Shown: positions 1 through 64,000 of the stretch, in pieces
Layout of the letters: every line of letters begins with the position of its first letter
Position numbering within the stretch: the first letter of the stretch is position 1
NCBI GenBank assembly: GCA_045110695.1
Contig: JBGCGH010000043.1
Span: 12,755-76,754 of the forward strand
Direction of reading: 5' to 3'
From: Bdellovibrionales bacterium
Lineage (GTDB): Bacteria > Bdellovibrionota > Bdellovibrionia > Bdellovibrionales > UBA840
DNA: 64,000 nucleotides
Program-made: the position numbers and the translations under genes
The notes under the pieces: model-generated
The model's input: the letters and a program-made list of their open reading frames with translations, nothing else
Database searches by the model: none
Told to the model about the DNA's origin: nothing

Positions 1-743
1 ATCAGTGGCCCAAAGAATAGGTACAAGACTGCAGCGAAGGCTAGATACGGACCAAAGGGAATGCTCGACTTTAGTCCGTCCCTTGAACTAATAGCGGAGA
101 TAAGCCCCGCGAAAGCTCCTATTACGCTGGCCACAAATATAACAAAAAGAATGGATTGAATTCCAAGATAAGCCCCTATCCAAGCAAGAAGCTTTATGTC
201 TCCCCCGCCCATTCCCTCTATTTTTCTTATAAGGAGGTAAAAATAGGCAATGGCAAATAAGAATCCACCACCCACCAAAAAACCCCAAAGTGCTGAATCA
301 AAATCCCTCATCGGGTTTAAATAGGCACCCAACAAGCCTAACACGATTCCAGACAAACTAAAAACATCAGGAATAATTCTATGATCGATATCAATAAAAC
401 TAACTACTAGTAAACCAAAACCAAAAAACAAGAACTCTAAACTTAGCCAAGTAATTCCAAACTTATAGACGATAGCGGTAAATAAAATTGCCATCAATAG
501 CTCAAAAACTAGAGTTCTCCAGCCGTAAAAGGAACCGCAACTACGACACTTAGCTTTTAAAAGAATTGCGCTTATTATCGGAATATTATCGTACCACTTT
601 AATTTCTTATCACAATTCATACAGTGGCTTGCTGGTTTAACGATACTTTTTCCCTGTGGCAAACGGTCAACGATCAGATTGCCGAAGCTTCCAAAGCAGG
701 CACCAACTATAAAAACCCAGATATCTACAACGAAACTAGGCAC
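1..743 (-). CDS. pilD: Type IV prepilin leader peptidase/N-methyltransferase (peptidase A24); 3' end runs off the window start
   Basis: Not in the ORF track because there is no stop inside the window. My minus-strand translation reads ...WVFIVGACFGSFGNLIVDRLPQGKSIVKPASHCMNCDKKLKWYDNIPIISAILLKAKCRSCG...VSFIDIDHRIIPD...IEGMGGGDIKLLAWIG...IPFGPYLAFAAVLYLFFGPL. It has the CxxC...CxxC box and the two Asp motifs typical of PilD. Start provisionally GTG at 743. Confidence 0.8.
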   Translation of the reverse strand, partial: MPSFVVDIWVFIVGACFGSFGNLIVDRLPQGKSIVKPASHCMNCDKKLKWYDNIPIISAILLKAKCRSCGSFYGWRTLVFELLMAILFTAIVYKFGITWLSLEFLFFGFGLLVVSFIDIDHRIIPDVFSLSGIVLGLLGAYLNPMRDFDSALWGFLVGGGFLFAIAYFYLLIRKIEGMGGGDIKLLAWIGAYLGIQSILFVIFVASVIGAFAGLISAISSRDGLKSSIPFGPYLAFAAVLYLFFGPL

Positions 744-1503
744 AATCTTTCCTACGAAAGAAAAAGACCGTTAAACAAATAAAAAGTCCTGTCCAGGCCA
801 ATGCACTCATAGCAGAAGAGCCTACTATTTCAAAAGACGGCAAATCCTTAGATACAGCAACAGATTTCCAGTTCCAACGCTCTAGATTTGGAAAGATATA
901 ATTTAGAGCCTCTGCCGTCCCTCGAAATAGCCGTGAGCCGGAAGATTGAGCAAAGTAATTTAGACTATCCAACCAATGACCAATGATAAAACACCCCATA
1001 ACGAGTGTAATACTTAAGAACGGTTTGGAATAAATTCCAAACATCATTGTTAATGAAGTTAAAACTATAGCTTCCAATAGCATCCCCAAAACCCCAAGAG
1101 AGAAAGCTAAGTCCACAGGAATCGCCATTGCGGTCAAAACAGCTACCAAAACCAAAGCTAGCCCCAAAATAAGTACAAGTTCGACTAACACGAATCCAAA
1201 AAACTTACCTAATATGAATTCACCACGAGAAATAGGCCTAACAAGTAAGGTCAAAATGGTTTGCTTCTCCAGTTCCTTTGAAACAAGTGTACTTCCAACA
1301 AAAATAGAAAGCACAATAACCGAAAGATGCATTCCTGCTAAACCAAAGTCGATTACAATTCGCTCTTGCTCGGCAAAGCTGAGACCAGCCATCGCGCGAC
1401 TCAGACCTATAATCAAAATAGCAAATAAAACAAGACCATAGAGAATTCTGTCTCTAATAATTTCTTTGAACGTGTTTACAGATATGGTTAGAACTTTTCC
1501 CAT
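736..1503 (-). CDS. ABC-2 type transporter permease
   Basis: 255-aa polytopic hydrophobic ORF (e.g. ILYGLVLFAILIIGL, FGFVLVELVLILGLALVLVAVL). Its start overlaps the stop of the upstream ABC ATPase gene at 1503. Confidence 0.7.
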   Translation of the reverse strand: MGKVLTISVNTFKEIIRDRILYGLVLFAILIIGLSRAMAGLSFAEQERIVIDFGLAGMHLSVIVLSIFVGSTLVSKELEKQTILTLLVRPISRGEFILGKFFGFVLVELVLILGLALVLVAVLTAMAIPVDLAFSLGVLGMLLEAIVLTSLTMMFGIYSKPFLSITLVMGCFIIGHWLDSLNYFAQSSGSRLFRGTAEALNYIFPNLERWNWKSVAVSKDLPSFEIVGSSAMSALAWTGLFICLTVFFFRRKDCA

Positions 1504-2366
1504 TATTTATTCAACTCCACGAACACATCTTCTAAGCGCGTACGTTTTAAAGTGATTTCATGAATTGCTTTTCCGTCTAACCTCAGCTGATCAATACAAG
1601 ACTGTAACTCATGGTCCTTTACCGTGAGACTTTCAACCGTCGAATCTTGCTTATAAAAGGAAATCTCATGCTCTATATCCATTCCAGTAAGAAGTTTTTT
1701 CAACTCACCTTCAAAAACACAGTCCCCTTTACGTAAAATCACAAGATTTTCACTAAGCTTTTCAACATCATCAAGTAAGTGAGAACTGAAAAACACTGTT
1801 CTTCCCTCAGCGCCAACCTCTCTTATAATTTCTGCGACCTCAAAGCGGCCATCTGGATCTAATCCAGTCATTGGCTCATCCAACACAACGAGTTGAGGAT
1901 CATGGATTAGACATTGAGCTATACCGATTCTCTGCAACATCCCTTTGGAATAAGCCCTTAGCTTTTTCTCTTTGGCATGAATTAAGCCGACTCTTGTCAA
2001 AACTCTATCAATTCGCTGATTTAAATCCGTTTTTTTGATCTGCCCAGACAGAGCAGAATAAAACTCAAGAAACTCTCTTCCATCTAGATACTCATAAAAA
2101 AATGGACGCTCCGGCAAAAAACCTATATTGGTTCGCACTGAATTGTCTAATGGCCTACCATCAAACAATATCTCTCCGGAATCTGGTATTAAAAGACCTA
2201 AAATAGATTTAATACTAGTGGATTTACCAGCACCATTAGCTCCCAAGAAACCGGTGATTTTCCCAGCCTCCACATTGAAACTTAAATCATCAATGGCCGG
2301 GATTTTCTTTAACCAAAACTCCGAACGAAAACTCTTCTTAAGATTTTTTACCTGGATTCCACTCAT
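1503..2366 (-). CDS. ABC transporter ATP-binding protein
   Basis: Walker A GANGAGKST, ABC signature YSKGMLQRIGIAQ, Walker B LVVLDEPMTGLD. Coupled to the permease gene. Confidence 0.9.
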   Translation of the reverse strand: MSGIQVKNLKKSFRSEFWLKKIPAIDDLSFNVEAGKITGFLGANGAGKSTSIKSILGLLIPDSGEILFDGRPLDNSVRTNIGFLPERPFFYEYLDGREFLEFYSALSGQIKKTDLNQRIDRVLTRVGLIHAKEKKLRAYSKGMLQRIGIAQCLIHDPQLVVLDEPMTGLDPDGRFEVAEIIREVGAEGRTVFFSSHLLDDVEKLSENLVILRKGDCVFEGELKKLLTGMDIEHEISFYKQDSTVESLTVKDHELQSCIDQLRLDGKAIHEITLKRTRLEDVFVELNK

Positions 2367-2369
2367 CGA

Positions 2370-3011
2370 TTATATCTTCATCTTTGGGTCATTAGTGTAT
2401 ATAAATTCCATTCTTATATGCTTATATTGCTCCAACTTGTACCGCATTTTCAGCAATCGTAACATCAAAGCTTCGTGGTGAGAATTGTCCAAGTGTCTAA
2501 TTTTCTTAACTTCCTTTAAAATAAACTTCTTTGCACCCGGTGGGTGAAAACAGAAACCTCGCGCGAAAACAAAGCTCCCTTCAAAGGGTATAATTCTAGC
2601 ATCAAATATTTCGTCTGGGTTAAAACCGATTGAAATCTCGGAGTCCTCAAGAATCACTTTCTTCTTCGTAAAAAGATCTCTAACATAGACATCATTTCCT
2701 TTTGTTTTTAAAAATTCAAAAAGACTGTGTTTAGTTTGCGAAAGCTTCTCAAGTTCATTTACCTGTAAATCGTCTGAGAACTCATTGGACTCCAGTGCAT
2801 AGCGGATTGGAGATAGATTATGACTTAAGAGTTCCCGGGAAAAAATATACCAATCTAAAAATTGAGCCATCCTCGGTTCAAATTGATGGTTTTCTTCGTC
2901 GACAATACCAGCCATCTCAAAAAACTCTCTTTTAGCATGCTGAAGCTCTTCAGTGAATTTTTCACTGGTGAAGCACTTCAGAACTTTTTCCGTAACCACA
3001 TCCACGTTCAT
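2370..3011 (-). CDS. Hypothetical cytoplasmic protein
   Basis: 213-aa ORF packed 3 nt upstream of the ABC ATPase gene on the same strand. No motif I can name. Confidence 0.5.
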   Translation of the reverse strand: MNVDVVTEKVLKCFTSEKFTEELQHAKREFFEMAGIVDEENHQFEPRMAQFLDWYIFSRELLSHNLSPIRYALESNEFSDDLQVNELEKLSQTKHSLFEFLKTKGNDVYVRDLFTKKKVILEDSEISIGFNPDEIFDARIIPFEGSFVFARGFCFHPPGAKKFILKEVKKIRHLDNSHHEALMLRLLKMRYKLEQYKHIRMEFIYTNDPKMKI

Positions 3012-3069
3012 ACTAAAATTATCCGTAATTTTTATAAAAAGGTAAAGAACAGGCTTTGCAAACGCCTAT

Positions 3070-3765
3070 TTAGCGAGCGTTTGACTCATCTAAATCGACC
3101 CAAAGCCTATCAAATCTTATTTTTGAACTTTGACTACCTGACCACTGAAAACTGAGTACAACCTTATTTACTTTTGCTACGATATTTTCCACCGGAACAG
3201 GTCCCCAATCCCGTGAATCATCTGAAGAATCTCTGTTGTCACCAACCACAAATATTTCCCCAGGCCCAACACTAAATTCTTTATCTACCAAATCTAGAGA
3301 TTCATTTTTTCTCAGTAAAATCCCGTAGGAGTTAGCGCCTACAGACTCAATAAATGACTCATAGTAGTTGGAACCAACAAAGTCGAAATTATTTTCACCA
3401 GATTTCCGCCCCAGTATTTCGCCATTTACAGTAATCCCCTGCTCATTAAGAATAATTTTATCTCCACCAAGCCCAAGTATTCGCTTAACATAAAAAACCG
3501 AGGTCTTTGGGTGTCTGAAAATCACAACATCCCCTCTTTTTAAATCAGAGAAAACCCCAGGTAGTACAGAGGAAATTGTTTTGGAAAAAAATTGATAAGG
3601 TAGTTTGTAACCCAGAATGATGTCTCCAACATATAGGTTTGGCAGCATGGAACTTGTTGGAACCTTATATAGTGAAACAGCAAACACCCTGAAAAACATG
3701 GCGAGACTCAAAGCTATGCCGAAGCTAATTATGCTCGCTCTGTGTTTTTTTAAGAATGGGCTCAT
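3070..3765 (-). CDS. lepB: Signal peptidase I (S26)
   Basis: N-terminal TM helix plus the S26 boxes: PTSSMLPNL (Ser), RGDVVIF, FYVKRILGLGGDKI (Lys), GDNRDSSDDSRDWGPV. Lies downstream of lepA as in many bacteria. Confidence 0.85.
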   Translation of the reverse strand: MSPFLKKHRASIISFGIALSLAMFFRVFAVSLYKVPTSSMLPNLYVGDIILGYKLPYQFFSKTISSVLPGVFSDLKRGDVVIFRHPKTSVFYVKRILGLGGDKIILNEQGITVNGEILGRKSGENNFDFVGSNYYESFIESVGANSYGILLRKNESLDLVDKEFSVGPGEIFVVGDNRDSSDDSRDWGPVPVENIVAKVNKVVLSFQWSGSQSSKIRFDRLWVDLDESNAR

Positions 3766-4471
3766 AAGAGTCTACCTTTTTTGGAAAACGCCACCAGTCT
3801 ATTGTAAACGGATCACAAAAAGATGCAATACTCGCTAGGCTCTTTTTACAACTAAACCAAATCATATCTACTCTTCCAACTAGGCTCTCCAAATCAACTA
3901 GGCCGATTTTTCTTGTATCATTAGCAATCTCTCTGTAATCCCCAAGAACAAAAAGTTTTCCTTCAGGAATTTGGACGGTATCAGAATTATACAAACTTAG
4001 CTCGGTCTGATTCAACGTATGAAACTCAACAGAATCATAAAAATCCACCTTTGTATGATATCTCTCTAAACCTTTAGGAAAATCCTTAGCCTTTAGCCCT
4101 TTAATATCTTTGGCCGAAGCAATACCCGGCCTACTGGCTAAAATATTTTCTAGGGCGAGATAAGTATTTTCAAAACGAACCTCCTGCCCTGGCAAACCTA
4201 CTATCCTAGATATCATCATTTGGTCGCTATTTTCTGGATGCTCAAATACCACAATATCTCCCCACTCAGGAAGATTTCTAGCTCCTATCTTGCCAAGAAA
4301 CGGCAACTGAAGCCCATAGGAGAATTTATTTACAAAAACATAGTCCCCAGGGAATAAAGTAGGCAACATATGTGAGGTGGGAATACGGTAAGACTCATAA
4401 AAACTAACTCTTAAAAAGTAAGCCATATAAATTAAGATTATAAATAGAAAAAAACCTTTTAACTTCTGCAT
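3725..4471 (-). CDS. Signal peptidase I-like paralog; box D Lys replaced by Ser
   Basis: TM helix, PTSHMLPTLFPGDYVFVNKFSYG (Ser box), WGDIVVF. Box D reads MMISRIVGLPGQEV instead of (Y/F)xKRxxGxPGD, and box E is degenerate (GDYREIANDTRKIG). Overlaps the next lepB by 41 nt. Confidence 0.7.
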   Translation of the reverse strand: MQKLKGFFLFIILIYMAYFLRVSFYESYRIPTSHMLPTLFPGDYVFVNKFSYGLQLPFLGKIGARNLPEWGDIVVFEHPENSDQMMISRIVGLPGQEVRFENTYLALENILASRPGIASAKDIKGLKAKDFPKGLERYHTKVDFYDSVEFHTLNQTELSLYNSDTVQIPEGKLFVLGDYREIANDTRKIGLVDLESLVGRVDMIWFSCKKSLASIASFCDPFTIDWWRFPKKVDSYEPILKKTQSEHN

Positions 4472-4482
4472 CTAGCAATAGT

Positions 4483-6282
4483 CTAATCATCAACCTTCAA
4501 TATCGCAAGGAAAGCCTTTTGGGGAACCTCGACCGTACCGATCTGCTTCATTCTCTTTTTACCTTCTTTTTGCTTCTCAAGAAGCTTTCTTTTTCGAGAG
4601 ATATCTCCACCATAGCACTTGGCGGTTACATCTTTTCGTAAAGCTGAGATCGTTTCTCTGGCAATAATTTTTGCCCCGATAGCTGCCTGTAGAGCAATTT
4701 TAAATTGCTGTTTAGGAATAAGCTCTTTCATTTTTTTAGTAAGCTCTCGGCCTCGGTAATAGGATTTACTCTCATGCACCATTAACGCCAGTGCGTCCAC
4801 TGCATCGCCATTAATTAGAATATCTAGCTTTACCATATCGGATTCTTGGTAATCCAAAAACTCATAATCCATCGAAGCATATCCCTTAGAAATGGATTTT
4901 AGTTTATCATAAAAATCTAAAACCATCTCAGCCATGGGAAGCTCATATTCTATCATCACTTTCGTTTCTGTTATGTACTCTAGTTTTATTTGACGCCCAC
5001 GCTTGTTTTCACAAAGCTTGAAAATTCCACCTATATACTCTTTTGGTGTATGAATTGTGGCCTTAATATATGGCTCTTCTATTTTTTCAATCACTGATCG
5101 ATCAGGCAAAGCCGTAGGATTCTCAATTTCATTCATCTCGCCGTCTGAGGTATGAACTTTGTAAACAACACTAGGGGCCGTTGTAATTAAATCTAGATCG
5201 AACTCCCTCTCCAGACGCTCTTGAATAATCTCCATATGGAGAAGGCCTAAAAAACCACATCGAAGTCCAAAGCCAAGAGCTGCTGAGGATTCAATTTCAT
5301 AGGTTAGTGAAGAGTCATTTAGACATAGCTTTTCAATGGAGTCTTTTAACTTTTCATAATCAGAAGCATCTATGGGAAAAATACCGGAAAAAACCATCGG
5401 CTGAACATCTTTAAACCCTGCTAGGGACTCTTCAGCTGGTCGCTTGGTGTGAGTAATTGTATCACCCACTTTTACATCCCGAATATCTTTCATTCCACAG
5501 ATCACAAAGCCCACTTCACCGGGACAAAGCTGATCCACCTCTTTTGGAAATGGCTGATAGACTCCAAGTTTTAAAACATCGTAATCTGAATCGTTGGACA
5601 TAAAACGAATTTTATCTCCCTTTGCAATCGTACCTTCAGCAACTCGAATAAGAATAACAACACCTTGATAGGAGTCGAACCATGAATCGAATATCAATGC
5701 CTGAAGAACAGACCCCTTGTCACCTACCGGAGGAGGGATGTTTTTTATTACCGCCTCCAAAATCTCTTGCAAACCTATGCCCTCTTTGGCACTTGCTAAA
5801 ACAGCCTCTGAGGTATCCAAGCCAATTACTTCCTCAATTTGAGTTTTTACCATTTCAGGTTCTGCTGCTGGAAGGTCAATTTTATTTAGAACAGGAACCA
5901 GTTCTAGATCATTTTCTATTGCTAGGTATACGTTTGCCAAAGTTTGAGCCTCAACGCCCTGGGCCGCATCAACAACAAGGAGCGCACCCTCGCAAGCGGC
6001 CAAGGATCTTGATACTTCGTAGTTAAAATCCACATGGCCTGGAGTATCGATTAGGTTTAAGACGTAATCATTTCCATCTTTAGCTTTGTAATCTAAACGC
6101 ACAGTTTGGGCTTTAATGGTAATTCCACGTTCACGCTCGAGCTCCATATTATCTAGAAACTGCTCCTTAGCGTCCCTATCAGACAAAGTTCCTGTATATT
6201 TTAGAAGTCCATCGGCAATAGTGGATTTACCGTGATCAATATGGGCTATAATTGAAAAATTACGTATGAACTTGTTATCCAT
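4483..6282 (-). CDS. lepA: Translation elongation factor 4 (LepA)
   Basis: 599 aa. GTPase motifs [22 protein letters not shown]. Characteristic LepA C-terminus ...[17 protein letters not shown]. Confidence 0.97.
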
Positions 6283-6352
6283 TTCATTCCTAGGAAAGAT
6301 CTTACTTCTTTTTTAACAAATCGTTGGAAATACAGCAATTTAAAAGGCAGGC

Positions 6353-6385
6353 ATTAAAAAAGCCCAGGCGATGTGCCTGGGCTTT
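6353..6385 (-). terminator. Rho-independent terminator after metK
   Basis: GCCCAGGC (6362-6369) and GCCTGGGC (6375-6382) form an 8-bp GC stem. On the minus strand the stem is followed by a T-run (A-run 6355-6361 on plus). Confidence 0.7.
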
Positions 6386-6406
6386 AAACAAACATATTTC
6401 TAAATA

Positions 6407-7558
6407 TTAAAGGTTACTTTTAAGAGCATCTACTTTGTTTACCTGCTCCCAAGTAAACTCAGCACTTTCTCTACCGAAGTGACCATAAGCCGCCGTTTTA
6501 GCATATCTTGGCTTAAGTAGATCGTATTGCTCTACAATCGCAGCAGGGCGTAAATCCCAAGTCCTACCCACTGCAGCAGCAATTTTTGCATTTTCCACTG
6601 TCTCCGTTCCATAAGTATTCACCATGATACTTACTGGCTCAGCAACACCAATGGCGTAAGCTAACTGAACTAAACATTTATCCGCCAGTCCTGCGGCCAC
6701 AATGTTTTTGGCAACATGTCTTGAGGCATATGCAGCTGATCTATCAACCTTCGATGGATCTTTTCCAGAGAAAGCTCCACCACCGTGAGCTCCATGCCCA
6801 CCATAGGTATCCACGATAATCTTTCTTCCCGTCAGGCCGCAATCTGCTACAGGACCACCAAGAACAAATCTGCCCGTTGGGTTGATATAGTATTTCGTTT
6901 TATCATCTACCCAATCCGTTGGGAGGGTATGCTTTACACATTCTTCCATTACTGACTCTTTCAATTGAGCCATGGACACATCTTCAGAATGCTGAGTAGA
7001 CAACACTACTGCATCGATTCTTTTTGCTTTTCCGTCAACATACTCAATTGAAACCTGACTTTTTGAATCAGGTCTTAAGAAATCTAGAGTTCCGTCTTTC
7101 CTTTTTCCTGCCAAATTTTGAACCAGCTTATGAGAAAGAGAAATGGAAAGAGGCATTAACTCTGGGGATTCATTTACTGCGTAACCAAACATAATTCCTT
7201 GGTCACCAGCTCCCTGCTCTTTACTACTATCGCTATCCACTCCCATCGCGATATCCGGAGACTGCCTATCAATAGAGGTTAATACTGCACAAGTTTGATA
7301 ATCAAAACCTTTATCGGAATGATCATAGCCAATATTTTTGATCGTGTTTCTTACGATTTCTGGCATATCAACATAACAAGTTGTTGAAATTTCCCCGGCG
7401 ATAACTGCCATTCCAGTAGTGATCATTGTTTCACATGCCACTCTTCCTTTTGGATCCTGCTCGAGGATTGCATCTAGGATGGAATCACTGATTTGGTCAG
7501 CCATTTTATCTGGGTGGCCCTCAGAAACGGACTCACTTGTGAATATATAGTTTTGCAT
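6407..7558 (-). CDS. metK: S-adenosylmethionine synthase
   Basis: 383 aa. Motifs [46 protein letters not shown]. Confidence 0.97.
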
Positions 7559-7659
7559 TTAAAAAGCCTCCGTAGGTTGTTCAAGACGGATCAACCTAAC
7601 AGAGGCAAAAATTAGCGTCAAATAAAATGAATTAACACTCTCAGAGTGCTAATGAGGGT

Positions 7660-8049
7660 TTATGCAGCCGACTTTCTCTGCACCCCAGTGAGCTTAGAAT
7701 AATCCATCTCAAGCTTATCATTTAAGCACTCTAAAGTATGTACCCCAGTATGCTCTTTTTGCTTATGATTTTGAACTCTGCCCTTGGTTTTCTTTAGTTG
7801 CTTTGCAATCTTCAATACAGACTGATCAATGGCTTGAAACATATTATGTCCATAGCCCTTGGCAACATAAAGATGGTCCTTACATTGAATTCTCAGCTCC
7901 GCTAAATTCTCTCTACCCTGCATACCAATAACGAATTCCGTTGATATGGGTTTTAGTTTAAATTTATCGAGTTTTTCCAATTTGGTAATCGCGTATTCGC
8001 GGCTAGCTTCTGAGTTTTTCACGTGCTTAAAGACAATCTTTAGTTTCAT
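7660..8049 (-). CDS. hpf: Ribosome hibernation promoting factor / sigma-54 modulation protein family
   Basis: 129 aa, MKLKIVFKHV...S.A.REYA..KL.KL.KF pattern. Lies immediately downstream of rpoN, the conserved position. Confidence 0.8.
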   Translation of the reverse strand: MKLKIVFKHVKNSEASREYAITKLEKLDKFKLKPISTEFVIGMQGRENLAELRIQCKDHLYVAKGYGHNMFQAIDQSVLKIAKQLKKTKGRVQNHKQKEHTGVHTLECLNDKLEMDYSKLTGVQRKSAA

Positions 8050-8202
8050 TCATACCTCCTGAAATCTGCCTTTCTGATCGGACAAAAGTCTAGGAAACAT
8101 AATAGGAATCTAGGCACTGAATCAATTTGATACAAATATAAATAGGCTCAATTTTAGCTGAAACCCGCGCCTAAAGCTAAAACAAAGAAGGCCGCGGAAC
8201 TA

Positions 8203-9663
8203 CTAGAAGTATTTTTTACGTTTACTGGAAGGCAGGATGCCAAGAGCGTCCCGGTATTTAGCAACGGTACGTCGGGCAATTTTAATCCCATCCTTTTTAA
8301 GAAGATCGACAATCTTTTGGTCACTCAATGGAGCTTTTGGATCCTCTTCAGCTACCAAATTCTTCAACTTCACTTTCACTGACTCAGAAGCCAGGGAATC
8401 TCCGTCTGTTTTTGCAATACCTGAATTAAAAAAGTGTTTTAACTCAAAGATTCCTCGCGGTGTATGCATGTATTTATTGGTGGTTACACGGCTGACAGTA
8501 GATTCATGCATTCCAATATCATTGGCTATGTCTCGTAGGATCATAGGCTTGATATGTTGAGGACCTTTATCGAAAAAGTCTCTTTGGTGCTTCACAATAC
8601 TTTCAGCAACCTTATATATAGTCCGTTGACGCTGATGAATGGACTTAATCAACCAAACGGCAGACTTCAATTTATCTTGAATATAGTCTGTTGTGTCCTT
8701 GGACTTTGTCTCGCTATCTTTTGGCTTTGCCTTATCTTCCTTCAAAACATTTTTATAAAAATTGGAAATTTTTAACCTTGGTAATCCGTCTTCATTCAAG
8801 GAAACCACATACTCGTCACCCACAGGATATACATATACGTCAGGGGTTACATAGTGGGTTTCGTTATTTACGAAGCCCCTTCCTGGCTTAGGCTCCATAG
8901 AGTATATGATCTTTGAAATATCTATGACTTCTTCCATTGAGATTTCCATCTCTTTTGCGATCGCTGGATAGTTTTTCTTTTCTAGATTGGGAAGGTGTTT
9001 GTCTATAATTTCAACCAAGTGATGAGTATCTTCTTCCAAGTGTTTAGCCTGGATCAGTAAACACTCTTTTAGGTCTCTGGAGCAAACTCCAGGGGGATCA
9101 AACTCCTGTAGAAATGGCAGAAGCTCTTCTAGATCTTGAACAGAAACCCCTTCGTCCTCTGAGATTTGCTCAAATGGTGTTTTTATATAACCATCGTCAT
9201 CAATATAACCGATCAGGATTGCTCCTTGATCTTTCTCTTCGTCGTTAAAGCCAGAAAGATTCAACTGCCACATTAAATGATCATAAAGTGTCTGCTGAGA
9301 TGAAAATATATTTTCGTAGTTGGCAATTTCATCATTAGAACCCGCCGCCATATTTTGCAACTTACCTAAATTATTATTATCTTCAAAGTAGCTCTCCCAC
9401 TCAAACTCATCTTGCTTGACTGGATCTTGCATTTCAGATTTTTCTTCTTTTGAAACCTCTTGAAGTTTTTCTTTGTTTTCGAAGGACTCTTCCTCCATAA
9501 CTTCATGCACTTCCTCGAGAATGGGGTTCTCTTGCATCTCTTGTTGAACCATACTCTCTAGCTCTAAACGAGAAAGCTGCAACAACTTAATCGCCTGCTG
9601 CAACTGAGGTGTCATCCTCAAGCTCTGTGAGAGCTTCATTCCCATTTTCATTTTCATTGCCAT
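8203..9663 (-). CDS. rpoN: RNA polymerase sigma-54 factor
   Basis: 486 aa. N-terminal LSQSLRMTPQLQQAIKLLQLS region I, acidic linker, C-terminal HTH and RpoN box ARRTVAKYR. Confidence 0.95.
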   Translation of the reverse strand: MAMKMKMGMKLSQSLRMTPQLQQAIKLLQLSRLELESMVQQEMQENPILEEVHEVMEEESFENKEKLQEVSKEEKSEMQDPVKQDEFEWESYFEDNNNLGKLQNMAAGSNDEIANYENIFSSQQTLYDHLMWQLNLSGFNDEEKDQGAILIGYIDDDGYIKTPFEQISEDEGVSVQDLEELLPFLQEFDPPGVCSRDLKECLLIQAKHLEEDTHHLVEIIDKHLPNLEKKNYPAIAKEMEISMEEVIDISKIIYSMEPKPGRGFVNNETHYVTPDVYVYPVGDEYVVSLNEDGLPRLKISNFYKNVLKEDKAKPKDSETKSKDTTDYIQDKLKSAVWLIKSIHQRQRTIYKVAESIVKHQRDFFDKGPQHIKPMILRDIANDIGMHESTVSRVTTNKYMHTPRGIFELKHFFNSGIAKTDGDSLASESVKVKLKNLVAEEDPKAPLSDQKIVDLLKKDGIKIARRTVAKYRDALGILPSSKRKKYF

Positions 9664-9675
9664 AGACTTAGTCCT

Positions 9676-10398
9676 CTAAAGTTGGAAGTTCTCACCTAAA
9701 TAGAATTTTTTAGCAACCTCTGAGTTTGCAATTTCCTCAGCTGTTCCCACTACTTGGATCTCCCCCTCCTTAAGTATATACGCATGATCACAAATACCCA
9801 AGGTTTCCCGGACATTATGATCGGTAATTAGTATTCCTATACCTTTGTTGGTGAGGTGCCGGATAATTTCCTGAATATCACCCACTGCTATGGGATCTAT
9901 ACCAGCGAAAGGCTCATCTAGAAGTAAAAATTTAGGATCACAGGCCAAAGCACGGGCAATCTCCACTCTGCGGCGCTCACCACCGGAGAGCATATAGCCA
10001 AAAGACTGGGCCTTATTGGACATTCCAAATTCATTCAATAGTTGCTCTTTTTTTTCCTGCTTTTGGGCGCCTTCATAGCCCTGACTCTCGAGAGCTACCA
10101 AAATATTATCTTCAACAGTCATTTTTCTAAAAATGCTAGCTTCTTGAGGCAAGTAGCCAACGCCGTTGCGGGCACGCTGGTACATCGGCATATCAGTAAT
10201 ATCTTTTTCATCCAATGAAACACTACCAGTGTCTGGCTTCACCAAGCCAACAACCATATAAAAAGAAGTTGTTTTTCCGGCACCGTTGGGACCCAATAAG
10301 CCCACAACTTGACCAGAGGAGATTTCAAAACTCACCCCCTTAACCACTTTTTTGGCTTTAAAACTTTTCCGTATCTCTTTTACTGCAAGAGTACTCAT
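9676..10398 (-). CDS. lptB: LPS export ABC transporter ATP-binding protein
   Basis: 240 aa. [36 protein letters not shown]. Conserved position directly upstream of rpoN. Confidence 0.9.
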
Positions 10399-11393
10399 AT
10401 ATCCCCATCAAGTAAGACTGGTTTTCCAGATTGTATATGGGCCTTGGCCCCTTCAACTTTTATCTTATCATCCTTGCCGGAGAAAGTAATACTCTCCCCC
10501 ACCAATTCATCCTTAGACTTTAACAGACGAGGCTTTCCCGTCATTACAATTTTATTGATTTTTGCATCAATACTGAGCTTTTCTGAAAAGGCTTGTTCGG
10601 TTTTTGATGTTAGCTCCACCCCTCCCAATAAATCAAAAGTATTCACTTCATTTTTCAGACGATCCATTTCCATTATCGCCTCAGCTCCTTTTATTAAATA
10701 TTTTTGATAGATTACTTTTACATTTTCGTTAAACCGGGCAATAGAGTTTCCACTTTGCTTGTCAAAAATTACAGAGTCGGAATTGATTTTCATTTTTTTT
10801 CCAAAATTAGAAATTTGCTCACTAGCAACTTCCCCTAGAACCTGAATTTGGTTTGTATTCAGGTTTGCATTCATTGTTTTACCCGTGACATTCATTATCT
10901 CTTTCGATTTACCTCTGTAGGATAGCCCGAGGGAGTCTTGAGCAACCAGGCTAGAACTTTCTGAAAAGTATTTTAAATCTTGAGTAGTAAACCGATAGCC
11001 ATCGGAGCTAACAACATCTACGCCACCAAAGAAGTGCATATCCTTATTATCAACATTAAATTTGGCGTAAACAGATTCAACTAGATAAGTTACTCCAGCT
11101 GCGGCAAAAAAAGTTACTTTAGATTGATTAAGTTTCCAAAGCTCAGCAGTCTTTAAGGACTCTGCACTTTCCGCGATCATGTCCCATCGCTTTACACCAT
11201 CTTCAGCCTCCACGAGCTTTACTCCCAACATTTTTTGTTCGGTATCACTCGATAGATCTGAAGAAGAAAAGAACTCCTCAGCGCTTCTCAACTCCAATTC
11301 CTCAGGACTCAAAAAACTAACCTGAACAAACAGTCCAATAGTTAGCAGCAGGGATATATAGTAAAATAGACTTCTCAATCTCTTTCCTCTCAA
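10395..11393 (-). CDS. LptC/LptA-like (OstA-fold) LPS transport protein, possibly a fusion
   Basis: 332 aa, TTG start, N-terminal TM anchor ([17 protein letters not shown]). The rest is beta-rich, and the C-terminal half resembles LptA (F.ENVKV....YLIKG..A....; G.V.L......A.S.KL..D....KIV.TG.P.L). Has a 4-nt overlap with lptB. It is the only lptC/lptA candidate at this locus. Confidence 0.55.
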
Positions 11394-11588
11394 AGTCTTA
11401 TTATAATAGATATATATCCAATTAACACTTCAAAAAATGGGGACTGAACCCAGGTCTCAACTTAGACCCAAGACTCTGGCCTAAATAAGGATTTAAACTA
11501 CAATATTTGCTTAGAAATAACTCAAGAATCCTACCAAAGTCGGTAGATTCATCACAGCTTCGGAGACATAAGCTTTGGAGTAAGAGAG

Positions 11589-12533
11589 CTATTGTTGAAT
11601 TTCTACTTTGAATTTATCAGGCCAAACAGAAAATTTGCTAAAATCTATGTGGAAATTTTTGACTACCCTTCGCGACTCAATCTTCGATAATCGGGAGTAG
11701 TAGTTAACAAACTGAGCTTGGAAAGAAGTCCGCTGGCCGGCCAGAACAGAAAAAAGAAACTCGAAGCCTTGCTGAGAATACGGGACACTTTCATATTTCA
11801 ACTTTGCTTTTTTATTTTCCCAAGCCTGAACATTTCCATTGATCGAGTGTCGTTTTTCAAAAACGAAGGATTCTTTATCCGCCTTAATATTAAAGCCAAC
11901 AAAATCTTCCCCGTCTATATCATGATTCAATACAAACTGAAGCCAAAAGGTCTCGCCCTTTGCATCTATAAGAGGAATGGCGCCAAAACTATAACATGAA
12001 GGAATTCGAATAGGTGAAAGCAGGCAATAACTTTTTACTGACCCACTAAAATGATTGATTACAACTACTCTCTCTAAATCAGAAGGACTAATTGGTTTAT
12101 CATACTTGTCGTAAAAAAACTTTTTTGTTCTGTAGATCGGTGACATGGTTTTTTGAAAATCAGTTTCCGGGTCTCCAAAGAAACGTTCTAGCCAGTTTTT
12201 AGGTTTTGAATCTAAACCGTACTCTTGGATATCGCTGCTTCCATCAAAAAACGGCAATCTAAGATTAAACCATAAGCTTGAATCATCGAAAGAAACTATG
12301 GCAGTCTCCGAGTCTGTTTCTATTTGAATTTCAGAAAAATCTTCTAGATTTTCTTTATGAGCGTATAAAAGTCCCTGTGAATTCGTTTTTGAGGATTGGA
12401 TAAAAGATCTTAGCATTGGTCTTAGCTTTGTATCTACCGAGTCCTGAAAAGCCATAAAGTCATCTTCTAGTTTTTCGTTAGAAAAACTATTCAAAGAAAA
12501 AAAACTTATGAACAAAATCAAAAAAAGATTCAA
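11589..12533 (-). CDS. Hypothetical secreted protein
   Basis: 314 aa with a signal peptide (MNLFLILFISFFSLNSFS). 3-nt gap from the upstream gene. Confidence 0.5.
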   Translation of the reverse strand: MNLFLILFISFFSLNSFSNEKLEDDFMAFQDSVDTKLRPMLRSFIQSSKTNSQGLLYAHKENLEDFSEIQIETDSETAIVSFDDSSLWFNLRLPFFDGSSDIQEYGLDSKPKNWLERFFGDPETDFQKTMSPIYRTKKFFYDKYDKPISPSDLERVVVINHFSGSVKSYCLLSPIRIPSCYSFGAIPLIDAKGETFWLQFVLNHDIDGEDFVGFNIKADKESFVFEKRHSINGNVQAWENKKAKLKYESVPYSQQGFEFLFSVLAGQRTSFQAQFVNYYSRLSKIESRRVVKNFHIDFSKFSVWPDKFKVEIQQ

Positions 12534-12536
12534 AAC

Positions 12537-14039
12537 CTAATACCTCGCCTTGCATGCCGAAGTCTCTATGGATCTAAAATCGGCTCTATTAACTATTTCA
12601 ACTATCGACTGAACAACCCGTCCCATATCGGCAATGTGCTGGGCCTCTTTATTGCTGGGAGTACCGTAGAAGATAAACTGGGAAGCTTTTCTCAAGAAGA
12701 ATTTAGTAACATCTTTGGGCGATTTTGACTGCATTTTTTCACTCTCTAACTGCTTAAAAAACTTATCCAATTCTCTTTTCTCTAGTAATTGCTTTTGCAA
12801 CTCCATTGCTTTGCCTGTGACATGTATTTTTTTCCCCATTCCGTAGGTGAGGAACATTAATGCGACGGAAAGCCCTGTTAGCATAAGTAAAGTTTGGTTA
12901 TTGGTTCCACCAACCATATAGGTTTGCATGCTGGTAACGGCTCCAAAGCTGCTTATTAGGGCCATCAAATTAAATCTAATACTGAGGTTGGAGCGTTTCT
13001 CCATTATACTTTCCAAGCGGTCCTGGTTTAAAGTCTTCTTCAATAGTCGTAAAGCAAAGTCGTCACTAAACGCCTTTTCAAAAACCCCTTGAAAAATAGC
13101 AACTACAGTTCCTAAAGCAAGTCCCAATAACCAATAGTGCATAAGGGAGTCCTGAATGATATATCCAAAGGAGGCGTAAATTAGAGGCGTAATTGCACTA
13201 AAACCCAACTCTAGCAAAACAAAGTAAAACATTGTTTCAAGTTTTAAGCCCATCACTTCTAGGTGGGCCAGTTGCCTAAATAAATTGATAGCTTTATTAG
13301 GATGTTGCTCACTACTGATATGTGAATCAAACATATGTTGGTAGAGAGGATTAAAAATCGCAAAACCTGCACTTAGAACCATCGTTAAATTAACAGAGGC
13401 ATTGGCCACCATCAAGGGCTCAGAAACTAGAATTAAAGCAACCGACACAGCAACATTATTTATAAAAAATCGAACTACGCCGATCCCAATATCTTTAACA
13501 GTTGTTAGGTGCCCATATTTTTTATCGAAGACTTCCATCAAATGAGATGGATTATACACTTTTGAACTCTTTAGTTCTAAAAGTTCCCTACGTCTTTCTG
13601 ATGTTACTAGTCTCTCTGTCTCTGCCATGCTGTACTTAAAACTTTTGTCTTCCATAATAGCGTGAGCGTTTAGACTAACTGTCGCATTAGGGTTGGACTG
13701 TTTAATCTGGTTAAATAACCCAAGCATAGAAGACTTCATATCTCCCGCTTTTGAAACATCATGAATTTTCATTTCCATCTTGATGTCATCGGGATTGTTC
13801 GAAGTTCCCTGCATTCGAACTTCGTAGCCACCCTCCTTAAGCGCAAGAATATCTCTATTCTCACCAAAAGGCAGCTTAACAGAACTATTGGAACTTGGAT
13901 TTGTCGAGTTCTGCGCATAAACAAGGAGCGGCGACAGACCTATACTGAAGATTAAAAATGATTTGATTAGTGCATCCACAAAAATACGCACGATACTTCC
14001 CGTCCTTAATTTATTTAAAATAAGAGGCAGATTTCCCAA
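12537..14039 (-). CDS. Hypothetical polytopic membrane protein
   Basis: 500 aa, TTG start (uncertain). N-terminal signal/anchor, a soluble domain of about 170 aa, then at least 6 hydrophobic helices and a charged C-terminal tail. Confidence 0.5.
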   Translation of the reverse strand: MGNLPLILNKLRTGSIVRIFVDALIKSFLIFSIGLSPLLVYAQNSTNPSSNSSVKLPFGENRDILALKEGGYEVRMQGTSNNPDDIKMEMKIHDVSKAGDMKSSMLGLFNQIKQSNPNATVSLNAHAIMEDKSFKYSMAETERLVTSERRRELLELKSSKVYNPSHLMEVFDKKYGHLTTVKDIGIGVVRFFINNVAVSVALILVSEPLMVANASVNLTMVLSAGFAIFNPLYQHMFDSHISSEQHPNKAINLFRQLAHLEVMGLKLETMFYFVLLELGFSAITPLIYASFGYIIQDSLMHYWLLGLALGTVVAIFQGVFEKAFSDDFALRLLKKTLNQDRLESIMEKRSNLSIRFNLMALISSFGAVTSMQTYMVGGTNNQTLLMLTGLSVALMFLTYGMGKKIHVTGKAMELQKQLLEKRELDKFFKQLESEKMQSKSPKDVTKFFLRKASQFIFYGTPSNKEAQHIADMGRVVQSIVEIVNRADFRSIETSACKARY

Positions 14040-14162
14040 AAGGCCCTATATTTTAAATGGCTTACTCAATTCTACTACTTGTCTTGCAATCCGCTTACCA
14101 AGAGTTCCTTTCTATAAAATTCGCTAATGATAATCAACTCTAATCACCTAAGGAGGTGTTTC

Positions 14163-14315
14163 GTGGCATTTTTTATAAGAACAGGCTATAGTAGAAGGAA
14201 ATACATATACTATTTACCTGGTTCCATAAGCACGAGTTTGAGCTCCAAAAACTTAGCTTTTTGTATAGGGCTATGTAGAGGGTTTTCACCTCCTTTTCAA
14301 AGCTTAGATCATTGA
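14163..14315 (+). CDS. Possible small basic protein (50 aa); very uncertain
   Basis: Perfect SD AAGGAGGTG (14150-14158) lies 6 nt (from the GGAGG core, 14152-14156) before an in-frame GTG at 14163, within track ORF 14127..14315. The composition is not convincingly protein-like. Confidence 0.2.
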   Translation: MAFFIRTGYSRRKYIYYLPGSISTSLSSKNLAFCIGLCRGFSPPFQSLDH

Positions 14316-14478
14316 ATTATTTATATTGGCCAGCCCAAAATGGGCCCTCTTTTAGCTTTCTCCCACGTAGAAAACCCTCTGAAATTGGGCCAACAAGACG
14401 AAATTCTAGCGAGACTAGGCTTTGATCATCCGTTTTTATAAAATCTTAATTTTAATCTCTAAAAGCCGATACGTAAGT

Positions 14479-15177
14479 ATGGAATTAAAATGTTTTACTT
14501 TTGTAGATAATTTGGTGGAAGGTCCTTTTTCAAAAGAGGAACTCAATCATTATTTAGAATCGCATGAAAATGCTAAGCAGATACAAGTTTGGTGGAAAGG
14601 TCAAAAGCACTGGTCTTTTCCGAAAGCTTTTCTACTTCATGAGCCTGAAGAAAATGTATTTGATATTCGTAAAAGTAAAGCCATCTGGTTCGTTGAAAAA
14701 GAAGGAAAAGTCCAAGGCCCACTTATTAGAGATGAAATGTTACAAGCCTTGAAAGACTCTAAGAATCTAAGTCAGGTTAAAATTTGGCAAAAAGGACAGA
14801 AGAGCAAAGCGACCGTATATCAACACAACGACCTACAAGACTCTCTAGGGATTGTTCAAAGAAAGTCTTCTCGGGCCCCAATTGTTGGAGAAGTAGAAAT
14901 CAAGAAAGAAAAGGAAACCATTCATTCTAAAATCACCTCCATCTCTATGGGGGGCTTAGGTGTTGCTGACACTCCAGATCTGGTTCAAGGTGAAATATTA
15001 GATTTAAGAGTAACAAGTCCCCTTTTAACAATGGAATTTAGCTGTAAGGGACAAGTTCGTTACAATAGTAATACAAGAACAGGAATAGAATTTGATACAA
15101 TCAACGCTGAAGCCAAGGCTAGTATTATGGAATACGTAAAGCAATTTTCTATTGATGAAAAGAAGAAGGTTGCTTAA
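14479..15177 (+). CDS. GYF_2-GYF_2-PilZ domain protein (putative c-di-GMP receptor)
   Basis: Start moved to ATG 14479 (MELKCFTF...). Two GYF_2-like repeats: GPFSKEELNHYLESHENAKQIQVWWKGQKHWSF and GKVQGPLIRDEMLQALKDSKNLSQVKIWQKGQK. C-terminal PilZ motifs RKSSR...(D/N)xSxxG as ITSISMGGLGV. Confidence 0.75.
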   Translation: MELKCFTFVDNLVEGPFSKEELNHYLESHENAKQIQVWWKGQKHWSFPKAFLLHEPEENVFDIRKSKAIWFVEKEGKVQGPLIRDEMLQALKDSKNLSQVKIWQKGQKSKATVYQHNDLQDSLGIVQRKSSRAPIVGEVEIKKEKETIHSKITSISMGGLGVADTPDLVQGEILDLRVTSPLLTMEFSCKGQVRYNSNTRTGIEFDTINAEAKASIMEYVKQFSIDEKKKVA

Positions 15178-15180
15178 AAG

Positions 15181-15792
15181 CTAAAGCGAGGCCTGGTCCT
15201 CTATCTCTTCTTCTGCGTCTTTCTTAAATTTATTTTCGACCGTTACAACAGCAAAATTTATCTCAGAGGCACCCGCTTCCGTCAAAGTAAACATTAGTTT
15301 CTTAATCGTAAGGAAATCTATTGTCTTATCTGCCTGCAAAGTTACTCGCCTAAAATCCTTATCAAATTTGTCGGTATCTTGAACTTCTGCAACGACTTCC
15401 TTCAAGCGACTCGAGGTTCGGTTTATAAAGCGAGTTTCCTCAGCCTCAACCACAGATTTAAAAAACTGAAATAGTGGATAAACAAGCCATTGTTGCTGGT
15501 TTTTAACCGAGCTTAACGGAATCACTTGATTGTCGTTTAGAAAAATCATATCTTTCGACACTATTACTACGTTAGCAGGGTTGAGTTCTCGAATTTGAGT
15601 CGCTTTGGGTAGCTGAACATCGTTTCTTAGCCTAATCACTTCGCCGGTTTCTTTATAGTTCTGAAGTAGAAAGATTGTTAGAACTGTAAACATATCAACC
15701 ATAGCCGTAAGAGAAAGCATGACCACAGAGTTGCGCTTAGCGGGCTTAGCTTTTCCTCTTCTGTTTCTGATACCTGGTACATGAATTGGCAT
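15181..15792 (-). CDS. ExbD/TolR family proton-channel subunit (AglQ/AglS-like)
   Basis: 203 aa. Basic N-terminus, then a single TM helix with the conserved Asp (LTAMVDMFTVLTIFLL). Last gene of the operon. Confidence 0.8.
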   Translation of the reverse strand: MPIHVPGIRNRRGKAKPAKRNSVVMLSLTAMVDMFTVLTIFLLQNYKETGEVIRLRNDVQLPKATQIRELNPANVVIVSKDMIFLNDNQVIPLSSVKNQQQWLVYPLFQFFKSVVEAEETRFINRTSSRLKEVVAEVQDTDKFDKDFRRVTLQADKTIDFLTIKKLMFTLTEAGASEINFAVVTVENKFKKDAEEEIEDQASL

Positions 15793-15801
15793 TATCAGTC
15801 C

Positions 15802-16263
15802 TTACTGTGTTGCGACAGCAACTTCGGGGAAGCCTGCGTTAAGAATCGCATCCATCCCTTCAATCATGTCATTATATTCCAAATTATCCTGTAAAGAAAT
15901 TGTAGCACTGGAATTCTCTGGAAATCTCTGCTTAATTTGAACTAGCTGGTTGTAAAGCTCCATCTTGTTAAAATTACCTTCTAATTTGGGTATTTGAAAA
16001 CTAGAGTTTTGAAGCTTAACTATGTAACCAGTATTTGTGAGTCGGATCTGTAAGAAAATATCTTCTACTTTTTTAATATTCTGAGAATCATTCCCCGTGT
16101 TCTTTCCATAAATAGAACTACCTAACTCAATCATTGAAACCTGGGTCCAAACTGCTGTTACAAGCAGAAATATGATACAAACACTCATCAAGTCGATGAA
16201 AGGAACCAAGTTTGGTTCTACATTAGTCTGTCTTCCCTCTGATGGTCCATCTATTTGAGCCAC
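15802..16263 (-). CDS. ExbD/TolR family proton-channel subunit (AglQ/AglS-like)
   Basis: 153 aa. LVPFIDLMSVCIIFLL TM helix with Asp. Confidence 0.8.
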   Translation of the reverse strand: MAQIDGPSEGRQTNVEPNLVPFIDLMSVCIIFLLVTAVWTQVSMIELGSSIYGKNTGNDSQNIKKVEDIFLQIRLTNTGYIVKLQNSSFQIPKLEGNFNKMELYNQLVQIKQRFPENSSATISLQDNLEYNDMIEGMDAILNAGFPEVAVATQ

Positions 16264-16273
16264 TAATACCTAC

Positions 16274-16936
16274 TTATGATTTAAGTTTATCACGGTTACT
16301 TACAACTAGATTCATGATCTTCATACTCGTTTCTTGCATATCATTTATCGCTTTACCAATTCTTAGCTGGTAGAAGCCATAGGCAAGTAGAGCTGGAATT
16401 GCCACTGCAAGTCCCGCTGCTGTACAGTTAAGTGCGTGCGATATACCTTGCGATAAAAGTTCAGCTTTCTGAGCAGCATCAGCCTGAGAAACAGCCGAGA
16501 AACCAATGATCAAACCAATCACTGTACCCAGTAAGCCTATCAGAGTGGCCACGTTACCAGAAACCGCTAGCATAGGCGTTAGGCCTTCGAGCCTAGGAGT
16601 TTCCTCTAATACAGCTCCATCTAAAGCGACTTGCACTTCTTCGTCAGGTCTTCTATTTAAAACCTGCTTTAAACCCTCTTTTACCGTGTTAGGTAAGGGA
16701 GCATTTTTATCTTCACAAATCATTATAGCTTCGCGAATATTTCCGTTCAGAATCTGCGGAAATACCTTTGATACAAAATCGTCTTTATCAACTATGAGTC
16801 GATGTAGAGCTATGAATCTTTCAATAATTAAGAAGACCGTTAGTAAACCTGTTAAAGCGATGAAATACATTGCTGTACCACCATCATTAAAGGCTTTAAT
16901 TAACCAATGAACTTGTTCCACACTTACCGGTTCCAC
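16274..16936 (-). CDS. MotA/TolQ/ExbB family proton channel (AglR-like)
   Basis: 220 aa, 3 TM helices. C-terminal GLLGTVIGLI...AL..TA.GL.VAIPAL..Y motif typical of TolQ/ExbB. Confidence 0.85.
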   Translation of the reverse strand: MEPVSVEQVHWLIKAFNDGGTAMYFIALTGLLTVFLIIERFIALHRLIVDKDDFVSKVFPQILNGNIREAIMICEDKNAPLPNTVKEGLKQVLNRRPDEEVQVALDGAVLEETPRLEGLTPMLAVSGNVATLIGLLGTVIGLIIGFSAVSQADAAQKAELLSQGISHALNCTAAGLAVAIPALLAYGFYQLRIGKAINDMQETSMKIMNLVVSNRDKLKS

Positions 16937-16951
16937 TGCAATCCTCCTTGA

Positions 16952-19126
16952 CTACCTTGCCGAGAAAGCGAAAGGGAAAGAGATTTTTGCTTCCGCACCC
17001 TGAGGTGGTTCTGGAAATCTCCATGTCTTAAGCCTTCTTATTAAACATTTTTCTATATTCTTGTTATTAATGGTACTTTTTTCTACTTTAGCACTACCAA
17101 CCCGCCCTTTAGCCCTAATAGTAAAGCCAATCGTTACTTTACCGGATAGGTTAAAATTTCGGTTCAATTCAGCATCATAACAGGCTTTAATTGCAGCCTT
17201 TTGATTTAAAATAACTCTTCGAACAGCCTCTCTGTCTATGTCTCCGAGGAATTCCTCTCCCTGTCCGCCGATATCGATTCCGGTTTTACCCTTCTGACCT
17301 AAGTTACCATCACCGTATTCATCTAAACCTGAGCCTTTACCTTTGGTATTAATATCAGTTCGTCCATAAGTCTCAGTTCCCTTGCCACCTGCTGATACTT
17401 CTTTGAGACCACTGGAGTTGTTACTTCCACCACGGCCACCACCAGCGCCAGTGACCTTTTGAGAGGCCCCACGAGTAGCGTTTGCACCCTTAGTTAATTT
17501 CGCTACTTTTTGTTGAGTTCCGCTATTTGCAAAAACCCCCAGTAGACCTGAGCTTTCAATATTAGGTTTTTTCTTCGTTTCATCTCCCTGCTTTTTCTTT
17601 GGCTTTCCTTTAAAACGACTAGGCTTCTTTGCCCCCCGTCCTTTTTTAGCAGCAGTGGTTTTCATTTTTTCTCGAATAGGATTTTTTGCACGCTTCACAG
17701 CTGCGGCCTTACCCGGATTACCCTTCGCTTTTTTAGGAGTTTTTTGATCCACCCTCGATGGACTTTTAACTATTCGTGATTTTCGAGCCTGTGTATTTTG
17801 TTTCACAGGTGCCGGTGGTTTCTCTGGGCGATTAAAAATAAAGGTAGTTACCTTTTTCTGTTTCTCTTCGAGCTCCGGTTCATCTAAATCTTTATAGATT
17901 GTGGCGACAGTATATAGAATCAAAGAAAGAGCCACTGCTAGAACAAATACCATCAGCTCATGAGGCTTCAAACCACTCAATGGACCTAAAAATAGATCTG
18001 CCGATTCTTTAGTATTAGAAATATAAAGACTAAGACCGCTTTCTAAGTCGAGTCTGAGCATTTCACCTTGCTGTAGCTCCAGAACAAAAAAAGCACCATT
18101 AGGATTGAGCCTTCCTTGCCTAGACGCTTCCTCTAGACTGATGGAATCAGATTTATTAATAAACAGCCGTCCCCTTTTTTCTTTAGGAACGATGATCTGA
18201 GAAACAGACTGGAAATTTCTGAGTAATAGTTGGGAGCTTGGTATACTATCGATATTTGGAATAACGACTTCGTTCTTAGGATGGGAACCAAACTTAACAT
18301 CTCCCTCGTTTTGTATTCGATAAGTTTCTAATACCCTATCTCCCCAAGATAATAATATTTCAAGCCCAACACCTTTTTTAGGAGTCAGTATACTGTCTAA
18401 ATCTTCATAGGAGCTTTCAGGAGCGAATGTAACTTTTTTCCTTGGAACCATTCCTATTAGATTATCGGGGCCCGGCCTCTCTTCCACTTTATCTTTTGGA
18501 GGAGTGACTGTTGCTTCAACCATCCTATCATCATCTAAACTAGATGCAGAGACTGAGCTAACTTCGCTTGGCTCTTTAGAAGTAGGTACTTCAATAGGTA
18601 TTTGAACATTTGTGACAATAGTTTTTTCGTCCTGTACTTTATCTACTGAGCCTTCTGCAGTATCCGCTTCGACTTCTTGCTCAACAGCTGGAACTTTTGG
18701 TATTTCTGGAATCTTAATATCTGGAATACTGGGCACTGGTTCAGGTTTTTTTGTAATCTCAGGAACAGTTGCTGGTACTGGAGGTACAGCAGTTTTTACT
18801 GAGATTGCCTCTGGTTGGAATGCCTTTGGAATACCAACGTGGAATTCAATTAGCGTTTCGCCAAGACGTATATTATCTCCTGTTTGAATAGGATGATCCA
18901 GAACAATTTCATTGTTTAGAAAGGTGCCTTGCTCAGACCCTAAATCGCAAAGGTAAAAATCACTTCCTCTTTTTTCAATCATTGCATGGATATTAGAGAT
19001 AGCTACATCATCTAGATTTAAATCCACATCTGCATTTCGTCCAATTACAAATTGATCCTTATTCACTTGTTTAACTTGAGCTACTTTGCCATCAATAACG
19101 ACACGTAAAAATATTGGAGTGCTCAT
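16952..19126 (-). CDS. FHA domain / single-TM / TonB_C-like (AgmX-GltG-type) protein
   Basis: 724 aa. N-terminal FHA (FVIGRNADVDLNLDDVAISNIHAMIEKRGSDFYLCDLGSEQGTFLNN), Pro/Glu-rich linker, TM LMVFVLAVALSLILYTVATIY, Lys-rich and Gly-rich low-complexity region. The C-terminal domain of about 90 aa (IKACYDAELNRN..LSGKVTIGFTI...G.V..A.V..S......IE.C...R.L..W.FP.P) resembles TonB_C / the AgmX C-terminal domain. Confidence 0.7.
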   Translation of the reverse strand: MSTPIFLRVVIDGKVAQVKQVNKDQFVIGRNADVDLNLDDVAISNIHAMIEKRGSDFYLCDLGSEQGTFLNNEIVLDHPIQTGDNIRLGETLIEFHVGIPKAFQPEAISVKTAVPPVPATVPEITKKPEPVPSIPDIKIPEIPKVPAVEQEVEADTAEGSVDKVQDEKTIVTNVQIPIEVPTSKEPSEVSSVSASSLDDDRMVEATVTPPKDKVEERPGPDNLIGMVPRKKVTFAPESSYEDLDSILTPKKGVGLEILLSWGDRVLETYRIQNEGDVKFGSHPKNEVVIPNIDSIPSSQLLLRNFQSVSQIIVPKEKRGRLFINKSDSISLEEASRQGRLNPNGAFFVLELQQGEMLRLDLESGLSLYISNTKESADLFLGPLSGLKPHELMVFVLAVALSLILYTVATIYKDLDEPELEEKQKKVTTFIFNRPEKPPAPVKQNTQARKSRIVKSPSRVDQKTPKKAKGNPGKAAAVKRAKNPIREKMKTTAAKKGRGAKKPSRFKGKPKKKQGDETKKKPNIESSGLLGVFANSGTQQKVAKLTKGANATRGASQKVTGAGGGRGGSNNSSGLKEVSAGGKGTETYGRTDINTKGKGSGLDEYGDGNLGQKGKTGIDIGGQGEEFLGDIDREAVRRVILNQKAAIKACYDAELNRNFNLSGKVTIGFTIRAKGRVGSAKVEKSTINNKNIEKCLIRRLKTWRFPEPPQGAEAKISFPFAFSAR

Positions 19127-19380
19127 TTATCAAAATCTCCTAATTCAAGCTTCTTCCCAGTACTTTCCATTTCGGGAATAAAGTCTTCTCTAAGTTGTAA
19201 CATTCGATTGAAGTTGAATCGTTTTCTTTGCAAAAGATAAAATAGCTCAGGTTTTTGAATATCACCCTGAACCAGTTCATCCTCAAAATCTATCTCAATA
19301 ACACGCTTCCCTTTTTGGTTTTGTGCCAAAGTAGTCTCACTAAAAAGTAAAAAAAGCATTAAGGGTAATAGCCACTTCAT
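19123..19380 (-). CDS. Small secreted protein (positionally equivalent to gltF)
   Basis: 85 aa, signal peptide MKWLLPLMLFLLFSETTLA. Has 4-nt overlaps with both neighbours. Confidence 0.45.
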   Translation of the reverse strand: MKWLLPLMLFLLFSETTLAQNQKGKRVIEIDFEDELVQGDIQKPELFYLLQRKRFNFNRMLQLREDFIPEMESTGKKLELGDFDK

Positions 19381-20243
19381 TTACCACCTCCAGTAGGAAC
19401 TTTGGATTTCAAGCTTGAAATACGCGCCCTTAAATTTCTAATTTGATTACGATATTTGGCATCAGAATTTATCGCCTCGATACGAATCAGCTCAGACTCT
19501 GCAGATCGATAGTCTTTTGCATCGACATAGGCTCGTACTAAATTTATTCCTATATTTACAAGCCTATCTGATTTTGAATAAGCTTGCTTAAGAAAATTAA
19601 CTGCTTTTTTTGCCTGACCATTCATGGCTAGACTCACTCCGTAGTTGTTAATTAAAGTAAAATCTTTGTCGTCAATATTTCTAATAAGCTCTAGAGAAAC
19701 TAAGGCTGATTTGTAGTTATTGTACTTTAAATACAATTTCGATAAGTTATGTAGAGCCACTAAATTGCTTCTGTTTTTAGCTACGGATTGTTTGAGAGTT
19801 TTTATAGCCTGAGAATCATCACCTTCAATTTGATCAAGGATCGCCAAATTATTAAGGACGGCACTTGAGTTCTCAGCTGACTTAGATGCTTTTTCCCAGA
19901 ATATCCTAGATATACCATATTTTTTTTCTTTGTAGGCTGCCATTCCTAATGCAAAGTTAGCAGAATAATTTTGTGGCTCTCGTTCTAGAATTATAGAAGA
20001 TAGCCTACGGATTTCACGGCGATTGTTTTTTAAAACGGCTGCCTTAAGCTTTTCCTCTAGACTTGGTTTATTATAGGTAAATTGTTGCTCTTCTTTCTCA
20101 AGTATTTCTTTACTTGATCGCTTATCGTTTACCGGAGAATCCGTTTTAGAATCTGTTGTTTTTTTATCACCGCTGGAACAAGCTTGAAGTAGAGCCAAGG
20201 TAAGTATCAATAGATTACTTTTCAACATCGAAACCTCCCACAT
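19377..20243 (-). CDS. TPR-repeat lipoprotein (GltE-like)
   Basis: Lipobox LTLALLQAC. The likely true start is the Met at 20228. Multiple TPR-like A..YN.G......G....A repeats. Confidence 0.65.
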   Translation of the reverse strand: MWEVSMLKSNLLILTLALLQACSSGDKKTTDSKTDSPVNDKRSSKEILEKEEQQFTYNKPSLEEKLKAAVLKNNRREIRRLSSIILEREPQNYSANFALGMAAYKEKKYGISRIFWEKASKSAENSSAVLNNLAILDQIEGDDSQAIKTLKQSVAKNRSNLVALHNLSKLYLKYNNYKSALVSLELIRNIDDKDFTLINNYGVSLAMNGQAKKAVNFLKQAYSKSDRLVNIGINLVRAYVDAKDYRSAESELIRIEAINSDAKYRNQIRNLRARISSLKSKVPTGGGK

Positions 20244-23200
20244 CTAAGCGCAACCATTTCACAAACTTATCCTCTTTGTATCTTTCTGGATAAATCTGAG
20301 TTAATTCTTTGTATACCGATTTAGTGTCGCTGTTGTAGACATCTAACTCATAAGATCGACGGATTGCCGTTTCATAGTTTTCATTTGCTGTTTGAATCAT
20401 TGGATTGGCAATCTGACCAATTCTAGATTTATATTCAGCTACTTGATCTTTTTGAATTGCTTTGGGAATTGGGGCAGCGAGTATCGCTTTTCCGAGGTGT
20501 CTATAGGCTCTACCCGCCCACACCAAGGCCTTTACGATTTGATCTCCCGAGTTTAAAGAAATTATTTGACCATATTCTTTATTCAAAGCATCCAGAAGTT
20601 GGATCTTTTTCTGAACTACTTGAGCCTGCTTTTGAGGATTTGCAGGTATTTTTAGGCCTACGAATTCGTTATACTTGCGCCTGCTGAGTTCAAATCGGGA
20701 CTGAGCGATAAAATATTTATTTTTTGCATTTTTATAAGTAAATGCCGATTTTCGATACCACTTTAAAGCATCTTTTTCGTTTCTAAAACTATCTGCCAGC
20801 TGTCCTAATTCAAATGCGGCTTCGCTAGCTTTATTTAGGTCATAGATAGTTCCACCGAGAAAGAGTTTATAGAATTTAATCGCCTGACGTCGCTTCTTAT
20901 TTTTTTGGTACATTTTGGCTAGTTCAAATTGTGCATTCTTTTTTTCCTGTCCTCTTGAGATTGCTGCCAAAGCTGCATAGCTATAGATCGCCTTAGAATA
21001 GTTATTCGTACCTCGATAGATTACAGCGCTGTTAAAATAAAGATTTTTTCTAATTTTGTCCTTTTTGTATGTATCGGCATACCTTAAAAATAGTCCGGCC
21101 GCTTTTTCTAAATCACCTATTTTCTCGTATAAGTTTGCCTGAAGTAATATTGATTTTTTCCTAATTTCCGGATTAAGCTTGTTAGTGTTGTTTATAGCTT
21201 GTTGATACAAACCGATAGCCTCAAGCACCTTTCCAGATCTCTCGTAGTTTACGGCTGCATTGTATTGAGCCACTGGAACCAAGGAACTTTTTCCATACTT
21301 TTTAGCAAATGCTAAGAAGCTAATCGCCGCTTTTAAATACTCACCTTTTTTCTCATAATCTTGCCCCTGATTAAAGGCGGCTTTCTCAACAATATTTCTA
21401 ATATCGTTAGTTAAGTTTTTATTCGCCTTGAAGCCAGGTGTTAATAGAAGCTCGTTTCCAACTTTTGCCATACCGCTAAAGTCTTGTTTTATATTGTATA
21501 TATCAAGCAACAAATTTGCAGAATACTCTGCATACTTAGACTTAGGCGCTGAACGAACAATAGCTTTAAATAGGGTCTCTGCCTCAACAAAACGATTGTA
21601 CTCATAATATACTCTAGCCAATCTAAATCGAACCTCAATACTCTCACTTGAGTTTGGAAACAACTTGATATGATCCGTTGCCGCATTAACAAACCTTTTT
21701 GTTTCAGAAGACATATTCACTGGTTGATCAGATTTAGACTTCTTCTTTGGCGATTGAGGAAGAATTTGTTCCATAGAAATGAGTCTGTTTAAACTTGCTT
21801 TTCTAGTAAATTTCCCCGTTTTACCGCCTGTTTTAATAGACCCGGCGTACATATTTGCAGCCTTGGAAAACTGATCTTTATCAAACATCAATTCCCCAAA
21901 ATAGAAATATAGTTCATGGGCAAATCTACCGTTAGGAAAATATCTAAAGTAAAGGTTATAACCAAATTTCGCCTCATCAAAGGATGTACTAGATCTGGTG
22001 TTTTCATGAATTTGATGCCATTTCAATGAGTGGATTCTTAGGATTTTCTCTCTGTCGAAATTCGCATCCTGCACCACGGAACCATCTGTCTTATTTTGCG
22101 CATACCACTGAGAGTTTTCAGAAAAATCTTTTAGCCAGCGAACAAGCTCCCTTTTAAAAGACTGCTTTGCTCCAGCATTGGAGTAGTTGAGTACAATTTG
22201 CTTTTGGTACTGATAAGATTTTTTAGCTGATGGATCCTTAGCGATCAAACTCTTAAATATACTATCAGCAGATCTATATTTACCTTGATTTGAGTATGTA
22301 TAGGCTAAGTTTTCAAGCATCTGAGTATAAGATTTGCCACCCAACCTTCTAAAGAAACTCTCAGCCTTTGCTGGATCTCCTCCATAGGAATAGAACATTA
22401 CAATATCTCTCAATCCCTCAGTGGCAAGTCGGATTCTAGCCCCACCACCTTGCTCTTGTTCTTTTTTAGCTCGAACAATAAGTCTCGCCAATCTTTTCAC
22501 TGATTCTTTATGGTTCCCCATTCTGTAGGCACACCATGCACTCTTATACATGGCAAAACTGTAGAGCTTAGCATCTCTACTTTTTAGTACTCGGATATAA
22601 AGGTCGTAGGCTTTTTTCCAATCGTCTCGTTCAAAATGGTACTCTGCCAAGGCAAAATTAGCTTCAACAACAAATGGGGATTTAGGGTAGTTTTTAATCA
22701 ATTTTGTGTATGTAGACTTTCCCTGCTTAATCTGACCTAATTCAAATTGAATATAGCCAACGAAAAACAAAGCTTGGTCGATTCGACTGTCTTTTGGAAA
22801 ATCTTTGATAAACCAACTATAAAGCTGTGTTGCTCGTTTATAGTAGTCTTTCACAGGTTTAAGATTTAATTTTGGCCTTCTCTTTCTTTTACTTTTGGAT
22901 TTTTCGTAAGCCTGGATTCTTCTATCGTAATCACTAAATATCCGCTGTTCCACTAGACGGGCTTTTTCTACATAAAGCTCACCCTGGCGCAACCAAAGCT
23001 CTCCTCTTCTTTCACTTTTTTGATACTTTTTGATCAGCCTAAAAAGCCTCTCTATACCATCATCAACAACAGCCTCAAGTTTTGCCACTTTATCGGCACT
23101 TTGACGCTGCAAAATTTTAGCTGAAGGCGGTTTTATTTTAGATAAATCCCTTGAGGTCGCTTCATTTTGAACTTTTGTAGACTTGGTGTTAAAATTTAAT

Positions 23201-23331
23201 TTTGTCTTAGTCTTTTTAGATTTACCGATATTTTTTATATAATCACCAATCGTTTTTTGATTCTGAGCCTGAAGACTAGAACCTAAAAACAATCCTGATA
23301 GTAAAAATAATGTTATCGCTATATTTCTCAT
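20215..23331 (-). CDS. Large periplasmic TPR-repeat protein (GltD/AgmU-like)
   Basis: 1038 aa, signal peptide, TPR-like repeats throughout (repeated ALF.LG..Y...G.Y..A...F pattern). Confidence 0.65.
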   Translation of the reverse strand: MRNIAITLFLLSGLFLGSSLQAQNQKTIGDYIKNIGKSKKTKTKLNFNTKSTKVQNEATSRDLSKIKPPSAKILQRQSADKVAKLEAVVDDGIERLFRLIKKYQKSERRGELWLRQGELYVEKARLVEQRIFSDYDRRIQAYEKSKSKRKRRPKLNLKPVKDYYKRATQLYSWFIKDFPKDSRIDQALFFVGYIQFELGQIKQGKSTYTKLIKNYPKSPFVVEANFALAEYHFERDDWKKAYDLYIRVLKSRDAKLYSFAMYKSAWCAYRMGNHKESVKRLARLIVRAKKEQEQGGGARIRLATEGLRDIVMFYSYGGDPAKAESFFRRLGGKSYTQMLENLAYTYSNQGKYRSADSIFKSLIAKDPSAKKSYQYQKQIVLNYSNAGAKQSFKRELVRWLKDFSENSQWYAQNKTDGSVVQDANFDREKILRIHSLKWHQIHENTRSSTSFDEAKFGYNLYFRYFPNGRFAHELYFYFGELMFDKDQFSKAANMYAGSIKTGGKTGKFTRKASLNRLISMEQILPQSPKKKSKSDQPVNMSSETKRFVNAATDHIKLFPNSSESIEVRFRLARVYYEYNRFVEAETLFKAIVRSAPKSKYAEYSANLLLDIYNIKQDFSGMAKVGNELLLTPGFKANKNLTNDIRNIVEKAAFNQGQDYEKKGEYLKAAISFLAFAKKYGKSSLVPVAQYNAAVNYERSGKVLEAIGLYQQAINNTNKLNPEIRKKSILLQANLYEKIGDLEKAAGLFLRYADTYKKDKIRKNLYFNSAVIYRGTNNYSKAIYSYAALAAISRGQEKKNAQFELAKMYQKNKKRRQAIKFYKLFLGGTIYDLNKASEAAFELGQLADSFRNEKDALKWYRKSAFTYKNAKNKYFIAQSRFELSRRKYNEFVGLKIPANPQKQAQVVQKKIQLLDALNKEYGQIISLNSGDQIVKALVWAGRAYRHLGKAILAAPIPKAIQKDQVAEYKSRIGQIANPMIQTANENYETAIRRSYELDVYNSDTKSVYKELTQIYPERYKEDKFVKWLRLDVGGFDVEK

Positions 23332-23338
23332 CTACTTC

Positions 23339-24949
23339 CTATTTACAGCTACTCTTGCCGAGGTAGTGATAGTTACCTATTTCATCCAACCAATATTCCC
23401 CAAGATATGGCCAATACTCGTAGCCATTCTGGATATAAAAATCTCTGTCTGCATTATTATCTATAGTTTGCTCTTGGCCTGAAAGAATTTGAGCACGAAG
23501 AGTATCTTTTTGAGAGTTGGCCAACTCAAATCTAGCAAATTCTTCTTGTTCTTCGATTCTTACGACTTCTTTGTAGTACTTAACCAAATAACCCCTGACA
23601 GATAAGCCAAGTCTTCTTTTAGCTGCCTTAATTCTCTTCTCTAAAAGCCGAGACAAATTCTTACCTACTCTAGAATTTTGCCATTCTGGCGATAGTTCAC
23701 TTAATCGGTCTTTTTCAGAGACTAATTTAAAAACGTAGCTAACACCACTTTGAACATCACCTTGGTTATAGATATTTTTATATATCATCGTTGGTAAACG
23801 ATACTTTTTAGAGTCTATTTCCTGACTAAAATTCTCATAATCATTATAAAACACACTGAAATCGTTATATATTTTATTCGACCTTGGCTTCGATTTTAGA
23901 TAAGACCGAATGTCTTTAGCTACTGGAATATATATACTTTTAAATAAATCCAAAGTTTTTGCCATTTCATCGTATTTACAAATATAAAGGTAAACTATAC
24001 CCCTCAATAATAAGGATTCCGGTAAGAAATCATTTCTATAGTAGTCAGAGTGAAGTGTGTGGAAATTACTAAGTACGGATCTAAACTTTCCGGTCCTAAG
24101 CTGAGCCCAAGACATTTCAAAAAGCCCCTCATGCCAAGCTTCGGAATCCCTTGGGACTTGTCTATAGTATTCAACCGCTTTATCCCACATATTTGCCTGG
24201 TAATAAGACCTTGCCAGCCCTAAAACAGCCGCAACTCGGTTATCATTTGTAACCGGAGCGTCTTTATAGCTTTCGAGAAGGTTTTGAAACTTTCTAACTG
24301 CCAATCTGGGTTTTCCAATTTTTGCTGATATATACGCAGACTTATACTTAGCCCTGGCATAAAACGCGCTACTAGAACGAATCATCTCATAGTACTTTAC
24401 AGCATTGGAATAGTCTTTTTTACGTTCGTACACTTCAGCGATTCTAAATCTTAAAAGATCCCACCTAGATTTAGGGAATTTCTTAATCTCAACCTTTGAA
24501 AGCGCATAGTTTAGTAACCGACTATCTTCAAGATAACTCGCAGATATCACAAGTTTTTCTAGAGCCCGATTTATGTATTTACTATTGCCGAGCTGGATGG
24601 TTCCAACAAACTGATAAGAGGCTCCTTGGTAGAGCTTCATTTCATAAAGCATCAAGCCAAGTAAATATTTGATTTGAGGGCGCTCTTTTCGAAATAGCTT
24701 GTCCTTACTTAATCTATATAAAACCTTAGTTGCTTGCTCATAGTTTCTTGCTCTTGCAAGACGAAGAGCAAAGGACATTTCACGGGCTTTATTTCTTTTG
24801 TAACGGCTTTTACGTTTTTTTCTCTTCTTTGATTTAGATTTTTTAACATTGCTCGTTTTTTTCTGAGCATAGACATTGTCAATACCACCTACTGTAGCGA
24901 CACCGAAACCTAGAAACATGGAGAGTATGATCATTGCGATTTTAATCAT
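23339..24949 (-). CDS. TPR-repeat periplasmic protein (GltC-like)
   Basis: 536 aa. Signal peptide, Lys/Arg-rich stretch (KKSKSKKRKKRKSRYKRNK), then TPR-like repeats. Confidence 0.6.
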   Translation of the reverse strand: MIKIAMIILSMFLGFGVATVGGIDNVYAQKKTSNVKKSKSKKRKKRKSRYKRNKAREMSFALRLARARNYEQATKVLYRLSKDKLFRKERPQIKYLLGLMLYEMKLYQGASYQFVGTIQLGNSKYINRALEKLVISASYLEDSRLLNYALSKVEIKKFPKSRWDLLRFRIAEVYERKKDYSNAVKYYEMIRSSSAFYARAKYKSAYISAKIGKPRLAVRKFQNLLESYKDAPVTNDNRVAAVLGLARSYYQANMWDKAVEYYRQVPRDSEAWHEGLFEMSWAQLRTGKFRSVLSNFHTLHSDYYRNDFLPESLLLRGIVYLYICKYDEMAKTLDLFKSIYIPVAKDIRSYLKSKPRSNKIYNDFSVFYNDYENFSQEIDSKKYRLPTMIYKNIYNQGDVQSGVSYVFKLVSEKDRLSELSPEWQNSRVGKNLSRLLEKRIKAAKRRLGLSVRGYLVKYYKEVVRIEEQEEFARFELANSQKDTLRAQILSGQEQTIDNNADRDFYIQNGYEYWPYLGEYWLDEIGNYHYLGKSSCK

Positions 24950-25707
24950 CTGTAGTCAACCTCCGGAAAAAAGAAGCTCGCGCCAAAAGTTAAATGTATA
25001 TTCGTATTGAGTGACTCAGTGCTGTCTTTTGGAGTGGCGTTATACCAAAAGAAGCTAGTGTCCCATCGGATAGTTAAAGACTTGCTAAGAGCAAAGTGCT
25101 GACCAAAACCAAAATGTGCCGTGGGGGCCGACTCACCAGAGGAAGTGTTTGTGCTCCCCGCACCAAAAGTCAGGTAGGTTTCAAATGGAATAATGGAATC
25201 TTCAAAAAATGCCATTTTCCCGTAGACAGGAGTATATTTGGCATCGATCCCATAGAAAGATTCAGGAGTAACTGCCAAATCAGAGTCTACACCCCTATCT
25301 TGTAAATCGTTTGTAACTTTCTTATTGGATACTGAAGAAGAGAAGGCATTTAGCTCTAATCCCCATTTTTCTGTAAAATAATAACCGGCACGGAAACTAA
25401 GTATCTGGTTTACAAAAAAGGAATCATTTAAAATAACGCCAATGTTGGGAAAAAGTTCGAATCGTTCTGTTTTTGAAAGATACTTCCTCTGAATCATAGC
25501 TACATTTTTAAACGGTGAAAGAAACCTTAATCCAGATACATCTTCTATCTTCAAATCTTTAAGGTTAAACTCTCCTTCTCTTTTCTCATCTGCACTATCT
25601 TCCGCCTCATAAAGGAAGTCATCCACACCTGAATCTTCCGATCCTTGCTGAGCAAAAAGTGGCAACGTAAATGCTATACCTAAAATTGTAATCCATTTTA
25701 AAAACAT
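24946..25707 (-). CDS. Outer-membrane beta-barrel-like protein (GltA/GltB-like size class)
   Basis: 253 aa. Signal peptide, alternating hydrophobic beta-strand pattern, aromatic-rich C-terminus (GASFFFPEVDYR). 4-nt overlap with the downstream TPR gene. Confidence 0.5.
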   Translation of the reverse strand: MFLKWITILGIAFTLPLFAQQGSEDSGVDDFLYEAEDSADEKREGEFNLKDLKIEDVSGLRFLSPFKNVAMIQRKYLSKTERFELFPNIGVILNDSFFVNQILSFRAGYYFTEKWGLELNAFSSSVSNKKVTNDLQDRGVDSDLAVTPESFYGIDAKYTPVYGKMAFFEDSIIPFETYLTFGAGSTNTSSGESAPTAHFGFGQHFALSKSLTIRWDTSFFWYNATPKDSTESLNTNIHLTFGASFFFPEVDYR

Positions 25708-25876
25708 TTCATCCGTCCAATGGTAGAATATCTCTACTATAGACTACCGAATAAGGTGGGAAGAAAGTAGCAAGTGAAGGCTTTTTAGACTTTGATCTAT
25801 GAGGTTTTTCTTAGAATAAACAAGTATTTAGCTTTGTATTTTAGATTGTATTGGACAACTTAGCTTCAACTAAAGC

Positions 25877-26620
25877 CTATAAGAATGGAAAGAAAGAAAA
25901 CACACCGAACATTAAAGTCATATTAAAGAAATTTTCATCCTCAAAGGGTGGAGTGTTGACCGTAGAAGCCCCCAGAAAGTCTGGGAAAATATAATTTTGA
26001 ATTCGTAAATCTAGATTAAGACCCCAATTGGGACTGAAATAGAATTTTTGTATAACTCCAGCCTGTAGATAGGTCGCGCTTTCACCACCATAAGTAATGG
26101 AACCCAGACCAAGGATAGTGGAAGTGGATAGATTATATACCCCTTGCTTGGTAATACTAATTTTCCCGTAGTAAGGGGTGTATTCCCAATTTAATGCGGC
26201 ATAACTCTCAAGCAGTGGTACGTTATCCCAGTCACCAATGTTGATTGGTGGTCCTGAAATTTGGTCCTGAAAATTATTTCCTGAGGAAATGTAAGAACCA
26301 TAATCCACTGATACAGCGTGAACTTCATTAAGGTGGTAACTAAAATGCAATCGAAGGAGGTTATTATCAAAAAATGCATCGTTCAGTGTCGAACCTAGTG
26401 CAAATCCAACTTCTCCACGATTTTCTTTCACCACGTTTCTTTTTCGTAAAACTTTTTTCACTCTAAACACTGGCAATACGGTCTCTGTAGCCAATTCTTT
26501 TTTATTAATTTTAATTGTTTTCTGTTTCTTCTCTTCTGAAAAAGCGCCAAGAGCGAATACACTACAGATAGAAAAAACAATAAGAGGTTTGATTTTATTA
26601 AACACTAGAGCTCCCGTCAC
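25877..26620 (-). CDS. Outer-membrane beta-barrel-like protein (GltA/GltB-like size class)
   Basis: 247 aa, paralogous in pattern to 24946..25707 (YTP.YGK...., ...FG.G...). C-terminus FGVFSFFPFL. GTG start overlaps the end of kdsC (an alternative GTG lies at 26605). Confidence 0.5.
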   Translation of the reverse strand: MTGALVFNKIKPLIVFSICSVFALGAFSEEKKQKTIKINKKELATETVLPVFRVKKVLRKRNVVKENRGEVGFALGSTLNDAFFDNNLLRLHFSYHLNEVHAVSVDYGSYISSGNNFQDQISGPPINIGDWDNVPLLESYAALNWEYTPYYGKISITKQGVYNLSTSTILGLGSITYGGESATYLQAGVIQKFYFSPNWGLNLDLRIQNYIFPDFLGASTVNTPPFEDENFFNMTLMFGVFSFFPFL

Positions 26621-27101
26621 TGTACTTTAATAGATAATCACATATCTCCCGTACAGCACCTTTTCCACCTTCTCGCTTTGTAATGTAGCTGGCTTTTTCC
26701 AAAGCTTCATCAATAGCACCCGGTACAGTAACCGCAAAACCTACACGAGAAAAAAGCTCAACGTCATAAATATCATCGCCAACATAAGCAATCTGGTCAG
26801 CTCTCAAGTCCGTTTTTTCTACAAAGTCATCAAGAGCAATCGTTTTATCAACAATGCCATTATAAAAATGCTCGATTCCTAAGAATTCGACTCTCTCCGT
26901 TACATCTCGTGATTTAGCACCAGTAATTACACCTATGATAAAGCCTTTTTTCTGAAGTAATTTAATGCCGACGCCGTCTCTTACATTATAGCGGCGAACC
27001 CATTCACCACTCTCTGTCCATTGGACACAAGCATCTGTTAGCACGCCATCTACGTCTAACACCAAGGCCTTAATATTTTTTAATTTTGCGATTTCTAACA
27101 T
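26598..27101 (-). CDS. kdsC: 3-deoxy-D-manno-octulosonate 8-phosphate phosphatase (HAD)
   Basis: 167 aa. LVLDVDGVLTD, GV.ITG..S..V..R...LGI, VGDD..D motifs. Lies downstream of kdsD. Confidence 0.85.
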   Translation of the reverse strand: MLEIAKLKNIKALVLDVDGVLTDACVQWTESGEWVRRYNVRDGVGIKLLQKKGFIIGVITGAKSRDVTERVEFLGIEHFYNGIVDKTIALDDFVEKTDLRADQIAYVGDDIYDVELFSRVGFAVTVPGAIDEALEKASYITKREGGKGAVREICDYLLKYSDGSSSV

Positions 27102-27245
27102 AACTACTCTCCATTCTGCCTTTTTTTCAGCCCTGAGTCCCTTTGAATTACCAATCTCACTACCTTAGTCATAGTGAGATCTAAATCAAAACCTTTGCTT
27201 TATCTAATGTAACTTTTAATATCAGGATCAAAGTCTGTGGGCTAC

Positions 27246-28229
27246 CTACTTAATTTTGGCTCTCAACAGATCCTGAAGGTGAATTATGCCAATAGGCTGA
27301 ATTCTAGAGTCATTTTCTTCAACAACAAATAGAGTTTGAATTTGAAACTGCTCCATTAAGAACAATGCTTTTTGGGCCATTTCTTCAGGATGTATAGTTT
27401 TAGGTTTGCTCGACATTAAACTTCTTACCTCAACATCCAGAGGAGACTCTGCTTTTTCCAAGCTACGCCTGATGTCACCATCGGTAACAATACCTAACAA
27501 CTCATTATTATCCCCAACAATCCCAGCGACTCCTCGGACGTCTTTACCCGTCATCCGAGTAATTACCTCTCTAAGAACATCATGAGGCCTAACCAATGGG
27601 AGACTCTCGCCGGTATGCATGACATCCCTTACTCTTGTTAAAAGCTTCCTTCCCAAGGATCCACCGGGATGATACTCGGCATAGTCCTTTTCCTTAAAAC
27701 CTCTTGCTGAAAGAGTTGCCATGGCAAGGGCATCTCCTAAAGCTAAACTAACAGTAGTACTTGTAGTTGGAGCTAAGCCCATAGGACAGGCTTCTTCATC
27801 CACAGAAATATCCAAGATCACTTGGCTTGCAGAGCCTAACTGCGAATCAGGCTTACTGGTCATTCCTATTAAAGGAATATTTTTTCGTTGCACATACGCG
27901 ATCATATCGTTGAGCTCAACTGAATTTCCGCCATTACTAATCATAACAACAACATCTGCTTTAGTGATAATTCCCATATCACCATGACTTGCCTCGGCAG
28001 GATGAACATACAAACTGGGAGTTCCAGTGGAGGCCAAAGTCGAAGAGATTTTTTTTGCAATATGACCCGACTTTCCAATTCCACTAAAAACAACTCTACC
28101 CTCGGTGTCTAAAAGTAGTTTCACCGCCTTCTCAAAATTAGTATCTAATCGCTCTTTCAATTTTAAAATAGCTGCCGCTTCAATATCTAGTACTTTACTA
28201 GCAACTTTTAGTATCTCGCTCATAACCAT
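27246..28229 (-). CDS. kdsD: Arabinose-5-phosphate isomerase (SIS + tandem CBS)
   Basis: 327 aa. SIS motif GIGKSGHIAKKISSTLASTGTPS and a C-terminal CBS pair. Confidence 0.9.
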   Translation of the reverse strand: MVMSEILKVASKVLDIEAAAILKLKERLDTNFEKAVKLLLDTEGRVVFSGIGKSGHIAKKISSTLASTGTPSLYVHPAEASHGDMGIITKADVVVMISNGGNSVELNDMIAYVQRKNIPLIGMTSKPDSQLGSASQVILDISVDEEACPMGLAPTTSTTVSLALGDALAMATLSARGFKEKDYAEYHPGGSLGRKLLTRVRDVMHTGESLPLVRPHDVLREVITRMTGKDVRGVAGIVGDNNELLGIVTDGDIRRSLEKAESPLDVEVRSLMSSKPKTIHPEEMAQKALFLMEQFQIQTLFVVEENDSRIQPIGIIHLQDLLRAKIK

Positions 28230-28233
28230 ATTC

Positions 28234-29991
<1,758 letters not shown>

Positions 29992-30723
29992 CTAACCTCT
30001 TTGCGCCAATATATTTTCTATTTTTAAAATATCCTCTGGAGTATCAACGCCCCATGAATCAGACTCCACCATTACCACTTTTATTTTAGCTCCCAAATAT
30101 AGAGCTCTCAACTGTTCCAAACCCTCCGCCATCTCAATAGAACTCGGCTCAGATTGACAAAACTCTTTCAAAAAACTTTTTCTGTAAGCATAGATACCGA
30201 TATGTTTTACACTAGTATCTAAATCCATCTTCTCCCTACTAAAAGGCAGAGCAAAGCGACTAAAATACAGAGCTTCATTATTTTTATTTAGTACAATTTT
30301 GGCCGTCGTCTGAGATTCGATCTCATCGAAAGCCTTGAACTTTCTCCCCATGGTTGCCATTTGGATATGATCAACATCAAAAGCTTTCAGTAAAGGATCA
30401 AGGCATCTACCATCAAATAACGGCTCATCCCCTTGTACGTTAATCACCACATCAACATCTAAACCTTTGATAGCTTGATAAACTCGATCTGTTCCGGTGG
30501 GCAACTCACTATCCGTCATCACTGCAGTGGCAAGTGGACTTGAGTTTACAAGGTCAAAAATAGCATCATGATCTGTAGCGACCACAACATTCTCAACAGA
30601 TTTTGATTTAAGGACACCTTCAATCGTCCAAAGTATCATTTCTTTACCATTAATCTTGGCAAGTGGTTTTCCAGGAAAACGAGTAGATGCATATCTTGCC
30701 GGAATCACAACAGCTGTTTTCAT
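29992..30723 (-). CDS. kdsB: 3-deoxy-manno-octulosonate cytidylyltransferase (CMP-KDO synthetase)
   Basis: Start moved to MKTAVVIPARYASTRFPGKPL (ATG 30723), which forms an ATGA overlap with the upstream small ORF. GDEP motif NVQGDEPL. Confidence 0.9.
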   Translation of the reverse strand: MKTAVVIPARYASTRFPGKPLAKINGKEMILWTIEGVLKSKSVENVVVATDHDAIFDLVNSSPLATAVMTDSELPTGTDRVYQAIKGLDVDVVINVQGDEPLFDGRCLDPLLKAFDVDHIQMATMGRKFKAFDEIESQTTAKIVLNKNNEALYFSRFALPFSREKMDLDTSVKHIGIYAYRKSFLKEFCQSEPSSIEMAEGLEQLRALYLGAKIKVVMVESDSWGVDTPEDILKIENILAQRG

Positions 30724-30959
30724 AACAGTCCTTTTAATCTCAAGATGGAAACCCATATTCCAAAAACAAAACAACTCATGAATAAACTTATACCCAACAG
30801 AGCTGCAAAAATAGTAAACCTATCAAAATCAATCTGTCTAAATTGCTTAAAGGGACGCCATCTATTAAAGAAGCTTTCTGGCCTCAGCCAAAAAAGAAAG
30901 GTGGCTATGGAGAGCAGTAAAATCCATAAACTAATAAACCATAAAGAGTATATCATCAC
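30720..30959 (-). CDS. Small membrane protein
   Basis: 79 aa, 2 predicted TM helices. Stop overlaps the kdsB ATG (ATGA). Confidence 0.4.
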   Translation of the reverse strand: MMIYSLWFISLWILLLSIATFLFWLRPESFFNRWRPFKQFRQIDFDRFTIFAALLGISLFMSCFVFGIWVSILRLKGLL

Positions 30960-30963
30960 ATAA

Positions 30964-31560
30964 TTACTTTTGTTCTACCCAGGCGTTATACATGAACTCT
31001 TCTAATTCAACCACACCCTTTTTCTTACTAGAGCTTACAGTGAAGGTCTTCTCAATACCACTAGCTTTTTGAATTTTAAACTTTGCATTCATGGCTTTGT
31101 TCTTACCCAATTTATCTTCTTTTGTCAGAACCAGAATAACATCGGTATTACTCGAGTAAATCCACTCCACCAGCATCGCCTCTTCTTCAGTCCAGTTTCT
31201 GCGGCAATCCATAATCAAAAGTAAGCCCTTTAAATTACCCCTAAGACTAATGTAGGTCTCAATCATACTTTTCCAAGAATCCACTTCTTTGCGACTTCTT
31301 GCTGCGAAACCATAGCCTGGCATATCTACTAGGTAATAGCCTTTACGAACTTCGAAAAAATTAAGGAGTGTTGTCTTTCCGGGGGTTCCTGAGACTTTAG
31401 CTATTCGAGTTCCAAACATTGCGTTGATTAAGGAGCTTTTACCCGCGTTGGAACGACCGATGACTCCTATTTCAGGTAAGGCATCTGGGTTTACTGGGTA
31501 CTGCTCAGGGACTACGGCGCTGGTGATGAATCGAATTTTTCCGTTTCCTGTTAATTTCAT
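30964..31560 (-). CDS. engB: Ribosome biogenesis GTP-binding protein YsxC/EngB
   Basis: 198 aa. GRSNAGKSSLINAM (G1), DMPGYG (G3), TKEDK (G4). Confidence 0.9.
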   Translation of the reverse strand: MKLTGNGKIRFITSAVVPEQYPVNPDALPEIGVIGRSNAGKSSLINAMFGTRIAKVSGTPGKTTLLNFFEVRKGYYLVDMPGYGFAARSRKEVDSWKSMIETYISLRGNLKGLLLIMDCRRNWTEEEAMLVEWIYSSNTDVILVLTKEDKLGKNKAMNAKFKIQKASGIEKTFTVSSSKKKGVVELEEFMYNAWVEQK

Positions 31561-31746
31561 GGTTTGCCATCCGGGTTGTTTTTGGGAGTTTACTACAATT
31601 GTTGGGGGGCGGCAAAAGGGATGGAAAGAAATACAGAGGTTTTTGGGGTTTAGAGGATGAGGGTTTGGGGTGGGGTATTTGGTTGAGGCTTACAGAGGTT
31701 TGCGAGGGTTCTGCCAAAACCGAATGGCTGTGTCCGTGCTCAGACA
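31561..31746. repeat. G/T-rich tract plus the left remnant of a REP-like repeat (left flank of the IS)
   Basis: GGGG/GGG runs (e.g. gagggtttggggtggggtatttgg). 31639-31682 aligns by eye with 62178-62216. 31731-31746 (tgtccgtgctcagaca) is identical to 62260-62275. Confidence 0.6.
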
Positions 31747-31962
31747 TATATGGACCCGCCACTCTGCACAATAGAGAATGTAAAAAATAGAATGCGTACA
31801 TATATTTGACTTCATTGGTCTATTTCCAAGAGCCTAGATGAAATTCGCTGCCTTAACTCCTCATCAGTCCTATGGACTCAATAAATTGGTCCTCTGTCTG
31901 CGATAGTTTTTTTTAAGGCTTTTTCTTCTTTTAACCATCTACATTTGTGCATTTCGAACTGT
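31747..31962 (-). ncRNA. Candidate seekRNA/bridge RNA region of the IS (non-coding 3' end)
   Basis: 216 bp non-coding region 3' of the transposase. Contains GTCCTC+TGTCTG (31889-31900), which matches the two target half-sites on opposite strands. Also contains TCATCAGTCC-TATGGAC (31861-31877), which resembles the IS ends. No fold or covariance model was run. Confidence 0.4.
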
Positions 31963-32982
31963 TTAAATATCTATATACTCACCACCGTTTTTCAAAATAG
32001 CTATCATTCCTCGTACATTTTTATTCGCCAGAGATATAGCTGCACTATTAAAACCCTTTCTATTTACCTGTTCATTTATCCACCTATTTTGTTTCGATAA
32101 ATCACCTTTTCTCATTGCAGAAATAACCTTCGCTCTTGCTCCTTGAACTACCAACCTACGTAAATCCTTGTCCCCTGATTTTGTTAGCCTTGTTAATACT
32201 GTTTTTCCTCCAGTACTTCGTTGACCTGGCACTAGCCCTAGCCATGCTGATCCATGTCGGCCATTTCTAAAATTCCTAGCGTCACCTGCACTGGCTAGAA
32301 ACAATGTCGCCGTTAAAAAACCTACCCCTGGAAAACTCATTAAGCGCTTACAGCTCTCACATTGCTTTGCTATTTCTTTTAACTTATTTGTATAGTTTTT
32401 TTCCTTTTCAATGGTCTCTAAAATCTCGGCGAACTGAACCCTTACCAAATCAAGAAATACATGGCTGTGACCAAATTCATCCTTGCAGAGAAGTTCTCTA
32501 ACCCCTTCCATCAAGCCTGTACTTCCTTTCGGGAAAGTGTATCCATACTCCATAAGTAAGCCCCTTAATTGATTAGATAGACTCACTCTATTTCTAACTA
32601 AAATATCACGTACCCTGTGAAGAGATTGAATATCTTGTTGTGATTCCGTCTTGATCCCTACCACTGTTGCCCTTGGTCTACGACCCGCTTCAATAATTGC
32701 AAAGCCATCGTTCTTGTCGTTTTTCTGTCCCTTTACAAAAGGTTTTACATCCTGAGCTGGTATAAGCTTTACATCGATATTTAGCTTAATAAATTCTCGA
32801 GCCCAATAATGCGCACCTCCACATGCCTCCATATAGATGCAGTCTGGTTCAAGGTTTAGCACCTCCAAGAGGACCCTTTTTCTAGCCACCTTCTTACTCA
32901 TTAAGACCTTGTTATCATCATCATTTACTGCACAAAAATAAAAACTTTCTTTTGCCAAATCGATTCCTAATAGTTTACTCAT
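31963..32982 (-). CDS. IS110-family transposase/recombinase (DEDD N-terminal domain + Transposase_20 C-terminal domain)
   Basis: 339 aa. LLGIDLAKESFYF, IYMEACGGAHYWAREF, KNDKNDGFAIIEAG. C-terminal FPGVGFLTATLFLASAGDARNF...LGLVPGQRSTGGK. Confidence 0.92.
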   Translation of the reverse strand: MSKLLGIDLAKESFYFCAVNDDDNKVLMSKKVARKRVLLEVLNLEPDCIYMEACGGAHYWAREFIKLNIDVKLIPAQDVKPFVKGQKNDKNDGFAIIEAGRRPRATVVGIKTESQQDIQSLHRVRDILVRNRVSLSNQLRGLLMEYGYTFPKGSTGLMEGVRELLCKDEFGHSHVFLDLVRVQFAEILETIEKEKNYTNKLKEIAKQCESCKRLMSFPGVGFLTATLFLASAGDARNFRNGRHGSAWLGLVPGQRSTGGKTVLTRLTKSGDKDLRRLVVQGARAKVISAMRKGDLSKQNRWINEQVNRKGFNSAAISLANKNVRGMIAILKNGGEYIDI

Positions 32983-33078
32983 AATTTTGGACTCTCCCTC
33001 TAATTCAAATAATAATTAAACTATTATTTCGGCACTGCCTAAGCAAGATGTCATAAAAGGGGCGGGTCCATTTCATTA

Positions 33079-33155
33079 GTCCTCCGCGCCCTTGGCTTGT
33101 GCGGAACTGCGCGCGGACAAGTCAGGTTTAATTTGAAAATAGAATTAGTAAGAAG
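33079..33155. repeat. Right part of the REP-like repeat interrupted by the IS
   Basis: gtcctcc...gtgcggaactgcgcgcggacaag...tttaatttgaaaatagaattagtaagaag aligns with 62276-62350 (7-nt and 23-nt identical blocks, diverged elsewhere). Confidence 0.75.
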
Positions 33156-33196
33156 TTTTTTTCGTGGGCACGTGTTGGTAGGAAGGGGGAGGGGGA

Positions 33197-33226
33197 TAAA
33201 AAAAGGCAAACCCGAGGGTTTGCCTT
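33197..33226 (-). terminator. Rho-independent terminator after the porin gene
   Basis: GGCAAACCC and GGGTTTGCC form a stem (33205-33224). On the minus strand it is followed by a T-run (A-run 33198-33204 on plus). Confidence 0.7.
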
Positions 33227-33253
33227 ACAAGGAAATTTAAGTAAAAGCCTTAA

Positions 33254-34234
33254 TTAGAACTTAGCATGCCAGTTCCACATAAGAGTTGCAGGATCGTCTG
33301 CACCGTCAGTAGAAACGTCAGTCATAGTGTAGAAAACACCGTTCTGTAAACCTTTTGCAAGATTCCAAGTGTAACCCAACTTGATTTGGCTTGTAATAGT
33401 AGTAGCCGTTTCAAGATCTTCTGGGTGAGACTGGTAATGGAAATAGATGTCGTTCATCTCAGATAGAGCGTACTGAAGAGCTAGTCTGAAACCAGTTAAA
33501 GTAGCGTCTCTTCCGTCAAGATCACCAGAAATATACTCTAGTTGACCTTTGATCATGTCAGACATGTAGTTAAGAACTAAAGCCATTTGAGTAGAAGCCT
33601 TTTCAGTAGTTCCATCATCAGACTCGCTGTTTGAGTTGTAGAAGAAATCTACGCCAAACATACCCATCTCATAACCTAAAGAAAGTGCGTAACCGATAGC
33701 AGCATCAGCTTGACCTGACTCTAGAGAAGTCTGCTGACCGTTGTGAAGATCGATACCGTACTTGAAAGCACCGCTCATGTTACCATAACGAATACCAGCG
33801 TGCTCTTCACTTAGCTCAACATAAGTTGATCCAAGTTGTTGAAGCATAGCTTCTGAGTGCCAACGTTGGTTTAAGTTCTTGTATACTGTAGCTTTATAAA
33901 GGTTGGAAAAAACACCAAACTTCATGTGGTCGCCACCAGTAAATACGTCTTTACCTTTAATGTATGCTTTACGTAAGAAAGCATCACCTGTTACACCGCT
34001 TGTTTGAGCAGTCTGTAAAGAAAGTTTTGCACTCCAGTTATCATTGAAAGAATGATGACCAGAAATTCGAACTCTTTCTACTCCGAAACCCATTGCTGAT
34101 GTATCGTCAGCAGTCTTAGCACTTGTTTCGTAACTAAAGTTACCCAAGATGCTTCCGTGGATTCCACTGTGTTTTGCCATTGCTGTGCCACCTACTAAAG
34201 ATGCGGCCGCAACTAATAATGTAAGTTTTTTCAT
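33254..34234 (-). CDS. Outer-membrane porin (beta-barrel)
   Basis: 326 aa. Signal peptide MKKLTLLVAAASLVGGTAMA, alternating beta-strand pattern, C-terminal ...WNWHAKF. Codon usage looks visibly biased and it has its own terminator, which suggests high expression. Confidence 0.7.
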   Translation of the reverse strand: MKKLTLLVAAASLVGGTAMAKHSGIHGSILGNFSYETSAKTADDTSAMGFGVERVRISGHHSFNDNWSAKLSLQTAQTSGVTGDAFLRKAYIKGKDVFTGGDHMKFGVFSNLYKATVYKNLNQRWHSEAMLQQLGSTYVELSEEHAGIRYGNMSGAFKYGIDLHNGQQTSLESGQADAAIGYALSLGYEMGMFGVDFFYNSNSESDDGTTEKASTQMALVLNYMSDMIKGQLEYISGDLDGRDATLTGFRLALQYALSEMNDIYFHYQSHPEDLETATTITSQIKLGYTWNLAKGLQNGVFYTMTDVSTDGADDPATLMWNWHAKF

Positions 34235-34399
34235 AGATCTCTCCTAGTTGTTCACTATGTTGTTTAACTAACTAAAAGCATGGCTTATAATTTTTATAAT
34301 TTAAAGAAATAACTGACTGCATTAAAATGGCTGTTTAAAAAACTTTTGACTTCAAAAATGTAGTGAATTTGGTAACTTAGCCGTCTTCAAGGAGTGTGT

Positions 34400-34993
34400 A
34401 TGAAACGCCTCATATTGGCTTCCCAATCTGTGTATAGGAAGCAACAACTGGAAAGTTTGGGTCTTGCTTTTGATACAGAAAGCAGCAATTTGGATGAGAA
34501 TTCTCTAAAAGTAAAATTTAAAAATGATCTCGAGAGGGCTAGTCTGGAGCTTGCCAAAGCTAAAGCCCATAATGTTTTTGCTAAAATGGAAGAAAAAACT
34601 AGACCAGTAATAGGTGCTGATCAAATAGCAAGTTGTGAGGATTTGCTACTAAATAAGCCAGGTGATTTTGAAACAGCAATGCGAAGTCTTCAAAAAATGT
34701 GTGGAAAAACCGTTCATTTATATAGCTCTGTAGCGATTGTTAGCTCTGATTTGGATCATTCCTATACCAGTATTTGTAAGTTGAAGATGAAACAGCTTAC
34801 AGATTTAGAGATTGAAAGTTATTTGAAATTTGCTGAGCCTTACGACTGCGCAGGATCCTTTAAGATTGAAAAAGGTGGAATTGCTCTATTTGAGTCCATA
34901 GAAACGGACGATTATACGGGAATTATGGGACTACCTTTAATGCAGCTTTCTAAGCTTTTAACAAGCATCGGTTACAAACTTTTTAATTCCTGA
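34400..34993 (+). CDS. maf: Maf-like nucleoside triphosphate pyrophosphatase
   Basis: MKRLILASQSVYRKQQLESLG...DE...GADQ...KP......GKTV.L.S.V...AGSFKIE..G. Start placed at ATG 34400. Confidence 0.8.
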   Translation: MKRLILASQSVYRKQQLESLGLAFDTESSNLDENSLKVKFKNDLERASLELAKAKAHNVFAKMEEKTRPVIGADQIASCEDLLLNKPGDFETAMRSLQKMCGKTVHLYSSVAIVSSDLDHSYTSICKLKMKQLTDLEIESYLKFAEPYDCAGSFKIEKGGIALFESIETDDYTGIMGLPLMQLSKLLTSIGYKLFNS

Positions 34994-35000
34994 GTTGTTT

Positions 35001-35879
35001 CTAGAAGGAAAGGCCCACCGGTGCAGGGTAGTCCTTGCTGGCTAAAAATTTACCTTTTTCGTTCTTAGTGATCTCTGAAGCGGCAACTTCAGCGTCGTGG
35101 GTAAAGAAGAAAATCGTATTTTCTAGATCTAGATCAGAATATAGTTTTTCTTTTTCCTCAATGACTAGCTCCGGGAAACGATCATAACCCATGGTGATAG
35201 GTAGGTGAATCCAAGCTTTTCCAGGAATTAAGTCACCACAATAAACTATGCTTTTTTCATTGCCCCTAAAGACTCCAAGTATTTGACCTGGCGTGTGGCC
35301 ATCTGAATTTATAAATTTTAACCTACCATCAAAAAACTCTTCTTGAGACTCAGGGTCGATTATTTTTAATCTTCCCGTTTTTTCTAATTTTTTAGGAAGA
35401 TCCTTGATAAAGCTAGCCCGGTCTCTGAAGTGAGGATTGTTGGCTCGATCCCAAGCTTCCTTTCCAACAATGTAATTTGCGTTTGGAAATAAAATCGAAT
35501 CATTTCCTTTTTTTATTTCATCAAACTCAGGGAGTAGCCCTCCGGCGTGATCAAAATGTAGATGACTCAATACAACAAAATCTATGTCACTATGGTCGAT
35601 TCCAAGGTTTGTTAAGTTTTCCAAGAGAAGGTGTCTCTCGTAGGACTGGACACCAAATCTTTGAGCTAGCTTGGGTTCAAAAAAGGCTCCTATTCCCACT
35701 TCAAAAAGAATCTTTGTAGAACCATATTGTATTAACAAGCAACGACAGGCCAAAGGGATGCGGCTCAGCTCATCAGGCTCCACCCAATTCTTCCACATTT
35801 CTTTAGGGGCATTGCCAAACATGGCACCACCGTCTAACTTTTGCCTGTTGCCTTCGACGGCTGTAAATCGAATTTCCAT
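35001..35879 (-). CDS. MBL-fold metallo-hydrolase
   Basis: Start moved to MEIRFTAVEG (ATG 35879) to remove the overlap with the divergent gene. Metal motif VLSHLHFDHAGG, plus later HTPGQ and D residues. Confidence 0.75.
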   Translation of the reverse strand: MEIRFTAVEGNRQKLDGGAMFGNAPKEMWKNWVEPDELSRIPLACRCLLIQYGSTKILFEVGIGAFFEPKLAQRFGVQSYERHLLLENLTNLGIDHSDIDFVVLSHLHFDHAGGLLPEFDEIKKGNDSILFPNANYIVGKEAWDRANNPHFRDRASFIKDLPKKLEKTGRLKIIDPESQEEFFDGRLKFINSDGHTPGQILGVFRGNEKSIVYCGDLIPGKAWIHLPITMGYDRFPELVIEEKEKLYSDLDLENTIFFFTHDAEVAASEITKNEKGKFLASKDYPAPVGLSF

Positions 35880-35958
35880 TTTGATACCCTTTTGTTTCCT
35901 GCCAATATATAGTGAATAGGAAAAGATTTTGGTCCTAATGTCCAGAAGGAGATAAGGC

Positions 35959-36585
35959 TTGATTGATTTTAAGGCATTTGATTTTTTTCGCCCCATAGAT
36001 CTACCGGAAGATTACCATGTATTTGATCTCTCCAATGGCCCGGTGGAAGCGCCCGAGGCTGTGGTGTATTCTGTTGGTAAATACAACGAGCAACGGCCAG
36101 ATATGTACACTTCAGAGATCTACTCTTCGGGGCGAAATATCCACATGGGTTTAGATATTGGGGCTCCGGTCGGTACAAAAATCAAAAACTTTTATGAGGG
36201 CGAGGTGTTCTCTAGAAAATATCATTCCGACGATTTAGACTATGGTTACACTTTGGTATTAAAATACCAACTAGGAGATCAGGCCTTATTCGCTCTCTTC
36301 GGACATCTTTCAGAAAAATCCTACCTGGAAAATCCCATAGGAAAAACAATAAGAAAAGGCGAGGAGTTTGCCTATTTGGGCGCAAAACATGAAAATGGTG
36401 GGTGGCCCTCGCATTTACACCTTCAACTTAGCTACAAAGCTCCTAAAAACTGTGATATGCCTGGGGTTGTAAGTTCCAGTGCTAGAGAAGAAGCTTTGCG
36501 GCTCTATCCTGACCCGCAAAATGTTTTTGGTAAGTTGTATAACAACAAAGGAGAAAAAAATGAAAACCGCCATACTAATTTTTAG
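35959..36585 (+). CDS. M23 family metallopeptidase
   Basis: HMGLDIGAPVGTKI (HxxxD), FGHLS, SHLHLQL (HxH). TTG start after AGGAG. Confidence 0.75.
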   Translation: MIDFKAFDFFRPIDLPEDYHVFDLSNGPVEAPEAVVYSVGKYNEQRPDMYTSEIYSSGRNIHMGLDIGAPVGTKIKNFYEGEVFSRKYHSDDLDYGYTLVLKYQLGDQALFALFGHLSEKSYLENPIGKTIRKGEEFAYLGAKHENGGWPSHLHLQLSYKAPKNCDMPGVVSSSAREEALRLYPDPQNVFGKLYNNKGEKNENRHTNF

Positions 36586-36898
36586 TTTATTAGGAAGCAG
36601 CCTGTGTGCTGAAATGATTGAAAAGACCTACTTTGTTAAGGGTATGCATTGTGGAGGCTGCGAGTCTGGAGTGAAACAATCCTTACTGCATCTAGCTGGA
36701 GTAAAAAAAGAACAAATAGTAGAGGTAACCTACTCTAAACCGGATCCTGACAATGAAATCGGTAGTGTGGTCTTAAAGTTTAATAAGGACGACTACAAGG
36801 GAAAAGCTACAGACTGTAAATTGGCTAAAGCAATCAAAAAGAACCCAGGATACGATCTGTATTGGGAAAAAGGAAATCAGAATCCATGCAAGCTATAG
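36560..36898 (+). CDS. Secreted heavy-metal-associated (HMA) domain protein
   Basis: Start moved to MKTAILIFSLLGSSLCA (ATG 36560, RBS AAGGAG). GMHCGGC metal-binding motif. Confidence 0.7.
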   Translation: MKTAILIFSLLGSSLCAEMIEKTYFVKGMHCGGCESGVKQSLLHLAGVKKEQIVEVTYSKPDPDNEIGSVVLKFNKDDYKGKATDCKLAKAIKKNPGYDLYWEKGNQNPCKL

Positions 36899-37767
36899 GC
36901 TGCATTGGATTTATTTTAATTTTTCTGACTAGTTTTGGTTTGAATGCAAAGCTTGTTTGCCCGAAATTCTCTGAAGCAGAAAAGCTGGATCGCTTAGAGT
37001 ATTTTGAGCCCGAGGGGTTCAGCGCTCAAGATAAAAAGCACTTTATTGTTTTGCTTCCGGGACTGAATTATAATCCTAAAGCTAGTGAGCAAATGATTAG
37101 CGAGTTACTGGAGCATAATGTAGCGGTGTTTAATGTTTTTCTTTATGGTGCTCGTGATGAAAATTTTGAGCCTAGCTTATTACTTCCTAACCAGTGGATT
37201 GAGACTGTTTTAAAAAGTTTTTGCATGGTGGACTTACTTAGTAGTACCCAAAAAGCCAAGTGGTCCATTTTGGCCTACAGCATGGGGGGACTTTATTCTG
37301 AGATAAATTTGCAAAAGTATTCCAGCTCATTTACAAATTTAGATAAGGTAATGTATATAGCGCCTGCTTTAAATCTTAATTTTAGTATGGCCACTCTTCT
37401 TAACCTTAGAAAAATAATGGGTAGGAATTGGTGGATCCCAAATTTCAATCTTGAGAACTACCGAGCTAAGGCATTTACTAGTATAGCTGAGTATGATGAG
37501 TTTGCTACTATGTACGATCTCTATCAAAAAATGGACAAGACAGTCCTCATGATTCCAACCATTTTAGTAAAATCACCTCGCGATGAGTTGATTAATAGTG
37601 ATGGTGTATTAAAAGAGCTTCATTTGCACCGAGAGACTCTTTTTGATATCGATTTGAAAAAGTCCAAAAGAGGAACCGTGGGCAAGTATCATCTACTTGT
37701 AGACCAGCAGAGCCTCGGTCCAGACTGGGAGCATATGCAGTTTCAGTTGAAATTTTTAGCTCAATAA
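36862..37767 (+). CDS. Alpha/beta-hydrolase fold protein (putative secreted esterase)
   Basis: Signal-like N-terminus, nucleophile elbow ILAYSMGG, late His (KYHLLVD). Start may be ATG 36886. Confidence 0.55.
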   Translation: MGKRKSESMQAIGCIGFILIFLTSFGLNAKLVCPKFSEAEKLDRLEYFEPEGFSAQDKKHFIVLLPGLNYNPKASEQMISELLEHNVAVFNVFLYGARDENFEPSLLLPNQWIETVLKSFCMVDLLSSTQKAKWSILAYSMGGLYSEINLQKYSSSFTNLDKVMYIAPALNLNFSMATLLNLRKIMGRNWWIPNFNLENYRAKAFTSIAEYDEFATMYDLYQKMDKTVLMIPTILVKSPRDELINSDGVLKELHLHRETLFDIDLKKSKRGTVGKYHLLVDQQSLGPDWEHMQFQLKFLAQ

Positions 37768-37835
37768 TTCCTTGATCTCTGGTACTCTATTTGCTGGTAT
37801 CTACTAGTGTATGTAAAATCATTACAGGAGAAGCA

Positions 37836-38600
37836 ATGAATTTAAGATCTATCGCCATAAATGTCACTTTTTTAACAAGTTTGACACTCCTATTAGCCTG
37901 TCATGCTAGGCTTGCCACCCTAGAAGACCAAACTCCATTAGAAATTGAGATCGCCAGTTCTCAGGCCCTGTCGAGCGAATTGATAGAATTTGATGCTTGT
38001 ATAGACTCTGTAGTTTTAGGGCAAGGAGACGGACGAAATCGAGTAGACCTATATAGTTTTAAAGTGAAAACAGCAGTGGATTTAGCTAGTTTGGACGGTG
38101 GTTTTAAGATGAAAGGGATTTCTGCTTTAGCCGGTACCTTTGATTATGTAAAATTGAAGTTTGCCAATAGCTGCGGATCAGGAAATTCAATACAATTTGT
38201 AAATAGCAAGGCGTTGGAATTTGAAAGTGCAGAATCTTTTGACGTGATGTTGAGAGGTGTTGTTCGAGTGGCTGACAAAAGAAAGCTAGAAAAACCTTAT
38301 TTTGAGTCCTTCACAAAATCCTGTGGTGAAGAAGTTACTCGAACCAAGCCAGGTCTGATTGGTGAGGATCGAAGGGAAGCGGTGGACACTTGTTATAGTT
38401 CTAAAGTAAAGAACTTCAAATTACCTGCATCCAACTTATTTTTTGACTGGAATGCCATGCTTTCTACGATCGTAAATGCAGGGCCAAATCAAAATGTAGT
38501 TAAAATGCTCGATAAAAAGGTTTTAGGCAAACTTCGCCGTAGAACTGGCTCAAATCAAAAGCAGGTGGTGCAAGCTACTGACGTAGAAGCTAGGAATTAA
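37836..38600 (+). CDS. Hypothetical lipoprotein
   Basis: Start moved to MNLRSIAINVTFLTSLTLLLAC (lipobox) after RBS AGGAG. Confidence 0.55.
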   Translation: MNLRSIAINVTFLTSLTLLLACHARLATLEDQTPLEIEIASSQALSSELIEFDACIDSVVLGQGDGRNRVDLYSFKVKTAVDLASLDGGFKMKGISALAGTFDYVKLKFANSCGSGNSIQFVNSKALEFESAESFDVMLRGVVRVADKRKLEKPYFESFTKSCGEEVTRTKPGLIGEDRREAVDTCYSSKVKNFKLPASNLFFDWNAMLSTIVNAGPNQNVVKMLDKKVLGKLRRRTGSNQKQVVQATDVEARN

Positions 38601-38663
38601 TCCCTCTACAATTGGACAATGAAACAGCCCTATGGCATGTTCTTCCTTGAATAGGGAGAGTTT

Positions 38664-40205
38664 ATGAATAAGGTTGCCATTTTAGATTTTGGTTCTCAAG
38701 TGACCCAGTTAATTGCCCGTCGGTTTCGCGAGTTTGGAGTCTATTGTGAGCTCTTTCCCTATGACGTAGATATAAAAAAACTAGAAGAATTCGCCCCCTC
38801 TGGGATTGTGTTGTCAGGTGGCGCTAGTAGCGTATATGACGACAACGCCCCTATTAGAGATCTTGAGCCTCTGTTATCTATGGCCCCAACACTGGGTATC
38901 TGCTACGGAATGCAATTGATTTGTCATCAACTTGGAGGGCAAGTTAAGGCCGCGGATAACCGAGAGTATGGTTTGAATCAAGTCCGATGGAAGAATTGTT
39001 TTTCAGATAATTTTTCAAAAAAACTCGCTGGGAATAGTCAAAAAGTTTGGATGAGCCATGGTGATTTTGTTGAGAAAACTCCCGCTAATTTTGAGCTTCT
39101 GGCAACTAGCGAGGGAGGGCACCCGGCGGCCATAAGGTCTGATCGAGTATGGGCCGTTCAGTTTCACCCGGAAGTAACTCATACGGAATTTGGCTCCGAA
39201 ATTTTAAAAGCCTTTCTGTTTGATCTATGTAAAATTGAGGCCGATTGGCAACCAAAAGAAATAGTGAGTCAGTTAAAAGAAAATATTCAAAAACAAGTAG
39301 GGGATGATGATCATGTTCTTCTTGGGATCAGTGGTGGAGTAGATAGCTCCGTTGTGGCGAGTCTTCTAACCAGTACATTAGGACCTGAGAGAGTGCATTG
39401 TGTTTTTGTAAACAATGGTCTTCTTAGAAAAAATGAATACCTTCAAGTTTTGGAACTTTACAAGGGTATTGGTCTAAACGTGCACGGTGTGGACGCTGAG
39501 GAACGTTTTTTAAGTGAGTTAAGGGGAATCAGCGATCCGGAGAAAAAGCGCAAAACTATTGGTAGAGTTTTTATTGAGGTTTTTGATCAAAGTGTAAAAG
39601 ATCTGGGATTAAACTGTAAATTTTTAGCCCAAGGCACATTGTATCCCGATGTGATCGAGAGTGTTAGTCTTAGGGGGAGTGGTGTAACTATTAAGAGTCA
39701 TCACAATGTAGGTGGACTTCCAGAAAAAATGAATATGTCCCTCGTAGAACCATTACGGGAACTCTTTAAAGATGAAGTAAGAGCGATAGGTAGGGAGTTG
39801 GGATTACCTTCAGAGGTTCTGATGAGACATCCTTTCCCTGGTCCAGGCCTTGCTGTTAGAATTCTTGGAGATATAACTAGGGAAAAAATTGAGATTTTGC
39901 AAAATGCAGACAACGTGTTTATCTCAAGCTTAAAAGAAAGTGGACTCTACGATGAGATATGGCAGGCTTTTGTGGCTTTACTCCCTGTCCAGTCCGTTGG
40001 AGTTCAGGGTGACGGTAGGAGCTACGAGAGAGCTTGCGTACTAAGAGCTGTGACTAGCCAAGATGGCATGACGGCAGACTGGTTTGATTTTCCACCAGAT
40101 TTTATGCGTAAAGTATCGAACCGGATTACCAATGAAGTGAAGGGAATCAATCGAGTGGTTTACGATATAACCTCAAAACCTCCCGGTACCATTGAGTGGG
40201 AATAG
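38664..40205 (+). CDS. guaA: GMP synthase (glutamine-hydrolysing)
   Basis: 513 aa. GATase GICYGMQ. PP-loop SGGVDSSV. C-terminal GGLP......EPL and ...PPGTIEWE. Confidence 0.97.
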   Translation: MNKVAILDFGSQVTQLIARRFREFGVYCELFPYDVDIKKLEEFAPSGIVLSGGASSVYDDNAPIRDLEPLLSMAPTLGICYGMQLICHQLGGQVKAADNREYGLNQVRWKNCFSDNFSKKLAGNSQKVWMSHGDFVEKTPANFELLATSEGGHPAAIRSDRVWAVQFHPEVTHTEFGSEILKAFLFDLCKIEADWQPKEIVSQLKENIQKQVGDDDHVLLGISGGVDSSVVASLLTSTLGPERVHCVFVNNGLLRKNEYLQVLELYKGIGLNVHGVDAEERFLSELRGISDPEKKRKTIGRVFIEVFDQSVKDLGLNCKFLAQGTLYPDVIESVSLRGSGVTIKSHHNVGGLPEKMNMSLVEPLRELFKDEVRAIGRELGLPSEVLMRHPFPGPGLAVRILGDITREKIEILQNADNVFISSLKESGLYDEIWQAFVALLPVQSVGVQGDGRSYERACVLRAVTSQDGMTADWFDFPPDFMRKVSNRITNEVKGINRVVYDITSKPPGTIEWE

Positions 40206-40359
40206 CTCCTTATTTAAGCTAATCCGAAGCAGCACCATAAAAGAAGTTTAATGCGATTGGTTAAGTTCGCTTTAATGCAATCTGAGCTCCGTTTCAAAGC
40301 TATGTTCTAATGACAAACTGAGGATTTTTGGTAGAATTTGGTCCGTTAGAGGTGTTCCT

Positions 40360-43300
40360 ATGTCATTTGCCCATCTTCATGTTCATTCTATGTACTCACT
40401 CTTAGAGGCGAGTTGCCCACCTAAAAAGCTGGCTAAACTTGCTGCCGAAATGGAAATGCCAGCCATTGCCTTAACCGACAATGGAAATTTGTTTGGTGCC
40501 ATCGAGTTTTATCATGCTTGTCAGCGCGAGGGTGTGAAACCAATTTTAGGGATTGATGCCTATATCGCTCCTAAATCAAGATTAGTAAAAGGGGAAGATC
40601 GGGAAGCGGCGAAGATGCCTAACCGAAGAGTGGTTCTTCTAGCAAAAAATTATGAGGGGTATCAGGCTTTATGTAGAATTAGTTCCATTGGTTTTCAAGA
40701 AGGTTTCTATTATAAGCCAAGGATAGATTACGAAGTCTTAAAAGAGAACGCCGGGAATTTAATTTGTCTCAGTGGTGGTCCAAGAGGGGACATACCTTTT
40801 ACTTATTTGGAGCATGGTGAAGAAGCTGCCATTGAAAAATTACATTTCTATAAAGATCTTTATGGTGATGATTTTTACCTAGAGCTTTGTAGAACAGGTG
40901 TTGGTTTATGGAGAGATCTAAACGAGTTTTTATTGAAGGCGGCCAAGGAGTACGGGATAAATGTTGTTGCCTCTAATGATGTTCACTATTTGAAATCAGA
41001 GGAAAGCCTTGCTCAAGAGGTTTTAATTTGTATTGGAACCAATAAAACTCTTCAAGATGAATCGCGCTTTCGTCTAGGTTCTGATCAATTCTATTTAAAA
41101 AGCCCTGCTGAAATGCAGGAATTATTTAAAGACATACCCGAGGCTCTAGAGAATACTCTTAAAATTGCAGACAAAGTTGATATAGTTTTTGACCTTGAAG
41201 ACGAAGATGGAAGAAGAAAATACCATTTGCCTCTTTATCCCACCCAGGCTGGTCGGACCATGGCTGAGCAAATTCGCGTCGACACCTTAGAGGGTCTTGA
41301 GGAGCGCCGCAAAGAGGCGGAACTCAGAGATGAGCCCATAAAAGATGAAGATATGCAAACCTACTTGGAGCGTATTGATTACGAACTTGGCGTAATTAAC
41401 TCCATGGGATTTAACGATTACTTTTTGATCGTAAAAGATTTCATTCAATGGGCGAAGGATGAAGACATACCCGTAGGTCCGGGGCGAGGTTCTGGAGCTG
41501 GCTCATTGGTTGCCTACTGCTTGATGATTACGGATTTAGATCCGATTCCACATAGTTTGATTTTCGAGAGGTTTTTAAATCCTGAACGTATTTCTATGCC
41601 CGATTTTGATATTGATTTTTGTCAGGCGCGAAGACAACAGGTTATCCAGTATGTGACCGAGAAGTACGGTGAGGCATCCGTTTCGCAAATCATTACCTTT
41701 GGAAAGTTACAGGCCAGAGCTGCTATTAGAGATGTGGGCAGAGTTTTAGGAATGACTTTTCAAGAAGTGGATGTTGTAGCCAAGTTGATGCCCGATCGCC
41801 TTGGTATTAGTTTAAAAGAGGCAATAGATGAAGAATCTCGTTTAAGAGATTTAATGGAGCTTGATCCAAAAATAAATACATTGATGGAATTAGCTCAAAA
41901 GATAGAGGGACTGACACGGCATGCTTCCATACATGCTGCGGGTGTGATTATATCGGACAAACCTCTTGTTGAATACGCGGGGCTGTATCGAGGCTCAGCC
42001 GATGAGAATGTTGTTCAATATGATATGGGTAACTCTGAGAGTATTGGGCTTATCAAGTTTGATTTCCTGGGGCTAAAAACACTTACTCTGATTTATGATG
42101 CTTTAAAGTTAGTGGAGCTCAATAGAAACAAAACGATTCAACCTCATGAAATTTCTATGAAAGACCCGGGTATCTATGAAATTATGTGTGAAGGGGATAC
42201 GGCAGGTGTGTTTCAGTTTGAAGGCGGTGGTATTACCGAATTCATTAAAAAATCACGTCCAAATTCCTTTGAGGACATAACAGCCGTTACAGCCTTGTAC
42301 CGTCCAGGTCCCATGCAGTTCTTGGATGAGTACAATGGTCGAAAACATGGTAAAATCAAAATTCAGTATCTATTTGAGGAGCTGGAACCCATATTAAGTG
42401 AAACTTACGGTATTATTGTTTATCAGGAACACGTGCAGCTCATCGCCGCAAAGATCGCAAACTACTCCCTTGGTGAAGCGGATATGCTCCGAAGAGCGAT
42501 GGGTAAAAAGAAACCTGAAGAAATGGCCAAGCAAAAGACTCGTTTTTTAGCTGGAGCAAAAGAAAATGGTTTTGACTTAAAAAAAGCGGAAGAGTTGTTT
42601 GAGCAGATGGCACAGTTTGCCCAGTATGGTTTTAACAAGTCCCATGCAGCGGCCTATTGTGTGATCTCAGCGCAAACGGCTTGGATAAAACGTTATTATC
42701 CGATTGAGTTTTTCGCAGCCACTCTTTCTACGGAAATGAACAATACCGATAAGGTCGTTCAGTATATAAAGGATGCCAGGGATCACGATATCGATGTGAG
42801 GGCGCCACATATTAACTACTCTCGGAGAAAATTTACCGTCGAGGGGGAGACTGTATTTTTTGGTCTGGGTGCAATTAAAGGTGTAGGGGATAGTGCCGTT
42901 GAAGCTATTATTGAAGCAAGACAAAGTATGGAGAAAAAGCAATTTGATAGTTTGGAAGAGTTTTTTGATAATATTGATTTAAGACGAATTAATAAAAAAG
43001 TAGTAGAGTGTTTGATTAAAGCTGGTGCCTTGGATGGCTACGATGCAAGTCGAGCTCAATTGCTAGCTGGCTACGGTCGATATATGGAGCGTGCCGATGT
43101 TAAGAGAAAGGATCGAGAGGTAGGTCAGACGAATCTATTTGAAATGGATCCCAATCAAGAAGAGAAAGTGAGTCTCCCTGATTTGGAGGATTGGTCTAAA
43201 ACTCAAAAGTTAGCCTTCGAAAAAGAAGTATTGGGTTTCTTTTTAAGTGATCATCCTCTGAATGGTTACGAGGGAATTATGCGACCTTTTGTAAGTCACC

Positions 43301-43824
43301 CGATCAATAGCCTTACCCAATTGGAGAAAAAGCAAAAAGTGGCTGTTTCAGGTTTGGTTGCAACTTATAGAGAGTTTGTTACTAAGAAAGGAACCCGAAT
43401 GGCATTTGGTCAGATAGAGGATCTTAGTGGTGGTACGGAGTTAATCATCTTTCCAGACATATACGCTAAAGTAGAGGATCTTTTAAAAGAGGAAGTGCCA
43501 GTTGTTGTCAGCGGAACTTTCGAAAGAGATGACAGAGGTGAAAAAATTATCGTCGAAAAAATGGATTCCCTAGAGAAAAGGATAAAAGGATCCAAGAGAA
43601 TGTTATTTCAAATGAGAGAGGAAATGCTCGATAGAATGGATCGCTTGAAAGACGTTTTTGAAAATCATAGGGGAGAGACGACAGTTAGTTTCAAAATAGA
43701 TGTAGGTGAGGTTGGTCGTGATGTTTATTTGGACCTTCCCGAGTTTCCGGTTGAAATCAGTAATGCCCTGTTGGAAGATGTGGGTAAGATTTACGGTGGA
43801 ACTGAATTTGTAAGTTTACAATAA
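40360..43824 (+). CDS. dnaE: DNA polymerase III alpha subunit
   Basis: 1154 aa. PHP domain FAHLHVHSMYSLLE. Polymerase core GPGRGSGAGSLVAYCL.ITDLDP, PDFDIDF, FNKSHAAAY. Confidence 0.97.
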   Translation: MSFAHLHVHSMYSLLEASCPPKKLAKLAAEMEMPAIALTDNGNLFGAIEFYHACQREGVKPILGIDAYIAPKSRLVKGEDREAAKMPNRRVVLLAKNYEGYQALCRISSIGFQEGFYYKPRIDYEVLKENAGNLICLSGGPRGDIPFTYLEHGEEAAIEKLHFYKDLYGDDFYLELCRTGVGLWRDLNEFLLKAAKEYGINVVASNDVHYLKSEESLAQEVLICIGTNKTLQDESRFRLGSDQFYLKSPAEMQELFKDIPEALENTLKIADKVDIVFDLEDEDGRRKYHLPLYPTQAGRTMAEQIRVDTLEGLEERRKEAELRDEPIKDEDMQTYLERIDYELGVINSMGFNDYFLIVKDFIQWAKDEDIPVGPGRGSGAGSLVAYCLMITDLDPIPHSLIFERFLNPERISMPDFDIDFCQARRQQVIQYVTEKYGEASVSQIITFGKLQARAAIRDVGRVLGMTFQEVDVVAKLMPDRLGISLKEAIDEESRLRDLMELDPKINTLMELAQKIEGLTRHASIHAAGVIISDKPLVEYAGLYRGSADENVVQYDMGNSESIGLIKFDFLGLKTLTLIYDALKLVELNRNKTIQPHEISMKDPGIYEIMCEGDTAGVFQFEGGGITEFIKKSRPNSFEDITAVTALYRPGPMQFLDEYNGRKHGKIKIQYLFEELEPILSETYGIIVYQEHVQLIAAKIANYSLGEADMLRRAMGKKKPEEMAKQKTRFLAGAKENGFDLKKAEELFEQMAQFAQYGFNKSHAAAYCVISAQTAWIKRYYPIEFFAATLSTEMNNTDKVVQYIKDARDHDIDVRAPHINYSRRKFTVEGETVFFGLGAIKGVGDSAVEAIIEARQSMEKKQFDSLEEFFDNIDLRRINKKVVECLIKAGALDGYDASRAQLLAGYGRYMERADVKRKDREVGQTNLFEMDPNQEEKVSLPDLEDWSKTQKLAFEKEVLGFFLSDHPLNGYEGIMRPFVSHPINSLTQLEKKQKVAVSGLVATYREFVTKKGTRMAFGQIEDLSGGTELIIFPDIYAKVEDLLKEEVPVVVSGTFERDDRGEKIIVEKMDSLEKRIKGSKRMLFQMREEMLDRMDRLKDVFENHRGETTVSFKIDVGEVGRDVYLDLPEFPVEISNALLEDVGKIYGGTEFVSLQ

Positions 43825-43836
43825 AGGAAATAGATA

Positions 43837-45006
43837 ATGCGGGTTTGTTACATAATATTTTTATTTTTTAGTATTTCTCTGAGTTCTGCTATCACCGAAA
43901 CAGACGATGTTACTCTTGCCGCAAGTAGCTCCAAGAAGGATCGCTATCTTGCTGAAAAAGAAATACAAGAAAAGTTAATACTTCAGATCGGGACCACTTA
44001 TGTTAAAAGAATTGTGGGGCCAGAAGAGTTCAATAGAAAAAAAAACAACTTCGAGAAACTTATTCGTAGGCAGTATGGTAAGTTCATTCCCTTTGTTAAG
44101 CCCCGCTCTATGAAAGCTACTAATAGCGGTTATATGGGTGAGATTTTGTTCAAGATATCTCCGGCGAGCTTGAGAGAAGTTTTGGCTACCGAGGGCTTAC
44201 TTTACGAAAGTACTAAGGCCATTAGTGTTCTACCAGTAATTAGCTTCCTAGATACATTCGCTGCAAAAGACTATCGTTGGTGGACAGTTCAAGAGGGTAG
44301 AGAGGATGCATTTTTGTCGAAGCTTAAGTTTCAGTTTCAAAATAGTCTTCAAACGGAATTGTGGTCCGAAGGAGCCTATCTAATAGATCCTACAAAGTTT
44401 GAACTAGGAAAGTTTCTACCTAAGGATTTGAAAATATCTTCCTTCAGAAGAGCTGATTTACAGCGCCTCGGGAAGAGGTATTCAGCTGATATTATCTTAT
44501 ATGGTAAGATGAAAGTAAGCATGAGTCAGGAAAGTTCTGAGCAAAGTGACGTGGTACTTGAAACAAAGGCTTATCTAAGCTCTGATATGAAAATTGTCGC
44601 TGAAACTTCGCATCAGTGGATTACCCCGGCCGGGCCCTATAAAGCGGTAGTTTCTAGTCAGATGAAAAACTATTTGGACGAGTCTATTGTAAATTTAAAG
44701 GATCAGATTTTAGATTCCTGGAAGAAGGGAAAGTTTGGAACGACAGAGATATTATTGAGTCTAAAGGGGGACTTAAGTTTTGATGAATTTCAGAACTTGA
44801 AGCGCCAAATTAAAGCTTCCAATTACCAAATTAAAAACTTGTCTGATAGAAGAATAGGAAATGGTAGCTTTACTCTTCTATTGGAAATTGCCGGTCCCAC
44901 AAAGAACCTTTCGAAAGAATTAGAGGCTTTAAAGCTTAACGGCGTTAAGATGAAATCTATGAGCTCTGGAAGTGATGAACTAGTGTTTAATGTAAGTAGG
45001 AACTAG
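43837..45006 (+). CDS. Hypothetical secreted protein
   Basis: 389 aa with a signal peptide. 12 nt downstream of dnaE. Confidence 0.5.
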   Translation: MRVCYIIFLFFSISLSSAITETDDVTLAASSSKKDRYLAEKEIQEKLILQIGTTYVKRIVGPEEFNRKKNNFEKLIRRQYGKFIPFVKPRSMKATNSGYMGEILFKISPASLREVLATEGLLYESTKAISVLPVISFLDTFAAKDYRWWTVQEGREDAFLSKLKFQFQNSLQTELWSEGAYLIDPTKFELGKFLPKDLKISSFRRADLQRLGKRYSADIILYGKMKVSMSQESSEQSDVVLETKAYLSSDMKIVAETSHQWITPAGPYKAVVSSQMKNYLDESIVNLKDQILDSWKKGKFGTTEILLSLKGDLSFDEFQNLKRQIKASNYQIKNLSDRRIGNGSFTLLLEIAGPTKNLSKELEALKLNGVKMKSMSSGSDELVFNVSRN

Positions 45007-45053
45007 TCCAAAGTACCCTTGGATCTAGGCAAAATATTGGCTAAAATGATAAT

Positions 45054-45980
45054 ATGAAAATGAAAGTCTTATTGTTAGCTTTTAGTTGTGTGAGTCTGCT
45101 TAGTTGCACTGGTCTAAAGCGCTCCGAAAGTGCCCCGACACAAACAAAGTATGTTCCAATGCAGGCAAGAGGTGCGATGGGACTCCGTAAAAGAGTGGTA
45201 GTTCTACCATTTATCGATATGGTACCAGGAAGAAGTATGAAGGTTGCTGACCGTTCTCGATCGGCTTTTATAAGAAATATTTTAAAGACTAACCAGTTTG
45301 TTGCAATCAAGCCCTCTGACCTACCACAAGACGTAGAACGCTTTCGGATGACAGATAAATATAATCTTGAAGCACTTTCTAAAATGGCGAGCGGCTCAGA
45401 TGTTAAAGCAGTTATCGAAGGGAGCATTTTAGATCTCCGAGCTAAGAAACTGGGTGATCAAGTAGGAGTCTTTAGAAAAATCAGAGCGCAGGTAACTGCA
45501 AGTATTAAAATCAGAGTTTTTTCCACCGAAAACCAAAAACTGATATATGAGGATATTCGCGAGGCCACGGTTGAAACAAACACACGAGTTATGGGTAAAC
45601 ACAATCCCTCTAGTCGTGGTTTAGATGAAGACCCAAATCTGATCCGGGCTGCTATCGACAAAGCCATGCGTGGGAGTGTGGGCGGAATCGCAAAAAGTAT
45701 TGATAAATTGAACTGGAAAGGCCGTATTGCCATGATCCAAGGAGATAGAATTTTTGTAAATGCCGGTAGGCTGAGTGGCCTTCAAGTGGGGGACATTCTG
45801 AGGGTTTCTAGTGAGGGACAACAGATTTATGACCCTGAGACAGGTGTTTTCATTGGTAAAGCGCCAGGTCGCTCAAAAGGCACCATCGAGCTTGTTAAGT
45901 ATTTTGGTAACGATGGCGCAGTAGCTATTATTCATTCTGGTGGTGGCTTTACTCAAAATGATATTGTAGATATTTATTAG
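45054..45980 (+). CDS. Hypothetical lipoprotein (CsgG/LpoB-like N-terminal pattern, weak)
   Basis: Lipobox LLSC. The VVVLPFID motif resembles CsgG/LpoB-type lipoproteins. The antisense ORFs here (45041..45427, 45458..45733, 45621..45821) are rejected. Confidence 0.5.
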   Translation: MKMKVLLLAFSCVSLLSCTGLKRSESAPTQTKYVPMQARGAMGLRKRVVVLPFIDMVPGRSMKVADRSRSAFIRNILKTNQFVAIKPSDLPQDVERFRMTDKYNLEALSKMASGSDVKAVIEGSILDLRAKKLGDQVGVFRKIRAQVTASIKIRVFSTENQKLIYEDIREATVETNTRVMGKHNPSSRGLDEDPNLIRAAIDKAMRGSVGGIAKSIDKLNWKGRIAMIQGDRIFVNAGRLSGLQVGDILRVSSEGQQIYDPETGVFIGKAPGRSKGTIELVKYFGNDGAVAIIHSGGGFTQNDIVDIY

Positions 45981-46031
45981 ACTCAAAGGCTGTCATTGCC
46001 AGTTCAATATCGATAGTTTAAAACATCTTTT

Positions 46032-46673
46032 ATGAGTGAAAAAATAAGTAAAATTATAAAGGCAAGTTTTGAGGAATCCGAAAATCTTCAGCTGAACTAT
46101 ATGGAAGACGTGAAGAAAGATCTTTCTCGATGGTTCCTTTTATCAGTAGAGTATCAGCCTCTAATCACTCTTGGAAGGCGTCTTTCTCAATCGCCGGAAT
46201 TAGAAAAATGGAAAATCCCCAAACATGATGTTGTATTTACAGACAGAGGCGGAGAAGCAACCATCCATAATCCTGGTCAGCTTGTTATTTACCCCATATT
46301 TCATTTGCCGAGCTATGGTTTCACGGTAAAAAGCTATGTTCACCAGTTGGAAGCATGCTTGATTTCTTTATTAGAATCTTACGGTATTTCTGGGCATAGA
46401 GTTTGTCAGCGACCGGGTATTTTTACTGATAGAGGTAAAATAGCCTCTATTGGAATTAGAGTTCAGAGAGGTATTAGTAAGCATGGGTTAAGTTTGAATG
46501 TTTGTAATGATCTTAAGAATTTTAAAAAAATTAGCTGCTGTGGCGTTGAACAGTCTACGGTAGATTCTATGGAAAATTATGTTTCTAGCTTAGATTTGAA
46601 TTTAGTGAACTCAAAATTCCAGAAGATTTTGATAGAAAAAATATTTAATTATGAAGAAATAAACTCACAATAA
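46032..46673 (+). CDS. lipB: Octanoyltransferase (lipoyl(octanoyl) transferase)
   Basis: TDRGGEATIHNPGQLVIYPIF, GKIASIGIRVQRGISKHGLSLNV, SCCG. Confidence 0.85.
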   Translation: MSEKISKIIKASFEESENLQLNYMEDVKKDLSRWFLLSVEYQPLITLGRRLSQSPELEKWKIPKHDVVFTDRGGEATIHNPGQLVIYPIFHLPSYGFTVKSYVHQLEACLISLLESYGISGHRVCQRPGIFTDRGKIASIGIRVQRGISKHGLSLNVCNDLKNFKKISCCGVEQSTVDSMENYVSSLDLNLVNSKFQKILIEKIFNYEEINSQ

Positions 46674-46709
46674 AGAGATTTTTAAATAGAAAGTTTGTAT
46701 GAAGTTAAA

Positions 46710-46786
46710 TGGTGACTCCTACGGGATTCGAACCTGTGACCTCCACGATGTCAACGTGGCGCTCTAACCAACTGAGCTAAGGAGTC
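46710..46786 (-). tRNA. tRNA-Val (anticodon GAC), CCA encoded
   Basis: Hand-folded cloverleaf from the reverse complement. Acceptor GACTCCT/AGGAGTC, D arm GCTC-AGTTGGTTA-GAGC, anticodon arm CCACG-TTGACAT-CGTGG, variable AGGTC, T arm ACAGG-TTCGAAT-CCCGT (one A.C mismatch), then A-CCA. Confidence 0.9.
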
Positions 46787-47031
46787 CTTTAAGACTACTT
46801 TTTATATCGGATAAATAGGCTTGTCATGGCTTTTTTAGACAAAAAGCGAGACCTCTTACTGTCAAAGTACAATTCTAAGTAAAACCCCTTAGCGCTACAT
46901 TTGAGTTATATTGCTGCAAACTTGGGTTATTCAATAGAATGAAGATTCTAAGAAAAAGTCATTGAATTTATCGAACCGAATCATTGACACAAATTTAGGT
47001 ATTATAAAAAGGTCAATCTTAGCTATTACAA

Positions 47032-47328
47032 TTAATTTTCTGGATCAGTCCCAGCTAGTTTTTTACGGAGGTAATTTTCATAGTTTTTTAGAAGAATTGC
47101 CACTAATTCGTCCTCATTTATTTTACAAAGCTCGGTTACGATGGCTAAGTGTCCTGGTGAATAAGCGCAGAGACCTCGTTCAACATTCGAAACAAACTGA
47201 GGAGATTTGAATCCCAGTTTTGTCGCTAGGTCTATCTGTTTGAGTCCGCAAGCCTTTCTTTGTTTCTTAAAAAAAGCACCTATTTGCTCATTGTATGGGA
47301 TAGATGTGATGTGTATGTCCTTGCTCAT
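47032..47328 (-). CDS. XRE-family helix-turn-helix transcriptional regulator
   Basis: 98 aa. FKKQRKACGLKQIDLATKLGFKSPQFVSNVERG. Confidence 0.75.
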   Translation of the reverse strand: MSKDIHITSIPYNEQIGAFFKKQRKACGLKQIDLATKLGFKSPQFVSNVERGLCAYSPGHLAIVTELCKINEDELVAILLKNYENYLRKKLAGTDPEN

Positions 47329-47363
47329 TACTTGGTCCTTCGAAAAATGGATTGCAAAAGTTT

Positions 47364-48074
47364 TTAGCTCGCTATTGAACTCAAAGCTAAGTCGGGATTA
47401 AATCTGTATCCAGATCCATAAACGCTCTCGATGCAGCCTGCCAAATGTATTAATTTTTTTCTAATACTTGTGATATGGGTATCAACATTTCTTGCCTGTA
47501 TATGGATCGAGTCGCCCCAAATTTTCTCAATAATTTCGTCTCTACTAAAAACCTGATGACTGTGTTTTGCTAAATAGCATAAAATTTTAAATTCTATTGG
47601 TGTGAGGTTGATTCTATTTTCAATATTTTGGGAGACTAGTGAAACCGATTGAACTACCAAATCAATTTTTAATTGGTTCAAATCTATGATTTTATCTAAA
47701 GCTTTGGACTGATTTTTATTGATTTTATTTTCTATCCTAGCAGTGAGCTCAACAGGATGAAAGGGTTTCTCCATATAGTCATTGGCCCCCAAATTAAGAC
47801 CTAAAACCTTATTCTCTATAGATATTTTTGATGAGAGAATTATAGTTGGTATATCCTTGAGTAGGCTATATTGTTTCATATAACTTATAATTTGATATCC
47901 GTTTCCATCAGGTAAGATGAGATCCAATAGAATTAGATCGTATTTTCTAAGTTGTAGTTGTTCTGAGGCATCTTTAACCGTCGTAACATTAGTTAAGTGA
48001 TAACGGCTTTCTAGAGCATGTTGAATAGCTTTGAATGATATGTTGTCATCTTCTACGACAAGTAAGTTTTGCAT
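47364..48074 (-). CDS. OmpR-family response regulator (receiver + winged helix)
   Basis: LLVVEDD, DLILLDLILPDGNG, MEKPF. C-terminal LTPIEFKILCYL......FSRDEI......G......R.VD.HI..IRKK. Confidence 0.85.
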   Translation of the reverse strand: MQNLLVVEDDNISFKAIQHALESRYHLTNVTTVKDASEQLQLRKYDLILLDLILPDGNGYQIISYMKQYSLLKDIPTIILSSKISIENKVLGLNLGANDYMEKPFHPVELTARIENKINKNQSKALDKIIDLNQLKIDLVVQSVSLVSQNIENRINLTPIEFKILCYLAKHSHQVFSRDEIIEKIWGDSIHIQARNVDTHITSIRKKLIHLAGCIESVYGSGYRFNPDLALSSIAS

Positions 48075-48179
48075 ACTCTACCTCCTACAATCCTATCGGC
48101 TTTAGAATTAAAAGGTCTAGTTTTGTGAAAAGGTTTAAACAAAAGTTGGTGACTCTAGTTTCATTATGAGAATTTGTGC

Positions 48180-49379
48180 TTAAAATTCGATGTCTTCAAA
48201 TGGGTCTTCATCAGAATAAATTTCTTCATCGAGCACTTTTTCTTTTGGAATTTCGAATATAAACTCAGCTCCTGATTCAGCTAAGGGATTTAATACTAAG
48301 TCACCTCCATGGGCCACCATGGTCAATTTAGCAATGCTTAAGCTTAGCCCTGCTCCTTTGGAGTGAGTCTCGATATCTCCCAAAGTAGTGAACTCCTCAA
48401 AAATACTTTCGGAAAAATCATCTGGTATTCCTGGGCCGTGATCTCTCACATGAATATATACTTTTTCTTCATCTTCCCTAGCGGATATTACTACCGATGA
48501 ATTCTCCTTAGTAAATTGGATGGCATTACCAACAATATATTGGAAAGGTTTTTTCATCCTAGTTTTATCTATATATGCAGTTAGCTCTTCAGGTAGCTTT
48601 ATTTTAAGTTCCACTTGTTTTTCTTCAGCTACCAGGTGTAAATCTTCAATTGCATCGATAAAACAACTGCTTACGTTTTTCTGCGAAATGAAAAAAGGCA
48701 TCTTACCAGTTTTTAATTTTAGCAAATCCAACATGTTGTTTAGGATAAACATGAGGCTCTGACTCTCGCGATGGATGTCTTTATAGTATGTCATAATTTC
48801 ACTTTTATCTTCAACAATTCCAAGTGACAGGGTCTCTGTCATTGCAATAATTGCTGACAGTGGTGTTCTTAGTTCATGTGAACTTAGCGTAATTAATTTG
48901 TCCTTAGCCGCGGAAAGGTTTTTTAATTCTTCGTTTTGGGCTAGAATCTCAGAGTAACTTCGCATTAGCTCTTGCTGTTTTACTTGCACTTCTCTTTGAA
49001 GCTTTTTTTGGAAAGTTACATCCTGAAACATAATCATAATTTTATTGTTTGCCGATAAAAACCTTACACCTAAGTTGGCAATAATATTGATTCCATTAAA
49101 TCGCTTTAGCATTATATCTTGATAAAAGCCTCCATCTTGCAAAAAATCTTCTGAAAATATTCTGCTTTTTGATCTTGCTTCAACTGGATAAAGGCTTTGA
49201 AGGCTAATGCTATCCATTTTTAATTCAGGGGGGATTTCTAGGGTTTCTTTAGCTATAGGGTTCAAAAATACTGCTTGTCTAGTGTCTGCCGCAAACACGA
49301 TGATGCCCATCATCGAGAGGTTACTAACTTCCTCAAAATTTATAGATTCGTCGAGCTCTTTAACTTTTTTCTCTCCCAT
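48180..49379 (-). CDS. Cytoplasmic sensor histidine kinase (PAS-like + HisKA + HATPase_c)
   Basis: H-box LSSHELRTPLSAI, N-box NAIQFT, G-boxes DHGPGIP and GAGLSLSIAK. No TM helix. Confidence 0.85.
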   Translation of the reverse strand: MGEKKVKELDESINFEEVSNLSMMGIIVFAADTRQAVFLNPIAKETLEIPPELKMDSISLQSLYPVEARSKSRIFSEDFLQDGGFYQDIMLKRFNGINIIANLGVRFLSANNKIMIMFQDVTFQKKLQREVQVKQQELMRSYSEILAQNEELKNLSAAKDKLITLSSHELRTPLSAIIAMTETLSLGIVEDKSEIMTYYKDIHRESQSLMFILNNMLDLLKLKTGKMPFFISQKNVSSCFIDAIEDLHLVAEEKQVELKIKLPEELTAYIDKTRMKKPFQYIVGNAIQFTKENSSVVISAREDEEKVYIHVRDHGPGIPDDFSESIFEEFTTLGDIETHSKGAGLSLSIAKLTMVAHGGDLVLNPLAESGAEFIFEIPKEKVLDEEIYSDEDPFEDIEF

Positions 49380-49381
49380 GA

Positions 49382-50263
49382 TTAGCTCCCAAGGATCTTG
49401 AGAAAGCCCTCTGCTTTACTCAAAGGCTCTTTAAAGCTTTTAACTAGTTCAGGAATTTCATTCGGAGCAATACTTAGTCTTTGCAGCACTTCTTTAGGTG
49501 CGCCCATTTTCTTTTTATAACCACTATTTCCAAATCGAATGGTCTGGATTAGTAGATTTGCTAATATTACAATATCGACATACTGATTCATTTCGTCACT
49601 GAGGCCAGTTCTTAGTTTTACATCATATGTGTGGTGATGGAGGATACAATTCTGAACAGAATTGGGAAGTTTCCATTTTTCCCCCAATAGTTTTCCGATT
49701 CTTGTATGAGTCATACTTTCAAGCTGTCTTTCAGATTCAATAAATGAAAGGTTATTAGATTTAGCATGGGTTGCTATTTCGTCCAAGAGGTCTATGTCCA
49801 ACATTGCAATAGCTATCTTTCCCATATCATGCACTAGACCACAGGTGAATAGATCACTCGGTGTCTTATGCTTTATATGCTCCGCAACTACTTCTGATGC
49901 AATGGCAACTCCTATAGAGTGTTTCCAGAAAGCAATTAAATCAAAATTAGGTTCTCCCTTAATTTTAAGAGATGAAAAAACAGAGGCCGCGATCACTAGC
50001 TGATGAACTGTGTCAAAACCAAGAAAACCAATTGCTCTTGAAAGATTAGATACTCCTCCAGGAATGGCATAGTAGGCAGAGTTGGCTAGAGTCAGTACTT
50101 TAGTTGTCAAAGATTGGTCTTGCAGCATTACTTCTTCAACATCTTTAATTGTAGACATGGGGTCGGCAATAATCCGATTCAACTCTTGTACTACGACGGG
50201 GAGGGTCGGTAGATCTGCAAGTCTATTCGTTACATCATCATATGTGATTTTTTTTGCGCCCAT
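49382..50263 (-). CDS. HDOD domain protein
   Basis: LPTLPVVVQEL..I..DP......V.EV...D..LT.KVL.LANSA.Y..........A...LG, then GLVHDMGK. Confidence 0.8.
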   Translation of the reverse strand: MGAKKITYDDVTNRLADLPTLPVVVQELNRIIADPMSTIKDVEEVMLQDQSLTTKVLTLANSAYYAIPGGVSNLSRAIGFLGFDTVHQLVIAASVFSSLKIKGEPNFDLIAFWKHSIGVAIASEVVAEHIKHKTPSDLFTCGLVHDMGKIAIAMLDIDLLDEIATHAKSNNLSFIESERQLESMTHTRIGKLLGEKWKLPNSVQNCILHHHTYDVKLRTGLSDEMNQYVDIVILANLLIQTIRFGNSGYKKKMGAPKEVLQRLSIAPNEIPELVKSFKEPLSKAEGFLKILGS

Positions 50264-50300
50264 ATTCTAAGTTGCCTTCAATTTAAATCCAAGTCGAGAT

Positions 50301-50717
50301 CTAGGCTGCGACTCTAGGGAATTTATGCTCTGGAAAAATCTCCTTCAGTTTGGCAGAGATCCTTTGGAAAGTTACTGGTTTCAATATATATCCATCTACG
50401 CCAAGTTTTTTAGCACTTAGTACCTGTTCTTTCTCCATCACTGCTGTAACAAGAACAAAAGGAATGTCTTTCCACTTTTCACTTGATCTTGTTTTTTCCA
50501 ATAGATCAATCCCGTCCATTTCAGGCATCATAATGTCAGAAATAATAGCTACAATATCTTCTTTTTCTGACTCTGCATCCATCGCCTCCCAAGCCACTCT
50601 TCCGTTCTCACACTCAATGACTTTAAAATCTAATTTGAGAAGTAAGTGTTTGATAACAGTACGGTTTGTTGGTGAGTCTTCGACTAATACTATGCTTTTC
50701 TTTTTTTCTTCCGACAT
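50301..50717 (-). CDS. Single-domain response regulator (CheY-like receiver)
   Basis: VLVEDSPTNR, IISDIMMPEMDG, LVTA....., KPV. Confidence 0.85.
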   Translation of the reverse strand: MSEEKKKSIVLVEDSPTNRTVIKHLLLKLDFKVIECENGRVAWEAMDAESEKEDIVAIISDIMMPEMDGIDLLEKTRSSEKWKDIPFVLVTAVMEKEQVLSAKKLGVDGYILKPVTFQRISAKLKEIFPEHKFPRVAA

Positions 50718-50823
50718 TCTAATCCCCCTGGATTTCCTAGTGTCTTATCGGTTTGTTCTTGTAGAATGTTGATTATATAATTCAAAGGTCTGGACGCGGC
50801 GCAATTAAACATCGGTTATTTTA

Positions 50824-52038
50824 TTGATCTTTCCAATTTTTCCAACAAATATGTACTGTATGACTGCATTTACTCTTGTTCTAATTCTTTTTACCAGTGT
50901 TGTTAGTGCTTTAGCCCTAATTGCATATTCAAAATTATCAAGATTGGGTGAAGAGGTGGAAAGCCTGCAAGAAGACCAATCAAAAGCCCAGAGACTGTCG
51001 CCTGTTGAAGGCATTCATAAAGAAGCTTGGGAGTTTCTTTCAAAAAAGATGTTGGATGATTCAACAGATTTGATTTTACTGTTTGATAAAAACCAAAAAT
51101 TAAAGCTTTGGAATCGAAAAGCACAAACTTATTCAGATCTTTCCATAGATCAGGAGGCTTCAGATTTGAAGGAGATGTTTGAAGCGGATTCGAGGCTTAA
51201 GCTTGAAAACGCATTGAATGTTCTTACTGTTCCCGGGAGTGAGAGTTTTGTTGATCTTAAATTAAAAATAAAGAAAGAAGATGCTAAGGATTTTATTTTA
51301 GAAAGAAGCTTAAACGATGAATACGCCATTTCCCTAAAGAGTAGACCAAAAGTAGATTCAGATGTTAAGTTTTCTATGAACAAAGCCTTGTTTCGAGGAA
51401 TTGAGTTGCCGATTGATGAACTCAATGTATCTAACAAGCAACTTAGTAAAATTGTGTCCGACGAAAACTCTCCCCTCAATCGTGAAGAGCTGAACTTAAT
51501 CTCCAGTAGTCAAGGGGTCAATATAACCACGGTCAAAAACGTAGTTCAATTTACAAAAAGTTTTGGAAAAAATAAAAACTCATTTTCCGAAGACAGGGTT
51601 CAAAGCCAAAATGTGAACATCATTTTAAAGTCACTAAGTCTTTTAATAGGTGCTTTGACTGATAAAAATAGTGTTGTTTTTCGCCCAACCTACGAGAAGG
51701 CAATAGTCTCGGTTCTTACGCAGCCTAAGAATTTACAATCTCTTATTTATAGTTTTTTTGATAAAGTACAGTCGTCCTTCGACAAGACTGGTGTGAACAT
51801 AGAAGTTGATTTGAAAACAAAGTCAGAACCTATGGAGGTTTATTTTGAATTTGAGATCAGAGTTCTTTTGTTGGGACGAGAAATTGGCAACCAGTGGTAT
51901 GAAAAACTAAAAAATGATGGTGAAGCTTTGACAAGGTATTCGGAACAGTTTATGGAGCTTAGTTCAAACTTTGAGGTTCGAGAATTGGATGCAAACTGTG
52001 TTTTAGTATCCGTGATATGCCCAAGAGATATTACTTAA
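50824..52038 (+). CDS. Hypothetical membrane-anchored protein (PAS-like region; C-terminus may be a degenerate kinase-like domain)
   Basis: One N-terminal TM helix (TAFTLVLILFTSVVSALALIAY). Start ambiguous (ATG 50851 or 50860 are alternatives). Divergent from the signalling operon. Confidence 0.5.
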   Translation: MIFPIFPTNMYCMTAFTLVLILFTSVVSALALIAYSKLSRLGEEVESLQEDQSKAQRLSPVEGIHKEAWEFLSKKMLDDSTDLILLFDKNQKLKLWNRKAQTYSDLSIDQEASDLKEMFEADSRLKLENALNVLTVPGSESFVDLKLKIKKEDAKDFILERSLNDEYAISLKSRPKVDSDVKFSMNKALFRGIELPIDELNVSNKQLSKIVSDENSPLNREELNLISSSQGVNITTVKNVVQFTKSFGKNKNSFSEDRVQSQNVNIILKSLSLLIGALTDKNSVVFRPTYEKAIVSVLTQPKNLQSLIYSFFDKVQSSFDKTGVNIEVDLKTKSEPMEVYFEFEIRVLLLGREIGNQWYEKLKNDGEALTRYSEQFMELSSNFEVRELDANCVLVSVICPRDIT

Positions 52039-52078
52039 TTTTTGCTTTTATCCACTACCTAGTGTATCGCTATGACAG

Positions 52079-53134
52079 ATGTCATTCTTACAAAGACAAA
52101 TTTTAAATTCAGAAATTAACTTCCCGGTTTGTTTAGCGCCGATGGTAGGTTTGAGCCATGTAGCGATTCGTAAAGAAGTAGCCCGTTATATGCCAAAAGG
52201 GGCTAAGACAATATGGCCTACTGAAATGCTGAATTCTAGAAGGCTCCACTCAGAAAACATCGAGAAAACACCGGAGACCATGAGAGCTCCAGAAGAGACC
52301 CATCTAGTTCCTCAAATCTTAGCCAACGAAGAAGTACATATTAGAAAAAGTATGAGGGTCTTGGAGGACTGGGGTGCACAAGGCGTTGATATAAATATGG
52401 GATGTCCCGTGAAGAAAGCTCTAAAGCACAATTACGGAGTGGCTCTAATGGGCGATATCAATTATGCAGCGGAGGTAGTCAGGGTCACAAAATCGGCGAC
52501 GGAATTGCCGGTATCTGTAAAGTTACGTGCTGGCCATCAAGATGATCTAGGATTTTTAGGGGAGTTTGTAGATGCCATGCAGGAGAGTGGGGCGAGTTGG
52601 CTTTGCCTCCATCCTAGAATCGCTTCTGAGAAAAGAAAAGGTAGGGCTCGGTGGGGGCAGGTGGGTTTTGTAAGGGATAGGTTAAGTATTCCGGTTATAG
52701 GTAATGGAGATGTTCAATGCTCACAGGATGTTCACGATTACAACCAACTCACAAACTGCGACATGGTCATGGTCGGACGAGCTCTAATGGCAAGACCATG
52801 GTTGCTATGGCAGATTGGTGAAGATCTCGGCTTTGAGGCGCCAATTGATTTTCTAGAGGGTCAAAATGCTCCAAGGACAAGTTTCGATGAGGGGAAAGAG
52901 TTTCATCAGTTTGCTAAAAGAGTATTGTACTCCACATTTGAAATATATAATCCAAGTCTTGCTATCAGGAAATACCGATACTTTATAAAAACCGCATCCC
53001 CTTGGTTGAGCTTTGGCAATCATCTAACTAACTTGATGATGCGTTCAGATCAGGCTGAGGGGCTCGCAAAACTATTAGACGATTTTTTCAGTAAGCCACA
53101 AGCCATGTTAGCCAAAACAGATTTAAGAATCTAA
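52079..53134 (+). CDS. tRNA-dihydrouridine synthase
   Basis: LAPMVG.S....R, INMGCPVKKA (catalytic Cys), LHPR, GNGD. Confidence 0.85.
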   Translation: MSFLQRQILNSEINFPVCLAPMVGLSHVAIRKEVARYMPKGAKTIWPTEMLNSRRLHSENIEKTPETMRAPEETHLVPQILANEEVHIRKSMRVLEDWGAQGVDINMGCPVKKALKHNYGVALMGDINYAAEVVRVTKSATELPVSVKLRAGHQDDLGFLGEFVDAMQESGASWLCLHPRIASEKRKGRARWGQVGFVRDRLSIPVIGNGDVQCSQDVHDYNQLTNCDMVMVGRALMARPWLLWQIGEDLGFEAPIDFLEGQNAPRTSFDEGKEFHQFAKRVLYSTFEIYNPSLAIRKYRYFIKTASPWLSFGNHLTNLMMRSDQAEGLAKLLDDFFSKPQAMLAKTDLRI

Positions 53135-53377
53135 AAGTCCGTCGAGTTTTCCCTCACTTTCAAGGGCTGACAACTCAGAGAAACCACCAATTAATTTGTC
53201 GTTTATAAATATTTGAGGAACAGTTCTCATGCCTGTTTGTTTAATAATTTCTGCCATTTTGTCTGGATCATTTTCAAGGTTTTCTTCGACATACTCGACT
53301 CCTTTACCATCTAAAAGAGTTTTTGCATGTTTGCAGTAGGGACACCAGTCTTTTGTATACATAATTACTTTTGCCAT
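53123..53377 (-). CDS. grxC: Glutaredoxin
   Basis: 84 aa. CPYC active site, TVPQIFI, GG..E. Confidence 0.85.
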   Translation of the reverse strand: MAKVIMYTKDWCPYCKHAKTLLDGKGVEYVEENLENDPDKMAEIIKQTGMRTVPQIFINDKLIGGFSELSALESEGKLDGLLDS

Positions 53378-53388
53378 ATTTTTTCCTT

Positions 53389-55245
53389 TTAATTTAAAAT
53401 TGGAATCACGTTCACTTCGAGTTCCTGTTCTAAGTTTTCTCTAATGATCTCTACTTGATCTTTGTTCCTTCCTATACCTAGCATAAGAGTGTCAAATTTG
53501 TGAGTCTTTTTAAGAGTCATCAAGCCTTCGGCCAGATTCCCAGGTAGGATTTTAACAGTAACAATCATATCTTTATTTTGGTAGATCGGTGCAACCTGCT
53601 GAGATACAACTCGCTGTAATAATTCAAAAAAGAAACCTTCCGGATCCTTATTTTCCTCCGCATGGAAAACAATAACTTCAAATGCCTTTCCCTCCGCAAG
53701 CTTTGTTGCCTTCTTAATAGATGTATTAATTAAGCGTCTTGCGCCTGTACCTCCGGCACATACTACATAAGTGGGGAGATCTACGGGAAGGTTCGTGTTT
53801 TCTGAAAATCTTCCTAGGCCAAGTCTTAAGTCGTTTCTCTTTTCAAGTCGTTCTTCCAAGACACCCCATCGATAGAAGGCCATTAACAATAGAACTAGCC
53901 CTAAAATTTCCAATAACATAGTTTTAGCCTCTGCTTCAGAAAAATAAAGAAGCAAGAGTTGGGCGGCAGCAAGTGTGATTCCTGAAATCATTGGTATCAC
54001 AGGAATTTTAAAGCCTTTAAAATTGATAATGAGTTGAGATAGAACTCCCCTTTCAACATCCTTTCTCAGGGAACGATTCCTCATTAAAACTACACCAAGA
54101 GCAAAGCTAACCATTACAGCTAAAAAGGCCATTCCATATACTTCCTCCAGCACTGAGTCCTTGTCATGAGCGAAACCGGTCATAAACATCGCAATGAACA
54201 TAAAAGGTAAAGCAATAAACGGGTAGCCCTGAATGCTGGGAAATTTATGTGCAAGTCGTGTAAGTAGCATTTGAGGAAGGTTTCCTTGTTTTGCCATTGT
54301 AGTAGCTAATCCTATAAAGCCAACATAGGCTGTGTTTACCGCCGCAAATAGAGTAAGGGTAGCGTCAAACACTAGAACCAGAAGCAATGTTCTTCCACCA
54401 ATTTTATTTGCTAGTCCTGAAAGTAATGCAGTTCTGTTGTCTAATACCTCATCATGAGTAAGGACCGCTAAACACATAAAGCTTATCACCGGAGCAGACA
54501 GAGATACTAAGATGACTACAGCCCTATAAAGTTTTTTAACGGTTTCGTTTAATGGCTCCTGAAGTTCTTCTACAATTTGTGCTGCTGATTCAAATCCCGT
54601 AATTCCTAGAAAGGCAGCGGCAAATCCATGCAATATAGCGGCTGTTCCTAGGTCTTTAGGCATGTGAGTAATCATTTTCGACCATTGGATGTCATGTGTG
54701 AGCAAATAGAAACCGCTCCAGATACCCATTATAATTAAGAGACCAAAGTGGGTAGCGGCGATGGTGGTTACAATCTTTGCAGGCTCTTTTATACCTCGGA
54801 TATTGAGTAGTCCAAAAGTGATAATTGGAATAAACGATAGCAAGACTATCGTTCCTGAGTTGGAGTGTCCATCAGACAAAGAGGTAATATAATGGGCTCC
54901 CGCCAAACTACTTACAGCAGCTGTCGCAAGATAGGAAAGAACCGTCAGCGAGCCAACTAATACAGCGGCCCTCCTGCCAATAGTTCTTAAAACCATTACA
55001 TAGGCACCTCCGTTATAAGGGGACATTCCAATGCCTTCTTCGTAGGTTCTTTTAAAGAGCCACATCATTAAACAAACAAATAAGATAAAGAAGGGGGCCA
55101 GGTATCCTACTTTTGGGAACAATAGCCCTGTTGAATAGAAGACGGAGGTACCAATGTCGGCCCCAACAATACCCGCCCCAATGACCCAACTAAGACGGTT
55201 TGATTTAGCTAATCCCAAACTGTATTCCTTTGATTTCCACCCCAA
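53389..55245 (-). CDS. APC-superfamily permease with a C-terminal cytoplasmic (USP-like) domain
   Basis: 618 aa, about 12 hydrophobic helices, then a soluble tail of about 140 aa. Confidence 0.6.
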   Translation of the reverse strand: MGWKSKEYSLGLAKSNRLSWVIGAGIVGADIGTSVFYSTGLLFPKVGYLAPFFILFVCLMMWLFKRTYEEGIGMSPYNGGAYVMVLRTIGRRAAVLVGSLTVLSYLATAAVSSLAGAHYITSLSDGHSNSGTIVLLSFIPIITFGLLNIRGIKEPAKIVTTIAATHFGLLIIMGIWSGFYLLTHDIQWSKMITHMPKDLGTAAILHGFAAAFLGITGFESAAQIVEELQEPLNETVKKLYRAVVILVSLSAPVISFMCLAVLTHDEVLDNRTALLSGLANKIGGRTLLLVLVFDATLTLFAAVNTAYVGFIGLATTMAKQGNLPQMLLTRLAHKFPSIQGYPFIALPFMFIAMFMTGFAHDKDSVLEEVYGMAFLAVMVSFALGVVLMRNRSLRKDVERGVLSQLIINFKGFKIPVIPMISGITLAAAQLLLLYFSEAEAKTMLLEILGLVLLLMAFYRWGVLEERLEKRNDLRLGLGRFSENTNLPVDLPTYVVCAGGTGARRLINTSIKKATKLAEGKAFEVIVFHAEENKDPEGFFFELLQRVVSQQVAPIYQNKDMIVTVKILPGNLAEGLMTLKKTHKFDTLMLGIGRNKDQVEIIRENLEQELEVNVIPILN

Positions 55246-55319
55246 GCGGAAGTCTAATTCTCACATAATGTATAATCTCAAAATTAAAATGTAATTGCCA
55301 AAACTTTTCTTCTCTAAGT

Positions 55320-56333
55320 CTAAAAAGCTTTAAAATTCGTCAATTCTTGTTTAAATGCAGGGAGCTCATTCAGTCGTTTCAGTTTATCGAAAAGCTCTTC
55401 TGACTCTATATAGTTTCGAGATAAAAATTTTGTCCACTGCTTTACTCTTCGCATGGCAAAATCTTGTCCATGAATTTCTACTCCCTTATGAAAGAAGTCT
55501 TCCACTTTTTCTTTAACCTCAACCCAACTCAATTCAGATTTATTCGGGGAAATGGGGGCTTCATTTTTTAAAAAAGGAAAGCGTTTGTGAACTCTAGAAA
55601 TATTCTTGGTGCTAGAATTTTTAATTCTAATTTCATTAGCAAGACTTGGTCTCGCATAGGCACCTCTGCCAAGTAAAAAGTCATTGCAGCCGCTCACCTC
55701 TGCACATTTCTGCCAGTCTTCTGGGTTCCAAATGTCACCATTGGCAATCGTGGGGATTTGGACTTCGTCCCTCATGGAGCGGATAAATTCCCAATGAGCT
55801 GGTGGACGATAAGCTTCTCTCTTTGTTCTTGCATGTATGGCTATCCAATCCGCGCCACCTTCTTCCACCGCTTTAGCGATTTCTTTATGTAGAACTTTAT
55901 CTTCAAATCCTAGTCGTACCTTAGCAGTGAGAGGTGAATCGGGGAGTGCTTGGCGCATTTCTTTAAGAACTTTGAATATAGCACTAGGGTCTTTTAAAAG
56001 ACTTGCCCCTCCACCATGATTGTTTACCGTTTTAGCGGGACATCCAAAGTTTACATCAATCCCGAGGGCACCTAAGTTTTTTGCTGTGAGTGCATTTTCT
56101 GCCATATAATTGGGGTCACTACCGAGCAATTGAACAAAAACGGGTACCCCGCTCATTGTGCGAGCTTTATTTTTTAATTCCGGGCAATATTTATAGAAAA
56201 CCTTTTCTGGTATTTTTTGGTTTGTTACTCGAATAAACTCAGTAACACATAAATCATAGCCGCCAATTTGGGTGTATAGATCCCTTATTATGGAATCTAC
56301 TACACCTTCCATTGGGGCTAGTTCAATAAACAT
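55320..56333 (-). CDS. dusC: tRNA-dihydrouridine synthase C-like
   Basis: N-terminus MFIELAPMEGVVDSIIRDLYTQIGGYDLCVTEFIRV closely parallels E. coli DusC. NFGCPAK catalytic Cys. IHART..., ANGD. Confidence 0.8.
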   Translation of the reverse strand: MFIELAPMEGVVDSIIRDLYTQIGGYDLCVTEFIRVTNQKIPEKVFYKYCPELKNKARTMSGVPVFVQLLGSDPNYMAENALTAKNLGALGIDVNFGCPAKTVNNHGGGASLLKDPSAIFKVLKEMRQALPDSPLTAKVRLGFEDKVLHKEIAKAVEEGGADWIAIHARTKREAYRPPAHWEFIRSMRDEVQIPTIANGDIWNPEDWQKCAEVSGCNDFLLGRGAYARPSLANEIRIKNSSTKNISRVHKRFPFLKNEAPISPNKSELSWVEVKEKVEDFFHKGVEIHGQDFAMRRVKQWTKFLSRNYIESEELFDKLKRLNELPAFKQELTNFKAF

Positions 56334-56794
56334 TACTTAGCCATTTTTAGAATATGCTTAAACTCTTGTATACTGACAGGCTGGATGCTAAGTCGCTGGC
56401 CTTTCTGTACGAGCTTCATTTCAGCCAACTTTTCTGTTTCTTTAATTTCTTGTAAAGTAACAGGTTCCTTAAATTTGCTAGAGAATTTGACCGTAACACA
56501 ATGCCATCTTGGATTCTCTTTCGTAGATTTTTCGTCATAGTACTTACTTTCCGGATCAAATTGTGTGGGGTCGGGTTTTGCTTCTTTGTGAATTGTAGCG
56601 GTTCCATATACGCCCATTGGCTTTGCGTTGCTGTGGTAGAACAAAACATCATCTCCCACTTTCATGTCTTTCATCATAAAATTACGAGCCTGGTAGTTTC
56701 TCACACCATCCCACATTTCTGTTTTTACTTTTTTTAAATCATCGATAGAAAAAACATCCGGCTCAGACTTCATTAACCAATACTTTTTTGCCAC
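56333..56794 (-). CDS. EVE (PUA-like) domain protein
   Basis: 153 aa. YWLMKSEPDVFSIDDL......WDGVRNYQARNFM..M..GD.VLFYHSN. Its TAA stop overlaps the dusC ATG (TAATG). Confidence 0.8.
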   Translation of the reverse strand: MAKKYWLMKSEPDVFSIDDLKKVKTEMWDGVRNYQARNFMMKDMKVGDDVLFYHSNAKPMGVYGTATIHKEAKPDPTQFDPESKYYDEKSTKENPRWHCVTVKFSSKFKEPVTLQEIKETEKLAEMKLVQKGQRLSIQPVSIQEFKHILKMAK

Positions 56795-56974
56795 AAAAAG
56801 ACTCCTTTGAATAAGAAGACTTTCTAGCAGGTTTCAGCCTGAAAATCTGCACTACATATAAAGTTTACTGAAAAGAGAGCTTCTTCTGAGCTCCAAATTG
56901 ATACATTTGAGCCTATAATGCATTGCGGAAACTATCAGACTAAAGGCGGACCAGAAAAAATCCGAAAAGAAGTC

Positions 56975-57421
56975 ATGGCAGCGGCAAAAAAACCTAAAAC
57001 TACTCAATATGGTGTGACTCAGGCCTTGGAAGCCTTAAGTCATGTGGACCAGAAAACTCGAGAAAGCATCATGAAAAACCTTGCGGTTCTTGATCCGGAA
57101 GTGGCCAGAGAACTGGATGAAAAGATGTTAAGGTTTGAAGACCTTGTTTTAATGAATCACTCCGGCTTACAGAGTTTTATGAAGGAAATTGAAGACAAAA
57201 AATTAGTATTAGCTCTTAGAGGAGCCAGTCCAGACTTACTGAAGAAGATTTTTTCTTGTTTTTCGAAGAGAAAAGTCCAGATGTTGGGTGAGGATATTAA
57301 AAACTTAGGACCACAGCCTTTATCAAAGGTGGAGGAAGTCCGATCAGAAATAATGAAAGAGGCCAGAGTTTTTCTCGAAGCGGGAAAAATGGTGATCTCA
57401 ACAAGTGAGGAGGTAGTGTGA
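56975..57421 (+). CDS. Stand-alone FliG C-terminal domain-like protein
   Basis: Start placed at MAAAKK (ATG 56975). MLRFEDLVLMNHSGLQSFMKEIEDKKLVLALRGASPDLLKKIFSCFSKRKVQMLGEDIKNLGPQPLSKVEEVRSEIMKEARVFLEAGKMVI aligns by eye with the E. coli FliG C-terminal domain (MFVFEDL...ALKGA...RAADILRDDL..RGPV.LS.VE......GEMVI). Confidence 0.65.
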   Translation: MAAAKKPKTTQYGVTQALEALSHVDQKTRESIMKNLAVLDPEVARELDEKMLRFEDLVLMNHSGLQSFMKEIEDKKLVLALRGASPDLLKKIFSCFSKRKVQMLGEDIKNLGPQPLSKVEEVRSEIMKEARVFLEAGKMVISTSEEVV

Positions 57422-57750
57422 AGACTTTTATGATTATAGCTATGTTTCTAGCCAGCCCTTTTCTTTTTGCGAAATCAGACTTTGTAGAAAGCTACCGTCT
57501 TAATACCAAAGATTTACATGTTTACGATTTAAGTGATAAAACCAAAAGACAGTTTGCGGAAAAAACTAAAAGAGTTCCTGCCAATGCCTCTGGCTACTAC
57601 CCAGTGCTTTTTGGTGCGTTTCAGGATCAAAATATATATTTAAACCAAAGTCTTTGGTTTCAAGAGCTGGAATGTGAGAGTCTAAATGTGAGAGAGTATA
57701 AAGACCAGTTTGATTGCTTAAAAGCAACTAAATTTCGTATGCTAAAATAA
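57418..57750 (+). CDS. Small secreted hypothetical protein
   Basis: Signal peptide MIIAMFLASPFLFA (probable start ATG 57430). Overlaps the stop of the FliG_C-like gene. Confidence 0.45.
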   Translation: MKTFMIIAMFLASPFLFAKSDFVESYRLNTKDLHVYDLSDKTKRQFAEKTKRVPANASGYYPVLFGAFQDQNIYLNQSLWFQELECESLNVREYKDQFDCLKATKFRMLK

Positions 57751-57849
57751 TAGAAAAACTAAAATAATATCTTAGATGAACTCTATATTATGTAGAATTC
57801 TTTTGACCTATTCAACGATTTTGGGTGCAATAAGCTTTCAAAAGGGGAG

Positions 57850-58278
57850 TTGGCTTTGGTTTGGAATATATATAGTGCGCTATTGGGTGGAGCGATTATA
57901 GGTTTAAGTGTGTCTATCATGCTTTTGTTTAATGGGCGAGTCACTGGAATAAGTGGAATAGTTAAAGGTCTTCTAAGTCCCATAAAAACCGATATTTCGT
58001 GGCGGCTCTTGTTCGTTCTAGGCTTAGTTCTAGGGGGATTTGCCATGAAGATGTTTGGCTTTACTCTTTATTCTGAACTAGAGGTTATTGGTCGGTGGCA
58101 AGTTATTATAGCTGGTTTTATTGTAGGAGTAGGAACTAGTCTCGGAAGTGGTTGTACTAGTGGGCACGGTGTTTGTGGGATCTCGCGGCTATCCACCAGA
58201 TCTATCATTGCCACTTGTACATTTATGGCTACGGGCTTTACTACTGTTTTTATTTTACGCCTTTTAGGTGGTCTTTAA
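57850..58278 (+). CDS. YeeE/YedE family (sulfur-transport-related) membrane protein
   Basis: [12 protein letters not shown] motif, 4 hydrophobic helices. Start uncertain (TTG 57850 or 57856). Confidence 0.7.
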
Positions 58279-58709
58279 TGAAAACGGGAATTATTAGTTT
58301 TGTTGTTGGTTTCGTGTTTTCTATCGGCTTAGTTGTTAGCGGAATGACCCAACCGGAAAACATTATAAATTTTCTTGATCTGACAGGAAATTGGGATCCA
58401 AGCTTAGCCTTTGTGATGATCGGGGCTATTGGCCTTCACTTTTTTACTTTCAAATGGATATTAAAAAGAAAGAGTCCATTGTTTGCAAACAAGTTTATGG
58501 TGCCTTCTAGATCCGACATTGATAAAAATCTTTTACTAGGTTCTGCCCTTTTTGGCATAGGTTGGGGACTGGGCGGTCTTTGTCCGGGCCCTGCTATCGC
58601 TTCTTTACTTGATGGATCACTAGAGCCAGTACTTTTTGTTGGATCTAGTCTACTTGGAATGTTTGTCGTAAATATTTTAAAACCAAAACCTTTGGGAGAA
58701 AAAGGATGA
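58278..58709 (+). CDS. YeeE/YedE family membrane protein (partner half)
   Basis: Start moved to [12 protein letters not shown] (TAATG overlap at 58278). GIGWGLGGLCPGPA motif. Confidence 0.7.
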   Translation: MKTGIISFVVGFVFSIGLVVSGMTQPENIINFLDLTGNWDPSLAFVMIGAIGLHFFTFKWILKRKSPLFANKFMVPSRSDIDKNLLLGSALFGIGWGLGGLCPGPAIASLLDGSLEPVLFVGSSLLGMFVVNILKPKPLGEKG

Positions 58710-59563
58710 ACGTAAAAAGTTTTTTTGACCCAGATACCTTCACTTTAAGCTATGTAGTGTTTGAAGAAGGATCCAAAGATTGTATTATTATTGATCCAGT
58801 TTTGGATTATGATCCAAACTCTTCTTCTACTTCAAAAGAGAGTCTAGAGAAGCTCTATAAATATCTTTCCAGTCAGTCTCTAAGTCCCACTCATATTTTA
58901 GAAACTCACGCCCATGCGGATCATTTAAGTGGTGCTATAGAAATTAAAAAACGCTTTCCAGAGGCAAAACTTGGTATTGGTGAGAATATAACGAAAGTTC
59001 AAGATGCATTTAAAAACGTCTACAACTTACCTGAAGAGTTTCTAACAAATGGCTCTCAGTTTGACCTTCTTTTTGCAGATGGTGAGCTTCTGGAGACGGG
59101 CGGTCTTAGGATTGAGGTTTTACATACTCCTGGGCATACTCCTGCCTGTGTTTCTTATCTGATTAACAAGGAACATCTTTTCGTAGGTGATACCCTTTTT
59201 ATGCCAGATTATGGTACTGGTAGGTGCGATTTTCCAGGTGGAAGTGCTGAAGACTTATATACATCTATTAGCGCAAAGCTTTATAGTCTTCCTGATAATA
59301 CAATTGTATACACAGGTCACGATTATCAGCCCGAAGGACGAGAGCTCCAGTTTAAATCTACTATCGGAGAGCAAAAGTCAAAGAATATTCAGCTTCAATC
59401 CAGTACATCCGCTCCGGAGTATATTGAGTTCAGAAAAACAAGAGATGCAGGTTTAAAAACTCCCAGGCTTTTGTTGCCAAGTATTCAAGTAAACATCGAT
59501 GGGGGAAATTTGCCTCCTGCGGAAGCTAATGGAAAAAGATATTTAAAGATCCCTATTGAATAG
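58706..59563 (+). CDS. MBL-fold persulfide dioxygenase-like protein (ETHE1/Blh type)
   Basis: ETHAHADHLSGA (HxHxDH), HTPGHTPACVSY, GDTLFMPDYGTGRCDFPGGSA, YTGHDY. 4-nt overlap with the upstream gene. Confidence 0.75.
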   Translation: MNVKSFFDPDTFTLSYVVFEEGSKDCIIIDPVLDYDPNSSSTSKESLEKLYKYLSSQSLSPTHILETHAHADHLSGAIEIKKRFPEAKLGIGENITKVQDAFKNVYNLPEEFLTNGSQFDLLFADGELLETGGLRIEVLHTPGHTPACVSYLINKEHLFVGDTLFMPDYGTGRCDFPGGSAEDLYTSISAKLYSLPDNTIVYTGHDYQPEGRELQFKSTIGEQKSKNIQLQSSTSAPEYIEFRKTRDAGLKTPRLLLPSIQVNIDGGNLPPAEANGKRYLKIPIE

Positions 59564-59584
59564 GAAGCTAAGTAGTTTTAAATT

Positions 59585-59675
59585 TGAAAACTGAAAACTG
59601 AAAACTGAAAACTGAAAACTGAAAACTGAAAACTGAAAACTGAAAACTGAAAACTGAAAACTGAAAACTGAAAAG
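59585..59675 (+). repeat. Heptanucleotide tandem repeat (TGAAAAC) x12 perfect + 1 imperfect (TGAAAAG)
   Basis: Counted directly: units start at 59585+7k for k=0..11, and the last unit 59669-59675 has 1 mismatch. The repeat ends 1 nt before GAGG (59677-59680) and 10 nt before ATG 59686. Confidence 0.98.
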
Positions 59676-59685
59676 CGAGGCTGCA

Positions 59686-60045
59686 ATGAAGAAAGAGCTA
59701 GAAAATATCCAAGTGACAGAAGATGGTGTGCCAGAAATAAGGGTTAATGATCTTCATGCGATGGATACAAAGCCACTCCTTATTGATGTTAGGACATCTT
59801 CAGAATACTCTGGAGAGCTTGGGCACATTGCAGATTCAGAACATTGTGAGCTTGGTCCTGATCTTGAGAAGCGCATTACAGAACTAGAAAAAGAACAGTC
59901 CGTAATCTTTGTTTGTAGGTCCGGTAAACGCTCGGCCAATGCAACATTATTTGCAAGACAGCAGGGGATAGAATCTTCCTATAATATGCAAGGGGGCATG
60001 CTCGAATGGAATGAGTCTGGTTTTCCCATTGTAAAAGAATCTTAA
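59686..60045 (+). CDS. Rhodanese-domain sulfurtransferase
   Basis: 119 aa. LIDVRT..EY..GHI, active-site loop FVCRSGKRS, GG...W. Confidence 0.85.
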   Translation: MKKELENIQVTEDGVPEIRVNDLHAMDTKPLLIDVRTSSEYSGELGHIADSEHCELGPDLEKRITELEKEQSVIFVCRSGKRSANATLFARQQGIESSYNMQGGMLEWNESGFPIVKES

Positions 60046-60094
60046 AAACTCGTCCCTGTAATCCAACCAGGGGTAGGAAGACAATTTTTATGTT

Positions 60095-60137
60095 TTTCGA
60101 CCCAGATCGTCGAAAGCTTGTTTTTGATTTTTCTTAA
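60095..60137 (+). terminator. Probable rho-independent terminator after the rhodanese gene
   Basis: Stem TTTCGAC (60095-60101) and GTCGAAA (60109-60115), followed by gcttgtttttgattttt. Confidence 0.5.
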
Positions 60138-60180
60138 TTACTCGTGCTACTCCTTAACCAACTAAAACAATGGGGGTAAG

Positions 60181-60618
60181 ATGAGAATTTGGCCGTTAAA
60201 TATAGTTATAGTTTTGTTGGTTGCTTGCGGTGGTGGCTCTGATGTCGAAGATGGTGTAAATAGTTTTGATAACTCAGAATTTACGGGCGAATATCAACAT
60301 CAAGATTCCTATTCAACTTGGTCTCTAAAAATAAATAGAAACACCATTGGTATTGAAAGAAGCTGTCTTTTTGATCGAGGAAATGTACTCAGGCAAACTA
60401 GTACTACCGTCTCAGCCATTTATTCCCAGCCAGATGTCAGTCTTTTAGAGATACAAATCACTAAAACTAGTGAGTATCAATCTTCTGATGAGTTTTATGA
60501 GTGTTCCATTCCTTCTGTTTACGAAGGTGAAGTCTATCTGCTAGATCAGGTGAATTCAAATAAGTATGTATTAAAACGCGATACTGGCGAAGTGTTCAAA
60601 AGTTTCGAAAAGCTTTAA
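60181..60618 (+). CDS. Hypothetical lipoprotein
   Basis: Lipobox LLVAC followed by GGGS. Confidence 0.5.
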   Translation: MRIWPLNIVIVLLVACGGGSDVEDGVNSFDNSEFTGEYQHQDSYSTWSLKINRNTIGIERSCLFDRGNVLRQTSTTVSAIYSQPDVSLLEIQITKTSEYQSSDEFYECSIPSVYEGEVYLLDQVNSNKYVLKRDTGEVFKSFEKL

Positions 60619-60652
60619 TTCTAATTGGGCATCCGATCTTGTGATAGATGCC

Positions 60653-61915
60653 CTATAGATCTTTCCAACAATCCACATAGCCTGTGTCCAAGTTTTTGCT
60701 CAAAGCCCATTTCGTTGGTTGGAAAATATGGGGACCTTCAAACATAAACGCTAAGGTATCAGCCTGGTAGACTGGTTCCAGCTTTGCCTCACTTGCTTTT
60801 TTAAATACATCGCTATCAGGTCCATGGGCTGTCATAGAATTGTGTAAACTAGCGCCTCCAGGTAAAAATCCTGTTTCCTTTGCATCATATACTCCATGGA
60901 TTAGCCCCATATATTCGCTCATGATGTTTCTATGGTAATAAGGCGGTCGAAAAGTATTTTCTGCCACCATCCATCTCGGAGGAAATATAACAAAATCTAA
61001 ATTTGCTTTTCCTGGTGTATTGCTCGGTGAGCTAAGTACTGTAAAAATACTTGGGTCCGGATGATCGAAGCTCACAGAATTAATGGTGTTAAACTTTTTC
61101 AAGTCATATTTATAAGGGTAGTAGTTTCCATGCCAGGCTTCAACGTCAAGTGGACTTGAACTTAAGTCAGAGCTAAAAAAGTTTCCCTGAAACTTATAAA
61201 CCAGCTCAGCTCTTTTTTCTGAGGACTCTGCGTAAGCGGTAGGTGCCTGAAAATCCCTCGGAGCTGCAAGGCCAGAGGAACCAATGGGCCCTAGATCTGG
61301 AAGTTGTAATGGTGCTCCAAAGTTTTCTAACAAATAACCCCTAGCACTTTTATTAATAAGCTCCACACTGAACTTTATACCTCTTGGTATTACTAAAATT
61401 TCGGTGGGTGATACTTGTAGGATGCCCATCTCGGTAGATACTCTCAATCCACCTAACTGTGGTACCAACAAGAACTCACCATCTGCATTCATAAAATACT
61501 GATTAGACATGCCTTGATTACAATTATAATGATGGATGTTGGAGCCCGAGCTACCAAGAGCTCCAGAGCAAACCATTGTTTTTATGGACTTTAAAAAAGA
61601 CACAGAGTCCGTTGGAAGTTCTTCCGGAAGCCACCGATATTGATCAGGCATAGTAGGCCCGGCATCGGGGCTTGAGATAAATTTTTCTAATCCCGCTTTA
61701 GGTTGGAACCGGCCATGAGATACACTTGGACGCTTCCTATAGAGCCATGTACGGAGATTATCTATTCTTGGTTGTGTGAATGCTGAACCAGATAAAAGCT
61801 CGGCGTAGAGTCCATTTTTGAGCTTTTGAGGGGAGTTTTGTCCTTGAGGTAATAGACCTGTTTCTGTTTCTGATTCAAAGTAGTTTCTAAATCCTGATTG
61901 GTAAACTAAAGACAT
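60653..61915 (-). CDS. hmgA: Homogentisate 1,2-dioxygenase
   Basis: 420 aa. GFRNYFESE...LPQGQNSPQ....GLYAELLSGSAFTQPR, WHGNYYPYKYDL, FRPPYYHRN.MSEYMGLI.G.YDAK. RBS TAGGAGGGG. Confidence 0.92.
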   Translation of the reverse strand: MSLVYQSGFRNYFESETETGLLPQGQNSPQKLKNGLYAELLSGSAFTQPRIDNLRTWLYRKRPSVSHGRFQPKAGLEKFISSPDAGPTMPDQYRWLPEELPTDSVSFLKSIKTMVCSGALGSSGSNIHHYNCNQGMSNQYFMNADGEFLLVPQLGGLRVSTEMGILQVSPTEILVIPRGIKFSVELINKSARGYLLENFGAPLQLPDLGPIGSSGLAAPRDFQAPTAYAESSEKRAELVYKFQGNFFSSDLSSSPLDVEAWHGNYYPYKYDLKKFNTINSVSFDHPDPSIFTVLSSPSNTPGKANLDFVIFPPRWMVAENTFRPPYYHRNIMSEYMGLIHGVYDAKETGFLPGGASLHNSMTAHGPDSDVFKKASEAKLEPVYQADTLAFMFEGPHIFQPTKWALSKNLDTGYVDCWKDL

Positions 61916-62013
61916 GACCCCTCCTAAAACTTAAAGCAATTCAGTAGCTTAGATAGCAGAAGTCTATTTTTATCTATTTGTTTTGTATAGTGAAAAAAGA
62001 AATTAACAAATAC

Positions 62014-62055
62014 GCTGAGCACTCTCAAAAGACCCCCCCAGAGAGAGTGCTCAGC
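62014..62055. promoter_or_regulatory. 13-bp perfect inverted repeat about 100 bp upstream of hmgA (candidate operator or hairpin)
   Basis: GCTGAGCACTCTC (62014-62026), 16-nt spacer aaaagacccccccaga, GAGAGTGCTCAGC (62043-62055). Confidence 0.4.
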
Positions 62056-62223
62056 CTAGAAGTTGAAACGTATCAATTCGCCCCGATTAGGACTCTTCTT
62101 GGGTAGTTTATAATTTATCTTTGGAGGAAATAGAAATTATAAGTTTTGTGGGACGCTATAAGTCATATTTATTTTGCGGGTTTTTTGGGCTAAGAGTTTT
62201 TGGGTTTGGGTATTGGCAGTCGA

Positions 62224-62350
62224 CCTCTTCTTTATTCTAATTTCAAACTAAAGCTGGCTTGTCCGTGCTCAGACAGTCCTCCTCGCGGGGCTCGTGCGGA
62301 ACTGCGCGCGGACAAGCCAGCTTTAGTTTGAAATTAGAATAAAGAAGAGG
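62224..62350. repeat. REP-like palindromic element: 42-bp perfect inverted arms around a 43-bp GC-rich core. This is the uninterrupted paralog of the IS target.
   Basis: 62224-62265 (cctcttctttattctaatttcaaactaaagctggcttgtccg) is the exact reverse complement of 62309-62350. The core 62266-62308 contains gctcagaca|gtcctcc. Confidence 0.9.
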
Positions 62351-62540
62351 GCTCTTTTCTTGGAATTTATGATGGGGGGGAAGTGAAAGGATGGTGATGG
62401 GGTGGTGGTGTTTTGGGACTGGTGGGGGGGGGGTGTGTAGAAAGTATAGGGTTGGTTGCTTGTTTATTGGGGGATGGGAGTGAGAAGGGGGTGGTTTTGA
62501 TTGGGGTGGTGGCATAGGGATTGCTGTATTAAGGGGTAGA
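62351..62540 (+). repeat. G/T-rich, C-depleted low-complexity tract with G7 and G10 homopolymers
   Basis: By my count only 7 C in 190 nt. G7 at 62374-62380, G10 at 62424-62433. Run pattern GGGGG-at-GGG-agtgagaa-GGGGG-tggttttgatt-GGGG at 62469-62506. Confidence 0.85.
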
Positions 62541-62559
62541 GCCGAACAAGGAGGCCATA

Positions 62560-62709
62560 ATGACACTGAAGAAATGGATAATTGCTGGATTTGCTTTAGG
62601 GATGATTGGGTTTGGAATTAGTATGAAATCTAATACACAAGAAGTGAGTGTAGTTAAAGATGTGGAGAGCAGCCGTACGCTGGCTTGTGTTCCTTGCTCC
62701 TCTAAATAG
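62560..62709 (+). CDS. Small membrane/secreted peptide (49 aa), below the ORF-track cutoff
   Basis: MTLKKWIIAGFALGMIGFGISMKSNTQEVSVVKDVESSRTLACVPCSSK. Strong SD AAGGAGG 5 nt upstream of the ATG. Hairpin terminator 70 nt downstream. Confidence 0.5.
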   Translation: MTLKKWIIAGFALGMIGFGISMKSNTQEVSVVKDVESSRTLACVPCSSK

Positions 62710-62777
62710 ATTGAGATTTTCAGTTCGACTTTAATGTCTTGCTGTTAAACTGTGCAAAAACTGTGAGTGTTTATACC

Positions 62778-62802
62778 GGGGCCTTTTAGGCCCCATTTTT
62801 TT
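62778..62802 (+). terminator. Rho-independent terminator
   Basis: GGGGCC-tttta-GGCCCC followed by attttttt. Confidence 0.75.
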
Positions 62803-62976
62803 AGAGTTGATTAGCTTCTACTCAATCCGAATTATGAATTTCTTTGTAGGGTGCATTATCTAGTGCCTTCCTTTTTAGTCTAGGTTATCTCATTATCATT
62901 AACAATCGAACCCCTATAGCGACCGGGATTTTGAATGAAGGACAAGCTATGGGGCACATAAAAAAGGAGCCAAACA

Positions 62977-63432
62977 ATGGCAGGTTTAAACAAAGTTATG
63001 GTAATTGGTAGACTGGGTAATGACCCTGAGCTTAGACAAACAGGTGGTGGACAAGCTGTTTGTACAATGAATCTAGCTACATCAGAAAACTGGACAGACA
63101 AGGAAGGTAATCGTCAAGAGCGTACCGAATGGCATCGTGTGGTGGTTTGGGGTAAGCAGGGTGAGAACTGTGCAAAGTACCTTTCCAAAGGTCGCCAAGC
63201 CTACGTAGAAGGTAAACTACAAACTCGTTCTTGGGAGACTCCTCAAGGTGAGAAAAAATACACAACAGAAGTAGTTGCTCAAATGGTTCAATTCCTTGGT
63301 GACAACGGGAATGCTTCTCAAGGCAGATCTAATAACAACAATACAGCTAGTTCTAATTCCAACGAGCCAGACTTTTCTCAAGATTTTGCTCCGGAGCCTT
63401 TCTTCGATAGCAATGAAGAAGTCCCTTTCTAA
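62977..63432 (+). CDS. ssb: Single-stranded DNA-binding protein
   Basis: [20 protein letters not shown]....G.AV....LATSE.W.DK.G...E.TEWHRVV.WGK.AE. Gly/Asn/Ser-rich linker and acidic tip [17 protein letters not shown]. Confidence 0.95.
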
Positions 63433-63463
63433 ATTTAAAATTAAAAAAAATAAAACTTTCCGA

Positions 63464-63494
63464 AACGATCCCTTAAAACGGATCGTTTTTTTTA
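63464..63494 (+). terminator. Rho-independent terminator after ssb
   Basis: AACGATCC (63464-63471) and GGATCGTT (63480-63487), followed by a T-run. Confidence 0.75.
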
Positions 63495-63507
63495 TTCTAT
63501 TGAATAA

Positions 63508-63777
63508 TTAAACCTTTGTTTTAATTGTGTTTTCGTCCTGTGTAAGATCTTGATAAGTATGAAATAGTTCTAATAAATATCTCGTATTCAAATGTAGATG
63601 GATCCTATCTGTAAACTTTACTTCAGCAAAAGCACCGATGAAAAAGTACTCTGGTCGTGAGTAGTTCTGAGGTAGAAATGGTTTAACCAGGGGAATAAGA
63701 CTTTTGCTAAAGAGCCAATCTATATTATTTTTTATCCTTACGTGTTTATTATCTTCCACAGGTAGCACGGCCGACAA
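63508..63777 (-). CDS. Hypothetical protein (weak)
   Basis: 89-aa ORF, TTG start, no recognisable motif. Its 5' end conflicts with a possible plus-strand start at 63704. Confidence 0.3.
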   Translation of the reverse strand: MSAVLPVEDNKHVRIKNNIDWLFSKSLIPLVKPFLPQNYSRPEYFFIGAFAEVKFTDRIHLHLNTRYLLELFHTYQDLTQDENTIKTKV

Positions 63778-64000
63778 AAACTATAATAAAAGTGAAATAT
63801 CAGATGCGCGATTCGGAACCGAAGAGCGACAGGAATTCTTAGAAAAAGCTCATAAAATTAAAAGTGAAGTGGGTAAGAGTATCTTCGGTCAAGATAGAGT
63901 AGCGGAAGTGTTGCAGGCCAAAGCATTGCAGTACATCGAAACCTTTCCATCAAGAACTGGAGAACCAGTGTCTCTAAATTTGATCGGCCTGCCTGGGGTT
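63704..64000 (+). CDS. Partial AAA+ (Clp-D2-like) ATPase; N-terminus uncertain, 3' end beyond the window
   Basis: Not in the ORF track (no stop). The frame is open from 63671. The translation ends ...KSEVGKSIFGQDRVAEVLQAKALQYIETFPSRTGEPVSLNLIGLPGV, which is the xIxGQDxAxxxV....R.......P....L.GPxGVGKT pattern just before Walker A. Possible starts are TTG 63704 (gives a signal/anchor-like LKSQSILFFILTCLLSS) or GTG 63869. Confidence 0.45.
   Translation, partial: MLKSQSILFFILTCLLSSTGSTADKNYNKSEISDARFGTEERQEFLEKAHKIKSEVGKSIFGQDRVAEVLQAKALQYIETFPSRTGEPVSLNLIGLPGV

Follow-up and report, generated by a model that had tools for sequence, protein, structure and literature searches.

To our knowledge, Myxococcus is the only bacterium in which it is understood how the Agl-Glt "bacterial focal adhesion" motor is switched from the cytoplasm; there, the switch works through MglA, AglZ and GltJ. 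PlpA, PixA and PixB, the Myxococcus PilZ proteins studied by Kuzmich et al. in 2021, reportedly modulate motility or reversals. Their architectures are stand-alone PilZ, PilZ-receiver and PilZ-PilZ-acetyltransferase; we know of none with GYF domains and of none encoded beside aglRQS. YcgR from E. coli/Salmonella and MotI/DgrA from B. subtilis are small, soluble proteins that act on the MotA/TolQ-family ion-driven motor of the flagellum: each is a brake or clutch with a C-terminal c-di-GMP-type PilZ barrel, and RxxxR marks the point where an N-terminal protein-interaction module joins it.

GltJ (AgmX) of Myxococcus xanthus is a ZnR-linker-GYF cytoplasmic switch: its GYF domain binds a proline-rich sequence of AglZ at the cytoplasmic face of the machine, and MglA-GTP, a regulator with its nucleotide bound, switches an element near the GYF domain (PMC11135422). 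Bdellovibrio-type predators also glide, and a homologous cluster is needed for predation (PMC6561027). In Bdellovibrio, gltA, B, C, D, E, F and G are found with aglRQS in Bd0828-0838, without GltH, I, J and K (Luciano et al., PMC3169522), and the genus is reported to lack GltJ, GltI and AglZ-type partners (PMC3169522). At the 5' end of one gliding operon, Hobley et al. (2012) noted the gene for Bd1482, a PilZ protein that they proposed as a gliding receptor (PMC3271064). Gliding exit of B. bacteriovorus depends on 3',3'-cGAMP and not on c-di-GMP, and a Bd0367 mutant limited to c-di-GMP fails to glide (PMC9140294).

Two GYF repeats fused to a PilZ barrel

We analysed a 64,000-nucleotide stretch of Bdellovibrionales DNA (the window), in which the open reading frame at 14479..15177 (+ strand) runs from ATG to TAA and encodes a clade 1 GYF_2-GYF_2-PilZ protein of 232 amino acids. 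This architecture of two GYF_2 repeats and a C-terminal PilZ domain had been proposed in an initial annotation of the sequence, and is borne out by Pfam, an AF2 model and hhalign. The HMM comparison suggested there places both families above their curated thresholds: PilZ (PF07238) scores 44.7 bits against a gathering threshold of 22.5 and covers profile positions 2-101 of 102, and GYF_2 (PF14237) scores 33.4 bits on the whole protein against a cut-off of 25.8. The ATG at 14479 is backed by family alignments, in which homologues start 3-7 residues ahead of a conserved W-F. The protein is soluble, with no hydrophobic segment. The AF2 model of the whole protein has a pLDDT of 92.4 and a pTM of 0.63, with low confidence in the linker of residues 54-69, which fits flexibly tethered modules. 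A chance open reading frame was ruled out by the 174 homologous clusters and the pLDDT of 92.

GYF_2 repeat 1 comprises residues 5-53 (14491..14637, + strand; best Pfam stretch 9-45) and repeat 2 residues 70-123 (14686..14847, + strand). The AF2 model shows beta-beta-alpha-beta-alpha twice, as equal units (E5-9, E12-17, H19-28, E36-39 and H48-53; E70-74, E77-82, H84-92, E101-104 and H117-123). The profile of repeat 1 aligns to repeat 2 with a probability of 98% (hhalign, E 1.2e-13), and an HMM of repeat 1 matches repeat 2 of the window protein at 3.8e-11. When the family profile was compared with PDB sequences, the best match was the GYF domain of GltJ/AgmX (7z3c, E 9e-6, or 9.2e-6 unrounded), aligned on repeat 1. 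An analogy to the GltJ GYF domain had been drawn at the outset; with this domain as the top PDB match and Bdellovibrio reported to lack GltJ (PMC3169522), it is stronger than was then known.

The two proteins share a bacterial-type cytoplasmic GYF domain and are both encoded with glt/agl genes. GltJ, however, sits in the inner membrane: it has a TM helix and a single GYF domain, as well as a zinc ribbon and, in the periplasm, a TonB_C-like domain. The window protein is a soluble one in which the GYF repeat occurs twice, the ZnR is absent and a PilZ domain is added. Searches of the window protein for a ZnR match, Cys clusters and a TonB_C/AgmX-PglI domain found none of these, and its identification as a GltJ fragment was rejected for want of the TM helix, TonB_C and ZnR.

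The PilZ beta-barrel spans residues 127-221 (14857..15141, + strand). It is modelled as strands between residues 138 and 207 and a helix at 210-231, giving the six-stranded barrel with C-terminal helix of the PilZ fold. Its Foldseek matches include c-di-GMP-bound PilZ structures, with MotI first (5vx6), and Alg44 (4rt0), MapZ (5xly) and YcgR (5y6g) also present (E 3.5e-7 to 1e-4). The presence among them of MotI, a MotA-binding clutch, was counted in favour of an adaptor role.

The initial annotation had credited the barrel with both c-di-GMP-binding motifs. The RxxxR motif (R128-K-S-S-R132; 14860..14874, + strand) directly abuts GYF repeat 2 and stands as described, with both Arg residues invariant in 60 homologues. 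The second motif (S154-I-S156-M-G158-G159; 14938..14955, + strand) conserves S156, G158 and G159 but departs from the canonical form: the D/N position is S in the window protein and S, T or M almost throughout the two clades, giving a family-wide [ST]hSxGG in place of the textbook [D/N]xSxxG. Because this D/N is missing, the affinity or specificity for c-di-GMP is uncertain, and we regard the window protein as a candidate c-di-GMP binder via the PilZ barrel.

The family-wide loss of the D/N would also suit a degenerate barrel that binds no nucleotide, as in the Pseudomonas PilZ/XC1028 type, and that is left only as the part of a constitutive GYF adaptor that contacts other proteins. PilZ adaptors of this non-binding kind are well established (10.1101/814665), though their PilZ domains typically lack both motifs (10.1101/814665). 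Here the RxxxR Arg pair and the Ser and Gly pair of the second motif show little or no variation across 60 diverse members, which is hard to explain without a ligand, and we judge a degenerate barrel to be very improbable.

The substitution can also be taken to concern the identity of the ligand, which would then be 3',3'-cGAMP, or both dinucleotides, and not c-di-GMP alone. The S/T position aligns to D44 of the Alg44 motif DLSAGG, and S or T in place of a guanine-contacting D/N could make base recognition looser or different, with RxxxR, S and GG still invariant; the family would then be a candidate for the cGAMP receptor that acts on Bdellovibrio gliding. Gliding exit requires the cGAMP that Bd0367 makes, and no receptor is named in that study (PMC9140294). 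Our literature search turned up no reported PilZ cGAMP receptor and no PilZ domain with demonstrated cGAMP binding. The argument is purely inferential, and S or T may simply be tolerated for c-di-GMP binding. The reported effect of cGAMP is, moreover, on gliding-gene transcript levels (PMC9140294), for which a GYF adaptor is not an obvious explanation. We therefore give a cGAMP ligand little credence.

The motor operon and conserved gene order

The TAA of the PilZ gene ends at 15177 and the stop codon of a convergent ExbD-like open reading frame occupies 15181-15183, leaving the 3-nt gap to an ExbD/TolR-like gene that had been pointed out initially. This gene encodes an AglS-like ExbD/TolR protein (15181..15792; Pfam ExbD) and is the last of a motor operon on the - strand, in the position of Bd0838 (AglS) of B. 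bacteriovorus (PMC6561027). Next to it lie genes for an AglQ-like ExbD/TolR protein (15802..16263, - strand; Pfam ExbD, 58 bits) and an AglR-like MotA/TolQ/ExbB proton channel (16274..16936, - strand; Pfam MotA_ExbB, 95.6 bits), the latter with thousands of orthologues at 55-65% identity. The following gene encodes a GltG-like protein (16952..19126, - strand), recognised by NCBIfam, Pfam FHA and its sequence, with an FHA domain, a Pro-rich cytoplasmic linker, a TM helix and a TonB_C/AgmX-PglI C-terminal domain. It matches the NCBIfam models gliding_GltG (232.8 bits over the full length, below the cut-off of 650) and myxo_SS_tail (107.7 bits).

The remainder of the cluster, also on the - strand, encodes a CglF/GltF-like small protein (19123..19380; NCBIfam gliding_CglF, 39.9 bits, below cut-off), a GltE-like TPR protein (19377..20243; NCBIfam gliding_GltE, 39.6 bits, below cut-off; Pfam TPR), a large TPR protein (20215..23331; Pfam TPR) and a GltC-like TPR protein (23339..24949; NCBIfam gliding_GltC, 179 bits, below cut-off). 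The large TPR protein had no match to a GltD model, and is assigned to the GltD/AgmU position by its location and by analogy to Bd0832 (PMC6561027). Two myxo-type outer-membrane beta-barrels, both GltA/B-like, score above the cut-off of NCBIfam OMP_myx_plus (24946..25707, 110 bits; 25877..26620, 82.5 bits). The TolQR-type, Agl-Glt character originally ascribed to these neighbours is therefore genuine, as judged from the GltG, CglF, GltE and GltC matches (all below equivalog cut-offs), the two barrels, the MotA/TolQ protein and the two ExbD proteins, and the gene content of the cluster is that reported for Bd0828-0838.

The family was collected by an exhaustive search of library representatives with the window protein, which matched 236 proteins at E<=1e-3 and 174 clusters at E<=1e-10, mostly full length at about 230 amino acids. 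GYF_2 (best E 8e-24) and PilZ were each matched in 60/60 homologues, that is, both together in every member scanned, at a mean identity of about 35%. A word-indexed homologue search was less productive, returning only the protein itself from the single sequence and 6 proteins from a 60-sequence profile. In the representative search (174 clusters at E<1e-10), the family was found only in Bdellovibrionota. It divides into two clades: the window protein belongs to clade 1 (236 bits with the clade-1 HMM versus 174 bits with the clade-2 HMM), and members from the genus Bdellovibrio fall in clade 2.

Loci were sampled with a hand-built degenerate DNA pattern with a sensitivity of about 41-50%, and the locus counts describe a sample and not a census. 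The clade-1 sample listed 49 species-level genomes, with 43 loci informative for AglS and 45 for LptC/A. The order in clade 1 is lptC/A-lptB-rpoN (divergent), the PilZ gene, and aglS-aglQ-aglR-gltG-F-E-D (convergent). Among the matches listed, AglS lies <=5 kb from the PilZ gene in 39/43 informative loci and directly adjacent (<=200 bp) in 29/43; other genes, in insertions of 0.5-4 kb, separate the two in at least 10 of the 43, and 4 have a visible flank without AglS. LptC/A adjoins the PilZ gene in 45/45 of the matches listed. This order is held at only 25-40% identity between the PilZ proteins, and the distant loci L001-L003 share it. When loci were seeded with AglR instead of PilZ, GYF_2+PilZ directly followed aglS in 5/6; at the AglR-seeded locus L126 the motor cluster is present and the GYF_2+PilZ gene absent. 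The lptC-aglS block is interrupted at L126 and at L010. Co-occurrences numbered 0 of 95, which suggests a single copy of the gene per genome.

The window departs from this pattern on one side. The first gene of its lptC/A-lptB-rpoN set, encoding an LptC-LptA fusion (10395..11393, - strand; Pfam LptC + LptD_N, NCBIfam LptC/LptA), is separated from the PilZ gene by two inserted genes (11589-14039), yet the 3-nt adjacency to aglS is kept; in every other clade-1 locus listed, the PilZ gene has LptC/A next to it in divergent orientation. The convergent orientation of the PilZ gene and the motor operon precludes their co-transcription. We counted this orientation against an adaptor role, together with a link to lptC/A that is tighter among the loci listed than the direct link to aglS.

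In clade 2, the gene is found between FMN reductase/kup and MnmC-like/radical-SAM/nrdAB, and most genomes have no motor genes there. In one clade-2 subclade, the GYF_2-PilZ gene precedes another AglRQS-like set: in Bdellovibrio sp. HCB185ZH it lies upstream on the same strand, followed by genes for an M14 peptidase, MotA_ExbB, ExbD and ExbD. We counted HCB185ZH, as an independent second GYF_2-PilZ/motor juxtaposition, in favour of an adaptor role; locus L126, the clade-2 genomes with no motor genes nearby and the missing D/N were counted against it. The phylogenetic co-occurrence proposed as a check in the initial annotation accordingly holds in clade 1, by both the PilZ-seeded and the AglR-seeded counts, and fails in most of clade 2, with its nrdAB/kup context.

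The arrangement in HCB185ZH, with its M14 peptidase and MotA_ExbB-ExbD-ExbD genes, matches the description of Bd1482 in B. bacteriovorus HD100. Going by that description, Bd1482 and the window gene are alike in placing a PilZ gene beside a TolQR/Agl-type gliding cluster, and the same hypothesis attaches to both. The initial annotation knew of no GYF-PilZ adaptor for an Agl/Glt-type motor; in view of Bd1482 (PMC3271064), the idea is not wholly new. The window gene differs from Bd1482/HCB185ZH in belonging to the other clade, in adjoining a Bd0828-0838-like cluster, in being convergent with the operon rather than 5' of it, and in the Ala-ending tail of its product.

These neighbourhoods bear on whether the protein has to do with gliding at all. 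It could be a genuine c-di-GMP effector of another process, beside aglS through a gene order frozen in one lineage. Envelope/LPS export or the sigma-54 regulon are candidate targets, proposed because the divergent promoter region is common to the PilZ gene and lptC/A-lptB-rpoN, and a housekeeping role is possible. That LptC/A is the immediate divergent neighbour in all the clade-1 loci listed, while AglS is directly adjacent in about two thirds of them, fits such a passenger, as does the setting of clade 2. The genes kdsB-pyrG-kdsD-kdsC, glt/agl, PilZ and lptC/A-lptB-rpoN-hpf-metK-lepA have the look of one long conserved block. The list of predation-defective mutants from Tn-seq in B. bacteriovorus includes Bd0830-0838 and no gene directly after Bd0838 (PMC6561027 supplement), which also agrees with a passenger. 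A scan for sigma-54 promoters found none above chance, and none on the + strand upstream of the PilZ gene; a generic promoter/terminator scan gave background level only. Several observations argue the other way. Gene order kept at such low protein identity is unusual without selection, the GYF repeats have their closest match in a gliding protein, and in the genus Bdellovibrio the family is independently associated with another AglRQS-like set. The window itself loses the lptC adjacency and retains that to aglS, and our literature search found no PilZ role in Lpt or RpoN function. On balance, we consider a passenger unlikely, if still a serious contender. If the protein is unconnected to gliding, it would be a clean example of frozen synteny misleading guilt-by-association.

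A candidate adaptor for the Agl-Glt machine

The reading we favour, tentatively and at a little short of an even chance, is that the window protein serves the Agl-Glt machine as a GYF adaptor switched by a cyclic dinucleotide. We picture a soluble cytoplasmic adaptor in which two GYF modules are fused to a PilZ cyclic-dinucleotide sensor, the barrel binding c-di-GMP through R128xxxR132 and S154-I-S156-M-G-G159. As RxxxR directly follows the last helix of GYF repeat 2, nucleotide binding may re-orient or clamp the GYF tandem on the barrel, as with the N-domains of YcgR/MotI. Clamping would change which proline-rich cytoplasmic segment is held by the GYF surfaces.

The best candidate partner is the Pro-rich linker past the FHA domain of the neighbouring GltG. 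This proline-rich cytoplasmic segment (residues ~98-160; 18647..18835, - strand) is a putative GYF ligand on the strength of its sequence: Pro makes up 21.7% of the first 60 residues past the FHA domain, and GltG homologues have a conserved cytoplasmic GIPKPxAPP-type motif together with the Pro-rich linker. A TFAPxS motif within GltG residues 1-390 is a further candidate contact. In one direction or the other, the level of the second messenger would thereby influence how the TolQR-type (AglRQS) gliding motor is assembled or how active it is. The protein would supply GYF function in trans, given that Bdellovibrionota are reported to lack GltJ, with a nucleotide as the switch in place of MglA-GTP.

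The window protein resembles YcgR and MotI/DgrA in size, solubility, C-terminal barrel and position of RxxxR, and, as proposed, in acting on a MotA/TolQ-family motor. It differs in that its N-terminus is a GYF_2 tandem and not PilZN/YcgR_2 or a second PilZ-like domain, in adjoining an AglRQS/Glt gliding machine rather than serving a flagellum, and in having S for D/N. Membership of the YcgR family was rejected, as there is no PilZN match, although a similar working may apply. PlpA, PixA and PixB are likewise PilZ motility regulators in a bacterium with an Agl-Glt machine, and differ from the window protein in architecture.

The GYF-GYF-PilZ protein is thus a plausible, if unproven, nucleotide-controlled gliding-motor switch, and a concrete candidate for the missing cytoplasmic input to the Bdellovibrio-type motor. 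These predators have a large set of PilZ proteins, most of them unassigned, and the candidate could tie this set, and possibly an orphan cGAMP signal, to a defined machine. The initial proposal of a c-di-GMP input to gliding is upheld by the architecture, the motor neighbours, the clade-1 co-occurrence and the likeness to GltJ; it is weakened by the convergent orientation, the tighter lptC/A link, the location of clade 2 elsewhere, the missing D/N and the role of cGAMP in B. bacteriovorus.

In its most far-reaching form, which we think has only a slim chance of being right, the proposal would make the family the missing cytoplasmic Agl-Glt switch: a soluble stand-in for the GltJ ZnR-GYF module, with a cyclic dinucleotide instead of MglA-GTP as its assembly signal. 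Its altered [S/T]hSxGG pocket would make it a cGAMP or dual cGAMP/c-di-GMP receptor in control of gliding, and it would be timed by ClpXP-type proteolysis via the Ala-Ala tail of clade 1. The tail of the window protein, KKKVA (15160..15174, + strand), is of an Ala-ending type that is clade-1-specific by comparison of terminal residues across the clades, and is possibly a ClpXP-type degron. An AA ending occurs in none of clade 2; it is found in 68/114 clade-1 representatives and in 35/53 proteins from clade-1 loci, and others end in VA, AS, TA or SA.

Domain architecture and putative nucleotide-binding motifs of the PilZ protein

The open reading frame at 14479-15177 (+) runs from an ATG start to a TAA stop and encodes a protein of 232 aa. 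Both Pfam domains exceed their gathering scores (PilZ, 44.7 bits, residues 127-221; GYF_2, 33.4 bits), and on sequence comparison the GYF_2 signal is that of two repeats: hhalign aligns the profile of repeat 1 with that of repeat 2 at a probability of 98% (E 1.2e-13), and the repeat-1 HMM matches repeat 2 of the window protein at 3.8e-11. The AlphaFold2 model, built from an alignment of 60 homologues (mean pLDDT 92.4, pTM 0.63), displays two beta-beta-alpha-beta-alpha units (residues 5-53 and 70-123), followed by a barrel of beta-strands (138-207) and, at the C-terminus, a long helix (210-231). Only the 54-69 linker is of low confidence; this and the pTM would be expected of modules that are loosely coupled. 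The TAA codon ends at 15177 and the stop codon of the convergent ExbD/TolR-like gene occupies 15181-15183, which leaves a gap of exactly 3 nt. As reading frame, domains, repeats, model and spacing all agree, the GYF_2-GYF_2-PilZ gene described in the initial annotation is confirmed.

The same annotation assigned the protein both c-di-GMP-binding motifs, and this holds fully for the first: RKSSR (R128-R132) is a canonical RxxxR with two arginines that do not vary in the family, and it lies directly C-terminal to the final GYF2 helix. The second, S154-I-S156-M-G-G159, deviates from [D/N]hSxxG, with Ser replacing D/N at a position that is Ser, Thr or Met in nearly all family members and aligns with the D of Alg44 DLSAGG. 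By structure, the C-terminal domain matches the c-di-GMP-bound PilZ domains of MotI/DgrA, Alg44, MapZ, BcsA, YcgR, PlzA and MrkH. A PilZ domain that binds no nucleotide is very unlikely, as R128, R132, S156, G158 and G159 are invariant or conserved in the family.

Loss of the D/N residue leaves space for a changed specificity, towards 3',3'-cGAMP or both ligands. In B. bacteriovorus, 3',3'-cGAMP from Bd0367 is the signal needed for gliding exit, with no receptor named in the paper, and a c-di-GMP-only mutant does not glide (PMC9140294). The reported effect of cGAMP is, however, on transcript levels (PMC9140294), and we consider such altered specificity improbable.

The family sequence profile finds its best PDB match, ranked above Alg44 and MotI, in the AgmX/GltJ protein of M. 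xanthus (GYF domain; 7z3c, E 9.2e-6), which strengthens the analogy with GltJ drawn earlier.

The Agl/Glt cluster and its surroundings

All genes beyond the 3' end of the PilZ gene lie on the minus strand. The first two encode the ExbD/TolR-like equivalents of AglS and AglQ, and the next the AglR equivalent (MotA/TolQ/ExbB). A GltG-like protein of 724 aa follows (16952-19126), with an FHA domain, a TM helix and a TonB_C-like region; it aligns end to end with NCBIfam GltG at 233 bits, under the equivalog cut-off. Then come a small protein with similarity to CglF/GltF, a GltE-like TPR protein, a 1038-aa TPR protein assigned to GltD by position, a protein resembling GltC (179 bits) and, last, two myxo-type outer-membrane barrels. 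Bd0828-0838 share this gene content and are the best candidate Bdellovibrio gliding apparatus of Luciano et al. (PMC3169522); transposon insertions in Bd0830-0838 cause a predation defect (PMC6561027 supplements).

The far flank of the cluster is kdsC-kdsD-pyrG-kdsB, and the other consists of the PilZ gene, two unknown genes, an LptC-LptA fusion, lptB, rpoN, hpf, metK and lepA. Across 8203-31560, the Glt/Agl and PilZ genes are inserted into what is normally a single LPS gene block (kdsB-pyrG-kdsD-kdsC, glt/agl, PilZ, lptC/A-lptB-rpoN-hpf); the lpt side is kept in all loci of clade 1, the family branch with the window protein, and the kds side is seen in the window. The fused LptC and LptA (10395-11393, minus strand; ~330 aa; Pfam LptC and LptD_N, NCBIfam LptC and LptA) also occur in the distant metagenomic loci L001 and L003 and the AglR-seeded loci L124-L129. 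Only in this genome do two genes without family match separate lptC/A from the PilZ gene (11589-12533 and 12537-14039, minus strand): the 314-aa product has a hydrophobic N-terminus that suggests a putative secreted protein, and the sequence of the 500-aa product suggests a putative multi-pass membrane protein. The weak sigma-54-like site ahead of the latter's gene (14085-14100, minus strand) is at chance level. An IS110-family transposase gene (DEDD_Tnp_IS110 and Transposase_20; 31963-32982, minus strand) lies ~400 bp upstream of engB (30964-31560), where the kds block has its far end.

The GltD-position and GltE genes are separate in L126-L128 and the window. In the clade-1 loci L124 (705-4559), L125 (702-4556) and L129 (698-4633) the TPR gene encodes ~1284-1311 aa and no GltE-size gene follows, suggesting a GltD-GltE fusion.

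Two clades and their gene contexts

Searching 1.84 billion representatives exhaustively with HMMER gave 236 matches at E<=1e-3, of which 174 reach E<=1e-10; the majority are ~230 aa long and align from end to end, and all 60 aligned members have GYF_2 and PilZ. Longer variants of 405-440 aa (P0002, P0004, P0005, P0010, P0014 and P0046) match the query in two stretches, and the two SxGG motifs of P0010 suggest GYF-GYF-PilZ plus a second PilZ domain. A degenerate DNA pattern from the family, run on GTDB species genomes, retrieved at least 120 stretches, 95 of which are true members, as are three earlier loci. Among the matches listed, nearly all are labelled Bdellovibrionota, and the few others are probably mis-binned contigs. 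By neighbour joining, the family falls into two clades. None of the 95 genomes listed had both in one assembly, versus ~28 expected if each genome had both (at pattern sensitivities of 41% and 50%), so the clades probably represent one gene per genome, at two positions in two lineages.

Among the matches listed, 49 GTDB loci fall into clade 1 together with the window, and 46 loci into its sister, clade 2. The LptC/A gene is the divergent neighbour in 45 of 45 listed clade-1 loci with visible flank. AglS is the convergent neighbour less than 200 bp away in 29 of those listed and lies 0.2-5 kb away behind inserted genes in 10; another 4 lack it over a visible flank of 1.5 kb or more, and the flank was too short to judge in 6. 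Three distant metagenomic loci (L001-L003) have the same order. When six loci were picked solely by their AglR protein, the interval from aglS to lptC contained a GYF_2+PilZ gene in five, and L126 had neither PilZ gene nor lptC downstream. Co-occurrence with Glt/Agl clusters, which the initial annotation named as a check of its proposed gliding input, is positive in the window's own clade. The window itself is atypical, keeping the 3-nt aglS junction and having two extra genes before lptC/A.

The PilZ gene and the motor operon run towards each other and are therefore not co-transcribed, lptC/A adjacency is steadier than aglS adjacency, and clade 2 shows that the family can work apart from motor genes. 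The position beside aglS could therefore be frozen synteny within the long conserved kds-glt-lpt-rpoN block, with another target for the protein, a reading we regard as rather unlikely.

Clade 2, to which all loci labelled Bdellovibrio sp. among the matches listed belong, has FMN-reductase, Kup and patatin genes as neighbours on one flank; its opposite flank carries MnmC-like, radical-SAM and nrdAB genes. No motor genes were found around its 46 listed loci, one subclade of Bdellovibrio species excepted, in which an M14 peptidase gene and a distinct MotA_ExbB-ExbD-ExbD set follow on the same strand. This arrangement, with an M14 zinc carboxypeptidase, is seen in L007 of Bdellovibrio sp. HCB185ZH (1038-4695, minus strand) and L114, and partly in L066 and L084; here the family lies next to an AglRQS-type motor for a second time, independently of the first case. 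By its fit to the published description, it is possibly the Bd1482 arrangement (PMC3271064).

Clade-1 proteins have a conserved Ala-rich C-terminal tail: AA is the ending of 68 of the 114 representatives and of 35 of the 53 locus proteins, and most others end in VA, AS, TA or SA (KKKVA in the window protein, 15160-15174). Composition predicts 0.6 AA ends across 154 family proteins, and none was found in clade 2. The tail resembles ssrA/CtrA-type ClpXP C-terminal degrons, and such a putative degron suggests regulated proteolysis particular to motor-linked clade 1.

A candidate nucleotide-switched adaptor

Domains, motifs, fold and synteny are established for the PilZ gene, and beyond these we infer its action. 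Most economically, the window protein would be a nucleotide-switched adaptor: by analogy with YcgR and MotI, ligand bound at the GYF2-PilZ junction would reposition the GYF tandem, which is possible because RxxxR directly follows the last GYF2 helix, and this would alter the tandem's hold on a proline-rich partner. The GYF domain of GltJ binds AglZ at a proline-rich sequence of the latter, on the machine's cytoplasmic side, and MglA-GTP acts on the GltJ linker and ZnR adjoining GYF (Attia et al., PMC11135422). Since Bdellovibrio reportedly lacks GltJ, along with GltH, I and K (Luciano et al., PMC3169522), the window protein may supply in trans the function of the GYF domain, a cyclic dinucleotide substituting for MglA-GTP.

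The obvious candidate partner would be GltG. Pro makes up 21.7% of a cytoplasmic stretch that follows the FHA domain of the window GltG (residues ~98-160). In its homologues (L003 and L124-L129), the cytoplasmic linker (residues ~95-260 of the window GltG) displays F-x-V-G-I/V-P-K-P-x-A-P-P right behind the FHA domain and K-T-F-A-P-P-S ahead of the TM helix, with variable Pro-rich sequence in between.

The proposed gliding input is thus reasonable and partly supported: architecture, clade-1 co-occurrence and the GltJ link favour it, whereas orientation, the competing lptC linkage, clade 2, the departure of the second PilZ motif and the finding on cGAMP limit it. We advance the role of Agl/Glt adaptor tentatively, as a possibility just short of evenly balanced. 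The window protein would join YcgR and MotI as a candidate PilZ motor regulator, but its output module would be a GYF tandem of the GltJ type. Our full-text literature search found no paper discussing a GYF-PilZ protein, and GYF goes unmentioned in Galperin and Chou's survey of PilZ proteins, in keeping with the initial annotation, whose author knew of no described adaptor of this kind; however, the general idea of a PilZ gene beside a Bdellovibrio gliding operon goes back to 2012 (PMC3271064).

A signalling cluster at 47364-50717 (minus strand) comprises an OmpR-type response regulator, a histidine kinase, an HDOD-domain protein and a single-domain receiver. A stand-alone FliG_C protein of 167 aa (56918-57421, plus strand; Pfam FliG_C, 96.9 bits) is encoded outside any flagellar operon; the FliG-like hypothetical protein Bd0878 is one of the predation-defective Tn-seq hits in B. 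bacteriovorus (PMC6561027 supplement).

Follow-up and report, generated by a model that had tools for sequence, protein, structure and literature searches.

The window analyzed here, a 64-kb stretch of an uncultured Bdellovibrionales MAG to which all absence calls below refer, carries on its minus strand a block of ten co-directional open reading frames (ORFs) between positions 15181 and 26620 (Table 1). An earlier sequence-only reading had described ten genes with overlapping or 4-nt junctions, and the ORF list gives exactly these ten. Overlaps of 4 nt occur at 24946/24949, 19377/19380, and 19123/19126, and one of 29 nt, with the longest ORF taken, at 20215/20243; the remaining intergenic gaps measure 7 to 15 nt, except for the 169 nt that separate the two barrel genes. 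Profile searches also recovered the domains proposed in that reading: two OMP_myx_plus barrels, TPR proteins, a protein with FHA, transmembrane (TM), and TonB_C-like regions, one MotA_ExbB protein, and two ExbD proteins.

TABLE 1 Genes of the Agl-Glt-type block and its flanks, in order along the minus strand (positions within the window)
Feature	Position	Strand	Length (aa)	Family, motif, or placement	B. bacteriovorus ortholog
kdsC, KDO-8-phosphate phosphatase, HAD family	26598..27101	-		Upstream flank; HAD hydrolase Pfam matches	Bd0827
GltA/GltB-family outer-membrane β-barrel	25877..26620	-	247 (longest ORF)	TIGR04565	Bd0828 (240 aa)
Second GltA/GltB-family outer-membrane β-barrel	24946..25707	-	253	TIGR04565	Bd0829 (266 aa)
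GltC-like periplasmic TPR protein	23339..24949	-	536	NF033756	Bd0831 (529 aa)
GltD/AgmU-like large periplasmic TPR scaffold	20215..23331	-	1038	TPR families	Bd0832 (1066 aa)
GltE/AgmT-like TPR lipoprotein	19377..20243	-	288	NF033758; lipobox	Bd0833 (281 aa)
GltF/CglF-like small secreted protein	19123..19380	-	85	NF033764	95-aa gene
GltG-like inner-membrane force transducer	16952..19126	-	724	NF033760	Bd0834 (707 aa)
AglR-type TolQ/ExbB/MotA-family proton-channel subunit	16274..16936	-	220	PF01618	Bd0836 (221 aa)
AglQ-type TolR/ExbD-like subunit	15802..16263	-	153	PF02472	Bd0837 (158 aa)
AglS-type long TolR/ExbD-like subunit	15181..15792	-	203	PF02472	Bd0838 (196 aa)
GYF-GYF-PilZ protein, convergent	14422..15177	+		PilZ 44.5 bits and GYF_2 33 bits, both above cutoff	
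Fused LptC-LptA protein	10395..11393	-		Downstream flank; LptC and LptD_N/LptA domains	
lptB	9676-10398			Downstream flank, after LptC-LptA	
rpoN	8203-9663			Downstream flank, after lptB	

Both predicted outer-membrane barrels exceed the TIGR04565 (OMP_myx_plus) cutoff of 60 bits, with 82.5 bits for the 247-aa protein and 110.3 bits for the 253-aa protein, which also has a weak Pfam OMP_b-brl match. The 247-aa barrel has an N-terminal signal peptide and finds its best match in the 240-aa gene of B. bacteriovorus (79 bits); the 253-aa barrel aligns over its full length with the 266-aa gene at 41% identity. The family model places the two as a GltA/GltB pair without telling GltA from GltB. For the first barrel gene, the most likely start is GTG 26605, which is preceded by GGGAG, rather than 26620, and this probable start overlaps the kdsC stop codon (26598-26600).

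Four predicted periplasmic proteins follow, three of which have a model of a Myxococcus gliding protein as their best or only specific named match. The GltC-like protein matches NF033756 (gliding_GltC) with 179 bits (E = 1.5e-52; residues 51-535 against model positions 114-619 of 622; equivalog cutoff, 450) and is 43% identical to its B. bacteriovorus counterpart. The GltE-like protein, which carries the lipobox LLQAC with a Cys kept in most orthologs, matches NF033758 (gliding_GltE) with 39.6 bits (E = 3e-10; cutoff, 225) and aligns full length with the 281-aa B. bacteriovorus gene at 27% identity. The GltF-like protein matches NF033764 (gliding_CglF; CglF is GltF [PMC4488436]) with 39.9 bits (E = 3e-10; cutoff, 90) and is 53% identical to the 95-aa gene at the equivalent position in B. 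bacteriovorus; the motif FEDELxxG...KPELxYLLQKKxFNFxxLIxLRExFxPEM recurs, with some substitutions, in 20 aligned orthologs. For the fourth, 1038-aa protein, NCBIfam gave no GltD model match, and we identify it as GltD-like because of its position, its architecture, and its similarity to proteins that carry the name "adventurous gliding motility protein U [B. bacteriovorus]," with which it shares approximately 36% identity across 95% of its length. Its AlphaFold2 model is an all-α TPR solenoid (mean pLDDT, 84) with a disordered N terminus (residues 1 to 56), and its YbgF/CpoB-like repeats score 102 bits against TIGR02795 (cutoff, 90).

The 724-aa protein aligns nearly end to end with the GltG model NF033760 (233 bits; E = 8e-69; residues 1-723 against model positions 1-647 of 650; equivalog cutoff, 650). 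It combines a cytoplasmic FHA domain (Pfam E = 1.6e-17, with FHA fold matches in the PDB), a second β-rich domain, one TM helix, a long, disordered, Lys/Pro/Gly-rich periplasmic linker, and a TonB-C-like AgmX/PglI C-terminal domain (NF033768, 108 bits; cutoff, 40). The AlphaFold2 model, folded at residues 1-100, 250-372, and 615-723 with the TM helix at 388-412, reproduces the architecture described for M. xanthus GltG (PMC11761067). In sequence, the protein is identical to one deposited under "MAG: Bdellovibrionales bacterium."

The last three genes encode a predicted AglRQS-type motor. The AglR-type subunit (PF01618 [MotA_ExbB], E = 2.5e-27) is 54% identical to the Bd0836 type, 44% to the aglR type of Anaeromyxobacteraceae, and 30% to E. 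coli TolQ, and the TolQ-type GT of TM2 and T of TM3 are invariant in 20 genomes. Each of the two TolR/ExbD-like subunits has a TM Asp that is invariant in 19 genomes, within the motif FIDLMSV in the AglQ type (PF02472, E = 1.3e-15) and MVDMFTV in the AglS type (E = 1.1e-7). The AglQ-type subunit scores 69 bits against the 163-aa and 32 bits against the 190-aa Anaeromyxobacteraceae subunit; the AglS-type subunit scores 75 bits against the 190-aa and 15 bits against the 163-aa subunit. Among the ten named top matches, the closest relative of the motor outside Bdellovibrionota is a stand-alone MotA_ExbB-ExbD-ExbD unit of Anaeromyxobacteraceae, which has the aglRQS layout. A neighbor-joining tree of AglR was unstable; among solved structures, the subunit is nearer to TolQ than to ExbB.

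The sequence-only reading had offered as its alternative a TonB-ExbB-ExbD1-ExbD2 system that, together with accessory TPR proteins, energizes uptake across the outer membrane. The NCBI annotation of the 724-aa protein is "TonB family protein," its C terminus passes the tonB_Cterm model (TIGR01352, 32 bits; cutoff, 27), and the nearest structures to its C-terminal domain, by a weak match, are the TonB C-terminal domains 5lw8 and 6sly. The order of one TonB-like, one ExbB-like, and two ExbD-like genes presumably recalls tonB-exbB-exbD1-exbD2 operons. However, the motor proteins miss the ExbB (53 bits against 206) and ExbD (21 against 153) equivalog cutoffs, ORF scans detected no TonB-dependent receptor at the locus or within the window, and the outer-membrane barrels are small, at approximately 160 residues. 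The TonB-like protein itself carries two FHA-type domains on the cytoplasmic side and matches the GltG model along its whole length, and no TonB/TolA-type His is conserved in its TM helix, since the one in the window is not kept in orthologs. We therefore regard a TonB-ExbBD system as highly improbable. These missed cutoffs and those for TolQ and TolR given below, the matches to the Myxococcus models (the GltA/B barrel family, GltC, GltE, GltF/CglF, and GltG), the Anaeromyxobacteraceae unit, and orthology to a B. bacteriovorus cluster favor the Glt/Agl-like assignment that the earlier reading had preferred.

That cluster is Bd0828-Bd0838, of which the ten genes are a one-to-one positional ortholog: gene order agrees, protein lengths are nearly the same (Table 1), and every match is full length; the lengths of the matched B. 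bacteriovorus genes equal those listed for Bd0828-0838. Identities are only 27 to 54%, hence a separate lineage. The flanks correspond as well, with kdsC (54% identical to Bd0827) upstream and lptC/A, lptB, and rpoN (Bd0843) downstream. Unlike the B. bacteriovorus site, the window has kdsB-pyrG-kdsD immediately upstream of kdsC, and the convergent GYF-GYF-PilZ gene together with two lineage-specific genes of unknown function between aglS and lptC/A. Across 13 independent genomes, the content and order of the ten genes are identical, and three more genomes have nine of the ten; this recurrence excludes chance. The B. bacteriovorus cluster has been described as a "tonB-like/agl" gliding-type cluster (Lambert et al. 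2010, PMC2797640; Luciano et al. 2011, PMC3169522; Duncan et al. 2019, PMC6561027) that holds AglRQS and GltA-G and lies nearest to the aglRQS and glt genes of M. xanthus (Luciano et al. 2011). The novelty that the sequence-only reading implied for the one-locus arrangement was thus preempted in 2010-2011, and the window is a further, divergent Bdellovibrionales example of a known arrangement.

Transposon sequencing in 2019 found all nine annotated Bd0828-0838 genes to be needed for predation (fitness W, 0.002 to 0.047 [Duncan et al., PMC6561027]). Mutants in these genes were recovered from axenic B. bacteriovorus and selectively lost only on prey, and an aglS::tn mutant shows defects in attachment, killing, and rounding. 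The phenotype demonstrated for the ortholog, in shaken liquid culture, is a failure of predation and not of gliding. In strain HD100, the ortholog cluster is upregulated in host-independent growth and not in early predation; the two genes with reported surface induction are bd1480, which belongs to a different agl/glt cluster, and bd3099. According to a 2026 review, the gliding machinery of Bdellovibrio "remains unidentified" (PMC13104615).

In at least 14 Bdellovibrionota genomes, the block lies between kdsC and lptC in an LPS operon, with a first gene that overlaps or abuts kdsC. This placement holds, with starts projected, in every related genome in which the flank is covered. In 14 related loci, kdsC immediately precedes the block, and the gaps, with starts projected from the alignment, range from -49 to +3 nt; the lptC/A-lptB-rpoN flank is common to 16 related loci and B. 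bacteriovorus; in five genomes, lptC/A begins less than 100 nt after aglS. Because the block keeps a fixed place inside a kds-lpt-rpoN housekeeping array in many Bdellovibrionota lineages, it is old and vertically inherited in the lineages sampled.

Such a setting also suits a Tol-Pal-like or LPS-linked envelope-maintenance machine, in which the TolQ/TolR-like motor and YbgF-like TPR proteins would aid outer-membrane or LPS assembly or integrity and the predation defects would be secondary. The precise insertion of the block between kdsC and lptC/A, shared by the window, 14 to 16 related genomes, and B. bacteriovorus, the contact of its first gene with kdsC, the short distance from aglS to lptC/A in five genomes, the TolQ-ward position of AglR among solved structures, the YbgF/CpoB-like repeats of the GltD-like protein, and upregulation of the HD100 cluster in host-independent growth rather than early predation all point this way. 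Against it, Pfam and NCBIfam scans of the ORFs detected no TolB or Pal at the locus or within the window, the TolQ (74 bits against 221) and TolR (38 and 19.5 bits against 127) equivalog cutoffs are missed widely, and the best named match of each nonmotor protein is a Glt protein. The axenic viability of transposon mutants in all nine genes of B. bacteriovorus, which are selectively lost only on prey, likewise argues against a maintenance role, and we consider this explanation improbable.

A machine of the Agl-Nfs kind, in which this type of motor would carry surface polysaccharide or coat material around the cell instead of propelling the cell, is less probable again and seems to us very unlikely. 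Myxococcus has Glt-like paralog sets that diverged toward nonmotility roles, such as Nfs with AglRQS on spores, and neighboring genes in the window concern surface glycolipid; however, the locus lacks polysaccharide synthesis or export genes beyond housekeeping KDO and Lpt functions, no cue of a spore or cyst program was seen, and the ortholog phenotype falls at prey attachment.

The convergent gene beyond aglS encodes a GYF-GYF-PilZ protein whose true start is likely the Met at ORF residue 20. A gene of this architecture is equivalently placed after aglS in seven fetched genomes (L001, L009, L010, L011, L015, L019, and L021), and the motifs RxxxRAP and SxGGxG are present in nearly all of the eight sequences. 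It is possible that the protein acts as a c-di-GMP-responsive regulator or adaptor of the Agl-Glt-type machine. Both this neighbor and the kdsC-lptC setting appear not to have been remarked upon before.

The ten genes very probably specify a trans-envelope machine of the Agl-Glt type, which corresponds to the "expanded core complex" of Luciano et al. (2011). This assignment draws on the set of genes and their order, the domain composition, the conserved motor residues, and the orthology to Bd0828-Bd0838. By homology with M. xanthus, an AglR pentamer and an AglQ/AglS heterodimer would form an inner-membrane proton channel, and proton flow via the conserved TM aspartates would yield conformational work that is passed to the single TM helix of GltG. 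The disordered linker and TonB-C-like domain of GltG may then couple to a periplasmic TPR scaffold of GltD, the lipoprotein GltE, and GltC, which the small GltF would bridge. The GltA/GltB barrel pair would provide a docking site above GltC in the outer membrane, and the cytoplasmic FHA domain of GltG could serve as an input or scaffolding site. From the same homology we infer both these subunit contacts and the output, which would be gliding on surfaces, force-dependent prey contact and invasion, or both.

A more specific and tentative possibility, which we hold to be rather doubtful, is that, among the paralogous Agl-Glt clusters of Bdellovibrionota, the one between kdsC and lptC is not the surface-gliding engine. 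It might instead be a distinct machine, inherited across at least the sampled lineages, that is coexpressed with LPS assembly, acts in force-dependent prey contact or invasion or in handling the predator's own outer membrane, and is tuned by c-di-GMP through the GYF-GYF-PilZ protein in some lineages. If true, this would explain why every gene of Bd0828-0838 is needed for predation in liquid culture and why the gliding genes with reported surface induction come from another cluster. Taken alone, the window amounts to an annotation upgrade. Which Agl-Glt set does what in predators is listed as open by the 2026 review (PMC13104615), and the fixed, old position of this cluster and its requirement for predation in transposon sequencing therefore make it a rational first target for sorting the roles of these sets in predatory bacteria.

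Among known systems, the Ton system (ExbB-ExbD-TonB) shares the motor superfamily and a TonB-like C-terminal domain with the locus and differs in its receptor, in the conserved His of its transducer, and in the ExbB/ExbD equivalog scores. Tol-Pal (TolQ-TolR-TolA-TolB-Pal-CpoB) resembles it in its 5:2-type proton motor, with TolQ the nearest solved relative of AglR, in a periplasm-spanning transducer that is anchored in the inner membrane and ends in a TonB/TolA-like domain, and in YbgF/CpoB-like TPR repeats; it differs in having TolB and Pal, in having one TolR-like subunit rather than two, in a transducer without cytoplasmic FHA, and in the equivalog scores. The M. xanthus Agl-Glt machine (the bacterial focal adhesion complex) provides homologs of AglR, AglQ, AglS, GltA/B, GltC, GltE, GltF, and GltG and a putative one of GltD, the GltG architecture (PMC11761067), and two distinct TolR-like subunits with a conserved TM Asp. 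Its genes lie at three loci (G1, G2, and M1) rather than one, and the GltD-like protein of the window is not a lipoprotein. With scores under the equivalog cutoffs (179/450, 40/225, 40/90, and 233/650 bits), the GltC-, GltE-, GltF-, and GltG-like proteins are, as judged by these models, divergent relatives and not equivalogs of the Myxococcus proteins. The sequence-only reading had called the machine complete, which overstates the case: Pfam and NCBIfam scans of the window ORFs detected no GltH, GltI, GltJ, GltK, CglB adhesin, or AglZ, all of which are required for Myxococcus gliding, and GltH-K are also absent from B. bacteriovorus (Luciano et al. 2011, PMC3169522). The Group B "core complex" of Gammaproteobacteria, Geobacter, and Fibrobacter, which unites aglRQS with gltC, gltD, gltE, and gltG in one operon (Luciano et al. 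2011), shares the single-locus combination of motor, GltG, and TPR proteins. The window differs from it in additionally carrying the Group A genes gltA, gltB, and gltF, which were seen in Myxococcales and Bdellovibrionales only and have been linked to the gliding-capable version of the machine (Luciano et al. 2011, PMC3169522).

Listing of open reading frames over 12 to 30 kb of the window, followed by translation, reproduced the ten co-directional genes described in the sequence-only reading; in order, they encode proteins of 247, 253, 536, 1038, 288, 85, 724, 220, 153, and 203 amino acids. Overlaps of 4 nt occur at three junctions and one of 29 nt at a fourth; the remaining gaps measure 7 to 15 nt, apart from one of 169 nt between the first two genes. 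Pfam searches placed TPR repeats in the 536-, 1038-, and 288-amino-acid proteins, an FHA domain and a weak TonB_C match in the 724-amino-acid protein, MotA_ExbB in the 220-amino-acid protein, and ExbD in the 153- and 203-amino-acid proteins. Rfam gave no match within or near the cluster, and we therefore assign no riboswitch to the 169-nt gap or to the upstream region. Between positions 11000 and 28500, promoter-like sigma-70 sites were fewer than in shuffled sequences and no internal terminator was convincing; neither scan bears on operon boundaries.

Coordinates of the cluster and its neighbors (positions in the window unless another sequence is named)
Feature	Position	Strand	Remark
Agl-Glt cluster (ten genes)	26620-15181	-	
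GltF-like gene	19123-19380	-	
GltG gene	16952-19126	-	
kdsC	26598-27101	-	upstream flank of cluster
GYF-GYF-PilZ gene	14422-15177	+	convergent; end 4 nt from aglS stop
Two genes	11589-14039	-	between PilZ gene and lptC/A
lptC/A, lptB	9676-11393		downstream flank of cluster
Apparent LptC-LptA fusion	10395-11393	-	
IS110/IS116-family transposase gene	31963-32982	-	few kb upstream of kdsB-pyrG-kdsD-kdsC
GltF-like gene, B. bacteriovorus locus L027	14090-14377		
LptC-LptA fusion, B. bacteriovorus locus L027	18388-19404		
Related cluster, locus L025 (ENA ERZ26694896)	78-11762		

Membership of the Agl-Glt family is well supported. The likeness to Myxococcus gliding proteins that had been read from the sequence held up against NCBIfam models derived from those proteins, with matches to GltC (179 bits, E = 1.5e-52, near full length), GltG (233 bits, E = 8e-69, residues 1 to 723 against model positions 1 to 647 of 650), GltE (E = 3e-10), and CglF (E = 3e-10), which is the same protein as GltF (PMC4488436). 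The two small barrels matched OMP_myx_plus (TIGR04565) at 82 and 110 bits (cutoff, 60), and the AgmX/PglI C-terminal domain was matched at 108 bits (cutoff, 40). Every Glt equivalog score fell below the NCBI trusted cutoff, and these proteins are therefore divergent relatives. No NCBIfam match was obtained for the GltD, AglR, AglQ, or AglS models at E values up to 10. The 1038-amino-acid protein shares approximately 36% identity, across 95% of its length, with B. bacteriovorus proteins named "adventurous gliding motility protein U" (AgmU, that is, GltD). AlphaFold2 models it as an all-alpha solenoid whose N terminus is disordered (pLDDT, 84), the fold also described for M. xanthus GltD (PMC11761067).

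We searched for relatives by a genome scan with a nine-sequence GltG alignment; the patterns used are narrow, and B. bacteriovorus and Myxococcus were reached by other routes. The scan returned 24 loci, all from Bdellovibrionota/Oligoflexia metagenome-assembled genomes (MAGs). When the open reading frames of these loci were compared with the window proteins by BLAST, the full set of ten genes, in unchanged order, was present in 13 loci and nine of the genes in three others; contigs of lesser length hold the corresponding portion of the cluster. The likeness of four candidates (L020 and L022 to L024) is confined to the FHA domain, and they were dropped. A further locus, L025, on a 2.94-Mb contig, represents another lineage and holds a related cluster in relocated or paralogous form. 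The AglR of this cluster shares 60% identity with that of the window, its GltD region, either split or rearranged, encodes 805 and 428 amino acids, its GltG has 962 amino acids, and lpt genes are absent downstream.

The B. bacteriovorus locus (L027, CP020946.1), retrieved through the AgmU homolog, reads kdsC(167)-240-266-529-1066-281-95-707-221-158-196-LptC/A(338)-LptB(240)-RpoN(480), with lengths in amino acids. These lengths are exactly those given by Luciano et al. for Bd0828, 0829, 0831, 0832, 0833, 0834, 0836, 0837, and 0838; Bd0827 is kdsC and Bd0843 is rpoN. Each window protein has a single full-length best match in this locus, at 27 to 54% identity. From the matched lengths, flanks, and one-to-one best matches, the window cluster is the positional ortholog of Bd0828-Bd0838. 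The GltF-like gene recurs across the 20 aligned orthologs with a strong motif, FEDEL...KPEL.YLLQKK.FNF..LI.LRE.F.PEM, that shows some substitutions, and has no Bd0828-0838 entry in Table S3 of Luciano et al.; it lies between the consecutive locus tags Bd0833 and Bd0834 and so was probably missed in the HD100 annotation.

The remaining three proteins resemble TolQ and TolR, and missed the NCBIfam equivalog cutoffs for TolQ, ExbB, TolR, and ExbD widely. The transmembrane (TM) aspartate is conserved in both TolR-like proteins (19 of 19 genomes), as are the TM2 and TM3 threonines in the TolQ-like protein (20 of 20). A full-library search with the latter returned 14,450 relatives, 39 of them at E ≤ 1e-30; its Bdellovibrionota orthologs collapse to two representatives, and the next group, at 42 to 44% identity, includes an Anaeromyxobacteraceae protein encoded in a stand-alone MotA_ExbB(230)-ExbD(163)-ExbD(190) unit, a layout and set of lengths that fit the listed aglR-aglQ-aglS of Anaeromyxobacter. 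In pairwise comparison, the AglR-like protein scored highest against Bd0836 (239 bits), then against the Anaeromyxobacteraceae protein (169 bits), E. coli TolQ (55 bits), ExbB (48 bits), and MotA (25 bits); its nearest solved structure is TolQ. The 153-amino-acid protein scored 69 bits to the 163-amino-acid Anaeromyxobacteraceae subunit versus 32 to the 190-amino-acid one, and the 203-amino-acid protein scored 75 bits to the latter versus 15 to the former. Since each matches its own counterpart, the R-Q-S assignments hold, and these scores place the AglQ/AglS duplication before the split of the two phyla. A neighbor-joining tree of AglR on a reduced set was unstable, with E. coli TolQ within the ingroup in the point estimate and outside it in 86 of 100 bootstraps; we therefore give weight instead to the pairwise scores, to reciprocity of the individual subunits, and to gene context. 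Published trees put Bd0836-0838 nearest to aglRQS (Luciano et al. 2011, PMC3169522).

Model matches, orthology to Bd0828-Bd0838, and motor scores together bear out the Glt/Agl reading of the cluster. The competing reading, a Ton system for uptake, is unlikely: a TonB-dependent receptor is absent from the window, the ExbB and ExbD thresholds were missed, and the transducer carries FHA domains and resembles GltG across its whole length. The cluster is complete, as had been proposed, for the AglRQS plus GltA-G set and not in any wider sense, and its one-locus arrangement is already published for Bdellovibrio.

In the window, the gene order is kdsB-pyrG-kdsD-kdsC-(ten genes)-PilZ gene (convergent)-two unknown genes-lptC/A-lptB-rpoN-hpf. 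The E. coli counterpart is kdsD-kdsC-lptC-lptA-lptB-rpoN; relative to it, the Agl-Glt block is placed precisely at the kdsC/lptC junction. In 14 related loci kdsC lies directly upstream of the block (projected gaps, −49 to +3 nt), and in 16 lptC/A lies downstream, in five of these no more than 100 nt from aglS; the block has the same position in B. bacteriovorus. The first barrel gene probably starts at GTG 26605, preceded by GGGAG, and overlaps the kdsC stop. This abutment, with lptC/A close behind aglS in five genomes, suggests that the block may be cotranscribed with the LPS genes. LptC and LptA are seemingly fused in one protein of about 335 amino acids (LptC domain, then LptA/LptD_N domain), as also in B. 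bacteriovorus and related MAGs. In the literature searched, no paper links Bdellovibrio, kdsC or lptC, and gliding; the main value of the analysis lies in a correct annotation and in the conserved LPS-operon position as a lead.

B. bacteriovorus HD100 has four "tonB-like/agl" operons, and Bd0828-0838 is upregulated in host-independent growth (Lambert et al. 2010, PMC2797640). The four B. bacteriovorus sets are Bd0412-0420, Bd0828-0838, Bd1473-1483, and Bd2368-2377. Luciano et al. (2011, PMC3169522) considered this cluster the leading candidate for a gliding apparatus in Bdellovibrio and proposed that any bacterium with AglRQS and GltA-G is a potential glider. Insertion mutagenesis of a host-independent 109J strain gave, for each of the nine annotated cluster genes, a predation fitness of 0.002 to 0.047 on planktonic V. 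cholerae. Fitness did not exceed 0.017 in a validation pool, with V. cholerae and E. coli as prey in planktonic or biofilm form, and an aglS (Bd0838) mutant did not attach to, kill, or round prey (Duncan et al. 2019, PMC6561027). That six genes sought from the other three clusters are not among the supplementary-table rows listed is suggestive only. Mutants of Bd0828-0838, which are viable axenically and fail specifically on prey, are hard to reconcile with a Tol-Pal-like or LPS-linked envelope role, which has some support in the position between kdsC and lptC/A and in YbgF-like repeats; TolB and Pal are also missing from the window. Neither a tol-pal operon nor further AglRQS paralogs were found elsewhere in the window or in the fetched loci. 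An Nfs-like role in moving polymers finds no specific support. A gliding engine is a putative physiological role of the Agl-Glt cluster. Expression of bd1480, from another cluster, and of bd3099 is surface induced (Lowry et al. 2022), and a 2026 review states that the Bdellovibrio gliding machinery "remains unidentified" (PMC13104615).

Myxococcus GltJ recruits AglZ by a GYF domain. The convergent gene beside aglS encodes two GYF_2-like repeats and a PilZ domain; RxxxRAP and SxGGxG motifs are shared by almost all of the eight sequences. The gene has the same position in seven fetched genomes and is absent at the B. bacteriovorus site. Its product might serve the machine as a c-di-GMP-responsive adaptor. 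In a c-di-GMP capture screen, Bd0836 (AglR) was among the matches (PMC6561027). Beyond the PilZ gene lie genes for two proteins, one of 500 amino acids containing about four hydrophobic segments and one of 314 amino acids that probably begins with a signal peptide. Pfam and NCBIfam gave no significant match to either, related loci hold no counterpart, and the pair looks like a lineage-specific insertion. A transposase gene lies on the other side of the array. At about 34000 to 36000, nearly all genes to the left are on the minus strand and those to the right on the plus strand, and GC skew changes sign, the cumulative skew being lowest near 34 kb. The pattern may mark a divergence point like that of a replication origin, or the skew may simply follow the coding strand; no dnaA was seen.

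By homology with the Myxococcus system, an AglR pentamer with an AglQ/AglS heterodimer would conduct protons, and the GltG TM helix would receive the work, its long linker spanning the periplasm. The TonB-C-like domain of GltG would then bind GltD, on which GltE would sit; GltF could bridge GltG, GltD, and GltC, and GltC would dock beneath the GltA/GltB barrels, all of these contacts being putative.

The GltG model begins with an FHA domain, whose fold was confirmed against the PDB, where a fold search with the model returned FHA domains only. The best solved relatives of its C-terminal domain are, weakly, TonB C-terminal domains; two invariant cysteines there (residues 649 and 694) probably form a disulfide. 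In most orthologs the cytoplasmic end of the TM helix (region of residues 380 to 412) bears an acidic residue, part of an (S/T)xxE-type motif that is loosely conserved. Whereas Ton and Tol have a conserved histidine in the TM helix of TonB/TolA, the helix of GltG orthologs conserves none. A second beta-rich domain directly precedes TM helix 388-412, beyond which come a disordered periplasmic linker of about 200 residues and a C-terminal alpha/beta domain, and this architecture is the one reported for M. xanthus GltG (PMC11761067).

What the first reader, a model, noticed from the sequence alone, without database searches (positions are those of the whole stretch)
31747..33078. IS1111-type element in a REP-like repeat: exact borders from an in-window empty site, and a TATAAT created by end-joining
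The flanks ...tgtccgtgctcagaca|IS|gtcctcc...gtgcggaactgcgcgcggacaag... match the uninterrupted ...tgtccgtgctcagaca-gtcctcc...gtgcggaactgcgcgcggacaag... at 62260-62331. This places the element at 31747-33078 (1-nt ambiguity, no obvious target duplication). It has sub-terminal 10-bp IRs (tggacccgcc/ggcgggtcca), and the long non-coding end is 3' of the transposase; both are IS1111-subgroup traits. Joining the two ends as in the circular intermediate gives, in transposase sense, ...TTGTGC-agagtggcgggtccata-TA|TAAT-gaaatgg. That is a perfect -10 hexamer spanning the junction, 17 bp from a TTG-type -35 and 96 nt upstream of the transposase ATG. Junction promoters and REP targeting are known for IS110-family elements.
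Basis: partly seen in the sequence, partly recalled or inferred. Interest (0 to 1): 0.7.

Follow-up and report, generated by a model that had tools for sequence, protein, structure and literature searches.

The report
New RNA-guided IS1111-type insertion sequence
This is an intact, previously unnamed insertion sequence of the well-known IS1111/IS110 kind, sitting in a palindromic repeat. It carries the guide ("seek"/"bridge") RNA that explains its exact target choice, so it is a clean but ordinary example.

Summary

**What is there**
- A 1332-bp element lies at 31747-33078, with its transposase on the minus strand.
- It splits a sequence that occurs uninterrupted at 62260-62282. One base is shared, and there is no target duplication.
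- It has 11-bp sub-terminal inverted repeats, a 96-nt 5' end and a 216-nt 3' non-coding end.
- Joining the two ends gives TTGTGC-17 bp-TA|TAAT.

- The 3' end encodes a two-loop seekRNA/bridge RNA at 31792-31921 (minus strand).
- One loop carries CAGACAG, complementary to the top strand across the insertion point, and AGGACUG, identical to the top strand.
- The other loop carries AUUUCAU, complementary to the left end, and AUAUAUG, identical to the right end plus the shared T.

**Support for the guide RNA**
- A covariance model built without this element or its closest relative, from 11 relatives including ISEc11 and IS4321, finds only this site in 64 kb (46.5 bits, E about 3e-9).
- Guides co-vary with targets and ends across 12 elements (0 of 20,000 permutations reach the observed match).
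- The junction promoter pattern recurs in the relatives, with a caveat for ISEc11.

**Verdict**
This is a new member of a known kind, about 60% identical to the nearest unnamed relative and about 36% to ISEc11. It is not surprising to a specialist.

**Side observation**
The two flanks come from different subtypes of the palindromic repeat. This points to recombination between two copies of the element, or to an assembly chimera at the element.

The parts
31747..33078 (-). Whole insertion sequence, 1332 bp. It could equally be placed at 31746-33077, because one base is shared with the target.
   Evidence: Flanks compared with the empty site. The same ends are found in L003.
33078..33078 (-). 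Shared crossover ('core') base, T in transposase sense. Its twin is at 31746. It occurs only once in the empty site, at 62275.
   Evidence: The same 1-nt overlap was verified for IS4321 against the intact Tn21-type inverted repeat.
32983..33078 (-). Left end and 5' untranslated region, 96 nt. It begins T AATGAA, followed by the sub-terminal repeat.
33061..33071 (-). Left sub-terminal inverted repeat, ATGGACCCGCC.
31963..32982 (-). DEDD transposase/recombinase gene, 339 aa. D8, E52, D89 and D92 are invariant, and the G249-L-V-P-GQRS-T257-G258 motif is present.
   Evidence: NCBI protein MFK8138552.1, 'IS110 family transposase', Bdellovibrionales MAG.
31747..31962 (-). Right end: the 216-nt 3' non-coding region.
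31792..31921 (-). seekRNA/bridge RNA with two internal loops.
   Evidence: Leave-out covariance model R2 gives 46.5 bits, E 3.3e-9, and this is the only hit in 64 kb. Model R1 gives 91.6 bits.
31850..31919 (-). Target-binding domain. The outer helix is GCCUUAA (31913-31919) paired with UUAAGGC (31850-31856).
   Evidence: All 7 pairs show compensatory changes among 13 elements. The helix is also in the single-sequence MFE fold.
31894..31900 (-). 5' target guide CAGACAG. It is complementary to the top strand C|T|GTCTG, i.e. the shared base plus the right flank.
31874..31892 (-). Inner hairpin, GGAC-loop-GUCC.
   Evidence: Three of the four pairs co-vary.
31865..31871 (-). 3' target guide AGGACUG. 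It is identical to the top strand AGGAC|T|G, so it pairs with the bottom strand.
31794..31848 (-). Donor-binding domain. The outer helix is GCG (31846-31848) paired with CGC (31794-31796). The inner hairpin is at 31808-31834.
31838..31844 (-). Left-donor guide AUUUCAU, complementary to left-end positions 2-8 (ATGAAAT).
   Evidence: It co-varies with the left end across elements.
31799..31805 (-). Right-donor guide AUAUAUG, identical to the right-end tip ATATA plus the shared T plus G.
   Evidence: It tracks the variant right ends ATAGA, ATCTA and ATGTA in IS4321, L019 and L001.
31766..31771 (-). -35 hexamer TTGTGC of the junction promoter.
   Evidence: TTGnnn lies at this position in all 13 elements.
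31750..31760 (-). Right sub-terminal inverted repeat, GGCGGGTCCAT.
31747..31748 (-). Right-end half (TA) of the junction -10 hexamer. The other half, TAAT, is at 33075-33078.
62224..62350 (.). Unoccupied copy of the target repeat. It is a palindrome with 49-nt arms and a 29-nt centre.
62270..62280 (-). Intact composite target AGGAC-T-GTCTG, in the same orientation as the element. The crossover base is 62275.
   Evidence: It is the only exact match in the window.
31709..31746 (+). Flank on the right-end side: half of an 'A-type' palindrome (ttctgccaaaaccgaatggctgtgtccg...).
33079..33150 (+). Flank on the left-end side: half of a 'B-type' palindrome, like 62277-62350. It is not the partner of the other flank.

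Best explanation
The element is a complete and probably functional insertion sequence of the IS1111 group of the IS110 family. It has not been named. It moves by RNA-guided site-specific recombination.

**Shown by sequence**
- It encodes a DEDD recombinase.
- Downstream of that gene it encodes a roughly 126-nt two-loop seekRNA/bridge RNA.
- The two strands of the first loop match the two DNA strands of the target around the insertion point: CAGACAG with the top strand C-T-GTCTG, and AGGACUG with the bottom strand of AGGAC-T-G.
- The two strands of the second loop match the element's own ends: AUUUCAU with the left end ATGAAAT, and AUAUAUG with the right-end tip plus the shared T.
- Donor and target share only one base, a T. 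This explains the 1-nt border ambiguity and the absence of a duplication.

**Inferred from characterised relatives (ISEc11, IS621)**
- The element excises as a circle with its ends abutted.
- Only then do the -35 in the right end and the split -10 (TA|TAAT) form a strong promoter.
- That promoter transcribes the recombinase gene and, downstream of it, the guide RNA.
- The ribonucleoprotein then inserts the circle, in one orientation, at the edge of the central loop of a palindromic repeat.
- In the chromosome the copy should be nearly silent. It has no -10 and sits behind a terminator at 33203-33226.
For: **Borders, repeats and architecture**
-.

**Protein**
- Pfam DEDD_Tnp_IS110 and Transposase_20.
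- Invariant D8/E52/D89/D92 and the GLVP..TG motif.
- 35-36% identity over 98% of the length to ISEc11 and IS4321.

**Guide RNA**
- Model R2, built without this element or its 60% relative, hits only 31792-31921 on the minus strand: 46.5 bits, E 3.3e-9, next best 10.5 bits.
- RNAalifold on a plain MAFFT alignment predicts three of the helices, and 10 of 13 pairs show compensatory change.
- On the curated alignment 96.6% of cells are paired, against 27-41% when partners are slid. Fourteen of 18 pairs change on both sides.

**Guide-to-DNA matching across 12 elements with different targets**
- Summed longest exact matches of own pairs against permuted pairs were 97 vs 45.5, 86 vs 45.8, 71 vs 48.1 and 82 vs 58.1.
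- No permutation out of 20,000 reached the observed value in any of the four tests (matrices).

**Other support**
- The junction promoter pattern recurs in the relatives.
- The same architecture is visible in ISEc11, whose seekRNA was shown experimentally to bind the transposase and to be required and reprogrammable (PMC11187229).
- A second copy with identical ends exists.
- The 60% relative sits in the same target core in at least 3 contexts.
Against: - No experimental data exist for this element. The circle, the RNA and transposition are all inferred.
- Only two copies are known, the window and L003, and they share the flank on the right-end side. Two metagenome scans found no more.
- The 5' target guide pairs over only 7 contiguous nt; a G in the RNA mismatches the next target position.
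- The single-sequence fold is not strikingly stable (z = -1.63).
- The curated alignment was fitted by hand to the structure.
- In ISEc11 the short seekRNA, which appears to be the target domain alone, sufficed for transposition (PMC11187229). The need for the second loop is therefore uncertain.
- No Rfam family covers this RNA, so there is no curated benchmark.
Confidence: 0.9

Rival explanations
1. Target choice is made by the protein recognising the shape or sequence of the REP-like hairpin, which was the view before 2024. On this reading the 3' non-coding end is only a spacer or a promoter carrier.
For: - The target lies at the edge of the loop of a palindrome with 49-nt arms.
- Several IS110-family elements are known to sit in REPs (PMC12288879; references).
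- A 2026 preprint reports a combined sequence and structure requirement for ISPpu10 (listed; abstract only, not read).
Against: - Guide segments co-vary with targets across 12 elements whose targets are unrelated. These include linear targets such as the IS66 tnpB site of ISEc11.
- The non-coding region matches a structural model of validated seekRNAs.
- Structure may still add specificity, so the two ideas are not exclusive.
Confidence: 0.05
2. The copy is an inactive relic. It looks intact but no longer moves, and the perfect junction promoter is simply inherited.
For: - There is only one copy in 64 kb.
- A perfect target 29 kb away is unoccupied.
- Very few copies are found in public data.
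Against: - The ORF is full length with all catalytic residues.
- Both ends, both loops and the immediate flanks are intact.
- The mismatched palindrome halves imply that at least two copies existed in this lineage.
Confidence: 0.12
3. The TATAAT across the joined ends is a chance product of AT-rich termini and has no promoter role.
For: - The ends are AT-rich.
- The -35 matches the consensus at only 3 of 6 positions.
- A consensus scan of the integrated element finds as many promoter-like sites as in shuffled sequence: 5 against 4.0 +/- 2.1.
Against: - TTGnnn, 16-18 bp, TA + base + AAT recurs in elements only 35-60% identical.
- The right end always finishes in ..A and the left end always starts AAT.
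- An active junction promoter has been shown for ISEc11 (Prosseda 2006, as cited in PMC11187229).
Confidence: 0.03
4. About the side observation only: the join of an A-type and a B-type palindrome half across the element is a metagenome-assembly chimera through a repeated element, not a real chromosomal rearrangement.
For: - The window is from a MAG contig.
- L003, from another sample, has the same engB-side flank but a matching A-type half on the other side.
- A 1.3-kb repeat is a classic place for a mis-join.
Against: - Nothing in the sequence distinguishes a chimera from a rearrangement.
- Gene strand and GC skew switch about 1.2 kb away rather than at the element.
- Homologous or RNA-guided recombination between two copies would give the same picture.
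Confidence: 0.4

Closest known systems
ISEc11 (IS1111 group; E. coli/Shigella plasmids)
   Same: - The transposase is 339 aa in both.
- Both have sub-terminal inverted repeats.
- The left end has the form AATxxxATG and the right end the form ...CATATA.
- The -35 TTGnnn lies in the right end.
- The non-coding region lies downstream of the gene and has the same two-loop RNA layout, with the top-strand guide 5' of the bottom-strand guide.
- The left-donor guide follows the left end: AUUACAU with ATGTAAT in ISEc11, AUUUCAU with ATGAAAT here.
- A seekRNA and a junction promoter have been shown experimentally for ISEc11 (PMC11187229).
   Different: - Protein identity is only about 36%.
- The target is unrelated: GTGAAAATACTG inside IS66 tnpB, which is not a palindrome.
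- Donor and target overlap by 4 nt (AAAT) in ISEc11, against a single T here.
- The ISEc11 junction is one base shorter.
[quoted passage not shown]
   Same: - The end structure is the same: T AATGAGATGG... at the left and ...CCATAGA T at the right.
- There is a single shared T and no duplication. This was verified against the intact inverted repeat.
- The guide layout is the same.
- The right-donor guide AUAGAU tracks the variant right end.
   Different: - Protein identity is about 35%.
- The target is a transposon terminal repeat, not a chromosomal palindrome.
ISPa11 (IS1111 group, in Pseudomonas aeruginosa REPs) and ISPpu9/ISPpu10/IS621 (IS110-family elements found in REPs)
   Same: They insert at a fixed position and in a fixed orientation in repeated extragenic palindromes. 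ISPa11 yields a seekRNA from its downstream non-coding region (PMC11187229).
   Different: - The ISPa11 sequence was not compared here.
- IS621 belongs to the IS110 group. Its guide RNA lies upstream of the gene, it has no long sub-terminal repeats, and it uses a CT dinucleotide core.
- Only 76 aa of the C-terminal domain align with the protein here.
Unnamed relative P0002 (60% identical; marine and other metagenomes, L004-L009)
   Same: - The right end is the same.
- The left end is nearly the same (AATGAGATGG).
- The junction promoter is the same (TTGCGC-17-TATAAT).
- The 3' target guide AGGACUG is the same.
- It sits in the same target core, GGAGGAC-T-GT(T/C)TGAGCA, in at least 3 contexts.
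   Different: - The helices carry compensatory changes: GUUUCAG/CUGAAAC and GGCU/AGCC.
- Its 5' guide CUCAGACAG fits the window's target perfectly, but fits its own target only through a G-T wobble.

Membership tests
IS1111 group of the IS110 family | DEDD (RuvC-like) transposase with the Pfam pair PF01548 + PF02371, 330-350 aa long | tested here: met
   - 339 aa, with both domains.
- D8, E52, D89 and D92 are invariant in an 11-protein alignment.
IS1111 group of the IS110 family | C-terminal GL-P----S(t)G motif (PMC11187229) | tested here: met
   G249-L-V-P-G-Q-R-S-T257-G258. G, L, P and G are invariant in the alignment.
IS1111 group of the IS110 family | Sub-terminal inverted repeats of 7-17 bp, with short terminal extensions | tested here: met
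   An 11-bp repeat, ATGGACCCGCC / GGCGGGTCCAT. The extension is 6 nt (plus the shared T) on the left and 3 nt on the right.
IS1111 group of the IS110 family | The longer non-coding region lies downstream of the transposase gene | tested here: met
   216 nt downstream against 96 nt upstream.
IS1111 group of the IS110 family | Transposase related over its full length to IS1111-group transposases rather than to IS110-group ones | tested here: met
   - 35-36% identity over 98-99% of the length to ISEc11, IS4321 and IS5075.
- Only residues 210-285 align to IS621 and ISCro4.
- IS1111 of Coxiella itself was not compared.
IS1111 group of the IS110 family | Insertion at one specific sequence, in one orientation, without target duplication | tested here: met
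   - Empty site in the window.
- Same ends in L003.
- The 60% relative lies in the same core at least 3 times.
- Only two copies of this exact element are known.
seekRNA / bridge-RNA-guided recombinase system | A structured RNA in the non-coding end whose internal-loop strands match both strands of the target | tested here: met
   - CAGACAG and AGGACUG are present.
- The leave-out model hits the site.
- Permutation tests give 0/20000.
- The helices co-vary.
seekRNA / bridge-RNA-guided recombinase system | A second loop matching the donor, i.e. the element's own ends | tested here: met
   AUUUCAU and AUAUAUG are present, and they co-vary with the left and right ends across elements.
seekRNA / bridge-RNA-guided recombinase system | The RNA is made, binds the recombinase and is required for transposition | not testable with these tools
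   This needs RNA-seq, co-purification and genetics. It has been shown for ISEc11, ISPa11 and ISKpn4 (PMC11187229).
IS1111 group of the IS110 family | A circular intermediate with abutted ends and an active junction promoter | not testable with these tools
   Only the sequence prediction could be made, TTGTGC-17-TATAAT, and the pattern is conserved in relatives.
REP (repetitive extragenic palindrome) as target | A short intergenic palindrome present in many copies in the genome | tested here: inconclusive
   - The sequence is palindromic and intergenic.
- Only one intact and one split copy lie in 64 kb.
- The genome-wide copy number is unknown.
- At 127 bp the intact copy is longer than a classical REP.

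The most novel reading that the evidence does not exclude
In this clade of IS1111 elements the recombination crossover may need only one base shared between donor and target. That same base is position 3 of the junction -10 hexamer (TA-N-AAT).

Target choice and the strength of the promoter that switches the element on after excision would then be coupled. This could explain why the shared base is T in 9, C in 3, A in 1 and G in 0 of the 13 elements.

A second, independent reading concerns the mismatched palindrome halves around this copy. They may record a real chromosomal rearrangement made by recombination between two copies of the element.
Probability: 0.3. Interest if true: 0.4.

Novelty: new member of a known kind. 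Interest (0 to 1): 0.25.

Why it matters
- **A fully specified natural system.** The element provides recombinase, guide RNA, donor ends, target and an empty site in the same contig, from an under-sampled lineage (a Bdellovibrionales MAG, about 39% G+C).
- **An extra ortholog.** It is one more ortholog for the comparative study and engineering of IS1111-type bridge recombinases.
- **Annotation value.** The public record names only an 'IS110 family transposase'. The element's borders, its guide RNA and the repeat it targets can now be added.
- **A caution for assemblies.** The mismatched flanks mean synteny across such elements in MAGs should not be trusted without read support.
- **No change to current understanding.** It does not alter the picture of the family.

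Tried and rejected
**Searches that found nothing useful**
- Rfam 15 has no family matching the non-coding end, at gathering scores or at E up to 10 (only chance snoRNA/lncRNA hits).
- The single genome-contig scan found only two Acidobacteria relatives at 41-42% identity, and not the source genome.
- Two metagenome scans for the right end found nothing, apart from one chance match inside a gene, L026.
- Exact-protein look-ups of the two neighbouring genes, engB-like and porin-like, found nothing on record. The ancestral arrangement could not be traced.
- A covariance-model search found no orphan guide-RNA copy elsewhere in the window.

**Ideas dropped**
- GAGGAC in the RNA first looked like a second target match. 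Relatives have GGCU or GGAU at that position, paired with AGCC or AUCC, so it is the inner helix and the idea was dropped.
- A fixed register of the 5' guide relative to the inner hairpin does not hold. The base opposite the crossover lies 2 or 3 nt from the helix, depending on the element.
- A uniform '1-nt core in 13 of 13 elements' had to be softened. The empty site of ISEc11 shows a 4-nt overlap and a junction one base shorter.
- A possible internal promoter for the guide RNA (TTGAAA-18-GATATT, 31995-31966, minus strand) is within chance expectation. It is not conserved in the 60% relative.
- The GC-skew and gene-strand switch near 34.3 kb follows gene orientation and lies 1.2 kb from the element. 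It was not used as evidence for a rearrangement.
Full report
**1. The observation**

- Reading the two loci confirms that tgtccgtgctcagaca (31731-31746) and gtcctcc (33079-33085) flank the element.
- The joined 23-mer occurs once, uninterrupted, at 62260-62282, with none expected by chance.
- A second exact 23-mer, GTGCGGAACTGCGCGCGGACAAG, follows at both loci. The right flanks are 90% identical over 52 nt.
- In transposase sense the integrated copy reads GGAGGAC|T AATGAAATGGACCCGCC ... GGCGGGTCCATATA|T GTCTGAGCAC.
- The empty site reads GGAGGAC-T-GTCTGAGCAC. One T is therefore shared and nothing is duplicated.
- The element is 31747-33078, or equally 31746-33077.
- The sub-terminal inverted repeat is 11 bp.
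- The ORF at 31963-32982 (minus strand, 339 aa) carries Pfam DEDD_Tnp_IS110 and Transposase_20.
- The 5' end is 96 nt and the 3' end is 216 nt.
- Joining the ends gives TTGTGC-17 nt-TA|TAAT.
- A second copy from an unrelated sequencing run has identical ends. It differs by two base changes in the non-coding region (L003).

**2. Source**

The exact protein is NCBI MFK8138552.1, 'MAG: IS110 family transposase [Bdellovibrionales bacterium]', on an 82-kb contig. The nearest relative in 5.8 billion proteins is 60% identical and unnamed. All others are 50% or less. The named elements ISEc11, IS4321 and IS5075 are 35-36% identical over the full length.

**3.

Since 2024, IS110/IS1111 elements are known to use an RNA from their long non-coding end to select the target and to hold the donor. 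It is called a seekRNA (PMC11187229) or a bridge RNA (PMC11208160). In IS1111-type elements it lies downstream of the gene.

I collected twelve other distinct IS1111-type elements with their flanks. They were the 60% and 50% relatives, six more metagenomic or genomic relatives, a Vibrio and a Klebsiella plasmid element, IS4321 and ISEc11.

An alignment of their 3' ends shows one architecture:
- an outer helix;
- a 5' loop strand ending in a variable segment;
- a small hairpin;
- a 3' loop strand beginning with a variable 7-mer, followed by a conserved A(U)GAGGAG;
- a second domain made of GC(G), a variable 7-mer and C(U)AGG, a hairpin, then (C)CG(A/G)AUAUAU(G) and (C)GC.

In the window element the parts are:

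| Part | Sequence | Window coordinates (minus strand) |
|---|---|---|
| Outer helix | GCCUUAA / UUAAGGC | 31913-31919 / 31850-31856 |
| 5' target guide | CAGACAG | 31894-31900 |
| Inner hairpin | GGAC-loop-GUCC | 31874-31892 |
| 3' target guide | AGGACUG | 31865-31871 |
| Second outer helix | GCG / CGC | 31846-31848 / 31794-31796 |
| Left-donor guide | AUUUCAU | 31838-31844 |
| Second hairpin | | 31808-31834 |
| Right-donor guide | AUAUAUG | 31799-31805 |

**4. Tests of the guide RNA**

- **(a) Independent detection.** A covariance model built from 11 relatives, without the window element or its 60% relative, finds exactly one site in the 64-kb window. The site is 31792-31921 on the minus strand, at 46.5 bits and E 3.3e-9. 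The next hit scores 10.5 bits.
- **(b) Structure, unbiased alignment.** RNAalifold on an unedited MAFFT alignment predicts three of the four helices. Ten of 13 pairs are kept through changes on both sides.
- **(c) Structure, curated alignment.** On a hand-curated alignment, 18 pairs are 96.6% paired, against 27-41% when the partners are slid. Fourteen pairs change on both sides. This alignment was fitted to the structure, so (b) is the cleaner evidence.
- **(d) Guide-to-DNA matching.** I compared each element's loop strands with every element's target or ends, and summed the longest exact matches of the own pairs (12 elements).

| Loop strand | Own pairs | Permuted pairs |
|---|---|---|
| Target loop, 5' strand | 97 | 45.5 +/- 5.6 |
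| Target loop, 3' strand | 86 | 45.8 |
| Donor loop, 5' strand | 71 | 48.1 |
| Donor loop, 3' strand | 82 | 58.1 |

No permutation out of 20,000 reached the observed value in any of the four tests.

Some examples of the co-variation:
- The 50% relative inserts in GCTTT-C-AGACTAT and carries AUAGUCUGA and GCUUUCA.
- IS4321 carries AAAACGGAA and UAUUUUC for TTTATT-T-TCCGTTTT.
- Elements with the variant right ends ATAGA, ATCTA and ATGTA carry exactly those pentamers in the RNA.

ISEc11, whose seekRNA was validated experimentally, fits the same scheme. It carries CAGUAUUUU and GUGAAAAUA for its target, and AUUACAU for the left end ATGTAAT.

**5. The shared base**

- One rule was applied to every element: the left end starts AATNNNATG, and the right end is the sub-terminal repeat plus 3 nt. 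Under this rule the base before the left end equals the base after the right end in all 13 elements: T in 9, C in 3 and A in 1.
- Empty sites show that this base occurs once in the target for the window element and for IS4321. So it is a 1-nt overlap, the crossover position.
- ISEc11 is an exception in detail. Its empty site shows a 4-nt overlap (AAAT) and a junction one base shorter.
- For the other ten elements the overlap is inferred.

**6. The junction promoter**

- TTGnnn, 16-18 bp, TA + shared base + AAT is found in the relatives (ISEc11 caveat as above).
- This explains why the right ends finish in ..TA/GA and the left ends start AAT.
- Active junction promoters are documented for the family (PMC11187229, citing Prosseda 2006).
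- In the integrated copy the -10 is destroyed: it reads ACTAAT, with no TTG upstream.
- A strong intrinsic terminator at 33226-33203 (minus strand) lies between the upstream porin-like gene and the element.
- Promoter-like sites inside the element are no more frequent than in shuffled sequence. This fits expression only after excision, which is an inference.

**7. The target**

- The empty copy is a palindrome with 49-nt arms and a 29-nt centre (62224-62350).
- The crossover base, 62275, lies 3 nt into the centre.
- The composite 11-mer defined by the two guides, AGGACTGTCTG, occurs intact only there, and in the same orientation as the element.
- Only these two copies of the repeat exist in the window. 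'REP-like' is therefore reasonable but not proven for this genome.
- The 60% relative occupies the same core in at least three different contexts in other metagenomes.

**8. Mismatched flanks**

- The flank on the right-end side is half of an 'A-type' palindrome (ttctgccaaaaccgaatggctgtgtccg).
- The flank on the left-end side is half of a 'B-type' palindrome, like the one at 62302-62350.
- L003 has the same engB-side flank, but its other flank is the perfectly complementary A-type half.
- The window copy therefore joins halves of two different palindromes.
- Either two copies of the element recombined, or the MAG contig is chimeric at a repeated element. Both readings imply at least two copies in the population. 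The tools cannot decide between them.

**9. Verdict**

It is completed by the guide RNA, which accounts for the exact borders, the orientation, the lack of duplication and the target choice.

Everything fits the known IS1111 group. The element is a new, unnamed member and not a new kind. Interest is low to moderate, at 0.25.

Noticed in passing
window 31709-31746 versus 33079-33150; L003 1-85 and 1418-1470: The two flanks of the element belong to different subtypes of the palindromic repeat and cannot pair with each other. In another sample the same engB-side flank is partnered by its perfect complement. This implies recombination between two copies of the element, or an assembly chimera at the element.
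   Followed up: partly
L004 1-1380: Directly upstream of the 60% relative, in the same repeat, lies a second and different IS110-family element (373-aa gene). Its 3' non-coding region contains GCGGAACU, complementary to its own right flank AGTTCCGC. The same sequence, GTTCCGCAC, is part of the repeat in the window. The repeat is therefore a landing pad for at least two elements.
   Followed up: partly
L004 NCR versus window 62268-62276: The 5' target guide of the 60% relative (CUCAGACAG) matches the window's target perfectly over 9 nt. It matches its own targets (TGTTTGAG) only through a G-T wobble. The window element's own guide has a mismatch at the eighth position.
   Followed up: no
window 33203-33226 (minus strand): A strong intrinsic terminator (AAGGCAAACCC-TC-GGGTTTGCCTT followed by a T run) follows the porin-like gene at 33254-34234. 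It would shield the element from read-through.
   Followed up: partly
window 31600-31700 and 62370-62440: Unusual G- and T-rich tracts lie beside both copies of the repeat, for example ggggtggtggtgttttgggactggtgggggggggg. The far-left flanks of the two loci are also weakly similar, so the repeated unit may be larger than the palindrome.
   Followed up: no
window about 34300: Gene orientation and GC skew switch sign here: genes are on the minus strand from 1 to 34.2 kb and on the plus strand from 34.4 to 46.7 kb. The cumulative GC-skew minimum is also here, about 1.2 kb from the element. This could be a replication-related switch, or simply divergent operons.
   Followed up: partly
relatives L010, L016, L018, L019, L021, L023, L001 (about 10-20 nt upstream of the outer helix): A conserved motif, (G)ACAGGUAAGACC, precedes the guide RNA in most relatives. 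It is diverged in the window element (AGAAGAAAAAGCC). It may be a processing or protein-binding site.
   Followed up: no
window 31747-31560: The right end of the element lies 186 nt upstream of the engB-like GTPase gene (30964-31560), on the same strand. The insertion therefore sits in that gene's upstream region. The outward-facing hexamer in the integrated state is poor (TATGTC).
   Followed up: no
L006 1300-1688: The flank downstream of one copy of the 60% relative contains a second, unoccupied and slightly diverged target-like site (GGCGAAAAAGAC-T-GTTTAAGCATGG). The repeats are therefore clustered there.
   Followed up: no
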